A DNA stretch of 64,000 nucleotides from Novakomyces olei. Its lineage: Eukaryota. This document shows positions 1 through 64,000 of this stretch, one piece after another. The DNA is taken from assembly GCA_016906335.1 (NCBI GenBank), contig JADEYG010000007.1, positions 124,001-188,000 on the forward strand, written 5' to 3'. How positions within the stretch are numbered: the first letter of the stretch is position 1; every line of letters starts with the position of its first letter. The position numbers and the translations under genes were made by a program. The notes below the pieces were generated by a model. The model had not been told where the DNA came from and searched no databases. It was given only the letters and a program-made list of their open reading frames with translations.

Positions 1-885
1 TGAGAAGCAAAAGCAAATTGTGCGCCATTTCGGACCTCTCCACGTTCACGGATGGGCACCGCATCCCATCGGCGGCTCCCATGAGCACATGGTCATTTAT
101 GACCATATCAAGTATGATAAATTAAACAAAAAGCTTAAAAAAAATAAAACAATTGAAACCAATTGAAAACAAATAAAACCTGTGCATCGAATTCGCTTAT
201 AAAACACACAAACAAGCTAACAATATTTAGCGATTTACGAGTGCGCAAATCCTGGAAAGGCAGAAGTCCTATTCAATGGCACAGCGATCAATCTCCAGAA
301 TCCCAGACGCCCGGATGTACATTTATCTGCATGCTGGAATCTCCCGCCACGTCCGGTGGCGATACGCTTATCAGCTCTAGCGTGCAAGCGTTCAAGTCTC
401 TCTCCCCCAAATTCCGTAAACGTCTCGAAGGTCTTACTGCCATTCATACAAACGACGATGGCGTGTCGCAAGAGCTCAAAAACGGACAAAAGGCAGTCAT
501 GCGACGCGAAAAGCTGGAAAATGAACATCCTGTTGTAATCGTTCATCCTGTCACAAAAGAACGCGCTCTTTACGTGAATCAAGTATACACGAAACGAATT
601 GTTGGATACGACGAAGAAGAATCCGATTATCTGCTGCGTTTCTTGTTTGACCACATGTCCAAACGTCAGGACTTTCAGTGCCGAGTGCGTTATGAGGAGG
701 GGACCGTGCTTGTGTTTGACCAGCGTGTAGTTCATCATTCACAGACTCTGGATTATCCGGCCGGTGAACGACGCCACGCCTTTAGATTGACACCCTTGGC
801 AAACAAGCCGATCGCTTCAAAAATAGACGAAGATGAAGATGATTGTGAAAAGGATAGTGGAAGAGTAATGCTGGGACTTTGCTAG
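1..885 (+). CDS. TauD/TfdA-family Fe(II)/2-oxoglutarate (sulfonate) dioxygenase, 5'-truncated by window edge; intron ~112-230
   Basis: WHSD metal-binding motif, GGDT, HPVVIVHPVT and FDQRVVHH motifs; GTATGA...GCTAAC...TAG intron. Confidence 0.85.
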
Positions 886-989
886 ACTTTTGCAGGTAGT
901 TTGAATATAATTTTTTGGTTGTTAAAACTAATGGCACCCAATAATATGTACATGAAGGTATCTCTAAACAAAATTGTATCAGACAAAAG

Positions 990-1120
990 CAGGAGAAAAA
1001 TAGCAATGATAACAACAATAATAATAGCAACAATAATAAAGGAAATAATAACAGTAATAATAACAGTAATGATAGCAATAATAATAGCAGTAATAATAAC
1101 AGTATTTAATAATAACTATT
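990..1120. repeat. Degenerate (ATA/ACA/GCA/GTA) trinucleotide low-complexity tract between convergent genes
   Basis: Visible ataatagca/ataacagta repeats. Confidence 0.7.
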
Positions 1121-1255
1121 TATCGCACATCTAACAGCAATTCAAAAAAAATTGGAACCGAAAAGAGCCCACGTCCTCTAAAATATGACACATGCTTATA
1201 AAAGAATTGAAACCAACGATAGCAGTAAAATTGCACAAATTTGGAAAATTCCAAT

Positions 1256-3253
1256 TCAAAACGAAAAAACAAACGCATTTTCAGCAAGTTCCAAGTTTTG
1301 ACTATTCTCGCGCCATTGCTGCAAGACAGCCAACGGATCTTCAGAGAAAAAGTCCGCCTTGCGCATGCCGCCATTGTCGCCATCCTCCCCTTCATGGTTG
1401 GCCAAAGCACCCTGATCTCCGTCCGCGTCCACGTCCGGCCCAGACTGAGTTCTTATACCATCTTCACCACCTGGTGTCTGATGCAGTCGGATTGAGCTCT
1501 CAAAAAAATGAAGAATAGATCGAGCATTTGGCCAGAACCGTGTGAGGTGCCGGAGGGAGACAAGAGCAGAATCATACCGTCGCAAAGCGGCTATGGCCAA
1601 TACAGGATTAGAAAACCGTGCCTCTGAGCAGAGCTGGATAATAGCTGTAAACAAGCAATTAACCGCCGACAGCCAGAGCAGCTTCATTTCGCCCTTTTCC
1701 GCAATAAGCTGGAAAATGTCTTGGATGCAAGTCGCTGCGGCCAGGCAAATTTCTACATCGCCACCAGATCTAGTATAATTCTCACGGGAGCCTTGTTGCC
1801 TGGCCCTTTGCCTGTGCAGCATAATCAGAAAGGTATTGTATACAAGGTGAAGATTTGCACACCACACGTTTATTGCAGATGTTAGCCGAAGATGTAAATG
1901 ATGCGGTAGACAAAGGGACCAGCTCGCCAACGACTCATCGGAGGCCTTTAAACCGGCTTCCCGCTCATCTGCAGGCACAGGCAAAGAAAACATCAAATTT
2001 AAAGATTTAGAGATAATAATACACAACTCGTTGAAGCTCATGACATATTCTACCAGAGTGTTTGGGCCACAGTCTTCAAAATCTGATGCTTTCAGACTCT
2101 GTACGTCACAGTTTGACAAGCAAATTGCCTGAGAGCGTCCATACTGCATGGAAACGAGCACATCACATTGAAAAAGAAGCCACCAAACTCTTCGCCACAT
2201 CCGTTTGTTACGTGAAATCAACGTACTCTTGTCCGCATCACGATGCATGCCCAGACCCATTGCCGTCCGGCAAGCAATGCCTATCCAAAACCAGGCATTT
2301 GCCGTCACATCTTCCAATCCATCCGTGTACCACGTAAGCAGCAAAGCCGCCTGGACGACAGTGTCGCGGTTACGTTCGAATTGAGCATCGAAAAGTAATT
2401 TTGCACTTTTGAAAAAGGCCGATTTAAATGTGTCCCGCTCCGCAAGCGATAGCGTGACATGCGCCCCTACTAGCAGGACACAGTGAAGGAGTAAAAGCGA
2501 TGGCGGGTTTCTCGGGTTCCGTCCATGGTACTGCGCCATAAAGTGAGCCTCATCAACGACGGGGAATCCCGGGTTCACTAGCGTAAAGTACCCATCAAGG
2601 AGCCTGTCTACAATATCTTTTGATGGCAGCATAAAAGCTCCATTCAAATGGTTGTCTTGTCCATTAAAGGCCGTCTCGCGCTCAATGCGGTTCACTGGAA
2701 AATGAGAGATACCGTCGGCCCTTGAACCAAACTGCTGCTGCACAAGGTAGTTCAAGTTTGAAACGTCAGTACCAATGTAGACCGTGCGCGCATGCTTATC
2801 AATGGGCCGCTGAGCCAGCTCTGGTCGATCAATAAAATCAAAAATATTCTGGAACAGACTATCGTGAGCCGTAAAATTTGCTGTAGTAGCAACCTCAGAC
2901 GCTGGCGTCCATGACACGAGCTCCCCTTCTCCAAGCCGAGATTCTGGCTCGGGCCGAGACTCGTTTCCGCGGCCCGAGCTGTCCACTTGTACATCTCGCG
3001 CGGAAAGCCGTTGCGAACCTCGCTTGCGCTTTAACCGAACCGAGCACCTATCAGCGCGGGCAGTCTCTTTGCAATTCGAACACGGGTACCCAACTTGGTC
3101 GGAATCGCAGCGCACTTTGCGCTCGTGGCATACCGTACAGGCTGCTCTACCTACGCGAAATCATTTAGCTAAAGGATTTACTAACGCCGTCTTACTCGCG
3201 GCCTGAGAGCGGTAGTTGCTCAGCCTCGTAGTGCTCTGCTCCCTCGTGTGCAT
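1256..3253 (-). CDS. Zn2Cys6 transcription factor with fungal-specific TF (middle homology) domain; intron ~3151-3195; start approximate
   Basis: Spliced N-terminus gives ACTVCHERKVRC...PCSNC...C; AMGLGMHRD and RRVWWLLF motifs. Confidence 0.85.
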
Positions 3254-3764
3254 GTCTACTCTATCATTCCGCCTGAAAGCCAATTCGGGGTTTCCGATTT
3301 GTCCAAACCATTGATCGTACGAACAAGGCAGATGGGTGCTTGTATTATTTATATTTATATTTATATATATATTTATAGTGTGCATCTTTGTAGGCGACAT
3401 CGATATTGCGATAAAGATGTTGTGATACCGAGATAGTAATACTAATAATTTTATTTGATAACGCGCTGTCTATATGACAAGGTCAATAATCTTATATGTT
3501 TTCGCGTAGGAGGAAAGGATGCAACAAAGTCGCTACATCGTAAAAGATAATAGCCATGTTTTGGTCGATCAAAGTCCTAAAAAATCTATTTGAATCTATC
3601 ATCCATTTTATTCATGTGCACAAATTATTCGTTTGAGCTCAGTCACATTGCTCACAATATCATTAACATTTTTCGTATAGTCATTATATGATTGCATTTG
3701 ACAGACGACTGATAAAAGTGCGGTTCAACAAACGGCTTTTTGCTGCCGCCGAAAAATCACGCAA

Positions 3765-4346
3765 TCACGAATGTGATTTTCGAACCTGCTCAATCTGCGA
3801 CTGATCGAGTTCGCGTACGGAAAAGACGCTCGGTGTTTCACCCGTAAAAATCCCCTTAAGCGTGGTGACAGCATTAGTTATGGCAGAATTATGGCTGGCG
3901 GCAAAAGTAATAGACAAAGCCTTGACACGGATAATGCCAAGTCGGGGATCGTTTTCGCTTCCATCGTGAACGCCATCATTCAAGTCTCCAAGCCAGGCCT
4001 TGAGTACAGGGGAGTAATACTGTCGAGCTGCCTCGGACGTGGTATCGATGGTAGCTGTCCCCGAAATGCTGGCCCACTCGCCTGTGCTCTCCTTGTAAAA
4101 GGAAACATTCACATGTGAATCGTTCTTGATCTCATCCACTTTATGCTGTTGCAAATTTGTGTGGAATACGAGATCAACTTCATTCTCCCGTCCAGCGACC
4201 GCCATAGCCCGGCTCACCAGCAATCCGTCCGAGCGATGGGTCGTGAGCATACCAAACTTTTGGTGATCAATGAAATGAGCGGCCGTTTCCACAGACTCCG
4301 CCAGGGGCACATTGCCATCGTAGTTTTTGTCCTTGTATGGATCCAT
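3765..4346 (-). CDS. BLI-3-like / pyridoxamine 5'-phosphate oxidase-like FMN-binding protein
   Basis: FGMLTT...LVSRAMA, WASISG and KAWLGDL.DG.HDG..NDPR motifs; first ATG at 4346. Confidence 0.8.
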   Translation of the reverse strand: MDPYKDKNYDGNVPLAESVETAAHFIDHQKFGMLTTHRSDGLLVSRAMAVAGRENEVDLVFHTNLQQHKVDEIKNDSHVNVSFYKESTGEWASISGTATIDTTSEAARQYYSPVLKAWLGDLNDGVHDGSENDPRLGIIRVKALSITFAASHNSAITNAVTTLKGIFTGETPSVFSVRELDQSQIEQVRKSHS

Positions 4347-5114
4347 ATCAATCGAAATAAACCCGACTGGTAAACTGTTGAATAATCTGTCAATGTGTCC
4401 TTTTCGCACAGAACCAATGGCTCTGACGGTCCATTTATACCTTTTACGATGTGACGTTAGCTCGGTCCACTCGTATGACGTCAAGATAGAGTCGTGATTA
4501 TTATGTCAATTTAATGTATGCTCGTTTGGGTCGTCCATATAATAATGGTACGGTCGCATCAATCGAGTCTTTTTCCCTGATTAGTTAGGTTAATATCATG
4601 GTTTATGGAATATTTGGCAGGTGGAGATCATCCATTAATTTATACATTAATTTGCAGGAATAGCCATTATTCATTGTATCTTGTAAATATTGATTGGAAA
4701 TTGTTCTTGTGGTAGAATGTTTGGATTAAAAGCTCACGAAAGCTTTGGCTGAATCCACATGGAGTTCTGGGAATTCGCTTGGGCTCTATATATCAATATA
4801 TATATATATATATATAACTATATATTATGTTCAAAGAAGATCCAATAAAATTCTAGTCAAAAAACTGACACGCACGATAGATGTATCTGAATTTGAAGAG
4901 TAAACGAGGTAATATGAGGGGATAATGGTTATCATATTCCAACAATATCATACATCATGTATCCTTGAATCTGTCTATGTATCTATGTACCTATGTATCG
5001 CTATTAGTCTGATCACCAATCGTACTTGTAACGTCCACTAGAATAATTTAAATTGGCACGATACTGTCTGCCACGACTTCCCCACAAAGCCATTGGTAAA
5101 GGGGTCTACGTAAT

Positions 5115-6452
5115 ATGGCCGACATTGAAATTAACGCCGAGGTACTTTAATTTTTCCCCATGACGAAATTCCGAGATGTCACATGACACAAATGCTAACA
5201 TAATTGCACTATAGACTCCGAATCCTTTGCCCACTCAACCGCCAACTGGCTCGACACAGTCCTTTGGCTCGGACCAGCAAACATCTCTCCCGCAAAAGTC
5301 TCCACTACGCAGTAATAGTGTGCGTAATAGTGTAGGCAGTTTTAAAGCAGTTGCACCTTTGGACTTTTCACGCGAGAAGAAGGAGACAGCGAAGGGTGCT
5401 GAAGAAGCTGAAATGGCTCTCAGTCAGGTCGAGGACGGTAATGCCGGCTCTTCTACTCTGCCGACTACCACCTCGGAACAGCCTCCGCCCTTGCTTGCTG
5501 AAGAACCCTCTTCCTCCACCGGCGCCGTCCCTCCCTTGGTTCAACAAGAGCCTCAGTACTCGGGAGAGCGTTACAAGACTTTTTGTATGAGGCATTTTGC
5601 TCTCTGCTTTTATACTAACCCGCTTCGTCTAGTCACCGACCTTTTTACTTGGAAGTATCCTATTTCTTCAGGAATAGCTTTCCTCGCTTCGCTTGTGGCA
5701 CTGCTAGGCCTCCATTTTGTGAGCCCACTTCGGCTGCTGTTTTACGGATCATGGGTCGTTTTTGGTGCCAGCTCGTTGATTGAGTTTGCTAGTGCAAAGC
5801 TGTCTGGTGGCAGCCGTGGAATAATCTCGTAAGGATTGCCTCAGCTTGATTTACATGCTCGTTTTTATCTTTATTTTATTTGTATCTTTTTTTATTCGAG
5901 TCTTTTGGCTTTCACTAAATTTACCATTTTCTAACTTGCAGACAATTTAAACCCGCTCAACCATTTCAAGTTTCTCCTTCAATGGTACAGCCTTTTGTGT
6001 CTAGCGTTGTAGAAGCAATTAATTTCCAACTTGACATGTTCCAACATTTGATGTATGCCGAGAATTTGGGTCACACTCTGGGTGTAAGTATTTGCAATCT
6101 CATTGCAGCTTATTTTAATTGGCATTGTCATTAATTTTTGCAGGCCTTTGTTTTGTCCTTTATTGGATACAAGCTTATTCGACACGTCCCTTTCTGGTTC
6201 CTTGCTTTCACCGGGACAGTATCGGCTTTCACGTTGCCTTTGGCGTATAAGCAAAACTCTGAGCTGATTCATTCTAATATGAACAAAGCTCAGAACGTCA
6301 TCTCTGACAAGGCTGGCTCTCTCAAGACAACGGCTGGCGACAAAGCCGGCTATTTTGCCAGCAAAATTTCTGAGAAGACTGGATTTGATCCAAGCCGTTA
6401 CCTTGACTATATCAAGCAAAAGGTGCCGGATTCTTCAAAAAAATCAGAATAG
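5115..6452 (+). CDS. RTN1: Reticulon-like ER-shaping protein; introns ~5142-5214, 5585-5632, 5829-5941, 6085-6143
   Basis: DLFTWKYP..SG..F followed by long hydrophobic hairpins and AFTLPLAY; GT...CTAAC...AG introns. Confidence 0.75.
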
Positions 6453-6634
6453 TCTAATCTTGTGGTATTTTTTTGTCTAGTTTTAAATGTTCTTACGACA
6501 GAATTATTCCAATTTGAATAGAAGAAACAATAATCAAAATGCATTAATTGATTTAATATCGAATTTACCAAAAGATTTGATGTTAAATGTATGAAAATTG
6601 GTGTTTAAAATAGCCAATCTTTTCCATTTCACCT

Positions 6635-9049
6635 TCATGCCCCATAATTTGTAGCTTGCTGTTGTTTCTTGTTCTCATGCTTTTGAGGGTTCTCGATTAA
6701 AGACCGTAAATGCCGTTTAAGAGTTTTCGCTATTGCAAACTCCACAGTGTCGTCTTTCTTAATAGGGTGCTCTTCTGCCGGTACTATAAAATTATCCACA
6801 ATTGATTGTAGATCGCATATCTCCTTCAACATCGCGCATAGCTTGTCATTGGTCAATATCGAAAATAGCAGGTTAAAAAGATGAGCTTCATAATTCGTAC
6901 TGCCTTCTTGTTCACGAAGTTTACGTAGATTTTCCCAGCAAAAAATTTGTTCAACCATAAATGTAAGCATACGCTTCACAGAGTCAAAAGACATGGCCTA
7001 TTCATTAGCAATCATTGATCTAAAACCTTTTGTTAAACATAGAAAAGACAACTAAAAGAATAAATAAAACTTTGGCAACGACGACAACCAAAAATTGAAA
7101 GCCAAAACAAATCGGGTAAAGTATGAAGTCACAATGCCTAAAATGATTCGAATGAAGAAGTTCGATAAAAAAATACGAGCATTTTGAATAAAATGGGATC
7201 ACAAACGGAAATGACATTAGTGATATTAGCAATAATAATAATAAAAGTCGCGAAAGCAAATAGATGAAAAAAAACAAATAGATAAATAACGGTAAACAAG
7301 GGAAAACTACTTTTAGGTCTGAATACATCCCGTCTTTAGCAAGTGTCAAGGTCTGACTTTTAAGATTAAGAAACGGAGACGTGGCAAAAACTTCAGTTAC
7401 AAACGACATTCGGCAATCAGGATCAGCCTCTAAATAAAGCTTTTTAAGGGAATCATAGACGTCGCTACGAGCCGTGGACTCTTCGCATGTAGCGCAAATA
7501 TTACCCAAGTTCCGCAAAACTTGCAGCATATCAAACTCGCCAGCCAATCGTTGTTTCCGCATTACCAATGTCGCGTATAAAGTGCCAGACCCTTCGCCGG
7601 GTATTTCCAGCAAACGGTCCAAATCGATGTCTTTCAGCCATTCCGTGTTCTTGTCTTCAGAATACAAAAGGTTCAAGGCCAATATGTAGTAGCAACCAAA
7701 GGTGGACAAGCTGATTGTTTTGCTGTTTGTTGGATATTCTTCTTCTTCCTCTTCTTCTTCGGAACTGTCGCCTGCTGCCCCATTTTGCTTGGCATCTACA
7801 AACTTCATTAGTATGATTTGAATAAATATGCAACAAGATCAAGCGATAAAAAACCAAAAGCACACTGCGCACCATTCCTCCGGATTTCAGCAATACAGCT
7901 GGCAGAATCAAGGCCCAGAGATTCGCATACAATGTAAAGGCGCTCCTCCGTAGGCTTTTCATCTTCAGTCAAGAGTCTAAATCCTGATCCTCTGGGGTCA
8001 AACGGTATTCTGGACGACATAGTTTCTATCGCAAACGTGGCGAACGCTTGAAAAAGCCGGACACACAACTTATTTTCGTTTTGTTCTGACTCAGAGTCCT
8101 CTTTTGACAATTCATTCTTTTTTTTCTCCTTTACAAAAAAGTCCTCGTCATACGCGAACTCCAAGACTTCGACAACATGTTCGGAGACGTCCTTAAACGT
8201 CGTGATATCTGTGTCAAGAGCCTCAGTGTAAACGCCAAGGACAGTGGTCAGGGTGTCAGACACGAAACGTGAGATTTTCTTCACATTCAGTCGCAATAGC
8301 ACTAAAATTTATCAATATATAAGGGGTAACACGTTGACTACTCACCCTCAGTGAAACCATCAAACAGTGCAGATACTCGCCAAAAAATGAGATCATTAGC
8401 CGTTGGTTTATGCCGTTTACTCTCACTCTTTCCATCATTTTCCTCTTCCACCTGGGCTTTGCTCTCCTCCACTCGTAATGTTGACGCTCCCCATTCTAAA
8501 TTCTTGCCAAGCTCAACAAGCTTCACAAACACTTCTTTGGGGTTTCCCTTGGTGACGATAAGTTGCCACGTGAGCCCCACTCCCTGCTTATCTCTCTCAT
8601 GAAAGCCAAAGAAGGGCAAAACAAGCTGAGCCAGGTCCCATGCCACACCTTCTAAAATAAAGGACTACACACCATGTTGATTAACAATTCGCCTTTGAAA
8701 CCCCAGAAAAGATGAAAAACTGAATAAAGCAATATGAATATAAACCAATGACGGTGCAAAAACGTTACATATTCTTCAACACTTAGCTCGGCAGCAAGAC
8801 CATCAAATAGCTTTCTTTGCTCGGCTACGGTGAGGTTCGTCTTAGCATTGCTCAAAACTTCATCCAGCAAGGTCGACAGCTCGATCAGTCCTGGAGAATT
8901 GCCGTTCTTATTCTAGAAAATGATTCAGTACTTGTCCCAGCCAAAATGAAATTTAAATTAATAAAACTAAAAAACAAAATTTGGATGTTTACTTTTGCCG
9001 TTATATCAAAGCCGGTCTTTATCGCCTCGAGTGATTGCTCCAAGTCCAT
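6635..9049 (-). CDS. Multi-exon YAP-binding/ALF4/glomulin (Ybp1-like) family protein; exon boundaries approximate
   Basis: Exon fragments with AWDL and GNPKEVFVKLVE motifs; chain of minus-strand ORFs separated by intron-like gaps. Confidence 0.55.
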
Positions 9050-9685
9050 TGAAATGGCAAAAACGATAATACTATCTACTTTGCTCAACGCTTCCGTCCT
9101 TCAACGATTCCTATACAGTTAACTAGGAGTCAAAGTCGCTTAATACGGCCAACATACTATTCATTTATTGATCAGTCACTGAGATTATGCTTGAATTAGT
9201 CCCTAATCCTGGAACACTAACTGTCGTTCTGCTCCGCTATTGCTGAATAATTTACAATATAGCGACACACACCTGCAGAAATAAACTGCAAATCTTATTT
9301 GCTTTGGAGAACACAAGCTTATTTGAAGTGTATCGTACAGTTTAAATATTACGCAGTTCTTATACGGAAAAAGGAGCTCTTGAACCAAAAATGAAATTTA
9401 TAATAAAATAAAATTAAAAATAAAAATAAAAAATCAATTTTCATTAAGGCTTGCGTGCAGCTAATTAAAAGGCTGAGCTGGACCAAATGCCTGTAATATT
9501 GTGGGAAGTTTCGCGATTCCAACGGCCAATTTAACGTTGGGCCGTGAAACGTAAACTTCGTATGGGAAGGCCACTTTTATTAATGTAAGTATTACCAAGA
9601 TCGCAGCATGTTAAAGTAATACTATAAGCAAACCTACTGAACCGTGGGGAGCAAATATCCACGTGAACTGCAGAGCAATGAGATC

Positions 9686-10330
9686 ATGGCGACGCCAATT
9701 AATCAAGTCTTTGGCGGACGATCGGGTCTCGAGGTCTATTTGAAAAATCCACAAATAAACCACGAGATTCTATACTTTGACGATGATGTTGTACTTATTC
9801 GAGACATGTTCCCAAAGGCTAAAGTGCATCTTTTGCTGCTGCCGCGGTCTATGGATCTAAGTCTCTCTCACCCATTACATGCGTTGAATTTTTCACATAA
9901 TTTAAATATGCTAAAAGAAAAAATTGAAATTATTCGGCCTCTCGTTTTACAAGAGATTGAAAAGTCGTTTCCGTCGGGTCTGAATTATGAGAGTATTTAC
10001 CGCGATCTCAAGGTTGGAGTGCATGCGAACCCGAGTATGCGAAACTTGCATATCCATATTCTGACCCCGGACATGTGCTCGCCGATGCTTAGACATAGAT
10101 CTCACTATAATTCATTTTGCACCGAGTTTTTCGTTGACTTTTATCAGTTTCCCCTGCAAAAAAATGCTTGGATATTGGTGCTTGCCAACAGGGAAACTGC
10201 ACTGAAGTCGGACTTGAAGTGCTGGAAATGTCGGCAAAACTATGGCCGTCAATTTTCACGGCTCAAGGTTCACTTGCATCAGGAATTAAAGGTCTACGTA
10301 GACTCCAAAATGTTACACCTTAACGCATGA
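9686..10330 (+). CDS. HNT3: Aprataxin-like HIT-family DNA deadenylase with C-terminal zinc finger
   Basis: DMFPKAKVHLLLLPR, HANPSMRNLHIH, HYNSF and CWKC...LKVHLHQE motifs. Confidence 0.88.
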   Translation: MATPINQVFGGRSGLEVYLKNPQINHEILYFDDDVVLIRDMFPKAKVHLLLLPRSMDLSLSHPLHALNFSHNLNMLKEKIEIIRPLVLQEIEKSFPSGLNYESIYRDLKVGVHANPSMRNLHIHILTPDMCSPMLRHRSHYNSFCTEFFVDFYQFPLQKNAWILVLANRETALKSDLKCWKCRQNYGRQFSRLKVHLHQELKVYVDSKMLHLNA

Positions 10331-10694
10331 ATTAATTTGAAGCACCTCTCTAGTCAATATCATTTGGCAAAACAACTGCTCATTTTATTAGCAGCACTTT
10401 ATACAGATTGTCCCGAAGTTCTTTCGGGTTCTCTGTAAAAAATGGAAGATTAGATAATTGATTATCGTAATTCTGCTGAAAGAATTTGGTTTATACTGGA
10501 AAGATAAACGCTTTTTGGCGTTTTCAAAGTCTCTACCACAGAGGGTGGGATACATGCATTCAAGCATTAGTCATTTAACGAAATTCTTGCGAAAAATGTT
10601 TTGCTTTATTACAGATGCCAAAGTCGAAAAAGTAAAACAAATATGAATATAAATCAAAAAAAAAACATTTTAGATTAATACAAATAATGCTCTA

Positions 10695-13600
10695 TTACAC
10701 TTTATCCGACTCCGTTTGCAAAAGAGTCCCCGCCAAGTTCAGCCATGTCTGCTGTTCCTTGGAGAGAACTTGCCCCGGCTGTTCGAGCAGGTAATAAATA
10801 ATCTTTTGCACTTGCATGCGTAGAATTCTAAAAGCCAGCAGCGACCTCGCGTTATCAAACGCAAAGCGTAACCGGCCATGGTCGAGGGAGAGTTGGCCAG
10901 ACAGTAATTTAAACTCGCCATCCCCGCAAAGCATGGCCACAGCAGAAGGCTCTATCTTTGCCGTCTCCTGGGCATAAAGCTTCTTGCTTTGAATGAGTGA
11001 GTAGTATGCAATGAGGCGGGTATGTGCGTCCAATCGTTTACCGAAATTAACAGAGGTCGGGTGGATTGAAAGATGCTTGTTGTTCATGATCGTATGCGTC
11101 TGCCCCGAACTGGGATCGTGTTTCATTAGCTTTGGGTATAGACCCGCTCCGACAACTGCGCTTGTTATCCAAGTATTTTCACTGTTTGCGTTATATTGGT
11201 CCGGCAAAAAAAAGAACCGCGCTTGTCGGGAGCTCTGGTATCTCAGCGAGTTTAGCTGCTGCTGTAGCGTTGAGCTCAGTGAGAGCAATCGAGCATCAAT
11301 TAGCAGCTGAATGTATTGCTGCCGCAAATCTTCAATGGCAACAAGATCACGGGCAGACAAGAAGTTTTGACTGCAAAAGGCCTTTTCTGAAAGATGGCTG
11401 GACCCCGTGCACACGCGTCTCCATGTGCAGTACACTTGGAAGACAGTTTGGAAATCAGAATTATCCTTGGCAAAGTGCATTTTGGCTCTTTCTGCCTCTT
11501 TTTCCAAGCCAAACGGGCTTTGAAAAGGCGACTTTGTCGATAGACTGGCAGCAATCACGAGAGCAACGTCGAGACACTGGAATGCCAGGCCGAACAGGAT
11601 AATCTTGCCCAGATAAACGTCGACAGGGAGCATGGCTAGATGCTTACCCAGTAGGGTCAGGTCTTCATCCGTTGCGGTAAGAGCCCCAACGTCCACCAAC
11701 GAGCTAATTGCCCTCCGAACATTGTCCGGCGAAGGAGGATCAAGCGCATCTGTTAGCACTTCATTAATTCCCCCTAGCTCACACGTTTTAACGCGCATGG
11801 ACAAGTCCTGCAGCGAGAGCCGTTTGATCTCTGGAACCTGATGATCCGTCATCCATTTATTGTATCTATTACGCGTAAACAAGTGGAAGCAAAGACCCGG
11901 TCGGACTCGACCAGCACGTCCTCGTCTCTGTTGAGCGTTCGCCTTGGAGATAAAGCCCTCAACAAGTCGGCTGATCTGACGCTTCTCGTCAAAACGCATT
12001 TCCTTCACTTTACCCGTGTCAATTACACACGTAATGTCGGGTATAGTGATACCCGTCTCTGCAATATTTGTAGCCAGTACCACCTTTCTAACTCCCGGAG
12101 CAGGTGGCTCAAAGACGGCTTCCTGGTCGTTGCTGGCAATGGAAGAATGAAGAGGGTAAATGACCCAGGCGTTGCTGCCAAAGGCAGGGTGTGATAAAAG
12201 TGCACTATAGAGTCTCCTTATTTCTGCCAGGCCGGGCAGAAAAACAAGAATTGCTTGGCTAAACTGTCGCACACCGTCATCGCTGCCATAAGCAATCGTG
12301 TCTAAAAGGGACACAATCAAATCGTAGTTTATTCGGTACTCTTCCATCATTGCCAGGGTTTTCTGGGTTTCAATGCTGTAGCCGGAAAGGCAGCCGGAAG
12401 CAGCCGGTGATTGAGCGGCAGCCAGAGAAGCCTGCTCCGTTTCGTCATCAAACTCCATATTGAATTGGGAGCTTCGCAGTTTTGTACGTGCAAACGGTGA
12501 TTTTTCATCCAGCTTGTAGCCCGTCAGTTCTATCGCGTCTTCCAGAAACTTTTCCTCCACCGGGAAAGTGCGGCCGGGGATGTTTAGTATGGGGCAGTTG
12601 AACATGTACGTGGACAGCCGTTCTGCGTCCACTGTGGCGGACATGAGAATGACTTTTAAGTCGGGTCTGTACTTGAGGATTCTGCGGACAACAATCAACA
12701 AGAAATCAGAATCAATGCCCCGCTCATGCACCTCATCAATGATTAAATGCGAAATTGATTCTAGTGTCTTGGAGCCCTCCAACATGCGCAGTACGATTCC
12801 TGTTGTGGCGAATGTGAGACGAGTGCTCCTGCACGTTTTGGCCTCGAGTCGGATAGCGTAGCCGATGTGAGAACGTACGGTGCCACAGGCCCCACGAGCA
12901 TCGCCCAGCTCTTCAGAGACTCGATGTGCTAATGAAAGAGCCGAAATGCGTCTTGGTTCGGTACAAACTATATTGAAATCCAGCTGATGGCCAATCTTGT
13001 CCTCCATTATGTACGCAGGTATCTGGGTACTCTTGCCGGAACCCGTTTCGCCACAAACGATGACCACCTGGTTCGCTTCTATTACATCCAAAAGCTTATC
13101 CCTGAAACCAGCTACAGGTAGCTCCATCCTACCCAAATTCATCTCCATATACTGTGGGCTCTCCGTCCGCACTTGCCACTGTTGAGCCATTTGCAGCCTT
13201 GTTTCTGCTGGTACACGGTAACTCTCCGACTCAGACGCCGTACTGTCGCCTTTGTGCTCGTCTTGAGAAACGTTGGATTTGAGTTCCAGTCCTCGAAGAC
13301 GGTTTTCAAGCACTCTGGACAAAAGCTTCAACGTGTCCCGCGTACTCGAATCCCTCTGCATAATAAACTCTTTTTGTTTTTCGTCATAAAGGTCTCGGAA
13401 AGGCTTGGGCAGTTGAGTATGGGTCATTGTGCCGGCAGTTGCTGCAGAGGATACAATCGCCACCGTCGCTACATAGTTTTGCGCCATCTCGTACGACGTA
13501 CAGCAATCATCTGCCATATCATAATGCTCACTAGGAGCACCGTTAGAGAATTTAACTGTAAGAGACGTCTGCACACAGATAGTGCCCTTGGGATGACTCC

Positions 13601-15068
13601 AGGTTAGCTCGCAACCTTTGTCTTTACGTTTACACGCATCCTGAAACAGCTTCACCGGGTAAAGCGACTTGCTTGTCGACTTGGGGATCACAAAATTGCG
13701 AATGTTGAGCATACGGCTGTTTGCGTCTTGCGCTTCCACCTGCTGTGGCTCATCAAACATGCCGGCTAGATCTGGTGCAGAGTCGGAACCTCCTTCATCG
13801 CCAGAGTTTTCGTTTGTTTTAGACCTCTCTGAGCCGTTGGCAGTGGTAACGGAAGGAGAGCTTGCCTTGCTGGACAGGTCGGGTGAATTATTGCTGGAGA
13901 GCAGCAGCTCATCTTCGCGTTTCAGCTTTTCAAATAAAGCGGTTTTTCTGGGCTGAATCTCTCTTTGTGCACGAGCTCCGTCAAAGAGTACGTCTTTTGA
14001 TAAATCGTTTGCGAGTTTTTGCATCTTTATCAAGTCTTTGTCAGCATCTTCTGTATTACCCCCATTTCTCCGCAGTCTCACAATGCACCGTTGCACTTCA
14101 ATGATAGAAAGTCGCAGCTCTACATACTTGCTTGTGATATCATTGAAATCGTCGTCATCCTCACTGAAACGTCTCATTTGATCAAGAGTCCTTTGTTTTA
14201 TAGCAGCCGCTTCTTCTTCAGCCACTTCTGACCTTTCGGGTCTGTCGTGCTTGCCCTTGGACGATTCTATTGGCCGGCCCACAGACCGTTGAGTCCGGTC
14301 GGCTTGTAACTTTTCGGTATTCCAGTTTTTCCTTATATCAACCGAGCTAGACCCTGGACTGCCACCGACTGAAACGCTGGTCGATTTGATCGACTGGGCA
14401 AACCCTTGGTATCCATAATTGACTTGCGTGCTTGTGCTTAGCACTAGATTGCAAAACGAATCGTCAAGGTCCATATACTTTGAAGCATCCATGGCGGCGT
14501 TTATAGATTCCTGTGAGAACCCCAAATGACGAAGAAGACAATAGTTTACGCATAGCTTGGTAAGCGTCTTGTCTTTTTTCTCCAAAAGCATATCCAGTCC
14601 CCAAGACGACTTGCCTTTGCCACTAGACGCAGACGCAAAAAGAGTCTTTATATCTGGCTGAGCCAACACGTCATCAACCAGCTCGGGATCCATCTTTACC
14701 AATTCTTGCACAGAAAGCTTCATACGCTTTTCCACTTGAGCCTGTCTTATCTGCCGATCCGCTAGTCTTTCTGCAGGCACGTAAATTTTATCTACCAGCC
14801 CTTGCCAGTACAGATCTTCCATGCTTTCAAGTGTATCATCTGTACTGTTAGCAGCATCCTCCTTATGCGAGGAAAGTCCATTTGAACTGCTGTTTTGACC
14901 AGACGCAGCAGCAGAGGCAAAGGCAGAGGTAGAAGCAGACACTTCCTGCGACTCCTCAGGCTCGGGTGACTGAACTGTTTTGCTCTTCGAGGGAATCGAA
15001 GTAGTTGCAACTGCTCGAGCCGGATTCGAGGAGGCTCCTTTCCCTTTCTTCCCGCCCTTTTTCGCCAT
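10695..15068 (-). CDS. DEAH-box RNA helicase, DHX29/DHX57-like, intronless
   Basis: GETGSGKST, DEVH, SAT, TNIAETGITI and QRRGRAGR motifs; ATG at 15068 (MAKKGGKK). Confidence 0.92.
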   Translation of the reverse strand: MAKKGGKKGKGASSNPARAVATTSIPSKSKTVQSPEPEESQEVSASTSAFASAAASGQNSSSNGLSSHKEDAANSTDDTLESMEDLYWQGLVDKIYVPAERLADRQIRQAQVEKRMKLSVQELVKMDPELVDDVLAQPDIKTLFASASSGKGKSSWGLDMLLEKKDKTLTKLCVNYCLLRHLGFSQESINAAMDASKYMDLDDSFCNLVLSTSTQVNYGYQGFAQSIKSTSVSVGGSPGSSSVDIRKNWNTEKLQADRTQRSVGRPIESSKGKHDRPERSEVAEEEAAAIKQRTLDQMRRFSEDDDDFNDITSKYVELRLSIIEVQRCIVRLRRNGGNTEDADKDLIKMQKLANDLSKDVLFDGARAQREIQPRKTALFEKLKREDELLLSSNNSPDLSSKASSPSVTTANGSERSKTNENSGDEGGSDSAPDLAGMFDEPQQVEAQDANSRMLNIRNFVIPKSTSKSLYPVKLFQDACKRKDKGCELTWSHPKGTICVQTSLTVKFSNGAPSEHYDMADDCCTSYEMAQNYVATVAIVSSAATAGTMTHTQLPKPFRDLYDEKQKEFIMQRDSSTRDTLKLLSRVLENRLRGLELKSNVSQDEHKGDSTASESESYRVPAETRLQMAQQWQVRTESPQYMEMNLGRMELPVAGFRDKLLDVIEANQVVIVCGETGSGKSTQIPAYIMEDKIGHQLDFNIVCTEPRRISALSLAHRVSEELGDARGACGTVRSHIGYAIRLEAKTCRSTRLTFATTGIVLRMLEGSKTLESISHLIIDEVHERGIDSDFLLIVVRRILKYRPDLKVILMSATVDAERLSTYMFNCPILNIPGRTFPVEEKFLEDAIELTGYKLDEKSPFARTKLRSSQFNMEFDDETEQASLAAAQSPAASGCLSGYSIETQKTLAMMEEYRINYDLIVSLLDTIAYGSDDGVRQFSQAILVFLPGLAEIRRLYSALLSHPAFGSNAWVIYPLHSSIASNDQEAVFEPPAPGVRKVVLATNIAETGITIPDITCVIDTGKVKEMRFDEKRQISRLVEGFISKANAQQRRGRAGRVRPGLCFHLFTRNRYNKWMTDHQVPEIKRLSLQDLSMRVKTCELGGINEVLTDALDPPSPDNVRRAISSLVDVGALTATDEDLTLLGKHLAMLPVDVYLGKIILFGLAFQCLDVALVIAASLSTKSPFQSPFGLEKEAERAKMHFAKDNSDFQTVFQVYCTWRRVCTGSSHLSEKAFCSQNFLSARDLVAIEDLRQQYIQLLIDARLLSLSSTLQQQLNSLRYQSSRQARFFFLPDQYNANSENTWITSAVVGAGLYPKLMKHDPSSGQTHTIMNNKHLSIHPTSVNFGKRLDAHTRLIAYYSLIQSKKLYAQETAKIEPSAVAMLCGDGEFKLLSGQLSLDHGRLRFAFDNARSLLAFRILRMQVQKIIYYLLEQPGQVLSKEQQTWLNLAGTLLQTESDKV

Positions 15069-15865
15069 TATTAAAGAGGACGGGAAGAGGTGCCACAGAT
15101 AAAAGGACAAGTCTTAAAAATACAGCGTTCGCATTGGTCTCATGCTGTATATCAACGTCCCAGCATGTGTGACATTCGAGTCAAAGCCTTATGTGTAGTT
15201 GCTAATATTAAATAAAATACGAATATTCCTGCTGTACTCGTAAATAATCTATCTGTCATCTGCTGTATGCGTGAATTTTGACTATTTTTCGGCTTTTATA
15301 ATGTTCTTTATTATATTTTTTTTTTTCGAGATTTAGCTGTATTTACTATTTTCTTGTTGCGTGGCAAGAATCACACTTACATAGCGATAAGCTGTAATTT
15401 GCTTGTGAAATCTTTCTTTTGCAAGTTTTCATAATACCATTCTCATGAAGTTTTCATATCTACAAAAAACTGGTATATTTGGATGTTCATAAATTAAAAA
15501 TGTTATGCTAATCGTGGCAAATTTAACCCCATCCATCATTAAAATTAATGTAGCTTTATTAAGTCCAAGCTTCGCCGGTACAATTTTTCAATTTCTGCCT
15601 CTGCGTAAGCTACAAATTCCGTCGGGAGCGTCTTTTTGTCAAATTCTTTGATATTGGCATGTAATGCCAGGCCAGTACCGCTCTTTGGTAATGGAAATAA
15701 AAACATGGCTTTATCGAATAAGACTGTGTTTCCCTGAATATGAAGGCGTCGTGAATAAAACATTAGTTGCCCTCGCTATATTTGTGCATTCGACCATTGC
15801 CACCCTGACTTTATCAGCAATCAACGTACGCTTCCCCATAATTATTTATAAAGCGAATAAGAAAC

Positions 15866-16080
15866 TGTTGAATATAGAAGGTTGGAATTTGCTCTTATGG
15901 TAGATTAAATGAATTAGATACTCTAGATTGCTTCAGCTGAATCCCCCCCGAGGGTGTGAGGGTTCGCTTGAGCTATATATATGTAACTATGTATTTTTGA
16001 GTGAGTATTCTGTAAAGCTAAAAGTCAAACAACTGACACTCATGGTTGAGTTGTCTTAGCCGGTCAGTGAGTCGGCGAGT

Positions 16081-16178
<98 letters not shown>

Positions 16179-16205
16179 AGGGGATAATAGATTCATATTT
16201 CAACA
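15866..16205 (-). repeat. Element A 3' LTR (340 bp) containing (TAT)32; PPT adjacent (plus-strand CTCCCCTT at 16206)
   Basis: Direct repeat of 33579-33900. Confidence 0.95.
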
Positions 16206-16259
16206 CTCCCCTTGAATCTTTTATTTCCTTTTTGTATTCTTGTATTTATTTTTTTTTTG

Positions 16260-17710
16260 TTATTCTTCATTGTATAGCATTTTTGTAAATTTAGTGAATT
16301 TGTTTCCAAGTAGGTTCTTGGTCAATCCATCTGCCTTCATGTTTCGTGAGGGGCATCTCTGTATGCTTATCAGTCCATTTCTCACAATATCCATCACATA
16401 GTAGCAGGTGTTACTTAGATGTTTTGAACCCTGGTAGTTTCCACCATTAGTTGCAAGTAATATGCAGGCGTTGTTATCGCAGTAGACGATTGGGATGTTA
16501 TCGGGCCCTTTATTAATTTCGTCCATTAGATATTTGTAGTACAAGGCTTGATTGACTGTTAGTTTCATAGCTTCGAACTCCGCCATCATTGTACTTGGTG
16601 TTACAATTTTTTGCTTTTGCGAGTTCCAGGCTATTGGGCCGTTATTTTTTCCTAGTGAGACAACGTATCCTGATCGGGATTTTCTGTCGCAAGTGTCTCC
16701 GGCGAAATCAGAGTCGCCCCACGAGTGTATCTGTAGATCATTTTCTCTAGTGTAGGTGATACATGTGTCCAGTGTAGCGTTTAGATATCTCATAGTGTGT
16801 TTTAAGGCCTGTATTTGTTCTTCATTTTGTCTTTTTGTATGTTTGCTTAACATACTTATTGCAAATCTGAGGTCTGGTCTTGTCCATTCGGTCAAATATA
16901 TTAATTTTCCTATAATAGTTGGATAGATTTCCAGACAATCATAATTTTCAACCGCGGGATGATAGAGTGAATTGATGTTTGTGATGGGCTGACTTATGTA
17001 TTTTAGGTTAGTGTCTCCGTAAGTGCGTATAATTGACTTAGCAAATTGTGACTGTGACAATTTGAGTATTCCTTTGTCGCGATCATATGTAATGTCCATA
17101 CCAAGATATCTCTTTATTTTTCCAAGTGACTTGATGGAGTAAAATGTTTTCAAAAAGGATTCAAATTCAAGTCTCTTTCCTTTCTGTTTTTCGACGATCA
17201 TGAGGTCATCTACGTAGACAGCAATAATTAAAGAGTCATTGTAATATATGGCAGAATCTTTGTTTGATTTTGTTAGACCGTATTTTGTCAATGTAGAATC
17301 CAGTTCACTGTTCCACGATCTTGGTGCCTGTTTGAGACCATAGAGACTTTTGTTTAATTTTAGGACAAGGCCGGGTTTAATTTTCACTCCATCGGGTTTT
17401 TTCATGTACACTGACTCCTTTAGTGTACCATATAGGAAGGCTGTATCCACGTCGATTTGATAGATTTCATAATTTTTAATTACGCTGTAGGCTAATAACC
17501 ACCGTATGCTGTCAGGACGAGCGACTGGGGCGTATGTATCTTCATAGTCTTTTCCAAAAATCTGTGAGTACCCTTGTGCTACTAGTCTTGCTTTTCTAAT
17601 TATTTCATTCGACTGTTCTCCTTGTTTCAGTTTAAACACCCATCTGCATCCAACTGTACGTATATTTTGTGATTGGGGAACGACTTTCCATACTTCATTT
17701 CTTTCCATTG
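16260..17710 (-). CDS. Element A pol, 3' part: reverse transcriptase and RNase H (separated from the 5' part by element B)
   Basis: KARLVAQG, DVDTAFL, LYGLKQ, YVDD, DSDFAG and ADGLTK motifs; joins ...KELKAM|ERNEVW when B and one TSD copy are removed. Confidence 0.95.
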
Positions 17711-18057
17711 TGTTAGGCCATAGTGTAGATAGTAAAATTTAAATTTAAAATGACATAATTAAATTAAATTAATTCACTCCAAATACGGAATTTAACCGAT
17801 TTGGAGGAATATTTAATTACTAATCATTAAATCACGCCACTGATCGGGTATCTGTAACCTATCAATGATAAGGTGATTACTAATTGATCGGTTACTTCTG
17901 ATCCTATCTGATTACTAATTGATAGGAAAGTCTTGATCCTATCTCTGAGATAAGAGCTGAGCCTTGAAGTCTATAAAAGGACAAGGTTTTCCATAGTTTA
18001 AGAGTAGATTCAATTAATCTAAAGAGTTATAACAGTGAGTTACTTCCAGTTATAACA
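17711..18057 (+). repeat. Element B 5' LTR with three TTACTAA sites, TATAAAA at ~17972 and a GTGAGT splice donor at 18035
   Basis: Identical by eye to 30038-30384. Confidence 0.95.
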
Positions 18058-18787
18058 ACTTTTTTCACTGCTAACATTGTCAGTGAATCCGTCAGGAGAC
18101 AGCCGACGGCCTCGCATTGTCTACTCTGAGACATTTGCAAATCTCTTGAAGCAGGCAAAAACCGATCCAAAGGTTGTTGTCTCGGCTGGCTCTATCCGCC
18201 GAAGCAATACACCCAAGGATAAGGATAAAACCTCTGTGTCTGGACTTACCGACCAGAGTGCCCATTCAGAGAAAAATACCTCTATTCATCAATTGAATAA
18301 GAGGAAAGAAAGAAACGCTCGCCGATCGCAGGCATTCAAAGAGCGTAAACGCAACGGTCGAATTTCCAAGGAGCCTGAGTCAATTGCTGCTATTGCGGCA
18401 AAGGTGCTCAGAAAACCTCCTCCACCAGCGCAGAGACTTGGTCCTTACCCAGCTCCCACAGTTCCTTCAGTTTCTCTGGCCACTATTTCTGCTACAACTC
18501 CTCGCTTGCCTCTATCAGAGGAAGAAGTTTTTCGAAAACAAGCGCACTGGACAAGCAAAGCGGCGGCAAATCTACGCTACGAGGAAACATACAACAAATT
18601 GGTGGCCAATCGCATTCAAGAACTGCACAACAGGAAGAAAACAAAATATCTTCTGGACAACATTGTTGAGGACAGATTCAAAATTCGTCTTTACAGAGGA
18701 GAAGATCCAAACAAAGTTGAGAAGGATTACTACGAGCACTTGAAAAGTGGACAGCAATCACCAGCGTTTTTGAATACTTTGTATTAG
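18034..18787 (+). CDS. Element B accessory ORF0 (~234 aa, basic and Pro-rich, bZIP-like basic region); ATG formed by splicing A18034 to TG18084-18085
   Basis: Open frame with no Met; predicted intron 18035-18083 (GTGAGT...GCTAAC...CAG) yields in-frame ATG AAT CCG. Confidence 0.75.
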
Positions 18788-18854
18788 TCTTTTATATTTA
18801 ATATATTTAATTCTGTATCAATTTAATTTAAATTGATTAAAATATATTTTAAAT

Positions 18855-20625
18855 ATGGACTTCAAAATCAAGCTGCCTGAACCAGCAAAGCTGAATGGTC
18901 ATTCAATGACCCATAGAGAGTTCCAATCATGGAGAAGCTCTGTGGTTAAATGGCTGACATATGCCAAAGCAGGAGGCAGTGTTACCGGGATTTCAGATAT
19001 AGACTTAATTAGCATGTTCCTCGAATCGAACGCTACAATCTATGCTGAAGAACTCAGGGACAATGCTAGTGTAACGACAGATCAGATGCTTGATCATCTG
19101 GAGCGAAGCATTGTACCCAACGACTATTTACCACGCGCTTACAGCAAGTTTGTTACCTTCGCTCAAGGAACAAAAAGCATTAGCCAATATGCCACGCAGC
19201 TTAAATTGAAATCAATGGAACTAGAAATAGTTAACGAAGCCATCTTAATTCAACAATTCATACATGGGCTAAATGAGAGAACAAAGCCTCAAATAATGGG
19301 ATCTTTGAGAAGCGCATTTGGAAATCAGTCGGGAAACAACACAGGAATGACGAAATGGAAATGGCAAAGTGTGGTTGATGTGGCAACAGGCTACGATTTT
19401 ACTGCAACAAGACCATACATAGGGAGCATGAATCCTAAACAAGGCAACCAACAAACTGAAGCAAAGGCAACTACTTCTGAGAAGAAAGAACCAGAGAAGC
19501 CAGCCCTCAGAACAAGATGTACCTTTTGTCGCCGCACTGGGCACACGTACGAGCAGTGCTTTAAACGAAAGAATCAATCAACCATCAGTGCTCTTAAAGA
19601 TGATTCTGAAATAGTTAGCAAAGAAATCAAACTTGATTACAATTGTTCTGCTGTCCAAAACACAAACCAACAATTTCTAGTAAATCTACCTGTGGAAATA
19701 AATGATAAAGAAATCAAATGTCAGGTCCTGATTGATACTGGAAGTGATATTGATGTTATTGACTCAAACTTTTGCAATGTTCACCGACCAACATACAAAG
19801 AAAGTGACCACAAAATTCAAATGGCCTTTCAAGGATCGAAAACTGTGAGCAGATATATGGCCAAAGTCATGTTCAAAGGCAGCGAGTTAAATTGCGCCGT
19901 TGCAAGACTCAGAACTTCTGATCTATTGATTGGCATGGGAACACTGAGTAAGCTTGGGGCAATTGTGAACACTCGCAAACGACATATACAATGGCAGGAA
20001 GATGCAAATGAAAGAAGGTTTGTCAAGCCAGAAGTACTTCCTGTAGTCAGCTCAATAACAATCGATGACAACAAGAGAATTGAAGTCCAACAAGTTACAA
20101 ATGAGGACTTGGTTGACCCAGAAAAAGTACTGCAGATACTTCAAGACAAGTTTGATCAAACTTTGATCAAGGATCCTCCAAGCAAGTTGCCTATAATGAG
20201 ACCTGTGGTTGCTACATATGAGCCAATTGATCCAGAAAAAAGGTATAACATAAAAAAGTGGTACCCAAGCAAAAAGCTTATGTTGCCTCTGAAATTAAAG
20301 ATTGATGAGCTATTAAAAGCAAAGATGATCTCAATCTCTAGCAAAGAACCTAGTGCAATACTGTTTCCTATTCCCAAAGACAAAGAAATGGTTAACAAGC
20401 TAACAGATCCTAAAGAAATAATTAAATATTTGAGATTTGTTAATGATGCTCGACCTCGCAATGCAAACATGAAGCGTTTCTACATTCAAGTACCACGTAT
20501 TGACATAGTTGTACAAGACATTGCACGAGCAAAATACAGAACTAAGATTGATTTGAAGGACGCTTTCTTTCAATCAAGAATACAACCCGGACAAGAACAC
20601 TACACGGCATTCTGGACACCATTTG
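18855..20625 (+). CDS. Element B gag-pol, 5' part: Gag with CCHC knuckle, aspartic protease, start of RT
   Basis: CTFCRRTGHTYEQC, LIDTGS and KIDLKDAFFQ motifs; continues as ...WTPF|GIYQWNVMPQG after C is removed. Confidence 0.93.
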
Positions 20626-21331
20626 TGTAAGGTGGCCCTTAGAGGGGAGCACCGCGGTGTAAACTCGCGTGTCGCTACAGGCGAACACGGACTGTCCTTT
20701 GCGAGACCGCTCGACAAAGGAAGTTCAATCGGTTACCGCGCGAAGCGAGTACCGAGAAACGGGAACGTAGACTTGCGCCCGGCGCAAGAACTAAGGAAAA
20801 GGAAAAGGACGTTGTCCTTGAAAAGGCGACGGCGCTTCTCTAAAGCTTACCTGCTACAAGGCTATGTAGCAACTTTGAGATTATAAGCCCGTGGAGAGAG
20901 TTCTCTCCATGGGCGACTATGTAGACTATCCTATGAGGCTTAGCGGCTCGCTTAGCCACTTCGCGGCCTAAGCCTCATCCCACCACGATCTCAATGCGAT
21001 GGTCCCAGACCATCCGCATTGGGAAAGCGGTGGCGAGCTATGAACTCTATGGATCGATCTATCTAGCTTCGTAGCGATGCGCGATCGCTACTACTACTGT
21101 CATGCGCCGCGACGTGCCTACGTCGCGCGGGCATGGACGTGGACCTGCTTCGCGCGAGCCAGGTCCAACCTGCTCGCGAGCTAGGCCACTTACGCGCTTC
21201 GCGCGAGTAATGTCCAACATTACCTCGCGCGAGCTATTTAGATCTATCTAGCCTGAAGTCATCGCCTTTGGCGCTACAGGACTTCAGGCGTCGTTCGCTG
21301 TCGTGGTTCACGCGAGGCGGGGATCATGACA
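20626..21331 (-). repeat. Element C 3' LTR (706 bp, GC/CpG-rich, many inverted repeats)
   Basis: Identical by eye to 26824-27529. Confidence 0.95.
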
Positions 21332-21450
21332 CTATCCCCCCTTTCTAGGGCGAGGTCTCCGCGCCTATGAAAACCACGTTAGCTACTAGACTGCTATATA
21401 AGTGCGCTTTCGGCAATAAAACTATCTAAGTAATATAAAGTAATTTGCGG

Positions 21451-21951
21451 ATGCAAAACAAGAATTTTCGCTCTGCGTTCCGGATCAACAACAACATGTC
21501 GCTTGCTCATGTCAGAGATGCTATCGTGCCCTGCGAGTATTGCGTGGCAAACTCTTTGCCGTGCCGCTTCGTTCTCGGCACTGCACCGTTTGTGCGTCGC
21601 TGTATGGTCTGCGCGGCACGTCGCACCCGTTGCGAAGGAGGCCGTTTTCTTCATGACAATGAGGAGAACGAGCGCCTTGTTGCCGCGCGTGAAGAACAGC
21701 GTGTGAGAGAGCGCGAGGAGCTGCAGCGTCGCCGCGGAAGACGTCGCGCGCGACAGCGAGCGCAGGAGGAAAGACGTCAGGCACCATTCGAGGTGCATGT
21801 AATTGCCGATGACGGTCCTCCGTCAACAAATTCGATCGTCGGTTCGGTTTCGAGTGCGCTGGCCCAGCGCGATGCGACTATCGCTCGCCTCGAGCGCCGC
21901 AACCGTGCGTTGGAGCGCGAGATTCTTTCGCTCCGTGCCGCTCGTCCGTAA
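21451..21951 (+). CDS. Element C antisense accessory ORF: Zn2Cys6-like cluster plus charged coiled coil (ATG at 21451 or 21496)
   Basis: C-x2-C-x6-C-x12-C-x2-C-x6-C pattern; upstream TATATAA at 21395; downstream AATAAA x2 at ~22078-22091. Confidence 0.75.
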   Translation: MQNKNFRSAFRINNNMSLAHVRDAIVPCEYCVANSLPCRFVLGTAPFVRRCMVCAARRTRCEGGRFLHDNEENERLVAAREEQRVREREELQRRRGRRRARQRAQEERRQAPFEVHVIADDGPPSTNSIVGSVSSALAQRDATIARLERRNRALEREILSLRAARP

Positions 21952-22178
21952 TTGTGTGCGTGACTCAACAGCCATTCCTCCTTGCGTTGTCCCATATTAT
22001 TTGTTCGACAAGTAATTGAATATGTTTTTGTATAATTTTCTCGTAATAATTTAAACAATAATAATCGCGGTATAATCAATAAATCAATAAATCACTTTAA
22101 GAGTTGAGTCTTAGTTTCGCGTGGGTGACGAAAGTTGAAGGTCGTCGCCCGAATAGGGAGCTCGCTTAGCATTCCCAT

Positions 22179-25100
22179 TTAAGAACCAGGTTTGTTCGGG
22201 TGTGCACGGTGGAATTCGTTTACCAAATCCATGCAGTTGTGTAAATGTTTCGCAGGCTCCCACGTGCGGTCGGAGGCGTCGTAGCCTTTCCAATGCACAT
22301 AATATTGAAGTTGCTTGCGTCGGATGCGCGAGTCTAGAACTTGCTCGACTTCCCATTCCGGGTTAGCATCCAATATAACTGGAGGTGGTGGCGCGATCTG
22401 TTCTCGCGCGATCTGCGACACTGCGTTATGTCGCTCTAGCAATGAAGCGTGGAAGACAGGATGTATACGCATTGCCTTCGATAGTTCCAAGCGATATGCA
22501 CGCAAACCAACGCGTGCGATAATCCTAAACGGTCCCAGCTTCTTGGCATCCAGCTTATCGCATGGCCGCGTAGTGCTAATATTTTTTCGCACTAGCCAGA
22601 CTTGATCGCCAATAGCAAAACTTTTGTCGACGCGATGCTCATTTGCAAAGCGCGCCTGGTCGCTGAGAGACTTTTCGATTTCGACTTTCAATAAGCGATG
22701 TAGATTCCGTAGGTATTCGATACGTTCATCCGCGGATGGGCATTGTCGCGAAGATGAAATCGTAAAGCGACATTTCGGGTTGTAGCCGTAAAAAGCGTAA
22801 AACGGTGTTGTCTTTGTAGACGACTGCTCTGAATTGTTGTACGCGAATTGAGCAAAAGGTAACAAATTGACCCAATTGCTTTGCTGATAGTTGCTGTAGA
22901 TCCTCAGATATTGCTCTAAGATCTGGTTAAGCCTCTCTGTTTGGCCGTCGCTCTGTGGGTGGTACGCGGTAGACAACTTCTGCTGTATATCGCATTGCGA
23001 AAGCAAGTGTCGTGTAAACTGCGATACAAATACCGAACCCCTGTCAGAGACTATTTCGTCTGGTAGGCCATAGTTGGCAAATACGCGATGGGCGTAAATC
23101 AAAGCTAGCTCAGTAGCCTTAATAGATTCGCGTATTGGTATAAATATTCCGATTTTCGTAAATCGACAGGTGATTACCCATATGGAGTCGTAGGTTTTTT
23201 GTGTAATCGCATCGCGCGACTCCGGTAATTTCACAATGAAGTCCATTGAGATACTTTCCCAGGGTCTCGCTGGTACTCTCAGTGGGTGTAGTAGTCCATA
23301 CGGTGCATGTCGCGAAGGCTTGTTTCGCGCACAAGTATCGCACGACTCGACGTAGCTAAATATCTCTTTTCGCATGCGTGGCCAATAGTAGTTTCGCATG
23401 ACTAAGTCCAACGTTTTGGCCTGGCCAGGGTGACCCGCGACATGCGAATCATGGCATGTCTGTAGTATAGCTAATCGCAAACGATTGTCGTTTGGGATGT
23501 ATAGCAAACCCGAAAACGTTAGAAGACCCTTTTCGTTTATACTGTAGTTTCGCAGATGTTCCGACACTGGCTGCTTGCCGAGGTCCTCCATGACAACCTT
23601 GCAAGTCTTGTCTTTGCCGTAACATTGTTTAATCTGATCATCAATGCCTGTATCTTCTACGGTCGCGAACAGGAAGTGCGATCTGTCCAATAGTGCCATA
23701 GTTCGCTCTGGTTTCTCCTGTTCCTTATCGCCGACATAATCGCTTCGCCTAGACAAGGCATCCGCTTTGTGATTTAGCTTTCCAGCACGGTATTCAATAA
23801 CGAAATCATAGGAAGCGATCAATTGCGACCATCGCATCTGTCTACGGCTAAGTACTCTTGCTGTAAGAAAGTACATGAGATTGCGGTGATCCGTATAAAT
23901 TGTAGTGCGATGTAACGGACTCTCCAGGTAAACTCGCCATTCGCGAAGACATGCGACAATAGCTAACAGCTCTTTGTCGTAGATATCATAGTTTACTTCC
24001 GCGCTAGTCATTTTTCGCGAGTAGAACGCGATGGGTCTCATTTCGTCGCTGTTGTCTTTCTGCGAGAGAATCCCACCGATCGCGAAGTCCGATGCGTCGG
24101 TTTCCAAATAACTTGGCTTCTGCGGGTCGAAATGCGCAAGGATCGGCGCACCCAGAAAAGCGTTCTTCAGAGTTTGGAAAGAGTCAATGCACTCCTTGGA
24201 GAAATTAAACTGCGCATCCTTCTTCAGTAAGCGGGTGAGAGGGATGGTAATTTTGCTGTAGTTTGCAATAAATCTGCGATAGTAATTTGATAGGCCTAAG
24301 AACGACATAACGTCTTTCGCGTTCTTGGGTTCAGGCCATGTCTCAATAGAATCAACTTTCGCTTTCTCCATAGACACTCCTTTCGTAGAGACAACAAAGC
24401 CTAGGAACTCTGTCGTGTCTGTGTGGAACTCGCATTTCTCTAGTTTCACAAATAAGTTTGCTTTGCGAAGTCGTTTCAGTACTTCGCGAACATGCGTCAC
24501 ATGCTCCTCCTCGGTGTCCGAATAGATCAAGATGTCGTCCAAGTATACAACAGCAAAGCGATCCAGACAATCGCGTAATGTGTCGTTCGCAAGAGCTTGG
24601 AAAGATGCCGGGGCGTTCGTGAGCCCGAAAGGCATAACCTGATATTCGTAATGTCCATAACGCGTACGGAAGGCGGTTTTCCACTCGTCGCCTTCGCGTA
24701 TACGGACAAGATTATACGCGCCACGGAGATCTAATCGCGTAAATATCGTCGACTGACGAATGCGATCCAATAGCTCCGATATGAGCGGCAGCGCATAGCG
24801 ATTTTTGACAGTTACCGCGTTTAGCCCGCGATAATCTACGCACAGTCTCAGCGAACCGTCCTTCTTTTTCACAAAAAGAATTGGAGCCCCCGCGGGCGAT
24901 GAAGACGGCCTAATGAATCCCTTCGCTAGATTGTCTTTAATGTAGTCGCGTAGTGTTTGTAGCTCGCGTTCGGCCAGAGGATATATAGGCCCGAACGGCG
25001 GCTTCGCGCCTTCTGTCAACGGTATTGCGTGATCCCACGCCTGATGCTGTGGTAGAATGTCTGCATTTCTTTTCTCAAAAAGATCGCGAAAGTCTGCATA

Positions 25101-25730
25101 CTCGGGAGGTATAGCGACGTTTTTGTCCTCGCTTTTAGCGTCGGTCGCGTATACGCACAGCAATCCCGAGTCGTTGCCTCGCGATAGCTTAGCAAATTCC
25201 GTCGCACTGATTTGCGATGGTTCGTCTTGTGCCTCGGGCTTCTTGAGGCAGTTTGCTAAGCAATAGGAAGACTCGAATTCGACTTTTGCACGTCTCCATG
25301 CAATCCTTGGCTCATGTTTGTCGAGCCATGGCTTTCCTAAAATAACGTCGTGTCCAGAGAGCGGTATCACGTTAAACATCATAGTCTCGCGATGTTCGCC
25401 TATGGTGACCTCCATGTTTTCAGTCTGGAAGCGAACACCTCCGGTGCGAATCGCTCTTCCATCCACAACTCGTAGTGGCTCAATCTTCGCCTTCTTCGTT
25501 ATATCGATTATGCTTCTCGTAGCAAGGCTCTGGCTGATAAAATTCGACGTCGCGCCTGAGTCGATCAGCGCCTTCGCGTCCAGCTGGCCCTTGCTAGTTC
25601 TCAAATTTGCAGTAACTGTGAGATGTATTCCTCTGTCAGGTTCGGGTACCACTGACATCACCTCCGAAAGCCTCGTGTCATTAACGCCCAGATCAGGCCT
25701 TTCTTTTAGACCTGGGCTCTCGCTTTTCCC
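22179..25730 (-). CDS. Element C pol (PR-RT-RH-IN-chromodomain), in the -1 frame relative to gag
   Basis: LIDSGAT, LRLCVDYR, MPFGL, YLDD, TDASD, HHCC, SDRG and GPF motifs; C-terminal WEVEQVLD...VHWKGY...TWEP chromodomain. Confidence 0.96.
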   Translation of the reverse strand, partial: GKSESPGLKERPDLGVNDTRLSEVMSVVPEPDRGIHLTVTANLRTSKGQLDAKALIDSGATSNFISQSLATRSIIDITKKAKIEPLRVVDGRAIRTGGVRFQTENMEVTIGEHRETMMFNVIPLSGHDVILGKPWLDKHEPRIAWRRAKVEFESSYCLANCLKKPEAQDEPSQISATEFAKLSRGNDSGLLCVYATDAKSEDKNVAIPPEYADFRDLFEKRNADILPQHQAWDHAIPLTEGAKPPFGPIYPLAERELQTLRDYIKDNLAKGFIRPSSSPAGAPILFVKKKDGSLRLCVDYRGLNAVTVKNRYALPLISELLDRIRQSTIFTRLDLRGAYNLVRIREGDEWKTAFRTRYGHYEYQVMPFGLTNAPASFQALANDTLRDCLDRFAVVYLDDILIYSDTEEEHVTHVREVLKRLRKANLFVKLEKCEFHTDTTEFLGFVVSTKGVSMEKAKVDSIETWPEPKNAKDVMSFLGLSNYYRRFIANYSKITIPLTRLLKKDAQFNFSKECIDSFQTLKNAFLGAPILAHFDPQKPSYLETDASDFAIGGILSQKDNSDEMRPIAFYSRKMTSAEVNYDIYDKELLAIVACLREWRVYLESPLHRTTIYTDHRNLMYFLTARVLSRRQMRWSQLIASYDFVIEYRAGKLNHKADALSRRSDYVGDKEQEKPERTMALLDRSHFLFATVEDTGIDDQIKQCYGKDKTCKVVMEDLGKQPVSEHLRNYSINEKGLLTFSGLLYIPNDNRLRLAILQTCHDSHVAGHPGQAKTLDLVMRNYYWPRMRKEIFSYVESCDTCARNKPSRHAPYGLLHPLRVPARPWESISMDFIVKLPESRDAITQKTYDSIWVITCRFTKIGIFIPIRESIKATELALIYAHRVFANYGLPDEIVSDRGSVFVSQFTRHLLSQCDIQQKLSTAYHPQSDGQTERLNQILEQYLRIYSNYQQSNWVNLLPFAQFAYNNSEQSSTKTTPFYAFYGYNPKCRFTISSSRQCPSADERIEYLRNLHRLLKVEIEKSLSDQARFANEHRVDKSFAIGDQVWLVRKNISTTRPCDKLDAKKLGPFRIIARVGLRAYRLELSKAMRIHPVFHASLLERHNAVSQIAREQIAPPPPVILDANPEWEVEQVLDSRIRRKQLQYYVHWKGYDASDRTWEPAKHLHNCMDLVNEFHRAHPNKPGS

Positions 25731-26653
25731 GGTTCCGTGATACTGTCCATAACCACCGAGATGCGTTGCTCATAATTGCGTTGCTTCTGTTTGCAATCAC
25801 GTGCGCGATGACCTTCGCGTCCGCACGTAAAACATCTGTTCTCTTTCTTTCGACGCTGGCGTTCGTCGCTGGTAATGCTCTTCTTTTCGTAACTGGTAGC
25901 ATCTACCTCCATGGGAGTGTATCCTTTGTTCGCGATCGTCGCGCCCCTATAGCCTGAAGCGCCCTTGGCGTTCGTACGGCTAGCGCTTTCGTAGTAACGA
26001 TCCGACAACCTTTCGTCCACGCGTACAGACTTCTCAATTAAGTCTGACAATGTACGCGATTTTTCCAACCGAGATAATTCGTCCTTAATTCGATCTTTCA
26101 ATCCTTGATAATATTCGTAGCGTAAACTGTGATCGCTAAAATCCAAGTGCGAAGTGATCTGCTGAAAACGCGAAGTATACTCAGCAACAGATCCTCGCTG
26201 TTTGAGCAATGCTAGCTCCCGCTCAGCCTGACTAATGCGGTCGACGCTCCCAAATGTCGTGGAGAGCTCGTCGCAAAACAGGGCAAAGTCACTGGTAATT
26301 AGGCTTTCATCGTGGTCGCGCAAGTGGGGTTCAAACCACGCAAAAGCGGCACCGCGCAGATAAGATACCGCAAACAGGACCTTCGCTTCGTCGTTGCGAA
26401 ACTCATGTGGCTTGAGTCTCACGTATAAGCGAACCTGTGCAAGGAAAGTATCCACCGATCTGCGATCACCTCTGAATGTATCCGGCTTCGAAATGCTTGG
26501 CCCTTCGCTGACTCCTGATCGTCGAGATCCCCGGGATCCCATTTCCTGGCGAAGGCCTTCAATAACCGATTTGTCCTTAACGCGCTCCTCTTGGAGCGAC
26601 GCGATCTGCGCCTGCAGCGTCTGCAGAAACGCGTTCAAGTCCTCTTGACTCAT
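25706..26653 (-). CDS. Element C gag (retrotransposon Gag with CCHC zinc knuckle)
   Basis: PDTFRGDR, SYLRGAAFAW, LKQRGSV.EY, PMEVD and CFTCGREGHRARDC motifs. Confidence 0.95.
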   Translation of the reverse strand: MSQEDLNAFLQTLQAQIASLQEERVKDKSVIEGLRQEMGSRGSRRSGVSEGPSISKPDTFRGDRRSVDTFLAQVRLYVRLKPHEFRNDEAKVLFAVSYLRGAAFAWFEPHLRDHDESLITSDFALFCDELSTTFGSVDRISQAERELALLKQRGSVAEYTSRFQQITSHLDFSDHSLRYEYYQGLKDRIKDELSRLEKSRTLSDLIEKSVRVDERLSDRYYESASRTNAKGASGYRGATIANKGYTPMEVDATSYEKKSITSDERQRRKKENRCFTCGREGHRARDCKQKQRNYEQRISVVMDSITEPGKARAQV

Positions 26654-26807
26654 CGTAATTCAATAATTCGTTTGTGCTGCTAAACCGTAGCAAAGCACCC
26701 TTCGTCGCAACAACTTAGTGCGAAATAAAACTTGTAAATCGAAATCTGTGTACGCCTCCGTGCGTGACACCTTTCAACGCCGTGTAAATCTGTAGCTTAG
26801 ACGAGCT

Positions 26808-26821
26808 CACGGGCTTATAAT
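26808..26821 (-). promoter_or_regulatory. Element C primer-binding site, self-priming type
   Basis: 14-nt perfect inverted repeat of LTR positions 27078-27091; lies 2 nt inside the 5' LTR boundary; no TGG. Confidence 0.75.
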
Positions 26822-26823
26822 AG

Positions 26824-27529
26824 TGTAAGGTGGCCCTTAGAGGGGAGCACCGCGGTGTAAACTCGCGTGTCGCTACAGGCGAACACGGACTGTCCTTTGC
26901 GAGACCGCTCGACAAAGGAAGTTCAATCGGTTACCGCGCGAAGCGAGTACCGAGAAACGGGAACGTAGACTTGCGCCCGGCGCAAGAACTAAGGAAAAGG
27001 AAAAGGACGTTGTCCTTGAAAAGGCGACGGCGCTTCTCTAAAGCTTACCTGCTACAAGGCTATGTAGCAACTTTGAGATTATAAGCCCGTGGAGAGAGTT
27101 CTCTCCATGGGCGACTATGTAGACTATCCTATGAGGCTTAGCGGCTCGCTTAGCCACTTCGCGGCCTAAGCCTCATCCCACCACGATCTCAATGCGATGG
27201 TCCCAGACCATCCGCATTGGGAAAGCGGTGGCGAGCTATGAACTCTATGGATCGATCTATCTAGCTTCGTAGCGATGCGCGATCGCTACTACTACTGTCA
27301 TGCGCCGCGACGTGCCTACGTCGCGCGGGCATGGACGTGGACCTGCTTCGCGCGAGCCAGGTCCAACCTGCTCGCGAGCTAGGCCACTTACGCGCTTCGC
27401 GCGAGTAATGTCCAACATTACCTCGCGCGAGCTATTTAGATCTATCTAGCCTGAAGTCATCGCCTTTGGCGCTACAGGACTTCAGGCGTCGTTCGCTGTC
27501 GTGGTTCACGCGAGGCGGGGATCATGACA
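26824..27529 (-). repeat. Element C 5' LTR
   Basis: Direct repeat of 20626-21331. Confidence 0.95.
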
Positions 27530-27534
27530 ATTTG

Positions 27535-30050
27535 GGATATATCAGTGGAACGTCATGCCTCAAGGAGATCGTAATTCCACTGCTATACAGCAACAACTTA
27601 TGGAGGAGCTCTTCAGACCTTACATTGGAATATGGATGACAGTCTATGTCGATGACATAATAATATACGACGATGATGTCCAAGCACATTTGGACCATTT
27701 GGTGCTAGTTTTTTGTATTATGTCAAAGTGGGAACTATACGCGAGTCCAACCAAAACATTTCCGTTTTGCAAGAACTTTGTTGTGCTGGGACGACAAATC
27801 AGTGATGAAGGAATCAAAATGACTGATAAATCAAAAAACTCCATATTGCGACTGGAACCACCAAAGAATATTAAGCAAGTACAAAGATTAGTTGGAATGC
27901 TGAATTGGGTTTCAACGTTTATACCAAACTTATCCTCTCACATTTCAACATTCACTGAGATGAAGGACTTTTCTTGGGACGAAACAAAACAAAAAGGCTT
28001 TGATAAAATCAAGAAAGCAGTTCAGCACGACATAGTACTTTCACCGTTTGACCCTGAACCCCTGAATAATGGTACAGAAAAGCTATTCATGGGAATAGAT
28101 GCTTCACTAGTTGGTACAGGTGGATGGCTAGGACAAGGACAAGACTGGAGAAAATGCAGAGTAATAGGCTTCACGTCGAAAAAATTAGGGATAGCTGAAT
28201 CACATTATCCTGTACATGAACTTGAATATCTTGCATGCATACGAGCTCTTGATCATTTTGAAATATATGCTCGAGGTTACCAAGTCAATTGTTTGACAGA
28301 CAACCAAGCTCTGAGTCGCCTCCTTTACTCTAAAAATGTTATGCTTTCACGAAGACACCTTAGATGGATGGATTTTTTAAATGAGTTCGATATAAATATT
28401 ATTCATGTTCCCGGAACTGAAAATGTCTTGGCGGATCTACTTTCAAGAACACCCGGAAAAACATCTGATGTAGGTGCAATTTCCGTACAAATTTCGCCCC
28501 AGAATAATTTAAAATTTGAGTTGGCCTACGAAAAGGACAGACATTGGTCCAAAATACTCACTATTTTGAAAAATCCAGACAGTTTCACAGACAACGAAAG
28601 CGTAAAAATCAAATCGCGCTACTACATCCAAGACGGTATAATACATCTCCAATACGATGATCGAATCTGCCTACCAACAGATTTCACCAACATCATAATA
28701 AGAGAATCACATGACACCTACCAAGGAGGGCATGGAGGTATAAAGAAAACAATAGCAGGCGTAGGCCGCAAATACTACTGGCCAGGCATGGCAAAAGAAA
28801 TAAATGAATATGTCAGATCATGTGAAACGTGCGCTAAAAGCAAAATAATACCTCAAAAGCCAATGGGACTATTGCAAGAACTCGATATACCGAGTAATCG
28901 ATGGCAAACAATAGGCATGGACTTTATCACTGGACTACCAGCTTCGGGGACTCGAAAGTTTGATGCTATAATTTGCATAGTTGATCGTCTAACCAAAAGA
29001 GCTCATTTCTGGCCCACGCACACAACTATAACAGCACAAGGAACTGCACAGCTATTTCTGGAAAGATATTTCTGTCTACACGGCTTACCAACTGCAATAA
29101 TAAGTGACAGAGATGTAAGATTTATGTCTGAATTTTGGCAGACACTTACAAAAACTCTTCAAATCAAACTGAAGCCATCATCAAGCTATCACCCACAGTC
29201 CAACGGTCAAACCGAACGCACAAATCGTGTATTGGAAGACTATCTTCGTCTTTTCATTTATGCCAATAAAAAGAACTTCAGCTGGCACACATTATTATCG
29301 TTTGCCGAATTCTTTTACTCTTCAAGCCAACACTCCGCCATATCAATGACACCCTTTGAGGCGGATCTTGGCTACATTCCACGTAGTCTTACTGACTTAT
29401 CAATGCCCGAAACACCGAACAAAGATACTTCCTCTTTTATAAACACTCTGGAGGCCAACAAAATTCTTTGTCAAGATGCTATCAGAACAGCACATGATTT
29501 ATCAAAAATCTATGCGGATAAAAAGCGAATAAATGTTGAATATAATGTTAATGACCTGGCTTATTTAAGCACAGCCAACATACGAGAAATACCGGAGCTA
29601 TTCCACGATGTTCTCACACGAAAATTACAATCAAAATACATTGGTCCATTCAAAATTATTCAAAAAATCAGTCCTGTTTCATATGAATTGGAACTACCAA
29701 CATCAATAAAATATCATCCCGTTGTTCACATTTCTCAATTAAAGAAACATCATCCAATGAACAGTCACAACACCAGAGAACAACCTAAGCCTAAAGCTCT
29801 GCGACGCTACAAAGACAACACAGAATTATATTTGATCCAACAAATCGTTGACCATGGATGGTTCAAAGGGTCTAAAAAATCCAATACACCGAAACAGGGG
29901 TATAAGCTATTATACCGAATCCGCTGGGAAGGCTATGGACCTGAAGACGATACATGGGAACCTAAATCTCACTTGGCTAACTCAACCAACCTGCTGAACA
30001 ACTACAATTCGACACATCTCGAATTAGTGGGGGAGGATGTTAGGCCATAG
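27535..30050 (+). CDS. Element B gag-pol, 3' part: RT-RNase H-integrase-chromodomain; stop codon lies 13 nt inside the 3' LTR
   Basis: YVDD, IDAS, ADLLSR, HHCC, SDRD and GPF motifs; YRIRWEGYGPEDDTWEP chromodomain. Confidence 0.95.
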
Positions 30051-30384
30051 TGTAGATAGTAAAATTTAAATTTAAAATGACATAATTAAATTAAATTAAT
30101 TCACTCCAAATACGGAATTTAACCGATTTGGAGGAATATTTAATTACTAATCATTAAATCACGCCACTGATCGGGTATCTGTAACCTATCAATGATAAGG
30201 TGATTACTAATTGATCGGTTACTTCTGATCCTATCTGATTACTAATTGATAGGAAAGTCTTGATCCTATCTCTGAGATAAGAGCTGAGCCTTGAAGTCTA
30301 TAAAAGGACAAGGTTTTCCATAGTTTAAGAGTAGATTCAATTAATCTAAAGAGTTATAACAGTGAGTTACTTCCAGTTATAACA
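30038..30384 (+). repeat. Element B 3' LTR (347 bp)
   Basis: Direct repeat of 17711-18057, preceded by PPT. Confidence 0.95.
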
Positions 30385-32529
30385 CATTGCTTTTAGTTCT
30401 TTATTTATTGCTTCTTTCCACTGATTCCCAAATGGCCCAGTGATTGCTTCATTGTAATTTTGAGGCTCAATGTCAGGAGCTTCAATGTGATTAACGCCTC
30501 CTTTGGGTCTGTTTAATATTTTCCTTTGACCATTTTTAAGGAAAAGGGGGGGAAGGATTTTCTTCAATTTTTCTTTGGAGATCCCTTCAAGATTTAATTT
30601 TCTTTCACCAGAAAGGATTTCCTGCAGCGGGTCTATTTTTCTGAATTTTTCGTCTCCTAGTTGCTCTGATGACGTTTTTCTTTTTCGCGCAGGTTGATTT
30701 CCTGGGCTGATAAGCTCTAGGCTTGGTTCCTCTTCTATTTCAATTATAGAATTATTTTTTGATTCAATGTTCTTTAAATTATTGTCAATTTCCATGTTTG
30801 ATTGAGGGTCGTCACTTTCCTCATCGTCTGTATTTGATTTATTTCCACTTGGCTCTGTTGAGTCTTCGATCGAGTCCTTTAGGTTGTCAGATGACTGATT
30901 TTCCTCAGAATTGGCTTGCGTGGGATTTTCAGAATTTTTGTTAATATTTAACGTATCATCAGGCGGAGTTTGGGGCGTTTCGAGAGTATTTGATAGACTA
31001 TTTGGCGATTTGATTTGTTCAGGTACCTTGTTTGACAGTTCACTACTTAGCTTTGGTAGATTGTCAATTATAGTTGTGTTGATCCCTTGCGTGGGATGAG
31101 TTGTGTCGTGGTCCCTTTTATTCTCCGTATCGGCTTCAGTATTATTTTTGTATGTAAGTTCGCTGTATATTTGATTTTCATTATAATCAGTAGCAGTGGA
31201 ATTATTAATCTGTTCGTTTTCAAGGAATTTGACATTTCGAGATACGACTCTTTTCCCATTTTTGAGATTGGACAGTATGTAGCCTTTCTGTGTTTCAGAG
31301 TAGCCGATAAAAATGTATTCATCTCCTCTTTGTTCCAGCTTGGTTTTGTTATTGGCGTGCTTGTCCAGTGCTATTGCCAAGCAACCAAACACTTTCAGAT
31401 TGTCCAGATTCGGAGGTCTTTTGTAGATTGTTTCGTACGGAGTCTTTGGTGCTATTCTAGTTGGTAGTCGATTTTTCAGGTAGCAACTAGTGACCACAGC
31501 ATCACTCCAGAATTTTATCGGGACTTTGCGTGCTAGTAGTAGGCTTCGTGCCTTCGATAATATTGTTCGATTTGCGCGTTCCGCTACTCCATTTTGCTGT
31601 GGAGTGTAAGCGGTGCTAGTTTGGTGTATAATGCCATGTTTTTTGCACAGTTCATGAATTTCGGCATTGATGTATTCCAGACCGTTGTCTGTTCTTAATG
31701 TTTTTATCATTTTTCCAAATTGTGTTTTAACAAATGGAATTAACTCTGCGAAGATTTGGGTGACTTCATTTTTATTCTTCATCAATTTTATGAACGTGAA
31801 GCCCGACAGGTCTTCTATAAATGTAACGAAGTATTTGTAATTAAATTCAGAATTTAGATTGATAGGCCCGCACACGTCGCTGTGCACCAGGTCAAATAGA
31901 CCTGTTGGTCTGCTTCTCCCCGTATTTGGGAAGGGTTCCCGAGTTATATTTGCTGTTGTACATGTATGACATGGTTCAATATCGTTGATTTTAATTAATT
32001 GTATTTTCCCTGTGGCTTTTCCGTTTATCAGCTCTAGCAGGTACTGTTTATTTGTGTGGCCTAGCCTTTCGTGCCACAGTTTTGCCTTTTCGGCACTATC
32101 TTCAGTAACAGAATTTGAAATGTATTCGTTATGATAGATTGGTTTTGCAGTGAAATAAAATATATTATTATTTTTCTTGAGTCGCATAATTGGTTTTGCG
32201 TTGCTCATTAACGTTAACTTAGATTCGGCAATTGTCATGGAATTTTTTCCACTGAATGCCTGTAGAATGAGCGGATTGAATAAATTTGTGCCGTACTTAG
32301 GGGCATATAAGACGTTTGATAGGATCAGCGTTGATCCCAGGTCATCCCTAACTTTTAAAATTATTGTTCCAATTCCTGATACGGGAGAGCAATTGTCCTT
32401 CCCTGTTTGAATAGTGGATCTGATGTAATTTATTTTATTAAAGTATTTGATATCTGAGCATATGTGACTAGTGGCCCCTGTATCGAGAATCCACTCAGTG
32501 ATATCTCCAGGTGTCCCTTTGTTACCTAG
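30385..32529 (-). CDS. Element A pol, 5' part: protease, GAG-pre-integrase, integrase and linker; in frame with gag behind a single TGA
   Basis: WILDTGATSHIC read directly after the gag stop; WHERLGH, HSDVCGP, RTDNGLEY and NGVAER motifs. Confidence 0.93.
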
Positions 32530-33486
32530 TCACAGGATAGGCTCAGTATTGTTAATCTTTACGTTATACACCGATTGTTTTTTTGAATTTTTGTATTCAT
32601 GTTTTCTGCAATCTTTTGTCAAATGTCCATATATTCTGCAATTGTTACAGTATCTTGCGTTTTTCCCATTAGGATTCTTAAAGCAGTCATTTGTTTTGTG
32701 GCCATTCTTATCGCAGTAACCGCATTTGTTAACAGACTTTTTAGACTGTCTCTCAGCCTTATCGCTATATCCATTGTTTCCACTTTTGAAATTTTGATTT
32801 GATCTGTTGATATGATAGGTAGATTCTTCTCCTCGAACAGGAATATGGTGGGCTCCATTTCCGGAATAGGAAGTCTTATCCATTGTGTAATAAATTAGTT
32901 CATTATCGATAAGGTCAAGTAGATCAAATACGTGGGTCTCAGAATTAATAGTGGAGCTCACGTTGTGTCGGATTGTATTTGCAATGTCGCGAGGTATTGC
33001 AGAAAGTATGCCGCAATAGGCAAAGTAGGTGAGTTCCGTGTAGCCGAGTCGAACTAAATTTACGATTTGTTTTCTGTATTCCGTAATAAAGTTTTCCGGG
33101 TCTCCATTCCATAGTTTCGACGGATTCATAAATTTTGATACAATGGATTCGGTCACTTGATGCTTTCTTTTTTCGAATTCGGTGTCCAGTAGTTCAAATA
33201 GTTTTTGAGGGGTTTTGAGCCCTTCGATTCGGGGTCCAAGAAGATCCCCACTTATTGCTTCGACTAGTTCAGCCGTGACTATTAGTGTGCTCACATTCGA
33301 CACTGTAGTTGTGTCGACAGAATTGTCTAGCAGCGATGAAAGGCCATGTAATTCAAGTCTATTTTTGATTTTAATTCTCCACTCCAGATAGGAATGCCAA
33401 TCTTTCAATTGAGGGATGACTCCAAGAATAATAGTATTATTTCTGATGCTAGATGCCTGTCCGGGGGTGACATTGACATCAGCCAT
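32530..33486 (-). CDS. Element A gag with two CCHC zinc knuckles
   Basis: CGYCDKNGHKTNDC and CNNCRIYGHLTKDC; first ATG at 33486. Confidence 0.9.
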   Translation of the reverse strand: MADVNVTPGQASSIRNNTIILGVIPQLKDWHSYLEWRIKIKNRLELHGLSSLLDNSVDTTTVSNVSTLIVTAELVEAISGDLLGPRIEGLKTPQKLFELLDTEFEKRKHQVTESIVSKFMNPSKLWNGDPENFITEYRKQIVNLVRLGYTELTYFAYCGILSAIPRDIANTIRHNVSSTINSETHVFDLLDLIDNELIYYTMDKTSYSGNGAHHIPVRGEESTYHINRSNQNFKSGNNGYSDKAERQSKKSVNKCGYCDKNGHKTNDCFKNPNGKNARYCNNCRIYGHLTKDCRKHEYKNSKKQSVYNVKINNTEPIL

Positions 33487-33567
33487 TTGAGCTTTGAATA
33501 AGAGAAATAGTTTTATTAAAAGACAGCGAGCGGTATCTTGAGTTTGAAATTCAACAATCACCTTCCA

Positions 33568-33578
33568 GGCTCATAACC
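33568..33578 (-). promoter_or_regulatory. Element A PBS GGTTATGAGCC, half-tRNAiMet priming type (as in copia/Ty5)
   Basis: Immediately follows the 5' LTR terminal CA on the minus strand; matches the known Hemivirus-type PBS. Confidence 0.85.
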
Positions 33579-33793
33579 TGTTGAATATAGAAGGTTGGAA
33601 TTTGCTCTTATGGTAGATTAAATGAATTAGATACTCTAGATTGCTTCAGCTGAATCCCCCCCGAGGGTGTGAGGGTTCGCTTGAGCTATATATATGTAAC
33701 TATGTATTTTTGAGTGAGTATTCTGTAAAGCTAAAAGTCAAACAACTGACACTCATGGTTGAGTTGTCTTAGCCGGTCAGTGAGTCGGCGAGT

Positions 33794-33873
<80 letters not shown>

Positions 33874-33900
33874 AGGGGATAATAGATTCATATTTCAACA
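33579..33900 (-). repeat. Element A 5' LTR (322 bp) containing (TAT)26
   Basis: Direct repeat of 15866-16205 except for microsatellite length. Confidence 0.95.
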
Positions 33901-34203
33901 GAAACTCTATATTAAAAGCGTCGGTAACCGTAAAAAACTTCATGCAGCGATATCGATTTTAAGTTACATAATGACAACTCTAATCAATTAGTTATTTAAA
34001 TGTATTAAAACACAACAAACTGGGTAAGCGATTCTTTTCAGCCCAATCGGCTAATACACTGTTTTTCACTCGTCTAACCCCGAATGGATCGAAGAAGCTC
34101 GTTTGAGCAATTGGCTGGACGCTAACGTGCGATAATTGTCACAGCTCAGTTCGATTTTGAAAGAAGAGTTCTACTGATTTCGATTAGTTTTGAACTGACT
34201 TCA

Positions 34204-35703
34204 ATGAGCTCACCAGAGACCGAATCGCCTTCGCAATCGGCTGCGGAGTCGCCTACAAGTACGCGGCAAACCCACCAACCAGATACAAAACAGCCTGCAC
34301 ATTTACATGAGTTTGGGCATTTAGATCGGATTGTCCATGTCGATTTCGATGATCAGCCTCGTGCTTTCCAGCCTCCACGGTTCCATCAGTATATAAAAAA
34401 CGGACGTCTGCACCGGTCACGGTTTGAACGACCAGTAAACCAGTTTGAATTGTTTCTTGATCTTGTACTTGTTGGCGTCGTGCACACTCTTGCCGATGTG
34501 GCAGTAGAGGAGCAAACTGGCGCCGCCATTGCCAGGTTTGTTTTGACCTTCTGGGGCGCCTGGTCAATATGGACAGACTACCGTAACTTTGCTAATGTCA
34601 GTGGCATGGACGATATACCTCAGCGCGTGTACACTTTCTCGGTAATGGCGCTTTTGCTGGGCTACACATCAAACGCGACCGGTATCGAACTGGAGCAGGA
34701 GACTTTTCACGAAAACAGGGCTGCCCTGCGTGGAACATTAGGGTTTCTTCTTGTCGCTAAGTGTATTCGCTTCAGCATTTTTTTATGCTATGGGCTTTAT
34801 TTACGGGAGTTTCTAGTGAACCAGTTGACACTGGCCGCGAGAATGCTAACTGCTTCTATTTTCTACATTTGCGCAATGTTCACACCAACATTGAAGGATG
34901 CCGCTATCTTGGCGGGGGTCGGTGGGGCTATAGAAATCTTCACACCTTTGGCATTGGGTATTTTCGCCAGATCAATCATTCGTGAAGGTACTGAAGAAGA
35001 CGGACAGCAACAGCAACCGCAGAGACCTCGCCTTTTAAGGGGCACCGGCGCCATTACCGTTATTAATATTGAGCATCAGGCCGAGCGAAATGCTGCTTTT
35101 TACACAATTGTGCTCGGGGAAAGCGTGGCTAGTGTACTGTATAATGTGCATGAGTACAGGGAGGCAGCGGGTATAAACCAATTTTATGGTCGTGCAGTAT
35201 TAGTTCTCTTTGTGGCTTTTTGCTTTAATTGGATATATTTTACACGCGATTACCTTGTCGACAAAACTCATCCGATTCGACGTCATTGGCTCACTGCTTG
35301 GATCTATCAAAACGCACATTGGCCTCTGTGTGGCAGCCTTATTTTGTCGGCTGCAGGCGTCTCAAGACTTGTGACAAGAGAATCGGTTGAAGGTGGCATT
35401 AAGTGGTACTGGGGCGGTGGTGTTTCTGTAGCCCTCGTTTGTATTACTATAATCGACTTAATTTACAAGTGGGATTATATGAATGCTATTCGTTACGCTG
35501 TGCTGGTGACGCGCCTTTTTTTCCGTGTCGCTGTTGTAGTCATATCTTGTACTCTGCCCCTGGCTAGAGATTTGCTGAACCTCGATTTTATCGGCATTTA
35601 TGCGGCAATTTTTGTTTTCCTTGTAATCGAAGAAGTTTCGGGGAAACTTATCATCATGCGTGATGTTATGTCCAAGGGAGGCAGACATCACAACGAAGCT
35701 TGA
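34204..35703 (+). CDS. LtrA (low temperature requirement protein A)-family multi-pass membrane protein
   Basis: FELFLDLVLVG and H.AER...FYTIVLGESV motifs; many TM segments. Confidence 0.8.
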   Translation: MSSPETESPSQSAAESPTSTRQTHQPDTKQPAHLHEFGHLDRIVHVDFDDQPRAFQPPRFHQYIKNGRLHRSRFERPVNQFELFLDLVLVGVVHTLADVAVEEQTGAAIARFVLTFWGAWSIWTDYRNFANVSGMDDIPQRVYTFSVMALLLGYTSNATGIELEQETFHENRAALRGTLGFLLVAKCIRFSIFLCYGLYLREFLVNQLTLAARMLTASIFYICAMFTPTLKDAAILAGVGGAIEIFTPLALGIFARSIIREGTEEDGQQQQPQRPRLLRGTGAITVINIEHQAERNAAFYTIVLGESVASVLYNVHEYREAAGINQFYGRAVLVLFVAFCFNWIYFTRDYLVDKTHPIRRHWLTAWIYQNAHWPLCGSLILSAAGVSRLVTRESVEGGIKWYWGGGVSVALVCITIIDLIYKWDYMNAIRYAVLVTRLFFRVAVVVISCTLPLARDLLNLDFIGIYAAIFVFLVIEEVSGKLIIMRDVMSKGGRHHNEA

Positions 35704-36316
35704 CGGGATTTTACTTTTCTAAGTCTGTAAATAGATTTGTAATAAATAATGTATGTTTACGCTCTATTTCTATGCTCGAGCTGTTACTTATCTGTCTTGA
35801 CTGTGCTATATCCACAAATCAATTGGATTAAAAAATACAAGCAAAATGTAAAATTAAACTAGCCATTTACTGGCAATAAATACTCTGAAATTGAAATATC
35901 TTGAAGAGCGTCAAATATTGAATGCATAAGCCTTTGCTATTTAGGGATTCGATTATTGGCAAAAGACCAGATACTTTTATAGTCTTCACTTGCCTGATTA
36001 GTTATAGCCTCGCGATAATTGGTGCTTCTAATTGGCCAAGACGCTCAAAACAAGCAATCATTGTGATTGCGAATGTATTTTTTTTTGCTAAACAGCAGCG
36101 AGACTGAAATTGATGAGGTAAGATAATGAGGAGACCAAAAACTTGAATACTCTACCCCAAAATGCAACGCAATGAGACTAGAAGCATTTAAAGCATTGTG
36201 AAGATAATTGTACAATTACTACATCAAACATTTTATAATGTCACGTCAAAGACAAAGCTTCCGAGACTGAAAACCCCTGAAATCCATGGCTCTTGTTCCA
36301 AAACCGAGTCATCCCA

Positions 36317-36526
36317 TCATAAAGGAAACAGCGCAAGAATATGAATAAATAAATTTTTTAACGCAAGGAAAATCATTGTGATAAGTCCAATAGCGACGAA
36401 AAGTACCGTTGACCGTTCAACAGCAGTCATAAGATCTAGGGCGAAAGTGACCTCAAATCGATAATATAAAATCCGGAAAATGTTTGATTCTGCATTGCAT
36501 TCAATGCATCGCGGACTGCCCCGCAT
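36317..36526 (-). CDS. Possible small subunit of serine palmitoyltransferase (SPT_ssu/Tsc3-like)
   Basis: YYRFEVTFALDLMTAVER followed by one TM helix resembles the recalled YqYEvTf.lymL.p.E family pattern. Confidence 0.5.
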   Translation of the reverse strand: MRGSPRCIECNAESNIFRILYYRFEVTFALDLMTAVERSTVLFVAIGLITMIFLALKNLFIHILALFPL

Positions 36527-37902
36527 AGTCAAAAAACTGAGACTCAGACTTTTCCGCCGATTCTCAAATCTTCTCTTTACTCGCTTGCTGGCTTTGATTC
36601 AGTGCGTACGCGCAGATACTCCCTTGGCCCTTTTGGTTTTTATCAGCCCTCAGCTTTACAATAGCAGAAGAACTCTTATAATCAAATTTACAAGCGATAA
36701 AAGCACGTAAAGTAAAACCTCCTCCAATACTAAAGAATTGGCAAGCAGAATAGATTGCGCCGTGTTGCCAACTCGTGCGCCAGGAAATTAAGAATTCAAT
36801 CTGCTCTAACTCTAAATGTTTGTTTATTTGTACCGGTCGGGACCAGATCCGATCGGGAATAAGATCCGGTAGAACGCGTTGGATTACTTTACGTGAATAT
36901 GTTTGAGGACGTGCAAGACATGATTTTTTGTTAAATTGTCGATACTATAATTGAGACAAGATTAATGATTTTGGATTGTAAGTATTAGTTGGATAGCGTC
37001 AGTCGTCGTTTACCGTAAATAGCTGCTGGTAAATTGGCCATTGCAGATATTGACTTGGGCTTTCTGCGGCTAAATTTTCGACGCATAAATGATTAATGGA
37101 CTTTATTTGCTCTACTACTTTAGAGTATTATGATGCATGTTACAACACTACTCCCATTCAATAAACTAAAGCAGCAGATCTTGGCTAGTAAATCCATGAC
37201 ATAACGTGCAGAAAAGTTTCAATCAGAAGTTCGACCAAAATTTTGTCTCAAAGCCGCTGGTTATAGAGTTTGTACAGTTCTGATGACGATCTAATGTTGC
37301 TTTGTCGTGCATTTTGATAGCCCGTGAACATAGAGTGGAACATTTATTATTCAGCAAGATGCTGAGTGTGTTTTTCACTGCTTTTGCGTATATTTATTTA
37401 CAATTTAACTCAATAACTGTTACTATGGACATATGAGAGCGGCCTCCAAGTCGCCGTATCAAATACTCGTATGAAAACAATCAGCGATCCTGCTTTCCAA
37501 GAGAGACCACGAAAGCTCTGATATATATTAAAAAGAAAATTACCGAATCTGTAACACACGGTAGAACAAATATTTTTGGGATATTTATATAGATCTTCGT
37601 TTACATTGGACGTCTTATCGTAGAAATAATCCTGTTTTACCATTACTTCACAATCTCCAACCTAGACAAGTGACGTACGTGTTCATTCATACAAGCAAAA
37701 ATAAAAAGTGAAGCTTCAGCAATAGAATTCAGCTGTGTGTACATAATTCACAAAAAGCAGTGTAATTCGGGCCTTTATCGAATCGATACCAACCATAGAT
37801 TTTCAGGCGATTTGGAGCAATGATTCGGTGAGCATTTCGTCGATTGACCGAATTTGAAAAAAGCGGCTTCAAGAGATTATTGGTGGTGTCGCTACCGACA
37901 TT

Positions 37903-38739
37903 ATGAATGATCTTGAATATACAGAGCCAGCGCCGGACGACGGTAAAACTGATCACTCTTCCGACCGTAGAATTCCTCAACGATCAGTGCTGTACGCGGC
38001 ACTGATTCCACCAATAACAATGGTGTTGGGAGGCTTACACGGACAGTCAGTCAGCCCGGAACTTTCTTATTTCTCGGAAAAGCGTAACATATTCAATATT
38101 GTTTTTGTCAAACACGGATGGTTGCTGCTCTCGTGCTTATGGATATATCATGCTCTAAGTCTGAGACGTACACAGGCAATACAGCAGTGTCTTATACGCT
38201 ACGGCTTGGCTACTTTTTGGTGGATTGTTATAACTCAATGGGCTGCTGGCGCACCAATTATGGACCGTGCTTTTATCCTTACGGGTGGTACTTGCGAGGG
38301 TGACGCAAGCCATTACGGTATTGTGACGTCTTCTGCTTGCCGTGTGGCCAAGGGATCTTGGCGCGGAGGTCATGATCTGTCGGGGCACGTTTTTATGATT
38401 GCGCACGGCGGCATCTCGCTGTTTTTTGAAATATTTCCCGACCTTGCTGCATATTATAAATTTCCCCATATTAAGGTATGGAATATAGTATAGCTGTGTG
38501 AACTAACGGCAGATCACATTAAGTTTTCTTTTGATATGGTGGTTCATGCTCCTCATGACTGCTGCGTTCTTTCACACTTTCTTCGAAAAGGTAGTTCATC
38601 GTATCATGCGCCTTTTGACTAACTGTGCATTTAGCTCAGCGGTTTATTGCTCTCGTATGTTATGTGGATTTACGTGTATGCTTTTGCTCCTGAACTAGGA
38701 CCTGCTTGGATTGGACGACCAGACGAGTCCCGGTTATGA
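37903..38739 (+). CDS. SCS3: FIT-family acyl-CoA diphosphatase (Scs3/Yft2-like); introns ~38476-38512 and 38591-38634
   Basis: KRNIFNIVFVKHGW, GGHDLSGHVF and WWFMLLMTAAFFHTFFEK motifs. Confidence 0.8.
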
Positions 38740-39142
38740 TCGTCGATATGGGCAGTCCAGTATGAATTTCATGCTGTGTGCTTGATAAATTTTATTGTCT
38801 TTTGTGCCAAGCAGGTTTCATCTTTGAAAAAAAGCATTTCCTTTTTACACGTCTCCTCAGAGCACAATACCTTCGAAAATGTTTCTGTTGAATATTTAGA
38901 AGAAAACAACAGCAAGTAGCCTTTGCCTTCTCAACTTTGTTGAATAAAATTGAGAAAGCAAAAATATGTTACCCAAGTCTCTATTTTCATGTTTATTGTT
39001 CCGCTTATCTTTTTGCAAATTAAAAGTCTACGACTGAACCTGATTTCACGTAGGCAAATAGCATACTTGCAGGTAATGACATCCATGTTCTTTCTACCGT
39101 CCGATTATTTCACAATTAATCAAATTTGGCTTCTTCTTCATC

Positions 39143-40335
39143 CTATTTATCTCCCAAAACATCTTTCATTGAAGCCTCTGCGCTTCCGCGTTTTAATGGT
39201 TTTTGTTGATTTGGTCCCGGTTTCCAAGCGATCTATGGGAAATAAGTAAGATTAATGCAAGCAACTTCATCTTACCAAGTATATAATATTAAACGTGGCC
39301 GGAATTGTACCGTCAGCGTTGCCATGCAAAGAGCGATAAATCGCTTGGGCTGCCGCCATAGTGTCTCTTGACAAAAAATGATGTCGTGTATATACAGCAT
39401 TGCTTTCTCCCATAGAGCGCAAATCGTCCATTAAACAAAACATGTCTGGATAATCGACAGTGACGTCTTCCACGTCTATCGTCGTTAGAGTAAATCCTGT
39501 CCGCTGAAGTAGACTCGCGACATCTCGGGTTTCTACAGTTAGATGACGAGATACAATGGTATGGTGGAAGATGATGTCTCAAATCACAAAACAGACCAAA
39601 AAAGAGCGAATAAGTGCTTACCAATCATGGGCGAGATTCGCGGACTCATACCCCCGAGTCTCTCCATTTCGGCCAATTGTAAGCTCGTCCGTAATTCGAA
39701 TAAAGTGTCGCCGCCAAACATTGAAGCCATAAACAGCCCGTCCGGCAAAAGCGCGGTATTTATTTGTTTAAGTGCAGAGGGCAGTTCGTTAACCCAATGT
39801 AGGTTCAAGTTGGACACAAATGCAGAGACTGATTCTGGAGGAAAGGGTAAATTTTCCTCGTCTATAAATTTCCGCTCTATTGACATTGCGCTAGAATCGC
39901 TAAGGGATCGCAATAGCCTTTGCTCTGATAAATCACCCTCTATTATATGCTTTATGCGATGTGCTAATGGCTCCGGCTCATTCGGTCTGGGCTCCATAAT
40001 AGCGCGGGCCATATGGCCCGCGCCGCTGCCTAAATCAACCATATTATCAAACGACCGTTTGATGAACTGTGTATTTAGCTAAAATCCAGCAATACCATAT
40101 TTAAAAGGCTTTTAAAAAGAAGCCTTATGTGACGTCTTACGTATAACCTGTCGACAAGACGACGAGCTACTTCGTCTCGAATGTACCCAGTTTCGTCATT
40201 GTCCCCGTTTGCGAGAGCAGCACGATCCCGTTGCCGCTGTTTTGCGTGGCGATTAAAGACTTTTGTCGTTGAGGCAGTCGTTGCCATTGGCCGAACAAAA
40301 GGCGCACTGAATGCGCGCCTCATCGCGCAAGACAT
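39143..40335 (-). CDS. NDUFAF5: NDUFAF5-like complex I assembly factor (SAM-methyltransferase fold), four exons
   Basis: VFNRHAKQRQRDRAA, DLGSGAGH, LHWVN, GGDTLFELRTSLQLAE, DLRSMGESNA and PATF motifs. Confidence 0.88.
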
Positions 40336-41146
40336 GGCGTTTAACGTGAGCATTGCGATATGAGCAAGTCCAGTATGTAGTGATTCTCGCAGCAATTATT
40401 GATATTACGTATTTATTATTATGGATTACAGGTATAATAAAGCGTGTGTCAACTAGTTATCGCGCTCTATGAGTATTTAGAAAAGACCGCCACTAAATTT
40501 GATAATAGCAATATAAATACAAAGACGTTATTAAGGGCGCCGTAACAAATACTCAAAAAATGAATTAATGAATAAATGGGCGGAAGGCCACTTTTTTATA
40601 GCCTTCGGGACAAGAATAAAGACGAGGGGAACGAGGACAAGAGCAAAAGAATAAAAATATTACCCTTTTAGGAAACTACTTCTCCAACAATGATCAGGGA
40701 TCCTATAATCTTGCAGTGCTGTGTCTCTAGAGATACTTTGCAATTATAATACGCAAAGGAGGCCGCTACACGTTGTTAGACCCGCGTCGGCTGCTGTAGA
40801 CGAGAGCGATATATGCTATGTTAGGATTGGTTTTTACCTGAACGTATAACGGTATATATGGCCTCATAATATATCTAAAGTCAGTTTTCCCTGTGTATAT
40901 TCATCGACCTTTCCAACAAAAGTATGATCTTTTGATTTAAATGTTTTAGTGTCCAATGTAAACATCGATTCATCGATCCATTAAGTCGTAGACTTACCCA
41001 AAAAGCTGTTCCTAAATTAATCGACTATTATTATAGCGGCAGGCTTGTTACTTGATAACCCACAAAAATGGTCTAGTTCAATTTTTACAGCAAATGATGG
41101 CGATAAGGCGTATCTCACGTCGCGGTGAGTAAACATTCAATCTCGC

Positions 41147-41724
41147 ATGGAAGACCTGTTTGACGCGGGGCTGTTGGATCCTAATGGCACTGTGCTGCCG
41201 TCGGGTCTTTCACTAAGACCATTACGGCGGTCTGATATTTCTCTTGGTAAGTAGACGCAGGCCTAAGGGGTCTAATGCCCAAGGCTACCTCACATTATTA
41301 GCGGGTTTGGCACCGTCTCCACCGCTTCCAATCACGCACTATTACGAGCAATTCGATATATTAAAAAGCGCTGGGCTCACTTTTACTATAGTGGTTACTG
41401 CGGAGGACGCAACGGTAAGGAAACTCGTTATGTATTGCTTCTCGTGCTGACCCTCAACAGATCGCTACAGCTTCTCTGCTTTTGGAGCGTAAACTATTAC
41501 GTGCATGTGCTTTAGCCGGCCACATTGAGGACGTTGTTATTAGTCCAGATTACCAGTCAAGGGGATTAGGCCGTGTTCTTATAAATACCTTAATAACGTT
41601 GGCACGGCGGCTTGGATGCTACAAGATTATTCTAGACTGTGCGGATTCGAATCAAGGATTCTATGAAAAGTGTGGATTTTCACGCAAAGGTGTGGAGATG
41701 AAATTGATGTTGTCTGGACGGTGA
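41147..41724 (+). CDS. GNA1: Glucosamine-6-phosphate N-acetyltransferase (GNAT), two introns
   Basis: LRPL, ERKLL, GHIEDVV, GCYKIILDC and FYEKCGF motifs. Confidence 0.85.
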
Positions 41725-41934
41725 TAGCTGTACTCTAATACGAAAGCCAAGAATATAGTCAATCCAAACATGACGTTAAATGACATAGAAATAAAATCAA
41801 ACAGATCATAATTCAAGCCTTAACCCGTACAGGCTGTACCAAAAGATCGGACCTACGCATACAAACTATGTTTTGTGGCTTTTAGGTGCTTTTAATGTGT
41901 AATGATATCGATTTAATTTTTCTACAACAGTCGC

Positions 41935-42873
41935 TTACTCGGCTTGCTGCAGGGTGGCCAACTTGTCTGCCAAGCGCTCGCGGCGCTCCGCCAAAGTGAG
42001 TTTCTTGGTGCGGTATTTTTTGCTCTCGGCAGCGTACTCTGCTTTGCTCTTCTTCGACTCCTTAGCCTCGCGATCAGGGTTCTCCCGGATCTGTGAATGT
42101 GCCTCAGAATAAATGTCCTCCAACTGATCAGACTCGATTCCTTCCGAGATGAGACCAGCAAACTGCTTCTTGTAGCGCTCCTCATCATCATCCAACAGCA
42201 TCTCCATATATTCAGCTACATGGCCGCCAAAGATATACTTGCGTAAAACTTCAGCATCCAATTCCTCCGTCTCGATATCGTAGCCGGGATATCGTTTAGC
42301 GCTGTGTGGAACAAAGAGGCCACCATCTGAAGCGCCTTTTAGAGCACCGAATACACGTGAGCCAGTGGAAGTTCTCTTGAGACCAACATCAAGGAAAACC
42401 TTGAATGGACGAGGTCCATCCTCATCAGCCGGCTCGGTCAGAGTAAATTCACCATCTGCTTCCTCGACACCTTGATACTTCTCGTCGAGTCCAAGCTTCT
42501 TGAGAGCACGGCGAGCCACGAGCAAACCGACAGCATAGGCAGCCGCCCAGTTAGTGAGGCCGTACTGGATGCCGAAGCGAGGCAATTCGTGAGCGTAGGC
42601 CGATTCAAAGACGACATCGCCTTCGATTTTGGAAGATACAATCTGGGCGATTATGTCGCGGTTCGTGAAACGGACGACCAGGCGGTACTTTGGTGCATTG
42701 TACTTGTTCTTGGCCTGAGTAATCAAACGCTTGCGTTGATAGTAATCGGTCTTGCCCTCACGGCGACGACGATATTTAGTTTGGAAGCGCGAGAAATACG
42801 CGTTGCTCTTCTGCTGCTTTGTGAACGGCTATTTTTGTTAGTCATTCGTTGCTTATGAACGGAGTCGTACCAT
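41935..42873 (-). CDS. RPL5: 60S ribosomal protein L5 (uL18); intron 42829-42870 directly after the ATG
   Basis: RRRREGKTDY, KYRLVVRFTN, GLTNWAAAY and GALKGASDGG motifs. Confidence 0.97.
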
Positions 42874-42946
42874 ATTTGCTATTGTATTGCGTTACAGGAC
42901 CTCAGTGTCGAGCTTGTGTGTGTATGTGTTGTGTGTACGCCATCGC

Positions 42947-42970
42947 TGTGACTGTATAGTACCCTACCCT
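42947..42970 (-). promoter_or_regulatory. HomolE (AGGGTAGGGT) and HomolD (CAGTCACA) ribosomal-protein promoter elements
   Basis: Exact matches: plus-strand TGTGACTG at 42947-42954 and ACCCTACCCT at 42961-42970, ~75-100 nt upstream of the RPL5 ATG. Confidence 0.88.
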
Positions 42971-43534
42971 AATCATGTCGCTGGAATCCCATTCTTTTAT
43001 TTCCAAGTATACTATTAAGCAGCATTGCGTATTAGAGCATAGTACCAATTTTGATAAGCAATATTGTTGAGTATAATTTGGTTATTACATTGCTACATTT
43101 CTTGATTGTGTAATATATTAAAACAATTTTATGGTCAATATAATGTTCTTACTATTGTCCGGAGAGACGCGAGCGCCTGAGTGACGCGTGCACGTCAGTT
43201 CGTTGGAGACCGTCAAATTATTTAATAACTAATGGCATCAAGTCGTTTCTTCATGGTTTAAATGCCGCGTTTAATAGACATAAATTGCATATACAAACTA
43301 TCGTGCTAGAGACACGCAAACTTGCAAAAGGCTTTCTGTGGATGGAAAATTGCTTGCTAGCTAGTATATATATATATACGACTCGTTGCCGGAAAGCCAA
43401 TCGTTGACAAGACGAGCTCAATGTCGCTACAAAATAAGATGCTACGACGAATAATAAAGCCCTAGTTTACCAAAAAAAAAAAAGAAATCAATAAGTTCTA
43501 TATACAGATTTGGGTATCACATTAAATCACAGTG

Positions 43535-44393
43535 CTAGCGGCGGAGTTTACCCCTTACAGGCTTGCCAAGTCCTGCTTTGCCCTTAGCTCCTTTACCCTT
43601 GGCTCCGTTACCCTTATACCGACCCCAGATGTCTTCCTCGTCATACCGGAATTTTTTATTTGGCTTCTTGCGCGCATTTTTTGCATTTGTCCCATCCTCT
43701 CCGTCTGCATTCTCCCGATCCTGTCCTGCGCCCTTCTGTTGCGATTGCGTTTGAAAAGCATCTGCCGTATCATCGTCATCAGACTCCGGATAAGTAATAG
43801 TTACAGTAGTTTCAGCTTCTTCCGTATCGTATCGTACTTCTCCAATACCCTCCTCGTTATTATCCTTGGTGTCGCTGGCGAGTAAATCCTCAACTCCTTT
43901 CCATTTAGTAATCAGAGGGATGCAGGATAGCAGTCAAATTCAAGACAAAACGGTTTAGCCATTGAAAAATGAAACGAAACAAAAAAACACGATCCCTAGA
44001 ACATGAACGCTGGCAAGAGAGATTTTACAATGAATAATAGGGAATTGAAGAGTGGCTAAAACAAGATAAAAAAATAAAAACTGGAAAATAATGACGACCC
44101 AGTTTGAATACAAAGCACAATTATCTATTACCATTCGAAGCCAGACGCTCCTCTAAAAGACGCTTGTTTTCTTCACGCAGAGCTCGACGCTTCTCCTGTC
44201 GCACCTTTTTCTCCATCGCTTCACGTTCTTGTAACGCACGCTTACGCCGCTCATTTTTGCGGCGATGAAACCCAGTTAAATAATCTGTTCGCGCACTGGC
44301 ATCAAATACAATTTCTTCCGGACGAGCAGAGCGACGAGCTTTCTTGTCCGCATACCGTTTGTAGCCCTGTTGGAGCCGCGACTTGTTATCCAT
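43535..44393 (-). CDS. RRP17: Rrp17/Nop25 (NOL12)-family nucleolar protein, one intron (~43905-44130)
   Basis: EIVFD..AR.DYLTGFHRRK.ERR, TTVTI and KKFRY motifs. Confidence 0.8.
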
Positions 44394-45083
44394 GAATCTA
44401 AAATCTACAGGAATAATTATTTTGATTATTTTGATTATTTTGATTAATTTTATTCTTTATTACTCGTATTAATCTTATTGACCTCTAGATTTACTCAGGT
44501 TGGATAACCGCGCTGACTTACTGGAAAACAAGTAACACTAGCCTGCTATTCCCAAATCAATGCGAATAGATTCGCGCAGAGTTTCTAGTGGCAATAATAC
44601 TTGATTTTATTTCTTCCACCGTTTTTATACTCTCTGCGTATTCGGGAATAAAAAATACGCCTTGATTTTGTAGGCTACAAAGTAAATATAATATGTGCAG
44701 GCAAGCAAGCGTACATATTTTTGTTCTAAAAGAAAAACAGCACTGGATCGGTTTCAAGGTTAAAGCGTAGACGTGTCCTCGCAAGCGTTTTGGACGACCG
44801 CCTATCGAAATTTGTTTGAAAGCTTCTGGCTTAGCGTTGCGATTTAGGGCCTGACATAGCTTGTTCTTACTGTCTCGCAGCCTTTTTGTTATTAAACTTT
44901 TCTCTCTTCGCTCTCCTTTTTTTGTCTTGTGCCGAATAAGAGTACGCGACACTATTGACGGATCTTTCTCTCGTCAGATACTGATAACTTGACCGGAGTT
45001 TGCATCAGCCAGAACTTGAGGATTACTGCTTTTGAAGACGAGCTTTTCTCCTGATAAATCACGACCCAAGTTCACCAGTTTCT

Positions 45084-46963
45084 ATGGAGGCAGCTTCTCG
45101 ATTCGTGCCGGAGCACCGTCGGCAGCAGTATAAGAACAAAGGTGTCTTCAAGCAAGATGAACTGCGCCGCCGCCGTGAAGAACAGCAAATTGAAATTCGG
45201 AAACAAAAGCGGGAAGACAATTTGGCTAAACGCCGTAACCTAAATATACCCGCGAACGTGTCTAATGTACCCATCGAGCCATTGGCGGATAATGAAGGCG
45301 AAGAGCTTGATAGTATTGAGCAGCAGGTAGGACTTTTATCTAATGTCTATTTTATCAATTTCTAACCAAATAGCTGGCCAAGGAATTGCCAGAAATGATA
45401 GAAGGCGTTTTCTCCAACAACGTGGACCAGCAAATTCAGGCAACTACACGTTTCCGCAAGCTGCTATCAAAAGAAAGAAATCCTCCCATCGATCGGGTCA
45501 TCGAGTGCGGCGTTGTTCCACGTTTTGTTGAATTTTTGAAAAGCAGTACCAGCATGCTTCAGGTATATTAAACCAAGAGTTATTATAATATTTTTATTGT
45601 CGTTTCTATCCCACTATTTTTTCTTTTTTCGCTTTTGCATATGCGGTACATTTTTATTCATAATTATTTCCATATAGCAGATTCTATTTGTGCCTCGTTG
45701 GCATATTAAACTTTGATTTTTTCTGTTCTAACGGTCCAGTTTGAGGCAGCATGGGCCTTGACCAACATCGCTTCCGGATCGGCCAACCAGACTCGTGTCG
45801 TGTTGCAGGCCGGTGCAGTACCCATCTTTGTGGAACTCTTGTCTGCCAGCGAGCAGGATGTCCGTGAGCAGGCAGTTTGGGCGTTGGGAAACATTGCTGG
45901 CGACTCGCCAGAGTGCCGAAATTTCGTGCTTGAATGCGGAGCTCTCCAGCCTTTACTGCATCTGCTCAGCGAGTCTCGTAAGATGAGTATGCTTCGCAAC
46001 GCAACCTGGACACTTTCCAATTTCTGTCGTGGCAAAAACCCTGCTCCAAACTGGGATGCTATTAGTCCTGCTCTCCCCGTATTGGCAAAGCTCGTGTTTT
46101 CCGTTGACGACGAAGTCCTTATCGATGCCTGCTGGGCTATCAGCTACTTGTCTGATGGACCAAACGAAAAGATTCAGGCTGTCATTGAAGCAGGTCTGCC
46201 TCGCCGACTGGTTGAGCTACTGCTCCACCAAAACACGGCCGTCCAGACGCCTGCCCTGCGGAGCGTTGGCAATATTGTAACTGGTGATGATGTACAGACG
46301 CAGGTAATGGTAAATTGTGGGGCCCCACAGGCTTTATTGGCTCTTTTAAACTCGTCTAAAGACGCGATTCGCAAGGAGGCCTGCTGGACAATTTCCAATA
46401 TTACCGCGGGTAATACGGCACAGATTCAAGCTGTAATCAATGCCAATTTAGTACCCTCTCTTATCCACCTGCTGCAAAATGGCGATTTCAAAACGAAGAA
46501 GGAGGCCTGCTGGGCCCTGAGCAATGCAACCTCTGGTGGCCTTTCTAAACCAGACCAGATCCGTTATTTTGTGAGCCAGGGTGTGATCAAGCCGTTGTGT
46601 GATCTTTTGACGTGTCTCGACAACAAGATTATCCAAGTTGCTCTTGATGGCTTGGAGAACATATTGAAAGTGGGAGAGATGGACAAGAACGCGAACGGCA
46701 CTGGGATCAATCAATATGCGCTCTTTATTGAGGAAGCTGGTGGAATGGAAAAGATTCACAACTGCCAAATTAACGAAAACAAGGATATTTATGCCAAGTC
46801 GTTTAGTATCATCGAGAAATATTTCAGTGAGGAGGACGATGAAGTCACCGGCCTCGAGCCACAACAGGCAGAGGGAGGTGCCACATTTAGCTTTGGTGGA
46901 TCTCAGCCATCTGGTCAGGGAGGGTTCAACTTTGAAGGCGCTCAGGACGAAATGGCAATGTAG
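45084..46963 (+). CDS. SRP1: Importin alpha (karyopherin alpha); introns ~45327-45373 and 45564-45739
   Basis: IBB domain [24 protein letters not shown] repeats such as [13 protein letters not shown]. Confidence 0.95.
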
Positions 46964-47545
46964 ATTGAGGTTACCTTTTCACGAAAATTCGCTATAAAAG
47001 AAGGGACAGTGCCGATTCCGGTTTCGAGTCAATGGCGTTTCCAGTACTGTAACAAGCTCCGCTCGGTAATGGCCGAGGGAGTACAGGCAGATTCGTGCAA
47101 GGACTAACACTGTTCTCGCAACGTTCATGGAGTGTCGAGAAAACTATCCCCTTGTTTGAAGTTAAATACTATTCACCTTTTACATTTCACTCCGTATTGC
47201 TTCTACTCTCGTATTATTTCATTCCCTTATTATTTCAACCCTTTTTTTCCTTAATATTATTTTTTATAACTACATTTTTTTCTTTTTATTGATTATTGCG
47301 AGAATCCCATTGTTATTGTTCTATTTTCATTTCTAAACATGCTCATTCCCTTTCTTGCCTGCATTAGGTCCGAAGCTTTGATTCTCGTATTCATTGTTCA
47401 TTTTGCCTCCATATTTATATACACCTTTGTTTCATTTGAAATATAGGAATACAACGAATATGATTCAACTAGTATATCATCACCGAATAAATGTATGCTC
47501 AAAAGCACGTCAAACTCGCTTCCCTGCTGAAAGCATCACCAACAC

Positions 47546-51471
<3,926 letters not shown>

Positions 51472-52143
51472 ATCCTTACAAAGGCCAATGGCAACGGATC
51501 ACGTCATCCAAGTCTTGCCGAGTTGTCCACATTGCAGCGGCCGCTAATGGCTGGTGAGAGCTGCCATCATTGCATCATATTCATACTACTATATAAACCG
51601 AATTTAATCTACGCGATGGATATACAGAGGCGGACAGCCACTATGAGCAAAAGGCAGAGAAAGGAAATTGACAAGAGTAAGAAAGTCTTTACTATTTGTG
51701 TGTTTGTGCACGTTTTGACGCGATTGAGAAAGCAATTCGAAACTCGGCAGACGGATAACTCTTCAGGATGGAGCACGAAATGTGGCATTATATGGGACAT
51801 ATGATAATTACTGTAAATAGTAGACATATATAATGTTATAGTAGAACCCAAACTTAGACCAGGTTTAGGGTTCGTTAGGGTTAGTTTGGTAAACCGGGAG
51901 CTGGAGTAAGAATATACATATATAGCCTACATAGCCTACAAAAATAATCAATCCGACTTAACATATAATACTGTAGATTTATATAAAACTGTAGATATAT
52001 ATAATACTGTAGATATATATAACACTGTAATGTAATGTAATCCTGTAAATGTAATATAATTCTGCAAATAAAATGAATAAAAGTTCGATTCTTCGTACTT
52101 TGTGAGGTTGGACAGATAAAATATTGTCAAACAGCCCAACGCA

Positions 52144-52839
52144 ATGAAGTCCTTGAGCTCGGCGCTAAGAGCGCTGAACGCCCCGGGTCAAATCCGCAGC
52201 AAGTCTACGCTGGCAAACACCGGGTACAGCAAAGCACCGCTCGATGTCAGACTCGAACGGTTGGAAAAGCGGCTGCCAAAGTTATTGGAAGCGTACAATG
52301 TGGAGCAGGAGACGGGTGCCGGAACGCTAAACAAGCCGTCCAAGCATATAATTGAACCCTTCCGGTTACCGGACAGAGAGAAGAAGTTTGCCGATCCTCA
52401 TTATATGCATATGACGGATATTATCCCGACTTCGACCAAAAAATTAGGCATGCTGGCCCGGCAGATCGCTCACAAGCCCGTAACGCATGCAATCCTGCAA
52501 ATGAACTTTAGTATAAAAAGGCACGCGAAACCAATTATATCGGCTTTAGCAAAAGCAAAAAAAGTAGCAATAAAGCAGTATGGATTAGACCCGGAAAGTT
52601 TATTCGTTGACGAGGCGTGGGTTGTTCGGCGGCGGCCTGATAAGGCACTTAATATTATGGGTCGCTCAAGGTCTTCGATCATGCGCCATCGACGCTCGTC
52701 TCTTTTCATGCTAATCAAGGACAAGGATACAATTATTAGAAGAGAGATGGAGAGCGAAAGAAAATTGGCAAAACAAAAGCCTTGGGTGCAGCTTCCAAAC
52801 AGGCCTATCTATGACAAGAGGAATGTTTTTACCTGCTAA
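52144..52839 (+). CDS. MRPL22: Mitochondrial ribosomal protein uL22m
   Basis: STKKLGMLARQIA, AILQMNFS.K, LFVDEAWV and MGRSR motifs; C-terminal WVQLPNRPI. Confidence 0.8.
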   Translation: MKSLSSALRALNAPGQIRSKSTLANTGYSKAPLDVRLERLEKRLPKLLEAYNVEQETGAGTLNKPSKHIIEPFRLPDREKKFADPHYMHMTDIIPTSTKKLGMLARQIAHKPVTHAILQMNFSIKRHAKPIISALAKAKKVAIKQYGLDPESLFVDEAWVVRRRPDKALNIMGRSRSSIMRHRRSSLFMLIKDKDTIIRREMESERKLAKQKPWVQLPNRPIYDKRNVFTC

Positions 52840-53009
52840 AGAGAATGGCATTAATTACAGTCAATCAAAAACATGATACAGATTAGTACAGTAAAGTTTG
52901 GTGCGGTGAAAAACTACTACTCGAATACCAATATAGTGTATCCCCCCTCAAGTGTATAATACAAGCGTGCATGAAAATGTACAAACGAATAACGACTAGA
53001 AATTTTGCT

Positions 53010-55706
53010 CTAGTTCATGCCAAACCCCACGGATGATAACATTTCCTGTGGGAAATAAGTGTTGTTGATGTAGTTCCCAAACTGCTCTTGTGCAATCAGC
53101 TGTAATGACTCAAGCAGAGACTGAAACTCGGGCGAATCTGAGTCCGGAGTCAAGTCTTGGATTTCGCTTTGCGGTGTGCTTGAAGCATTGACCAGCGAAG
53201 GCGTTTTTATATTTGGTGTACCGGCACTAGCATCACTCAAAGAAATCACTGCGTCCCTAGCCCGCTGTGTAAAAAACTCCAATTTCCCTAAAAAGCCCTT
53301 TTGGGCAGCCGACGACTTTTCCCCGTTGAATGTTAGAGTTTTTTCGACTAGGGCCTCAACAATCTTTCTAGCCTCTTCTCTTAGAGTCGTATTTTCCGTT
53401 CCAAACAGCCATAATTTAGCCTTTGGATGGTTAACCGTGACTTTGATCACAAGCGCCCGTGAAAATGCGATTCGAACAAGGATTTTAATGCAAAAAATCA
53501 CAATAGCAAAGACAACTCCACAACTGTGCTTCAGATCGGGATTGTGTACTCCACCATGAAATACATTGGGGTTCATTAAAGCCATGGTCTCGTGTACAGC
53601 GACAAAAGCTGTCTGTAGATATTTCAATATATACTGCGAATGCTCGTCCGGAAAGTCAGGCAGAACCTTTTCCGGATCATCTGCATTGTTGGACATGGCA
53701 AGAGCCCAATCGTAATTAGAATGAAAATCAAGACATGCCGCGGCACCTTTAACTCCCCCGTCTTCTCGCGAAAACGGAGTGTTATAAGAAGCATTTGGCC
53801 CTGAAGATTCGTTTACGGGATAGCTTTGCATAGGCAGTATTTTCGTATAATCATAAATAGCTCCTTCATACACAAGACAACAACATAAATGGTAGAGCGG
53901 TTTGAGCGTAGGGCTGACTTGGTACCCGTTGACATTGAAATTGTTCCATTCTAACAAGGGCAAAGGTTAGATACACAGGTAACAAAAAGGTAGAAAAATT
54001 AAAGGCGAAACGAAAAGAGCAAAAAATTCATTTGACCCACCTTCAAGTTTCAGTTCAAACTTTTTAACTAGATCAGACATGTAAGGGTACCGTCCACGAA
54101 TTTTGCTCATTTGCGCCTCGAACTGCATGTCTTCAACAATACTCAGCCCGATACGAGCAAGTTTGGTATAGCAAACAGTCACGAAATCGACGTAGAGCGA
54201 CGATTGGGAGAGAAGTCGATTACAAGCATTATCCATCATGGGTGACCATTTGAGATGAACTTGCTTCCTCGCGATAATATTAACCCTGCACATTTTAGAA
54301 ACGATCAGAATTAAATGAGTACATAAAAGAAAATAAATAAAAAATAGCAAAATACAAGATAAAAGCAATCATTATCCTTACATCGAATATAGGGAGAATA
54401 TTCCAAGCCAGGCCCGATCTTGGTCAATGGTAGACTGTTGCGCAATCACATGCTTTGGGCCCAAATTCGGAAACACATAGCTCGTTTCATCACAGTCGAG
54501 GTGCAGCGCAATCGCAATACTATGCGCATTCCCAATGAACTCTGTCGCCCTTACGGACCGGGGACCGTGTGGGATTTCATGCCAAAACGTTAAAATAAGA
54601 TAAACTTGTACAAGCTCAATTGAACGCCTAACTTCGATGAAAGAAACCTGAGCCAGTACTTGGATAATATCCTTGTAAAGCTTTGAGGAAAATTGTTCAT
54701 GTGTATTATCAAGCTGCTCTGTCTGGACGTGTGTCTGCGACCCAGCCAGGCAAAAGGCCTCGAGCAAAATAGGCTTAGTCGCCCGCAGCATGTCAAAATC
54801 TTGTTTTTGTGCGGGCACGAATGGCAGCCAAATATTTTGGCCATCAACGTACCACTCAAACAGCCGCCTTGCTACGTACAGAGAAACAACGTCCCGGGCG
54901 ATAAAGTCATGCCGAACTGTCTCCGCCAGTCCTGAACCGTCAGCGTGTCCCTGCCCATTAGCTAGACCGGCGGCAGTAGCGGTCTGTGCCAGCACGCCTA
55001 ATGACGATATCGCAGATGGCCCGGAGACTACCGGGTTCGCTGATACAGGAGGTAGTACAGGCTTCATTGTAAAGTTGTCCTTTTGCAAGAAAGACGGATT
55101 ATCCCTTTGCCCCAAATGCTCCCTTGCGGCGGCCGGAAAAGGCTTGAACGATGAATTTTGTTTAAAGGACGGCTGGGTGTTTGCAAATGGAAGCTCCTGC
55201 TTCAAAGCTTCTTGCTTTAAAGCCTCTTGCTTCAAAGCCTCTTGCTTCAAAGCCTCTTGAGCACTATCGGCGGCAAACAGCTTGGAGCTCATACTATCAA
55301 TCTTGCTACTCATAGCCAACAGCGACCGTTCAAGCATGGCAATTCTATCGTCACTGTTAGAATTCACTGACGGTCTTGATGCACTGTCGCTGTCGCTTCC
55401 ACGAGCCCCGCCACTCTCGTTCTCGCGTCTCGTGCGCTTTGGAGCCCTTTCACGGAAAACACACTCGATGCCTTTGTTGGCACATCGCCGACACGGAGCC
55501 TCTTCGTTGTCGACACATCGGACCTTCATCATTCGACACGCGACGCATGCATTCATACGTGATCGTACATTCCCAGAGGCATTCGCTGGCGGAGTCGATG
55601 TCTGATCCGCTTTATAATCTTCGCCCTTGTACTCATCGCTCTTGGTCTTGTGGGCTTCTGTCGCGCCAGTCTGAGAAACAGCACTGTGCGCGTTTTGCTG
55701 AAACAT
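53010..55706 (-). CDS. Zn2Cys6 transcription factor, three exons, with an internal (QEALK)4 repeat
   Basis: ACVACRMMKVRC...PCRRCANKGIEC; middle homology region. Confidence 0.85.
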
Positions 55707-55939
55707 GGCAGTGTACTACCGCGCCCTGTCAAATCAAATCCAACTCACAAAAAGTAGGTTAGCAACCGTCTCTGCGCCTCGGAGTTTCGGCGTTAATTGT
55801 CCGGCCGGTAATACCGATATTTCGAGCACGAAAACACCCTGACTAAACACAGTTGCATTACTTGCTGGTAGATCGAGACAGTATGCGGTTTAGCAGTATT
55901 CTTTTACTTATACATTTACGCCCCTGTTGAAAAATAATA

Positions 55940-56135
55940 TAAAGTAAAATAGTATGGTGGTATAGTGAAATAGTGTAGTATAGCATATTGAAATAATGTA
56001 GTATAGCATAGTAAAATAGTATACTTTAGTTAAATAGTATACTATAGTAAAATAGTATAGGAAAATAGTATAGTAAAATAGTACAGTATACTATGGTAAA
56101 ATAGGATACTATGGTAAAATACTATAGCATAGTAA
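55940..56135. repeat. Degenerate minisatellite (TAGTAAAATAGTA-like units) in a divergent intergenic region
   Basis: Repeated gtaaaatagtat/atagcatag motifs. Confidence 0.65.
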
Positions 56136-56282
56136 AACTGTAACGTTTACATCTTCCAAGTAAACCCCGACAGACTTTTGAGGCCGCTTCATGATAGACG
56201 CGGCCGATCGCTCGCATTGAACGGGCACTGCGGGTGTCCGCGAGCGCGCAGACGAGTCTTTTACTGACAGATTCTTTCTGAA

Positions 56283-57521
56283 ATGCAGCAAAATAATACA
56301 GGAAAACATATGCATGTCTCAGTGCCTCCTCATGGGCACCATGCGTTGAGCAAGGCGGGTACAAGAACGGCCGCTACGGCACAAGGATCGATACCTTACT
56401 CTCATTGGCAAACGAGCGGAGATGCGGCAGCCAGATCAAATTTTGTGGGCGGCGCCGGCAGTTATGGCAGTGGAGTCGCACCGAGTGCGGCCACAGCACC
56501 AACTAATTCTCGTATACGTGAAGTATGGGCTTATAACTTGGAAGCAGAAATGGCAGTACTGCGGGATGTTGTAGAGCATTTCCCATACATTGCGATGGAC
56601 ACGGAATTCCCAGGCATTGTTGTGCGACCGATCGGCAAGTTCAAGTCCACAAACGATTACCACTACCAAACATTGCGGGCAAATGTTGACACTTTGAAAT
56701 TGATCCAGTTAGGGTTAACTTTTTCCGACGAAAACGGGCAGCTGCCAGCCAAAGTATCGACTTGGCAATTCAATTTCCAGTTCAGTCTTGATGACGATAT
56801 GTATGCACAGGACAGTATTGACCTGCTCGCGAACTCTGGTATCGATTTTGCTCGATTTAGCGAGTATGGGATCAATGTACAAACATTTGCAGAGCTTTTA
56901 ATATCCTCTGGGTTCGTGCTAAGCGATGAAGTTCGGTGGATTTCGTTTCACTCGTAAGTTCCTCACTGCCTTGTGGCTTGTCTTGCTAATAATCTAGGGG
57001 CTACGATTTTGGGTACTTGCTCAAAGTGATGACGTGCCTGCCATTGCCACCAGAGGAAACAGAATTTTTCGAGCTGCTGCACATATTTTTCCCTACTACA
57101 TACGATATAAAATATATCATGAAGAAAGGTGGAGTTGGCGCTATCAAGGGCCTTCAAGATACCGCTGACGATCTTAATGTTGCTCGCATCGGACAGCAGC
57201 ACCAAGCTGGATCTGATTCGCTGTTGACGCTACAAACATTTTTCGAAATGCGGCAGCGATTTTTCGATGGGCAGCTTGATCAAAAGTATAGGTGGGTTCT
57301 TGGAGAATGCTGATATTTGTACTGACTCGTGATTTAGTGGATACCTGTATGGCCTTGGAACCAGCAACTTTTCCAACCCGATAACCGTTGGTGCTGGTTT
57401 AAGTTCATCCGGAACAAATCCTAAAGCTGCCGCTTTCCACTCGCCAACATATGGTCAGTATGTGACACCTATAAATACAGCCGCGCGGTTCCAATACGGG
57501 AAAATGAGCGGCATGTCATGA
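56283..57521 (+). CDS. CAF1: CCR4-NOT deadenylase subunit Caf1/Pop2; introns 56954-56997 and 57292-57337
   Basis: MDTEFPG, LIQLGLT, WISFHS|GYDFGYL and HQAGSDSL motifs. Confidence 0.95.
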
Positions 57522-57629
57522 CTAGTTATGAATGATGGGTTTGCTTTAGAGAGCATGGTTCATATCTCTGCGTAGAAAATTTGGAATAAATTCGGAAGTT
57601 GCAATTTATGGGAGTAGCAATGAACGTAT

Positions 57630-57894
<265 letters not shown>

Positions 57895-58048
57895 CATACA
57901 TCCCTGTTCGTCGCATTCCTTTAAAACCAAGCGCTGCTTGCTTACTTGTAATCATCCCCTCTTCGTCAAGTAAAAACCTGGGGCAGAGATAGGGCCTGGA
58001 TGTGTATAGAACGGCACCTAAACCTCACTCCAACTGCCGCGAAATGTA

Positions 58049-60236
58049 ATGGCCGACTACGTTTCTCTGCTGGGCGCAGAGAACGATGCCGACAAAAGCT
58101 GGCGAAAGTATGATGATTATATTGGCGCAAGGGTATTCTACTCGGGCTTTGTTGCCCAGATGAGATCCAAGATACTCGCGAATCCAAGGGGTGAGAAAAT
58201 ACATATCAATGCCAATTGGGCTTATCAAAACAGTCGTTTCTGAGATTAACAAGGATGCGGAGGGGGCCAAAAAACGACGGGGACAAGTAAACCGGATTCT
58301 TGATGGAATGATGGCTCGAATGGAATCTAAACGGTACCTTCGATTTGCCGCTTGGCTGGTAGATAATATATTTGCCCGGGTTTATGAGCAGGCATGTGAT
58401 TGAATTGGTGACCACGTTTTCTTACAGCTTTTTTAGGGAGTCGTCATGCCTCGAGTTGATATGGAACGTCTACTGCAATTGGCCAAACAAGCCCAGGAAC
58501 AGAGAGTGTCACTCGTGTTTTTGCCGAGCCACAAGTCTCATGCGGATTATGTCACGTTACATTTAGTGCTTTTGCGACTGGGCATTTCGCTGCCTGCTGT
58601 AATTGCGGGAGAAAACCTTAATTTTGCTGTTATTGGGTCATTTTTGACGAGCATGGGAGCATTCTTTATTCGAAGAGAATTCAACACACCCGACTCGGCG
58701 CTGTATCGAGCAGTTTGCGCGTCTTATATTGAAGAGCTGCTTTGCAGCGGTTTAAATATAGAATGGTTTATTGAAGGCCAGCGATCCCGGTCAGGGAAGC
58801 TTAATACCCCCAAACTCGGAATTTTGAAGATGCTGCTGGATATTCTGGAGAACAATAGTAATATCAAAGATGCTTGGCTGGTACCCGTATCATTAGGCTA
58901 TGATAATGTACTGGAAGCCAAGACTTATGTAGAAGAACTGAGCGGCCGGGAAAAACGACCAGAGACTTTTGCTTCTATGCTTCGGAGTGCGGGAAAAATG
59001 AACCTTCACATGGGCTCTATATCGATGCGGTTCTCGAACTGTATATCTGTTCGTAAATACGTGGCACAAGCGCAGGGTAAAGACTGTTTGCAAAGCCTTG
59101 CTTACCGTGTAAGATTTGATTGTATTTTCATCATGTGCTAGAGTTGACTTTTCTGTCGTCTAACCAGGTAGATTCTCGCAGACATAAACGATGCTGCCGT
59201 CATTCTGCCGTCTGCCCTGGTAGGCACGGTAATTCTGACCGCACGGGGCCGAGGAATCGATTGGCAGACGCTTGTTGACCGTGTTCGTGAACTGGCTCTT
59301 GATATAAGGAGAAGGGGCTACCTTATCGCCGATGTCACCTACAAGGACCCAGAGCTTGTCATTAAGAAAGTACTGCCAACAATGAGGCAGATTGTTTCGG
59401 AAAAGGACGAGTATCTCGTGCCCATACTCGTTCCGGAAGACCGTTTCCGCCTGAGCCTTGGTCGTAATCAAATTGCACATATATACTTGCCCGAATCCTT
59501 GACCTGTGCAGCCGTGTATGGTGGAGCTTCCCGGCAAATTACGCTAGAGTTTGTATACAATCAGACCCGTTTCCTCTCCAAAATCCTTCAGCAAGAGTTT
59601 ATATATCCAAGCGATCGGCTTGATGCCAATTTGCAGGCGGCTCTCTTACAACTGCAAAAAGACCATGTGCTTACTGTGCAAAAGGGCACAGTGTCTGTGA
59701 GCGATATGGAGCTGTCGAGAGGCAGCTATTTGTTTTATTTTTACTCGTCCCTTATATGGCCCTTTTTAGACGCGTTTTACCTGGCTTGTATTTCGCTGCT
59801 CATGCTACTACCCCTCCCGGGAGTCTATGAGCACCGGTCATTCGTGCCCCTGCGTCGGTACATCAAGACTCTGCAGAAAATGGGAATGTCCTTGTTTTAT
59901 TCGGGAGAGCTAAACTACGTAGAAAGCATCAACGTCGAAAGTGCGTCAAACGCGATTGAATGGTTACTGCGAAACGGGATTTTGCAACTCGCCAAAGGTG
60001 ATTCTAGAAAGGATTATGCGATCCGTTTACCTCTAGAGTTGTATGTGGCTCTGGAGGAAAAGCCTCCAAACGAAAAGCCTCAAACAGAAAAGAGCCTTAT
60101 TCTGCAATTGATCGACGGAATCAATGTATCCCGTCTTCGACCTTCTGCTTTGAATCCAAAGCAATCCTTTTCCCCTCGTGTTTGTGATATTGTGAAAAAA
60201 GCAGCATTAGATCTGCATATACATAATAAATTGTAG
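58049..60236 (+). CDS. GPAT/DHAPAT (PlsB-like) acyltransferase; introns 58191-58233, 58392-58436 (GC-AG) and ~59108-59170
   Basis: FLPSHKSHADY (HxxxxD), IAGENL, GAFFIRR and FIEGQRSRSGKL motifs. Confidence 0.88.
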
Positions 60237-60402
60237 CATTTGTCATGCACTCTGCACCCCTATAAACAAGCCATTTCGTACCACTCATGCAAAGGCAGTT
60301 TTAAGCCTAGACCAGGCAGTTTAAATGCCTAGACCAGGCAGTTTTAAAGCCTGGACTACCAGCGAAGCTCCATACAAATTTACAATATTGATCCAGATCC
60401 AT

Positions 60403-62202
60403 CTAATCCAGAGCGCCGTGTCCCCGTTTCATAGACCCACGGTTCTTGTCGTTGGATTTTGTAAAAACAGGATCCTGTTCAGCAACAGCGGCGTACTTCA
60501 AAAGGGCCTCACGTGGATCTTCGTACCTGTACTCATTCCCCTGACGGTGTTTGGCCTCCTCCAGAGCCCGCACGTGCCGGGCGCTATTGACAACTGGTCC
60601 ACGGTACTCTGGCATATGCGCAGCCTGTGGATCAGGTCGCCGTCGACGGCGACCAGTCTCCTCATCGTCAGCAGACCCGTCCATGCCGGACGCGTTGAGG
60701 GCTACATCCGTAGTCAAATGATCCAGATCGTCCACGTGCCTCACCCGCCGGGCCTTTGTGACAGTCTCCAGAGCGCCTTTGAGGGAAGAGTGCTCAGAGA
60801 AAAGGCAAGTAATGCCTCCGTCCGAGCAGCCGACCAGGATTTGATTAATGCGAGAGTGCCAGACAATGCTTACAGCTGCGCCTGTGCCCACACGCAGCTG
60901 CCTCTCAAGCTGCAGACTGTGAGCGTCAAAGAAGCAAACGTTATTATGGCCACTGCAGCCTGTAACTACGGATCGGCTGTCTGGCGAAACGACAACAGCC
61001 GTCTCTGCGTAATCGTTCTGCAGCCCGGTTACTTGCCCAACTGCCGTCTTGAGCTGCCGAGTGTCCCACAGCTTTAGCGTATCGTCTCCTCCTCTGGAGA
61101 AGAGCGAATGGCCGTCAATGGCAAAGGCAAGGGCAGAAGTGGCAGTGCCCGGCGCATGAGCGTCCGGCACTGTCGCCACCGGCCGACCAGAGTGGGCGCC
61201 CCACTGCCACAGGGAAATGGTTCCGTCAGCGGCAGCTGCTGCGATAGTACGGCTGCCGCTGCTGGCATTGGCCTCGGCCGGCGCCCAGGCGACTGCCGTT
61301 ACAGGCTGCCGAGTGGGCGAGTGCAAGTTGCGATGGACATACACGTCTGTCTGGCTGCGTGGACGCGTCGCGTCCCATACGCGTACTGTAGAATCGGCAC
61401 TCGCAGTCACGAAATGCCGCTCGTCACGTGGCCGCCAGCGGCCGCACGTGACTGCAGCGGTATGGCCTTTAGTAGTACGCAGATCGCGGATATAGGGATC
61501 GCCTTTAGCGAAACTGTACACCGTATTGCCGTCCCGATCACACACAATTGCCCTTGCTTCACGTAAAACCAGCAGCCGTGCAGTATTTGATGAATTTGCT
61601 GCATTTACTTTATCATTTACACTATCATTTACACTATCATTTGCTGCTGCTGTACTTGCCGCAGTGTTATAGTCGATACTGTGCACTGGATAATGGCCAA
61701 TATTGTCGCCCGTCTCCCTCGACGGGTCGAGCACAGTTCTGCTCGGCTTCGCTGCCACTGCGCTCATACTCGCAAAGTCCCACAGTTTAACGGTAAAATC
61801 ATACGATCCAGAGTACACCCGGCCGCCGTCCGTGTCGATCGCGAGCGCAGAAACGAGCTTTGTATGGTCGTTCATTGCCAGCGAGTGAGTAATAGGGAAC
61901 GCGTCTGTGTCTGATCCATCGCTAAAGGCACTCTCTCCAGAATCGCTGCCGATCGAGCTGACGGACGCGTCAATTTTACGTGGATTTTCAGGCTCAGCTG
62001 CAGTGCCGGTCGCCTCGCTCACAAACGGCTGAGGGCCGTACGTGTCTGTGTCTGACGACGACGACGACGACGATACTGAGGCTGAGCGTCGGTCGGCAGA
62101 CCGACGTGAGCGGTCCAACTGCTCCCGCACATTCGACTTGGCCGGAATTGGCTGCTTGCCGAAGCCTGACGGAAGGTACGCTCGCAACTGCTCTTCGTCC
62201 AT
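60403..62202 (-). CDS. WDR70: WDR70/GAD-1-like WD40 protein
   Basis: YLPSGFGK, SGSYDFTVKLWDFASM, KGDPYIRDLRTTKGHT, SRGGDDTLKLWD and EDPREALLKYA motifs. Confidence 0.85.
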   Translation of the reverse strand: MDEEQLRAYLPSGFGKQPIPAKSNVREQLDRSRRSADRRSASVSSSSSSSDTDTYGPQPFVSEATGTAAEPENPRKIDASVSSIGSDSGESAFSDGSDTDAFPITHSLAMNDHTKLVSALAIDTDGGRVYSGSYDFTVKLWDFASMSAVAAKPSRTVLDPSRETGDNIGHYPVHSIDYNTAASTAAANDSVNDSVNDKVNAANSSNTARLLVLREARAIVCDRDGNTVYSFAKGDPYIRDLRTTKGHTAAVTCGRWRPRDERHFVTASADSTVRVWDATRPRSQTDVYVHRNLHSPTRQPVTAVAWAPAEANASSGSRTIAAAAADGTISLWQWGAHSGRPVATVPDAHAPGTATSALAFAIDGHSLFSRGGDDTLKLWDTRQLKTAVGQVTGLQNDYAETAVVVSPDSRSVVTGCSGHNNVCFFDAHSLQLERQLRVGTGAAVSIVWHSRINQILVGCSDGGITCLFSEHSSLKGALETVTKARRVRHVDDLDHLTTDVALNASGMDGSADDEETGRRRRRPDPQAAHMPEYRGPVVNSARHVRALEEAKHRQGNEYRYEDPREALLKYAAVAEQDPVFTKSNDKNRGSMKRGHGALD

Positions 62203-62223
62203 GCCGTCAAACTGCAGTTGGCG

Positions 62224-62360
62224 ATAGTGATGGATTTAGGGTTAGTGATAGTGATAGTGACAATATTAGGGTTAGTGATAGTGACAATATTAGGGTTAGT
62301 GATAGTGGCAATATTAGTGATAGTGATAGTGATAATATTAGGGTTAGGGTTAGTAATATT
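62224..62360. repeat. Tandem ~24-bp units containing TTAGGG and GTGATA motifs
   Basis: Five TTAGGG copies within AATATTAGGGTTAGTGATAGTGAC-like units. Confidence 0.8.
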
Positions 62361-62463
62361 AGATTTTATAATTGAAGGGTTAATTAATAGGATTAACAGG
62401 ATTAATAGAATATAGGCAGAGTGAAGAGCGACACTCGGATCAGGTGCTATTCGCAGACGGGCA

Positions 62464-63786
62464 ATGGCGCAAAATGAAAAGCCGCGTCGCGTAATAGACA
62501 CGCGGCTGTTTGACGCTTCTTACAGGCGGATAGACTGTGAGCAGTGCAGAGCGACTTTAGAGTTTCTGCCAATTCAGGCTTCGGCGGTCGACGAGGCAGT
62601 CGTGTTAAAGTGCTGTCAGTGCGGCGCACTGCTCGCGCCGCCCGACACGTCACCAAAGCCCTCGTCAAAGCCCTCGTCAAAGACCCCAGCGGCCCGGCGC
62701 AAGCGTGGAACGCAAGAAAACCCTATTGAATTAGAGTACTATCACGTCTTGCAGGTGGATGCCACTGCTTCAGCAAACGAAATAAGACGCTCTTACCGCC
62801 GATTGGCGGCCGTTGTGCACCCCGACAAACCCGGCGGGTCGAGTGCAGAATTTTTCAAAATATCAGAGGCCTATTCGGTGCTGTCAAACGAGGACTCGCG
62901 GCGCCGGTACAATGAGTTTGGGAAGGCTAAAGGCGATAAAGCGTCCGCTGCATCTTCTGGACCAGAAGGCAGTGAGGTTGTTGACATGGAGGCCTCTTTG
63001 GCACAGGTTTTTGGTGGCGGGCAGCATGGGCTGTGGCACGATATCGTTGGGGACTTTAGCTTTCTACGAGAAATGAGTGATGTCATGGTCGACGAGACTG
63101 ACGATGAGGAAGGGGACGCGGGGGCTAAAGAGGAACGGGATAAGGTTAGAGAAGCACAGCGGCAACAGCGGCGTGATGAGGAGCGCCGTCTACGCTTGGC
63201 CACTCTGTCTGATAATCTGAGGCAAAAGCTTGATACTTTTGCCATGAGCGACGATTTACCAGCCTTTACGAAACGGTTCAGTCAAGAAGCGCAGGACCTG
63301 AAAGCAGAGTCGTACGGGACAGAGCTCTGCCACGTTGTGGGGCAGATATACGCACTGCAGGCCGCATCGCACCCGCTTAACCCTAACGCGAGCACTTGGT
63401 CTTTGGCGTATCGGGGGTACGTCGCCTCCTTGCGGCTAAAGACGCGTACAGTTACAAGCACCTTTTCCGTTATTCGTAAAGCTTACGCTGTTAAACGCGC
63501 GTTTGAAAAGCTGTCATTAACAACAGAAAAGGAGGCAGATGAAAATGTAAAAAAACAGTTGGAAGAGGACGCGGCAAAGGCGGTTTTCGAGGCGACTTAT
63601 GAGGGCATCCGAAGCGAGCTACTTGGCGTGATTAGCGAAGTGTGCTCTACTGCATTAGCAATCGAGGCGGACCGGGTAGCTGGTATTGCTAACGTTTCGC
63701 ACGATGAACTCGTACAAAGACGAGTCATTGCTCTCGAAACATTAGGCAATATTTACCAGGCAGTGCAGCCAGATCCGGCTCCGTGA
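62464..63786 (+). CDS. DnaJ-domain protein with DnaJ-X-like C-terminus (Caj1/Djp1-like) and an N-terminal CxxC pair
   Basis: EYYHVLQV...HPDK...ISEAYSVLS J domain; EAQDLKAESYGTEL motif. Confidence 0.85.
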   Translation: MAQNEKPRRVIDTRLFDASYRRIDCEQCRATLEFLPIQASAVDEAVVLKCCQCGALLAPPDTSPKPSSKPSSKTPAARRKRGTQENPIELEYYHVLQVDATASANEIRRSYRRLAAVVHPDKPGGSSAEFFKISEAYSVLSNEDSRRRYNEFGKAKGDKASAASSGPEGSEVVDMEASLAQVFGGGQHGLWHDIVGDFSFLREMSDVMVDETDDEEGDAGAKEERDKVREAQRQQRRDEERRLRLATLSDNLRQKLDTFAMSDDLPAFTKRFSQEAQDLKAESYGTELCHVVGQIYALQAASHPLNPNASTWSLAYRGYVASLRLKTRTVTSTFSVIRKAYAVKRAFEKLSLTTEKEADENVKKQLEEDAAKAVFEATYEGIRSELLGVISEVCSTALAIEADRVAGIANVSHDELVQRRVIALETLGNIYQAVQPDPAP

Positions 63787-64000
63787 TTCATCAACTCTTG
63801 AGAGCTTTGGCCTGTCAGTTGACACACTATAAGCCAAAGAAGCTAGGATCTACTAAAAGATTAGACGGCTTTAATTTTTTAGCATCCTGACGCTATGAAT
63901 TTTTTTTTTTAAATATAATCTTATATTTTTTAATTTTTTTTTTTTTTTCAGGTTCTTTTATTGGTTTTCATTCCTTTAATTTTAATCTTTAATTTTTATT

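Follow-up and report, generated by a model that had tools for sequence, protein, structure and literature searches.

A candidate leader intron that would assemble the start codon of a methionine-less open reading frame upstream of gag in a fungal chromovirus

Results

A young chromovirus carrying a nested insertion

The DNA analyzed here is a 64,000-nucleotide window (positions 124,001 to 188,000 of contig JADEYG010000007.1 from Novakomyces olei), and all coordinates given below are positions in this window, on the plus strand unless stated otherwise. We found a Ty3/gypsy LTR retrotransposon with a chromodomain (a chromovirus) that extends from LTR to LTR over positions 17711-30384, as defined by its domains and its LTRs. 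It is flanked by the target-site duplication CATTG, with the left copy at 17706-17710 and the right copy at 30385-30389. The 5' LTR (17711-18057; 347 bp, TG...CA) and the 3' LTR (30038-30384) were delimited by comparison with each other and are identical at 347 of 347 positions. A polypurine tract, GGGGGAGGA (30029-30037), lies immediately 5' of the 3' LTR.

The region at 18855-20625 encodes, by Pfam, gag, protease and the N-terminal part of reverse transcriptase (RT), and is interrupted there by a nested insertion. The frame resumes from 20625 at 27535-30050, which encodes the remaining part of RT, RNase H, integrase and the chromodomain. Read continuously across the insertion, gag-pol has 1428 codons to its first stop and is otherwise intact. 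The gag start at 18855 proposed in an earlier note, made from the sequence without database searches, is borne out by a Retrotrans_gag domain at residues 51-141 (E 6.5e-8) of the open reading frame that the ATG at 18855 opens. The pol domains were RVT_1 (2.6e-14), RT_RNaseH (1.1e-20), Integrase_H2C2 (2.8e-19) and Chromo (6.2e-9), and there was a sub-threshold match to aspartyl protease. The order on one strand (gag, protease, RT, RNase H, integrase, C-terminal chromodomain) is of the chromovirus type, and this order together with the paired LTRs confirms the assignment to gypsy in the same note. The integrase also carries a Tf2-1-like SH3 domain. Because the LTRs are identical and the 1428-codon gag-pol is intact, the element is very young.

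The nested insertion, which splits the RT of the chromovirus, occupies 20626-27534 on the minus strand and consists of an unrelated gypsy element (20626-27529) and of the second ATTTG of its target duplication. Its LTRs are 706 bp and identical along their whole length. The nested element is not part of the feature studied here.

We looked for relatives of the chromovirus and for additional copies. There were no gag relatives among 1166 candidate proteins in the 'longer' class or among 41 pattern matches in metagenome contigs. The pol piece gave 99 matches among proteins of 1466-4185 aa, with at most 43% identity, and those that spanned most of the query were 24-35% identical. A blastn search of the window with 17711-18854 recovered only the self-match and the 3' LTR. 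An Rfam scan of 17600-19000 gave a single sub-threshold match, to snoZ30 (19.9 bits, compared to a gathering score of 50).

The leader upstream of gag is free of ATG

The earlier note had counted approximately 990 nt without an ATG before the gag start, and this proved correct: plus-strand ATGs occur at 17865 and then at 18855, leaving 17866-18854 without one. No other gap between ATGs in the window, on either strand, is as long as these 990 nt; there are 982 ATGs on the plus strand and 1021 on the minus strand, and the next longest gaps are 751 and 569. Based on mononucleotide composition, 16.8 ATGs are expected in a stretch of 990 nt. Dinucleotide shuffles of the stretch had a mean of 12.9 ATGs and a minimum of 5, and none of 2000 shuffles was without an ATG.

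Much of the stretch is occupied by an open reading frame, here called ORF0, that is followed by a 67-nt AT-rich spacer (18788-18854) between its stop and the gag ATG. Given the amino acids and codons of ORF0 itself, only 1.56 out-of-frame ATGs would be expected in it, and 9.9% of 5000 codon permutations of ORF0 were without any, so the absence of out-of-frame ATGs is not significant by itself. The signal in ORF0 is therefore mainly the missing Met.

ORF0 looks like genuine coding sequence

From stop to stop, the open reading frame covers 18056-18787 and has 243 codons, none of them for Met. The body of ORF0 is at 18084-18787, where the TG at 18084-18085 would complete an ATG begun by A18034. 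Its codons at 18086-18784 specify 233 amino acids, with no Met and no Cys, and it ends with the stop TAG at 18785-18787. Within 18058-18854 the open frame is 242 codons long, compared to a mean of 83 and a maximum of 212 in shuffled sequences; 240 codons were reached in none of 5000 shuffles.

Codon usage favored the ORF0 frame with each of three training sets. The score was 0.143 bits per codon with training on host genes (-0.043 and -0.196 in the other frames), 0.113 with training on the element's own gag-pol (-0.124 and -0.194), and 0.154 with training on the other transposon open reading frames (-0.106 and -0.196). The scores in the ORF0 frame fall within the range of control coding chunks. 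As in gag-pol, G is more common at codon position 1 than at position 2 (0.27 compared to 0.15). At the Met frequencies of three sets of open reading frames from the window, the probability of finding no Met in 233 amino acids is 0.004-0.025. Among windows of 233 aa, none of the 3657 from host open reading frames and none of the 1194 from the gag-pol of the element lacked Met; of the 2175 from other transposon open reading frames, 112 did. Taken from the sequence, ORF0 looks like genuine coding sequence, and its predicted product is a basic, largely helical orphan protein of 234 aa.

We did not recover a relative of this protein in any of the collections searched. There were no matches among 1.84 billion representative proteins, no relative of near length among 1091 word-sharing candidates, no usable match in the ESM Atlas, and none among 157 pattern matches in metagenome contigs and 15 in viral contigs. 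Pfam gave no family up to E 10, and hence neither a PMD nor a Tr28 domain, and the PDB gave only three matches, with E values of 0.3-0.8. Within the window, a tblastn search with ORF0 gave, beyond the self-match, three short, weak matches (E 1.5-7.7) that we take to be due to chance. The AlphaFold single-sequence model was poor, with a mean pLDDT of 59.5. We considered whether its basic stretch is akin to the basic region found in Yap-type bZIP proteins, and dropped this idea, as Pfam gave it no backing. Gene callers skip Met-less open reading frames, so the absence of ORF0 from protein databases is weak evidence.

A candidate 49-nt intron spans the end of the 5' LTR

We identified a candidate spliceosomal intron of 49 nt at 18035-18083, based on a donor GTGAGT (18035-18040), a branch site GCTAAC (18070-18075) and an acceptor CAG (18081-18083), with the branch A 9 nt from the 3' end. 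Direct reading of the sequence agreed with the earlier note on all of these signals and on the length. The candidate straddles the LTR end at 18057: its first 23 nt, with the donor, belong to the LTR, and its last 26 nt, with the acceptor, lie beyond. Its removal would abut A18034 and T18084-G18085 to make an ATG in the frame of ORF0, with an A at -3; the claim that splicing would supply an ATG in frame with the Met-less open reading frame, for a protein of 234 aa, thus holds at the level of sequence (Met plus 233 residues). Wherever transcription plausibly starts, the spliced RNA would contain no ATG ahead of the junction ATG.

The candidate has the features of a fungal spliceosomal intron: a GTRNGT donor, a CTRAY shortly before a YAG, and a length like that of host introns. 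For comparison, we used nine probable host introns, predicted from sequence and selected from 33 candidate rows by taking the shortest alternative per site, outside of transposons, that joined long open frames. These are 44-92 nt in length, with a CTRAY located 6-16 nt from the 3' end and a YAG at the end, and the candidate does resemble them in size and layout, as had been suggested. Limited to 100 nt, the strict motif GTRAGT...CTAAC...YAG has a single occurrence in the 128 kb of both strands, at 18035; the expectation from shuffled sequence is 0.88 per 128 kb. By our own arithmetic, the chance of a strict intron that has its acceptor in the first 60 nt of the open reading frame and creates an in-frame ATG at the junction is roughly 5e-6.

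The first 23 nt of the intron (18035-18057) are present in both LTRs. The RNA that was reverse transcribed was therefore unspliced, as a model in which spliced RNA is not the genome requires. We also compared three RNA runs labeled as the same species and one contig run to a 16.2-kb region (5100-21300), chosen because host genes and two probable host introns in it could serve as controls. There were 4, 2, 4 and 1 records, all partial; RNA depth was at most 0.21 in all 30 bins, host genes included, and there were no joints, making this comparison uninformative on expression and splicing. A second intron or a frameshift linking ORF0 to gag was rejected: there is no intron-like motif there, and the frames do not overlap (the ORF0 stop is at 18787 and the gag frame opens at 18837).

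Promoter, hairpins and the priming region

The only TATA-type match in the LTR is TATAAAA at 17972-17978, in agreement with the position of approximately 17972 proposed previously. There are direct repeats upstream of it, in the presumed U3. The match is 63 nt 5' of the donor. With the usual distance from TATA to start, this would leave at most approximately 35 nt for exon 1 and hence for the spliced leader. Calling the end of the LTR 'U5' is an assumption.

There are two hairpins around the candidate intron. Hairpin 1 (18025-18056) has an 8-bp stem made by two copies of the palindrome GTTATAAC (18025-18032 and 18049-18056), with the intron donor in its loop. The 10-mer AGTTATAACA stands before both the donor and the LTR end. 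In hairpin 2 (18064-18088), TTCACTG pairs with CAGTGAA, the branch site is in the 7-nt loop, and the acceptor AG is in the stem. Hairpin 2 begins 7 nt past the LTR end, in the usual place of a primer-binding site. The complementarity between CAGTGA (18033-18038) and TCACTG (18065-18070), proposed earlier as a possible means of tuning splicing efficiency, is present. The helix that would mask the donor is possible at approximately 3 kcal/mol above the minimum free energy, but the preferred fold pairs TCACTG with the downstream CAGTGA.

There was no recognizable tRNA-type primer site after the 5' LTR, with no TGG within 45 nt, and the window contains no tRNA genes that could be compared to a primer. 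We also considered priming of the Tf1 type, taking as a working criterion a complementarity of at least 11 nt between the 5' end of the transcript, within the LTR, and the sequence that follows the LTR. The best complementarity between the LTR and the post-LTR region of the chromovirus was 6-7 nt, compared to at least 14 nt in the nested element by the same test. Because its complementarity is too short, we rejected Tf1-type self-priming for the chromovirus.

Discussion

A proposed splicing switch as the best explanation

We consider a splicing switch to be the best explanation of this arrangement and give it about an even chance of being correct: unspliced RNA would be scanned to gag, and spliced RNA would make ORF0. 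A single promoter in the 5' LTR would produce both kinds of RNA. The unspliced RNA, with the LTR end and the post-LTR region still in place, would be the template for reverse transcription and the gag-pol mRNA, and ribosomes on it would pass approximately 850 nt free of AUG and initiate at 18855. In a fraction of the transcripts, the host spliceosome would excise 18035-18083, and the joining of A18034 to UG at 18084-18085 would create the first AUG of the spliced RNA, in frame with ORF0. Spliced RNA, without the LTR end, could not be copied into a new element. The anatomy of the sequence and its statistical unlikelihood are direct observations; we infer a transcription start near 18000, the splicing, the translation of ORF0 and any function that ORF0 may have. 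Several considerations weigh against the switch. Exon 1 would be short, the missing out-of-frame ATGs of ORF0 carry no significance of their own, and ORF0 belongs to no recognized family and has a poor structure model. A near-perfect intron would endanger the genomic RNA unless it were restrained, and the donor and acceptor are both within a repeated CAGTGA that pairs with TCACTG in hairpins. Given these repeats in hairpins, part of the apparent splice signal could be a by-product of selection for an RNA structure used in reverse transcription.

The main rival to the splicing switch is initiation at a non-AUG codon, which we consider unlikely. ORF0 would be translated from the unspliced RNA, the gag AUG would be reached by leaky scanning, and the intron motif would be incidental or minor. 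An ATG-free leader and a Met-less coding frame are what leaky scanning needs, and there is a precedent in rice tungro bacilliform virus (RTBV), in which ORF I starts at AUU, ahead of approximately 900 nt with no AUG inside (PMC5902531). In-frame near-cognate codons are available early in the frame (CTG 18068, TTG 18077, GTG 18083, ATT 18116 and four more), with the hairpins just downstream of them, and the same review indicates that downstream structure can favor weak starts (PMC5902531). However, a purine at -3 together with a G at +4 is found at none of the eight in-frame near-cognates of the first 48 codons, and an A at -3 at only one (TTG 18077), although a weak start may still be used. 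Non-AUG initiation would also leave unexplained why the sole strict-consensus intron of the 128 kb is placed where it builds an in-frame AUG.

It is also improbable, in our view, that ORF0 is unexpressed, as what remains of a gene that was captured or has decayed, or as a chance frame in a leader kept ATG-free for gag, with the splice motifs as by-products of hairpins and repeats. Such an origin would fit the lack of homologues in the protein, Pfam and contig searches, the poor structure model, the location of donor and acceptor in copies of the repeated CAGTGA, and the composition of hairpin 1, which is made of two copies of a 10-mer that takes in the LTR terminus. It does not fit the length of ORF0, which no shuffle of 5000 reached, or the coding score, which is frame-specific and normal in size. 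Moreover, the element is very young, and a dead passenger of 700 nt would still need a reason to have neither stops nor Met; the absence from databases counts for little, as Met-less open reading frames escape gene callers. The pairing of CAGTGA with TCACTG could instead be a Tf1-like self-priming device, in which the RNA starts near 18031-18033 and folds back, leaving the donor at its 5' end and unspliceable. The lack of a TGG in the 45 nt past the LTR and the Tf2-1-like SH3 domain of the integrase would be consistent with this, as would the nested element, whose clear self-primer of at least 14 nt indicates that the mechanism is used in this genome. The forced helix between the donor and TCACTG costs only approximately 3 kcal/mol, and fungal elements including Tf1 and Tj1 are described as self-priming (PMC4600332). 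But the helix is short, with 6 Watson-Crick pairs in a row, or 7 if one G-U is counted, where the nested element has at least 14. The paired site starts 7 nt past the LTR end rather than 2-3 nt, R and U5 together would come to only approximately 25 nt, and ORF0 would be left unexplained. We therefore regard self-priming as very unlikely.

The splicing switch could be one part of a larger program like that of complex retroviruses, combining a split AUG, feedback by ORF0, a ratio set by hairpins and perhaps an unconventional primer, although we think it quite unlikely that all of this holds in a fungal chromovirus. One splice decision at the LTR end and priming region would then separate the genome and gag-pol mRNA from the accessory mRNA. 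The ORF0 protein might act back on the element's RNA, like Rev or CERV, by restraining splicing or exporting the unspliced form. The hairpins, with the donor and the branch site in their loops, might set the ratio of spliced to unspliced RNA, and the element may use an unconventional primer, there being no visible site of the tRNA type or Tf1 type.

Significance and comparison with known systems

In the open full-text literature that we searched, we found no comparable arrangement in a fungal LTR retrotransposon. Should the splice prove real, the element would be the first case of its kind among fungal LTR retrotransposons within that literature. It would make an accessory protein by splicing its leader, and would keep AUG out of 850 nt of coding sequence so that the same RNA can serve gag. 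The strategy of a spliced accessory gene is already known, and a leader intron that makes the start codon would be a variation on it, as well as a very compact case of an initiation codon assembled by splicing. The division between genomic and accessory RNA seen in retroviruses, Cer1 and a plant pararetrovirus would have arisen independently in fungal chromoviruses. With one 49-nt intron and one open reading frame, the element would offer a small, tractable system for the balance between splicing and genome production. Met-less open reading frames in transposon leaders are invisible to gene callers, which may explain the missing database relatives of ORF0.

Among described systems, Cer1 of C. 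elegans makes the CERV protein from a spliced retrotransposon mRNA (PMC10309623). Cer1 is likewise of the Ty3/gypsy type, with an orphan, species-specific protein made from spliced RNA and an unspliced RNA that is both genome and gag-pol mRNA (PMC10309623). In contrast to the present case, CERV has 5 exons and 517 aa, and its splicing and its role in RNA export have been demonstrated experimentally (PMC10309623). The fungal element has a single candidate 49-nt leader intron, an open reading frame upstream of gag and an AUG that would be built at the junction.

RTBV (PMC5902531) offers precedents for both leaky scanning and an AUG lent by splicing. It is also reverse-transcribing, approximately 900 nt of its coding sequence lacks internal AUGs and lets ribosomes scan downstream, and ORF IV acquires its AUG by splicing, from a uORF in the leader (PMC5902531). 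It differs in being a plant pararetrovirus without LTRs or integrase. In addition, a whole short uORF is fused to ORF IV over a long intron, rather than an AUG being pieced together from two exons, and the AUG-free open reading frames begin at AUU or at weak AUGs (PMC5902531).

In Arabidopsis Ty1/copia elements, host splicing also divides the RNA into genomic and mRNA forms (PMC5580714). However, these belong to another superfamily and another kingdom, and their spliced subgenomic gag RNA alters the gag:pol ratio and adds no extra gene (PMC5580714). Plant Tat/Ogre elements are Ty3/gypsy elements with an extra open reading frame between the 5' LTR and gag, and Ogre has a spliced intron (PMC4408406). 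Unlike ORF0, the extra open reading frames of these plant elements carry PMD or Tr28 domains and presumably have their own start codons, and the Ogre intron lies between gag-protease and pol (PMC4408406). Tf1 and Tj1 of fission yeasts are fungal gypsy elements of the chromodomain/Tf type with no tRNA primer site and a post-LTR region that folds on the LTR (PMC4600332), and the chromovirus likewise has no recognizable site of the tRNA type and could fold in this way. They differ from it in that the complementarity in the chromovirus is only 6-7 nt, and it is the nested neighbor that has the extent of pairing expected of a self-primer.

The target element

The element studied here is a plus-strand Ty3/gypsy LTR retrotransposon bounded by TG...CA LTRs (17711-18057 and 30038-30384) that match each other at 347 of 347 positions, with a CATTG duplication on either side. 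The 3' LTR is immediately preceded by a polypurine tract. An unrelated, minus-strand gypsy element (20626-27529) interrupts the RT of this target element. With that nested insertion removed, gag-pol opens at the ATG at 18855 and stays in frame through 1428 codons until its one stop, with matches to gag, RT, RNase H, integrase, a Tf2-1-like SH3 and a chromodomain, and a sub-threshold match to protease. The target is a chromovirus-type Ty3/gypsy element of very recent origin, and nothing but the nested insertion disables this copy.

A candidate intron across the end of the 5' LTR

The earlier note proposed a splicing switch, in which removal of a 49-nt intron builds the ATG of ORF0, a Met-less open frame upstream of gag. 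Direct reading of the plus strand bore out all of its coordinates: the donor GTGAGT is at 18035, 23 nt before the LTR end, and the branch site GCTAAC (18070) and acceptor CAG (18081-83) are just past that end. Excision of the 49 nt would put A18034 before T18084-G18085, and the ATG so formed is indeed in frame with the stop-to-stop ORF at 18056-18787. No ATG would precede this junction ATG in the RNA, and an A would occupy its -3 position.

The host-like size and layout ascribed to the intron also held. With its branch A 9 nt from the 3' end and its terminal CAG, it is within the range of nine probable host introns hand-picked from 33 ORF-joining candidates (44-92 nt, branch A 6-16 nt from the 3' end, YAG ends), and its signals are nearer consensus than those in most of the nine. 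A strict intron pattern (GTRAGT, then CTAAC 3-18 nt before YAG, total ≤100 nt) had a single match in 128 kb (both strands), at 18035; shuffled windows gave 0.88 matches. By arithmetic from the observed rates, a strict intron with its 3' end inside the opening 60 nt of the ORF, and with a junction that makes an in-frame ATG, would arise by chance with a probability on the order of 5e-6, or perhaps 1e-4 with a looser motif, both figures being conditional on the Met-less ORF, which is itself unexplained.

The first 23 nt of the candidate intron are present in both target LTRs, and therefore the RNA behind this copy had kept the intron. Such retention is what a putative genomic role for unspliced RNA must require. 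The main internal worry for the splice model is the position of the promoter. Because the only TATA box (plus strand) is 63 nt before the donor, the spliced leader (exon 1) would be ~35 nt or less, and a transcription start near 18030 would exclude the model. Just upstream of the TATA box, the presumed U3 (17876-17960) contains two copies each of GATTACTAATTGAT(C/A)GG and TGATCCTATCT, which may serve the LTR promoter as transcription-factor sites.

ORF0 and the ATG-free leader

ORF0 comprises 242 codons in a 797-nt leader and is longer than the longest frame in 5000 of 5000 dinucleotide shuffles (mean 83, maximum 212). Codon-usage log-odds were positive for the ORF0 frame and lower for the other two frames with each of three training sets: host ORFs (0.143 vs -0.043 and -0.196), the target's own gag-pol (0.113 vs -0.124 and -0.194), and other transposon ORFs (0.154 vs -0.106 and -0.196). 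Control coding chunks scored 0.02-0.19. With 24 K and 22 R among its 233 residues the product is basic, and it lacks Cys. A low-confidence prediction makes it largely helical, including a better-scoring helix on a basic stretch (residues 62-89) and a long one spanning 145-203.

As had been claimed, ATG is missing from the plus strand between 17865 and 18855. No other gap on either strand of the 64-kb window is as long as these 990 nt (the next are 751 and 569 nt), and dinucleotide shuffles of the stretch contained 12.9 ATGs on average (minimum 5; 0 of 2000 had none). When the amino acids and codon choice of ORF0 were held fixed, only 1.56 out-of-frame ATGs were expected and 9.9% of permutations had none; the oddity inside ORF0 is therefore its 233 residues without methionine. 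At local Met frequencies the probability of this is 0.004-0.025. Met-free windows of that length were found in 0 of 3657 host windows and 0 of 1194 from the target's own gag-pol, and in 112 of 2175 from other transposon ORFs.

Predicted RNA structure

The region of the LTR end and intron folds better than shuffled sequences (z = -2.8; 2 of 200 shuffles were equally good). Two copies of the palindrome GTTATAAC pair as an 8-bp hairpin whose loop contains the donor. In a second hairpin TTCACTG pairs with CAGTGAA; its 7-nt loop holds the branch site, and the acceptor AG is paired in its stem. RNA structure might control splicing. The pairing of donor CAGTGA with TCACTG suggested in the earlier note can form at a cost of only ~3 kcal/mol (-32.1 vs -35.0), but it is not the preferred fold. 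In the minimum-energy fold, a 9-bp helix (18001-09 with 18119-27; eight Watson-Crick pairs and one G-U) surrounds both hairpins, the LTR end and the candidate intron. It recalls leader helices around the primer site of other retroelements, a likeness that could be due to chance.

Possible origins of the ORF0 start codon

A coding-like, Met-less ORF in an ATG-free leader needs explanation, and two mechanisms of other reverse-transcribing elements fit. We give about an even chance to a splice-made AUG, in which splicing would supply the start codon of ORF0 and unspliced RNA would be the genome. This would resemble P4 of RTBV, for which a splice is described as providing the AUG of a leader uORF (PMC5902531), and CERV of Cer1, described as an accessory protein that a gypsy-type retrotransposon makes from spliced RNA (PMC10309623). 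Non-AUG initiation alone, with leaky scanning through the AUG-free ORF, has a described parallel in RTBV ORFs I-III (PMC5902531); we consider it unlikely, as none of eight near-cognate codons is in good context, which counts mildly against it, and the position and quality of the candidate intron favour a splice instead. The two mechanisms could coexist.

ORF0 might also be an unexpressed relic with incidental splice motifs, which we regard as similarly improbable. Because one repeated motif supplies both donor and acceptor, their resemblance to splice sites may partly be a by-product of RNA structure. No relatives of ORF0 were detectable among 1.84 billion representative proteins, Pfam, PDB, and metagenome and viral contigs. 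Their absence argues weakly against a gene, because gene callers skip Met-less ORFs and the DNA collections searched contain little fungal sequence. Least probable, and quite doubtful, is that the region is a self-priming module and transcription starts late: in a Tf1-type self-priming test, the target showed complementarity of only 6-7 nt.

Retroviruses are known to make spliced subgenomic RNAs. Such RNAs are also described for copia-type elements (PMC5580714), and plant Tat/Ogre elements are described as having, like the target, extra ORFs upstream of gag (PMC4408406). Full-text literature searches turned up no fungal LTR retrotransposon described with a leader ORF, leader intron or splice-assembled start codon. 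A splice-made AUG, if confirmed, would be a variation on a strategy already known rather than a system of a new kind.

Priming of reverse transcription

The label PBS given to the region after the target's 5' LTR is unsupported, there being no TGG within 45 nt. In the same self-priming test, nt 3-16 after the 5' LTR of the nested element were perfectly complementary to LTR positions 439-452, a run of at least 14 nt and the signature reported for Tf1 and Tj1 (PMC4600332). This match would have transcription of the nested element begin near LTR position 439. In the target, the 11 nt at 18060-18070 (six T, then CACTG), which begin 2 nt past the LTR, exactly complement CAGTGA (18033-38) plus an A-run; a relation to priming is speculation only.

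The surrounding locus

The window is of fungal origin; it carries Zn2Cys6 and 'fungal-specific transcription factor' genes, and also short introns with CTAAC-type branch sites. In three RNA runs with the same species label, essentially no reads fell on 5100-21300, even on host genes (including a 1457-aa DEAH helicase), and at 95% likeness transcripts of this organism therefore seem to be missing from these runs.

Three LTR elements are nested inside one another, with the target in the middle. The outer, copia-type element (RVT_2, minus strand, ~15867-33900, LTR starts near 15867 and 33580, target duplication GAAAC) holds the target inside its RT, and its two LTRs differ by one mismatch and an 18-nt TTA-repeat indel. 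The 706-bp LTRs of the innermost element (minus strand, target duplication ATTTG) are identical over their whole length. Together the three make up a three-deep nest of young LTR elements. Repeat-induced point mutation is expected to leave many C-to-T changes, and these are absent from all three. Elsewhere in the window, AAAT/AAAC-type simple-repeat arrays at 47907-48280 and 57540-57770, 9.4 kb apart, which the repeat finder gave as a single 57-copy family, are ordinary microsatellites.

Follow-up and report, generated by a model that had tools for sequence, protein, structure and literature searches.

A conserved gene of no known family, with a bZIP-like basic helix and a predicted split start codon, lies ahead of gag in a fungal chromovirus family

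The analyzed DNA, a 64-kb stretch here referred to as the window, belongs to a fungal genome of 14.3 Mb in 15 contigs and contains three nested LTR elements. The element of interest, designated element B (17711..30384, +), is inserted in a Ty1/copia element and is delimited by a 347-bp 5' LTR (TG...CA; 17711..18057, +), an identical 3' copy at 30038-30384 and identical flanks, the target duplication being CATTG; the identical LTRs together with this duplication indicate that the element is young. Pfam matches were obtained to gag, protease, RT, RNase H, integrase and chromodomain, and the best PDB match of the RT is that of Ty3. The LTRs, the PR-RT-RH-IN order and a chromodomain that ends the integrase are those of a Ty3/gypsy chromovirus, to which group element B is assigned based on its domains and their order. 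The 5' part of gag-pol occupies positions 18855..20625 (+), its ATG at 18855 being the first ATG past the predicted splice donor described below. The pol gene is split by element C, a nested chromovirus (20626..27529, −), and is continued at 27530..30050 (+), where ORFs and Pfam matches identify the end of RT, RNase H, integrase and chromodomain. An uninterrupted sister of element B, which is 95% identical across the LTR and the adjoining gene, carries a single Gag-Pol frame of 1428 codons.

The adjoining gene, designated ORF0, precedes gag and is represented by a stop-free frame (18056-18787) in which Met is absent. Its coding exon is placed at 18084..18787 (+), i.e., 233 codons past a split codon in a gene of 234 codons, the product of which has a pI of ~10. 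A genome search returned 18 ORF0 matches that fall into four lineages, B1 (that of the window), B2, B3 and B4, with B2-B4 being 52-58% identical to B1, and the frame is open in all four. Between the deep lineages pS is near saturation (0.63-0.70), as against a dN of 0.29-0.35, a pattern that marks ORF0 as a real gene under purifying selection and on the basis of which a chance frame was rejected. Conservation is concentrated in three blocks, namely an N-terminal helix, a basic helix and a C-terminal domain of 94 residues (18503..18784, +; 69-79% identity, dN 0.14-0.21), the latter being the largest conserved part of the protein and helical in a low-confidence model, while the two linkers retain ~30% identity between deep lineages. 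A B1 copy with one base fewer near the acceptor contains a frameshift in ORF0, which may reflect either a decayed copy or an assembly error. Furthermore, B3 and B4 are near-identical over the first 88 codons of ORF0 and saturated in the C-terminal domain, which we take as a sign of recombination within the gene. A swap of ORF0 and LTR onto a shared gag-pol was also considered and was rejected, as the synonymous sites of gag-pol are saturated too.

The ORF0 product, as far as sequence searches reach, belongs to no known family. It matched no Pfam family, and no homologue was returned by single-protein searches, profile searches, searches of 1.84 billion representatives or searches of metagenome contigs. 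Among PDB sequences only ribosomal proteins S20 (E=0.78) and L24 (E=1.9) were returned, a further search gave one match at E=0.41, and the ESM Atlas yielded no usable match for the whole protein or its C-terminal part (best 0.77). Structure models were of low confidence (pLDDT 56 and 59), and fold searches with these low-confidence models gave generic helical matches only, with a best Z of 6.2. The element itself is similarly isolated, since its Gag found no match when compared with longer proteins and its RT found one match in metagenomes, at 28%; for lack of an outside relative, co-occurrence of features could be compared only inside the family, here named family B.

The region from U5 to gag is devoid of ATG: in none of the frames does one appear between 18035 and the gag ATG at 18855, and the same holds over 747-820 nt in all four lineages. 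Shuffles of this stretch predict 6.4-10.2 ATG and were ATG-free in 0, 0, 2 and 0 of 1000 cases for the four lineages, codon-order shuffles were ATG-free in 2-10 of 1000, the opposite strand holds 4-10 ATG, and gag-pol holds 14-30 per 800 nt. In each lineage an A and the donor GTGAGT are present in U5, followed by a T-run, GCTAAC, CAG and then TG. In the window these signals define a predicted 49-nt intron (GTGAGT...GCTAAC...CAG; 18035..18083, +), equivalents of which measure 42-51 nt across the four lineages. Its removal would join A 18034 to TG 18084-18085 and thereby create a split start codon (18034..18085, +) that opens the ORF0 frame and is preceded by an A at -3, as in 5/5 copies from the four lineages. 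The resulting AUG would be in frame whatever the intron length, which varies out of frame. The TTG at 18077 was considered as a mutated ATG and was rejected because this codon differs in B2-B4. The stop codon of ORF0 is separated from the gag ATG by an AT-rich spacer (18788-18854; 31-71 nt across the four lineages), a possible place for a polyadenylation signal or an internal promoter.

Priming must take place in the 26 nt that follow the LTR, and the predicted intron takes in these as well as the last 23 nt of the LTR; the spliced RNA presumably could therefore not be reverse transcribed. A perfect self-priming complement of 9-14 nt to the RNA 5' end, as is characteristic of the Tf1/sushi self-priming group, was found in nine of the ten other chromovirus elements checked, whereas the longest one in family B measures 6 nt (in B1). 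Family B has neither such a complement nor a TGG start (18057-18075), and the 6-nt match is to its own splice donor. A search for the priming-partner pattern returned 72 places versus 35 in the control, with three exact matches outside family B.

A single LTR transcript with two fates is quite probable given this arrangement, the anatomy being observed and the splicing predicted from it. The unspliced RNA would keep U5 and the primer site and, with no AUG for ~820 nt, would serve as genome and as Gag-Pol message through ribosome scanning, while the spliced RNA would lose the primer site, gain the ORF0 AUG and yield ORF0 protein only. The fate of the 49-nt intron would in this manner decide the use of each transcript: with the intron retained, the RNA would be genome and Gag-Pol message, and with it removed, the RNA would encode the accessory protein and be dead for replication. 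The whole 234-codon gene would be kept AUG-free so that ribosomes can scan through it.

Three RNA runs contributed 2, 0 and 3 partly fitting reads. Several observations temper this scheme. Outside family B the intron pattern was found 15 times versus 17 in the control, and 93 kb of host DNA contained one intron-like unit versus 1-7 in shuffles, i.e., neither count is above its control; nine host matches were tested and seven scored, and removal of the unit clearly lengthened the shorter open side in five. A putative invariant hairpin (CCGTC...GACGG; 18089..18109, +) lies just past the acceptor, and in a second putative invariant stem the donor would pair with TTCACTG-CTAAC; in both, all pairs are kept and there is no covariation. 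With the donor and branch signals able to form this second stem, their conservation may be due in part to RNA structure.

These stems bear on another expression route, in which ORF0 would be translated by leaky scanning from a near-cognate start on the unspliced RNA, and in which a structure used in packaging or priming would account for the intron-like signals as side effects. All four lineages have CTG and GTG codons in frame (CTG 18068 and GTG 18083 in B1), an ATG-free leader would be expected here too, and the donor and branch motifs can pair mutually. Such a route nevertheless leaves unexplained why an A-preceded canonical donor, a branch site, a T-run, CAG+TG and an A at -3 occur jointly across introns of differing length, and protein conservation begins directly past the acceptor; it is accordingly rated improbable, and splicing into the split start codon is preferred.

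The second block of ORF0 had been described, in a reading made from the sequence only, as a Yap/AP-1-like basic region. The basic stretch concerned, KRKERNARRSQAFKERKR, is indeed present and encoded at 18299-18352, within a conserved helix resembling a bZIP basic region (18290..18352, +) in which 16/20 residues are invariant across the four lineages (dN 0.02-0.12). One broken ORF0 copy has two arginines of the stretch altered. The invariant residues include Gln, Leu, Asn, Ala, Ser, Phe and Glu and lie on all sides of the helix, and because non-basic residues are thus fixed as well, the caveat that the stretch is only an NLS is unlikely to apply.

To gauge the likeness, a 17-residue profile was derived from 10 host bZIPs, the ORF0 segment having been picked by eye beforehand. 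ORF0 scored 29-31 on this generic bZIP profile, inside the host leave-one-out range of 26-38, and none of 5000 shuffles of the helix reached its score. Among 81,927 distinct 17-mers (716 with at least seven Lys/Arg), the ORF0 variants ranked directly below nine host bZIPs, the tenth being outside the scan because its frame is too short, and the next non-bZIP scored 23.6. An hhalign comparison gave P=0.00025 and a probability of 43%. Measured in this way, the likeness of the helix exceeds what its basic composition provides. The Yap-specific part of the description fared less well: on a Yap profile ORF0 scored 37-41 as against 53-60 for host Yaps, and an unrelated Arg-rich stretch scored 38.8. 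Of the Pap1 signature RxxxNxxAQxxFR, the R, N and F are kept in ORF0 and the A, Q and final R are changed. Judged by the Pap1/Yap residues covered in PMC7261193, ORF0 shares the equivalents of Arg82, Asn86, Phe93 and Arg96 and the following ERK, and its LTR shares TTACTAA and variants thereof, but the protein differs at the equivalents of Ala89, Gln90, Arg94, Arg87 and Arg91. Three of the six Pap1 base contacts are kept (Arg82, Asn86, Phe93) and three replaced (Ala89 by Arg, Gln90 by Ser, Arg94 by Lys), and one of the four phosphate contacts is identical, two Arg being replaced by Ala and by Glu/Gln. Furthermore, an Asn and an Arg eight residues apart are invariant in 10/10 aligned host bZIPs, whereas ORF0 has the Asn and, in all four lineages, a Lys for the Arg.

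The absence of a leucine zipper past the basic region, which the sequence-only reading had also pointed out, was borne out. The Leu of 10/10 host bZIPs is represented by Lys/Ala, and the zipper's place is taken by a variable, proline-rich linker (18353..18502, +) of ~30% identity, the heptad positions of which are not hydrophobic; in B2-B4 prolines come after the basic region. Comparison with bZIP profiles gave a divided answer: the short basic-region profile recognizes ORF0, yet Pfam returned nothing and ORF0 is absent from the 15 bZIP_1 matches that the host genome yields up to E=1. No bZIP match was found in PDB either, and the best E-value from an unfiltered host-bZIP HMM was 1.3. From the missing zipper and the lack of a Pfam, PDB or HMM match it follows, at the level of sequence, that ORF0 is not a member of the bZIP or Yap family.

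A missing zipper is compatible with DNA binding, as illustrated by the bANK factors ToxE, Aps2 and Apf2, which according to PMC4109984 combine a zipperless bZIP-type basic region with a C-terminal domain and are marked by this basic region plus four ankyrin repeats. A helix of this type can thus function in DNA binding at sites other than YREs, and ToxE binds DNA (PMC4109984). ORF0 resembles these factors in joining a zipperless basic region to a C-terminal domain, but has no ankyrin repeats (no Pfam match), carries its helix internally, is encoded by a retrotransposon and shows no sequence match to them.

The LTR provides the potential counterpart of this helix. TTACTAA is present at 17817, 17877 and 17912, as had been reported, each time inside ATTACTAAT, and is repeated in the 3' LTR at 30144, 30204 and 30239; the rest of the 64 kb contains one forward-strand TTACTAA and two TTAGTAA. 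Site 1 occupies 17817..17823 (+), and sites 2 and 3 do lie within ~35-bp units, i.e., a two-copy 35-bp tandem with 83% matches (17874..17944, +). The notion of three independent sites was rejected, sites 2 and 3 being products of tandem duplication, and the fair count of independent TTACTAA sites is therefore two. Dinucleotide shuffles of the LTR give probabilities of 0.0004 for at least three, 0.014 for at least two and 0.17 for at least one TTACTAA. Among 29 aligned B1-type LTR copies, 21 have all three sites, seven have lost or altered at least one, and one is truncated.

Other words accompany these sites in U3. TCACGCCA (17832..17839, +), a putative SREBP-type site, occurs in the U3 of B1, B3 and B4 (three of the four lineages) and in 0/11 control LTRs. 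Family B LTRs also hold CTTGGC repeats and GATA-type words, putative PacC and GATA sites. An unbiased k-mer comparison singled out CTAATCA, which overlaps site 1, as the one 7-mer with at least two G/C that is present in 4/4 U3 regions (1/11 controls); having been found post hoc, it is a lead only. A TATA box lies at 17972..17978 (+), and transcription would start ~33 nt 3' of it, by analogy with the TATA-to-self-primer distance of 32-34 nt in four other elements.

Across lineages, AP-1/Yap-type sites are clustered in the LTRs of family B, but co-occurrence of the helix with strict TTACTAA was not supported, this site being found in 1/4 lineage LTRs. With the motif relaxed to T[TG]A[CG]T[AC]A, three sites were counted in B1, nine and 15 in two B2 U3 regions, three in B3 and none in B4. 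The B2 arrays consist of tandem TTACTCA and TGAGTCA, and their number of AP-1-type sites (9-15) changes as the copy number of the tandem varies between copies. At least three such sites are thus present in three of the four lineage LTRs as against 0/11 control LTRs from other elements, nine of which are free of them, the other two having one site and two scattered sites, respectively. This contrast favours a link between family B and AP-1-type control, albeit with the weight of one event versus about ten, given that the lineages form one family, that some control LTRs are mutually related and that the motif was picked after viewing B1.

The sites vary in sequence between lineages, whereas every helix contact position is fixed, and B4, whose helix is identical to that of B3, has other repeated motifs in place of any AP-1-type site (weak evidence, B4 being a single truncated copy). 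Three of the four site variants are among those listed for Yap1, which include TTACTAA, TTACTCA and TTAGTCA in the account of PMC7261193. Ten of the host bZIP_1 matches display Asn-x7-Arg-x9-Leu, and four of these ten are Yap-type. Since the sites vary under a constant helix and are missing from one lineage, and since four Yap-type bZIPs are available in the host, the sites are more likely to be inputs for host Yap/AP-1 factors. The alternative that the sequence-only reading had offered, i.e., that host Yap factors read the LTR, therefore fits the sites better than self-binding; the two features are each real, and a lock-and-key relation between them is probably not the correct one. Host-factor control of LTRs is known for the fission-yeast elements Tf1 and Tf2, Ty3/gypsy chromoviruses like element B, which in the account of PMC7175516 answer host stress factors, Sre1 in the case of Tf2 and peroxide in that of Tf1. 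Tf1 and Tf2 self-prime with 11 nt (PMC7175516), as opposed to family B with its 6-nt complement only and its extra gene before gag.

A direct regulatory loop was weighed against this. ORF0 would then be an element-encoded zipperless bZIP-type factor that binds the AP-1/Yap-type arrays in its own LTR, where it would activate, repress or compete with host Yaps, and its dimers may be tethered through the C-terminal domain in bANK-like manner. The bZIP-range scores, the shuffles, the rank among 17-mers and the hhalign result all speak for such a factor, as do the site clusters in three lineages, the post hoc CTAATCA and the precedent of ToxE and Apf2 (PMC4109984). It is disfavoured by the altered Pap1 base and phosphate contacts, by the missing zipper and Pfam match, by the absence of ORF0 from the bZIP_1 matches, by the identical helices of B3 and B4 with sites in B3 only, and by the one-against-ten nature of a contrast built on a motif chosen after B1. 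We consider it unlikely. The complete version, in which a zipperless bZIP-derived regulator gains its AUG only after splicing of the primer-site intron, feeds back on its own AP-1/Yap arrays and is thereby wired into the host stress network, is unlikely as well; if true, such a self-regulating LTR loop would represent a complex-retrovirus-like element in a fungus.

The helix could also be a protein-contact surface or bZIP mimic, directed at a coactivator, an import receptor or a silencing factor, with ORF0 acting as an anti-silencing or decoy protein. Invariance on all sides of the helix, including the acidic Glu, is consistent with such a role, as are the C-terminal helical domain being the largest conserved part of the protein and the occurrence of extra ORFs of 350-425 codons in other families of this genome. 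Against it, no partner or fold emerged from the fold searches with low-confidence models. Least convincing is a role confined to nuclear import, as a plain NLS leaves the invariant Gln, Leu, Asn, Ala, Ser, Phe and Glu unaccounted for. The proposal as a whole is thought quite unlikely.

The best overall reading, to which we assign a probability of roughly 0.42, combines host-read U3 sites, one LTR transcript with two fates, and an ORF0 protein that binds nucleic acid of its own element. U3 would be a patchwork of host transcription-factor sites in which TTACTAA serves as input for host Yap/AP-1 bZIP proteins, and the invariant zipperless helix would contact a target other than TTACTAA. This reading accommodates the selected ORF0, the persistence of A|TG and of the splice signals across four lineages, the ATG-free leader, the four host Yap-type bZIPs, the drift of sites under a fixed helix and the three changed base contacts of six. 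It is opposed by the helix score, which lies in the true bZIP range and above every tested non-bZIP 17-mer and hence points to DNA, by AP-1-type clusters that mark family B and no control LTR, by the putative invariant donor/branch stem, and by an intron pattern that is not above controls outside family B and in host DNA.

As for the target, the intron-bearing 5' end of the RNA is the likeliest candidate, though doubtful when taken on its own, and its binding would help the unspliced genome to be retained or exported in analogy to HIV-1 Rev and to CERV of the Caenorhabditis elegans element Cer1; another LTR motif comes second. The RNA is put slightly ahead because of the CERV precedent and because splicing has to be evaded by a genome that carries consensus splice sites; the AP-1-type LTR arrays rank close behind it, and a protein-contact role comes after these. 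As described in PMC10309623, CERV is a protein of 517 aa made from a spliced mRNA of five exons, which are partly shared with gag and end 3' of pol, and the genomic RNA of Cer1 depends on this protein for its export. Common to CERV, Rev and, by prediction, ORF0 is an accessory protein derived from spliced RNA while the genome stays unspliced, and Cer1 is likewise of the Ty3/gypsy type (PMC10309623). ORF0 differs from CERV in lying 5' of gag, in having one tiny predicted intron and in showing no homology, and its export role would be by analogy; searches by sequence and fold found no link of ORF0 to Rev or CERV.

Fungal LTR retrotransposons are normally simple gag-pol elements under the control of host factors. 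Family B has, ahead of gag, a conserved, regulatory-looking gene of no known family. In kind this is a known thing, an accessory regulatory gene of an LTR element; what is unusual is its expression route and a protein that belongs to no known family. Literature searches, whose scope took in few subscription journals and no supplements, returned neither a retrotransposon-encoded bZIP-like regulator nor a start codon split by a primer-site intron. Should the helix bind LTR or RNA, an early/late switch would have evolved outside retroviruses, and a bZIP-type helix would be working without its zipper.

Of the remaining sequences in the window, element C carries a 166-codon ORF antisense to its gag-pol (21451-21951, +), a relative of which is present at another genomic locus. 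Its product combines an Arg-rich helix, which achieves the next-best score on the bZIP profile, with a Cys cluster that gave a weak Zn-cluster match (E=0.65). In element A, the copia element, the LTRs include long runs of TAT triplets, with 32 copies at 15862-16177 and 26 copies at 33575-33872. The nest is situated beside host genes for an intronless DHX29-like DEAH helicase (10695-15068, −) and an LtrA-family membrane protein (34204-35703, +), and two long TAAA-type tandem arrays (47993-48184 and 57631-57894), ~9.4 kb apart, flank a gene-bearing stretch.

Follow-up and report, generated by a model that had tools for sequence, protein, structure and literature searches.

Based on the analysis of a 64,000-nt window, the whole stretch of DNA studied and the reference for all coordinates below, we propose that an ORF located antisense to pol in an intact Ty3/gypsy chromovirus (here called element C) is an intact accessory gene. 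It would be a divergent member of a family of antisense genes carried by related chromoviruses, and its product appears to follow the plan of a miniature Gal4-type regulator. We give this reading a probability of roughly 0.55, a value that sits between our stronger confidence that the ORF is a homologous gene and our weaker confidence that its protein regulates the LTR; these figures were not formally combined. Antisense accessory genes of LTR retrotransposons are known as a kind; in the present case the architecture can be recognised as regulator-like, and a family of such genes can be demonstrated.

The antisense ORF and the element that carries it

Element C occupies positions 20626-27529 on the minus strand. 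Its 3' LTR (20626-21331) and 5' LTR (26824-27529), both on the minus strand, are 706 bp long, have the form TG...CA and are 100% identical in sequence. Compared with each other, the stretches 20625-21331 and 26823-27529 are identical over 707 ungapped positions, the leading one being a flank base common to both. The element is bordered on either side by a target duplication of 5 bp, ATTTG (20621-20625 and 27530-27534). Since both LTRs are identical, their comparison indicates that element C inserted recently. The internal region encodes gag (25706-26653, minus strand), with a Ty3-type capsid domain and a CCHC knuckle, and pol (22179-25658, minus strand), with protease, RT, RNase H, integrase, SH3 and chromodomain. 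A polypurine tract, read directly on the minus strand as AGAAAGGGGGGATAG, adjoins the 3' LTR at 21332-21346. At the position of the primer-binding site (26808-26821, minus strand), 14 nt form an exact inverted copy of an LTR stretch located at 27078-27091 and 20880-20893. Element C is itself nested within the pol gene of another element.

In element C, pol and the 3' LTR are separated by a spacer of 847 bp, whose plus strand contains an ORF that starts with ATG and encodes 166 aa by direct translation (21451-21951, stop codon included). The ORF overlaps neither pol nor the 3' LTR; its ATG is located 105 nt from the polypurine tract and its stop 228 nt away from pol. The initial annotation of this DNA had described a plus-strand antisense ORF with six-cysteine Zn2Cys6 spacing at this place, and its coordinates proved right. 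The encoded protein contains six cysteines and no others (C28, C31, C38, C51, C54 and C61), which make up a Zn2Cys6-like cluster spanning C28-C61 (21532-21633, plus strand), recognised by pattern, family alignment and structural model. Their spacing, C-x2-C-x6-C-x12-C-x2-C-x6-C, falls within the Zn2Cys6 rule C-x2-C-x6-C-x5-12-C-x2-C-x6-8-C, the middle loop of 12 residues being at the upper limit of the allowed length. The first loop reads VANSLP and has no basic residues, as had been pointed out before.

The cluster is followed by a long helix rich in E and R at residues 70-110 (21658-21780, plus strand), modelled by AlphaFold with an alignment at pLDDT 87-98; an arginine-rich stretch within it looks like a nuclear localisation signal. 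Leucine-zipper heptads were identified by direct reading at 21880-21933 on the plus strand (a positions, I144, N151 and I158; d positions, L147, L154 and L161) and lie in a second helix of the model, residues 126-164. Three regular heptads make up the last 25 residues of the protein. The E/R-rich helix (residues ~70-110) and the leucine-heptad tail at the C-terminal end that had been described from the sequence are therefore both there. The same holds for the transcription signals named earlier, which are present as motifs: a TATATAA at 21395-21401 on the plus strand, 50 nt 5' of the ATG and 64 nt inside the internal region as counted from the LTR edge, and two tandem AATAAA at 22078-22083 and 22086-22091 (22078-22091, plus strand), 127-140 nt past the stop and 88 nt before the end of pol. 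Two RNA runs with the same species label yielded 0 reads over 20400-23400, flanking and LTR sequence included, and are uninformative on transcription.

Shuffling was used to evaluate how often such an ORF would be expected by chance. When the 847-bp spacer was shuffled 5000 times with dinucleotides preserved, 35 of the shuffled sequences contained an ATG ORF of at least 166 codons. The six-cysteine pattern occurred three times in the six frames of the window, the other two occurrences being ordinary host transcription-factor genes, and in none of 300 block-shuffled windows. On these counts, a chance origin of the ORF together with its cysteine pattern is unlikely. An open frame that arose by chance and happens to carry the pattern would draw on the GC-rich core of the spacer (59% GC in the ORF), in which several overlapping frames of more than 60 aa are open; against it stand both sets of shuffles, a score to the family profile far above that of shuffled sequences and an hhalign match to the family (both described below), and we leave this explanation scarcely any probability.

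A family of antisense six-cysteine ORFs in related chromoviruses

Using the last 333 residues of element C pol, 80 metagenome loci were retrieved at 36-53% identity. The strict Zn2Cys6 pattern matched 28 times in 27 of these loci, always on the strand opposite to pol and just downstream of it, and no match was detected on the pol strand in 426 kb. With a relaxed pattern, 29 ORFs were found in 28 loci, ranging from 95 to 243 aa, most of them between 152 and 219 aa. All but two of the 29 ORFs have a cluster that begins between residues 25 and 42; in the other two, those of L048 and L056, it begins at residues 54 and 70. In 23 of the 29, the ORF overlaps the end of the pol match, its low coordinate falling 16-115 nt within it; a second copy in L033 sits at a contig end, where overlap with pol is not judgeable. 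A six-frame search with a profile derived from the relaxed-pattern ORFs revealed a homologous ORF in 32 of the 80 loci, antisense to pol and just downstream of it in each. Thirty of these are clear, one (L034) is cut by the contig end and one (L053) is weak. Of the other loci, 25 lack the ORF although 700 nt or more are available downstream, and the remaining 23 are too short to tell. In several of the loci that lack the ORF, the next gag follows within a few hundred bases after pol, leaving no room for an antisense gene.

The proteins of the family are small, of about 150-240 aa, and appear to belong to one lineage of fungal chromoviruses. They share one layout: the N-terminus is short and basic, a Zn2Cys6-like cluster of six cysteines comes next, and long coiled-coil helices follow. 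Most of them end in an acidic serine-rich C-terminal tail, which is absent from element C. When the element C ORF was aligned with 18 members of the family, neither the start methionine nor any of the six cysteines varied. Most relatives carry K, R or H in the first loop, and the second half of their cluster contains a GR-x-C motif. The lack of basic residues in the first loop is thus peculiar to element C. Of 26 family rows, 18 have a loose purine-run pattern at a distance of 27-128 nt from the ATG, a count made with no shuffle control.

Furthermore, 47 database proteins from JGI, NCBI and ENA match the family profile, with a best E-value of 1e-36. All of them are unnamed or labelled 'hypothetical', and a precomputed Pfam domain is listed for none. 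Many seem to carry mutations of the kind seen in transposon copies of ascomycetes. Atlas clusters near one family member contain 67-210 members, with Ascomycota as the commonest phylum. When the element C ORF was used as a single-sequence query, no match was obtained from an index of 5.8 billion proteins at near lengths or from metagenome contigs, and the best ESM Atlas score, 0.78, is below the usable level. The sole match among 1.84 billion representatives, P0001 (E 2e-4), was rejected: it is a cysteine-rich repeat protein in which a 29-residue stretch was matched five times, so that its score reflects chance similarity summed over repeats. Viral contigs queried with pol yielded no relatives.

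Membership of the element C ORF in the family was evaluated with a profile from which this ORF had been left out. This profile scored the ORF at 20.1 bits, a modest value, compared with a maximum of 9.4 bits in 1000 shuffles. The alignment spans the cysteine cluster and an A-x-x-A-R-L motif in the last helix; the zipper region of element C is aligned there with the A-x-x-x-R-L motif of the family. In the six frames of the window, the ORF was the sole match to the family profile (E 2.4e-4), and the two host Zn2Cys6 genes were not matched. A comparison by hhalign gave the element C ORF a probability of 86.8% (E 4e-6) of matching the family, versus 36% and 21% for the host Zn2Cys6 factors. The ORF agrees with the family in size, strand, position, placement of the cluster and distance from the ATG to the polypurine tract. 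It departs from the family in its non-basic first loop, in a four-residue insertion in the middle loop and in having no acidic tail; moreover, it does not overlap the 3' end of pol, unlike 23 of the 29 family ORFs.

The phylogenetic position of element C was examined in a quick maximum-likelihood tree of pol C-termini, with 62 rows; 19 of the 80 loci had been dropped, 17 because pol contained stops and 2 because the match was short. A clade with SH-aLRT 100 unites 26 rows, all of them ORF-bearing, and element C lies outside it, in a polytomy with rows in which the ORF is lacking or its presence unknown. The supported branches are compatible with one origin of the antisense gene. Based on the profile, hhalign and layout comparisons, we consider it quite probable that the ORF of element C is a genuine homologous accessory gene and a deep, divergent member of the family.

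These comparisons also bear on the possibility that element C captured, in a single event, exon 1 of a host gene for a Zn2Cys6 transcription factor. Two host Zn2Cys6 factors are encoded in the same window, and LTR elements are known to capture genes, as stated in extracts of PMC7264820. The protein searches, however, matched no host-type protein to the ORF, whose similarity to the transposon family exceeds that of the host factors, and 32 of the 80 related loci show an ORF with the same antisense placement, size and spacing to the LTR. Host capture is accordingly very improbable, and the initial annotation was right to treat the ORF as an accessory transposon gene and not as a one-off host fragment.

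Protein-level selection was estimated from all pairs among 28 distinct ORFs, keeping those with 3-35% nucleotide difference and at least 270 aligned bases. The seven pairs that passed this filter gave dN/dS values of 0.08-0.43. For seven chosen pairs, dN/dS was also calculated in each of the six frames, and the lowest value always belonged to the ORF frame (0.08-0.40); four of the other frames ranged from 1.0 to 3.3, and the mirror frame gave 0.17-0.54, low values that are expected because it shares third positions with the ORF frame. Judged by these substitution patterns, the ORF frame is under purifying selection across the family. Cysteines and frame are both conserved among the related elements. 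Two of the three conditions that the initial annotation had named as refuting its reading, loss of this conservation and a one-off host capture, were examined, and neither refuted it.

It is conceivable that the antisense RNA, and not the protein, is what counts: by pairing with the 3' end of the genomic RNA, it might feed or blunt RNA silencing, the protein being secondary. By its layout, any transcript of the ORF would be fully complementary to the genomic RNA of the element, and this possibility has been raised for antisense extra ORFs in general (extracts of PMC7264820). Purifying selection that is specific to one frame shows, on the other hand, that the amino-acid sequence is constrained in the family, and the invariance of the cysteines points the same way; we therefore regard a role of the RNA itself as improbable.

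The family gene may also be real while the element C copy is a decaying or re-purposed relic that does not bind DNA and has stayed open because the element is young. Its non-basic first loop, the four extra residues in the middle loop, the missing C-terminal tail and a score of just 20 bits to the family profile would all fit such a relic, and the identity of the LTRs leaves little time for decay to show. Copies of the ORF in DNA runs are nearly identical, with a single difference inside the ORF (21506 C>T, changing alanine 19 to valine); because of this near-identity, selection within the species is not measurable, and these copies carry no information on the matter. Against the relic, element C retains the start codon, the near-invariant arginine 11, all six cysteines and an uninterrupted 166-codon frame, a length that was rare in shuffles (35 of 5000), and its zipper heptads are regular. 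We judge a relic to be unlikely and prefer an intact, divergent member of the family.

Likeness to Gal4-type zinc clusters

To describe the domain, sequence profiles and structural models were compared with known Zn2Cys6 proteins. The Pfam Zn_clus profile (PF00172) aligned partially with the element C ORF at 10.6 bits (E 0.65), and the gathering threshold of 21 bits was not reached. Just 2 of 19 family members were matched at E 0.01 or better, and the two host factors in the window, which served as positive controls, scored 22.5 and 29.1 bits. When the family profile was searched against the PDB, the domains of GAL4 (E 0.0075), LEU3, PUT3, HAP1 and LAC9 were returned; Zn2Cys6 domains account for 9 of the 26 PDB sequences at E up to 1, the remainder being coiled coils. 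Two sugar kinases retrieved from the PDB by the single-sequence query were rejected, with E-values of 0.28 or worse.

AlphaFold, supplied with the alignment, produced a model with an overall pLDDT of 82 and values of 70-92 in the cluster. In this model two short helices, residues 29-33 and 52-57, each begin at a CxxC, and the long helices 70-110 and 126-164 follow. A model computed without the alignment was set aside, as it rendered the cysteines and their surroundings as strands at low confidence. Foldseek returned 24 matches at E up to 10, none of them at E 0.001 or better; among the matches listed (18 of the 24), 16 are solved Zn2Cys6 DNA-binding domains. These 16 are domains of LAC9, Pho7, Gal4, Put3, Leu3, Hap1 and AlcR. 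Self-pairing of the element C protein, predicted with the alignment not used, scored 0.23 relative to a mark of 0.32, a value that speaks neither for nor against pairing.

Solved Gal4-type domains were thus returned by profile and fold searches consistently and never significantly, a signal that is weak but consistent. The domain of the ORF probably resembles, and descends from, a binuclear zinc cluster, although the Pfam Zn_clus threshold is not reached. The initial annotation had called the gene Zn2Cys6-like: the spacing bears this name out, and the predicted fold and the weak, consistent matches to Gal4-type domains point the same way, whereas membership in Pfam Zn_clus does not follow from it.

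In comparison with Gal4-type Zn(2)-Cys(6) factors (PF00172), the likeness consists of the six-cysteine spacing and a coiled coil after the cluster, to which most family members add an acidic tail; the two CxxC helices of the model are a tentative further resemblance. The antisense protein differs in falling below the Pfam threshold, in being very small and encoded by a transposon and in having no fungal-specific transcription-factor middle domain. In Gal4-type domains, basic residues between the second and third cysteines contact DNA, and element C differs further in having no basic first loop.

A functional protein that does not bind DNA is a further possibility, the zinc cluster and coiled coil then serving as an adaptor to proteins of the element itself or of the host, for instance in nuclear import, particle assembly or chromatin targeting. 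The weak sequence similarity to DNA-binding Zn2Cys6 domains and the first loop of element C, devoid of basic residues, would suit an adaptor. Searching longer proteins (427-2000 aa) with the family profile gave nothing at E up to 1, and no fusion of a family member to a fungal transcription-factor middle domain was found; both results also fit an adaptor, each as weak evidence. Most family members, on the contrary, do carry basic residues in that loop and a GR-x-C motif in the latter part of the cluster, and the structural matches, among those listed, are almost all DNA-binding domains. An adaptor role is for these reasons of low probability in our view, and the regulator-like plan remains the preferred description of the protein.

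Known antisense genes, LTR repeats and a possible mechanism

Among fungi, the closest layout described is that of brtn, a gene that Boty-like elements in Botrytis and Sclerotinia carry in antisense orientation after pol and before the 3' LTR, according to extracts of four papers (PMC8365987, PMC7264820, PMC4227169, PMC5987419). In the same extracts, which cite Zhao et al. 2011 (Virology 417:248), brtn recurs among related species, with a function given as unknown. A transcript from Monilinia that is 63% identical to BRTN was reported in an extract of one paper citing Zhao et al. 2011. Like brtn, the ORF of element C occupies this antisense position in a fungal Ty3/gypsy element. This comparison is one of description and not of sequence, and a zinc cluster is absent from the descriptions of brtn in these extracts. 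None of the database proteins that match the family profile is named BRTN, and the literature searched yielded no description of a zinc-cluster identity for antisense retrotransposon genes.

In plants, extracts of PMC7264820 list antisense ORFs between pol and the 3' LTR of Grande (gene23), RIRE2, Retand and PvRetro13. Their proteins are described there as having no clear similarity to other proteins; the ORFs are conserved within families, some of the products are nuclear, and a regulatory role has been proposed. They share position and orientation with the element C ORF. They differ in belonging to plant elements, mostly non-chromoviruses, and the family of element C differs from them in having a recognisable domain type.

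The initial annotation had also drawn a parallel to an animal retrovirus. HBZ is the antisense bZIP gene of HTLV-1. As in that case, an antisense gene adjoins the 3' LTR of a reverse-transcribing element and encodes a small zipper protein, and its promoter is expected to use the LTR. HBZ is a bZIP protein and not a zinc cluster, and the two have no sequence relation; the parallel therefore holds for layout and for nothing beyond it. HBZ is likewise mentioned, via Barbeau and Mesnard 2011, in extracts of PMC7264820.

In the extracts considered here, antisense extra ORFs of plants, and in one case of fungi (brtn), have been catalogued for more than a decade without a function. With a recognisable architecture, conservation and selection, the function of such ORFs becomes testable, in terms of zinc, LTR DNA and LTR transcription. 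The finding also matters for annotation, as these antisense genes sit in repeat-masked DNA and databases show them as unnamed hypothetical proteins without a Pfam domain. In addition, DNA-binding proteins borne by transposons could interfere with the Zn2Cys6 regulons of the host.

We propose the following mechanism. Transcription of the antisense gene would proceed to the right, starting at a core promoter shortly within the element, with upstream elements in the adjacent U3 of the 3' LTR. The protein would enter the nucleus, bind two zinc ions and pair via its zipper, and the paired protein would then bind repeated sites in the LTR of its own element. Such binding would tune both sense transcription and the transcription of the protein's own gene.

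Judging from the inverted copy of 14 nt that the primer-binding position shares with the LTR, the sense transcript may begin near 27091/20893, and with a start at this place the part of the LTR nearest to the ORF would be U3. We infer that the antisense TATA (21395) and the sense start diverge from this shared U3. Repeat analysis identified four copies of the near-palindromic TCGCGCG(A/G)G, a motif particular to this element, at 21123-21234, in the putative U3 part of the 3' LTR and between the putative sense start and the antisense TATA, which makes them a candidate shared upstream element.

That the protein is a sequence-specific DNA-binding regulator of the LTR is a tentative proposal, which we hold to be possible and somewhat less than even in probability. 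The broader idea, that a whole lineage of fungal chromoviruses encodes a miniature Gal4-type factor in antisense, uses U3 as a divergent promoter and sets its transcriptional state through binding of LTR repeats, is slightly more doubtful. If this broader idea is true, the factor would represent a retrotransposon analogue of the accessory regulators of complex retroviruses, and a function would be assigned to fungal antisense extra ORFs, possibly including brtn. Since the element C protein has neither an acidic tail nor basic residues in its first loop, it may act differently from its relatives, with a different mode of binding, a role as a competitor or no DNA binding. The acidic tail of most family members is an activator-like feature.

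The LTR of element C contains the three kinds of sequence that had been listed as candidate targets. A CGG-TTA-CCG is located at 20730-20738, corresponding to the CGG-N3-CCG proposed near 20730, and ACCGCGGT at 20651-20658. The repeated TCGCGCGAG has nine matches in the window, where 0.41 would be expected, and eight of them are located in the two LTRs of element C; this repeat differs from the classical pair of CGG half-sites.

Nested insertion and probable copy number of element C

Element C, the Ty3/gypsy chromovirus carrying the antisense six-cysteine ORF, is a nested insertion, since both halves of a single pol gene, belonging to another Ty3/gypsy element, flank it on the plus strand (18855–20630 and 27555–30050); the insertion into this pol is marked by the target duplication ATTTG. 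In the DNA sequencing run X1, contig depth over 20400–23400 was 17.5 in the flank, 41.5–55.1 in the internal region and 112.7 across most of the LTR, and this rise from flank to internal region to LTR suggests a few full copies of element C together with solo LTRs. Sequence nearly identical to that at 20400–23400 was also present in run X3, which has a different organism label.

Primer-binding position and proposed division of the LTR

Starting 2 nt past the 5' LTR, element C contains a 14-nt stretch (26808–26821, minus strand) that is an exact inverted match to sequence inside the LTRs (27078–27091 and 20880–20893, plus strand); this 14-nt sequence has three matches in the window against 0.01 expected. 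The retrotransposon Tf1 uses self-primed reverse transcription, with such an inverted-copy layout. The inverted copy in element C has the layout that would be expected for self-priming, and, if read in this way, it would place the start of the sense transcript near 27091, which in turn would divide the LTR into a U3 of ~438 nt and an R-U5 of ~268 nt. The U3 of the element C LTR contains a near-palindromic motif, TCGCGCG(A/G)G, in four copies per LTR (21123–21234 and 27321–27432). An additional exact copy lies within element C pol, at 22403–22411.

Possible variant, split and degraded members of the ORF family

Several of the metagenome loci fetched with the C-terminus of element C pol carry unusual antisense frames. 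In L053, a relative that is not in the main clade, an antisense open frame downstream of pol (6157–7263, minus strand) extends for 369 codons from stop to stop, much longer than the family ORFs, with a variant cysteine spacing of x4, x6, x10, x2, x6. Its score against the family profile is just 18 bits, and the frame may represent either another version of the family gene or something unrelated. At L052 (4637–5384, minus strand) and L056 (972–1716, minus strand) the family ORF is divided between two frames, and the profile matches each half; this points to a frameshift or intron. L008, among the closest relatives, has an antisense open frame downstream of pol (1650–2051, minus strand) with a cysteine/histidine motif, which we take to resemble the BED-type finger of hAT transposases; this frame is probably a neighbouring element.

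Among the database matches to the family profile (proteins P0013–P0048), many family members look degraded by C-to-T type changes, with cysteine or histidine in place of arginine and surplus W, F and L residues. This pattern fits the decay of transposon copies through repeat-induced point mutation in the genomes of ascomycetes.

Host Zn2Cys6 genes

Both host-type Zn2Cys6 transcription-factor genes of the window, on the minus strand at 1259–3160 (Pfam Zn_clus, 22.5 bits, and Fungal_trans) and 54381–55706 (Zn_clus, 29.1 bits), identify the host as fungal and served as positive controls.
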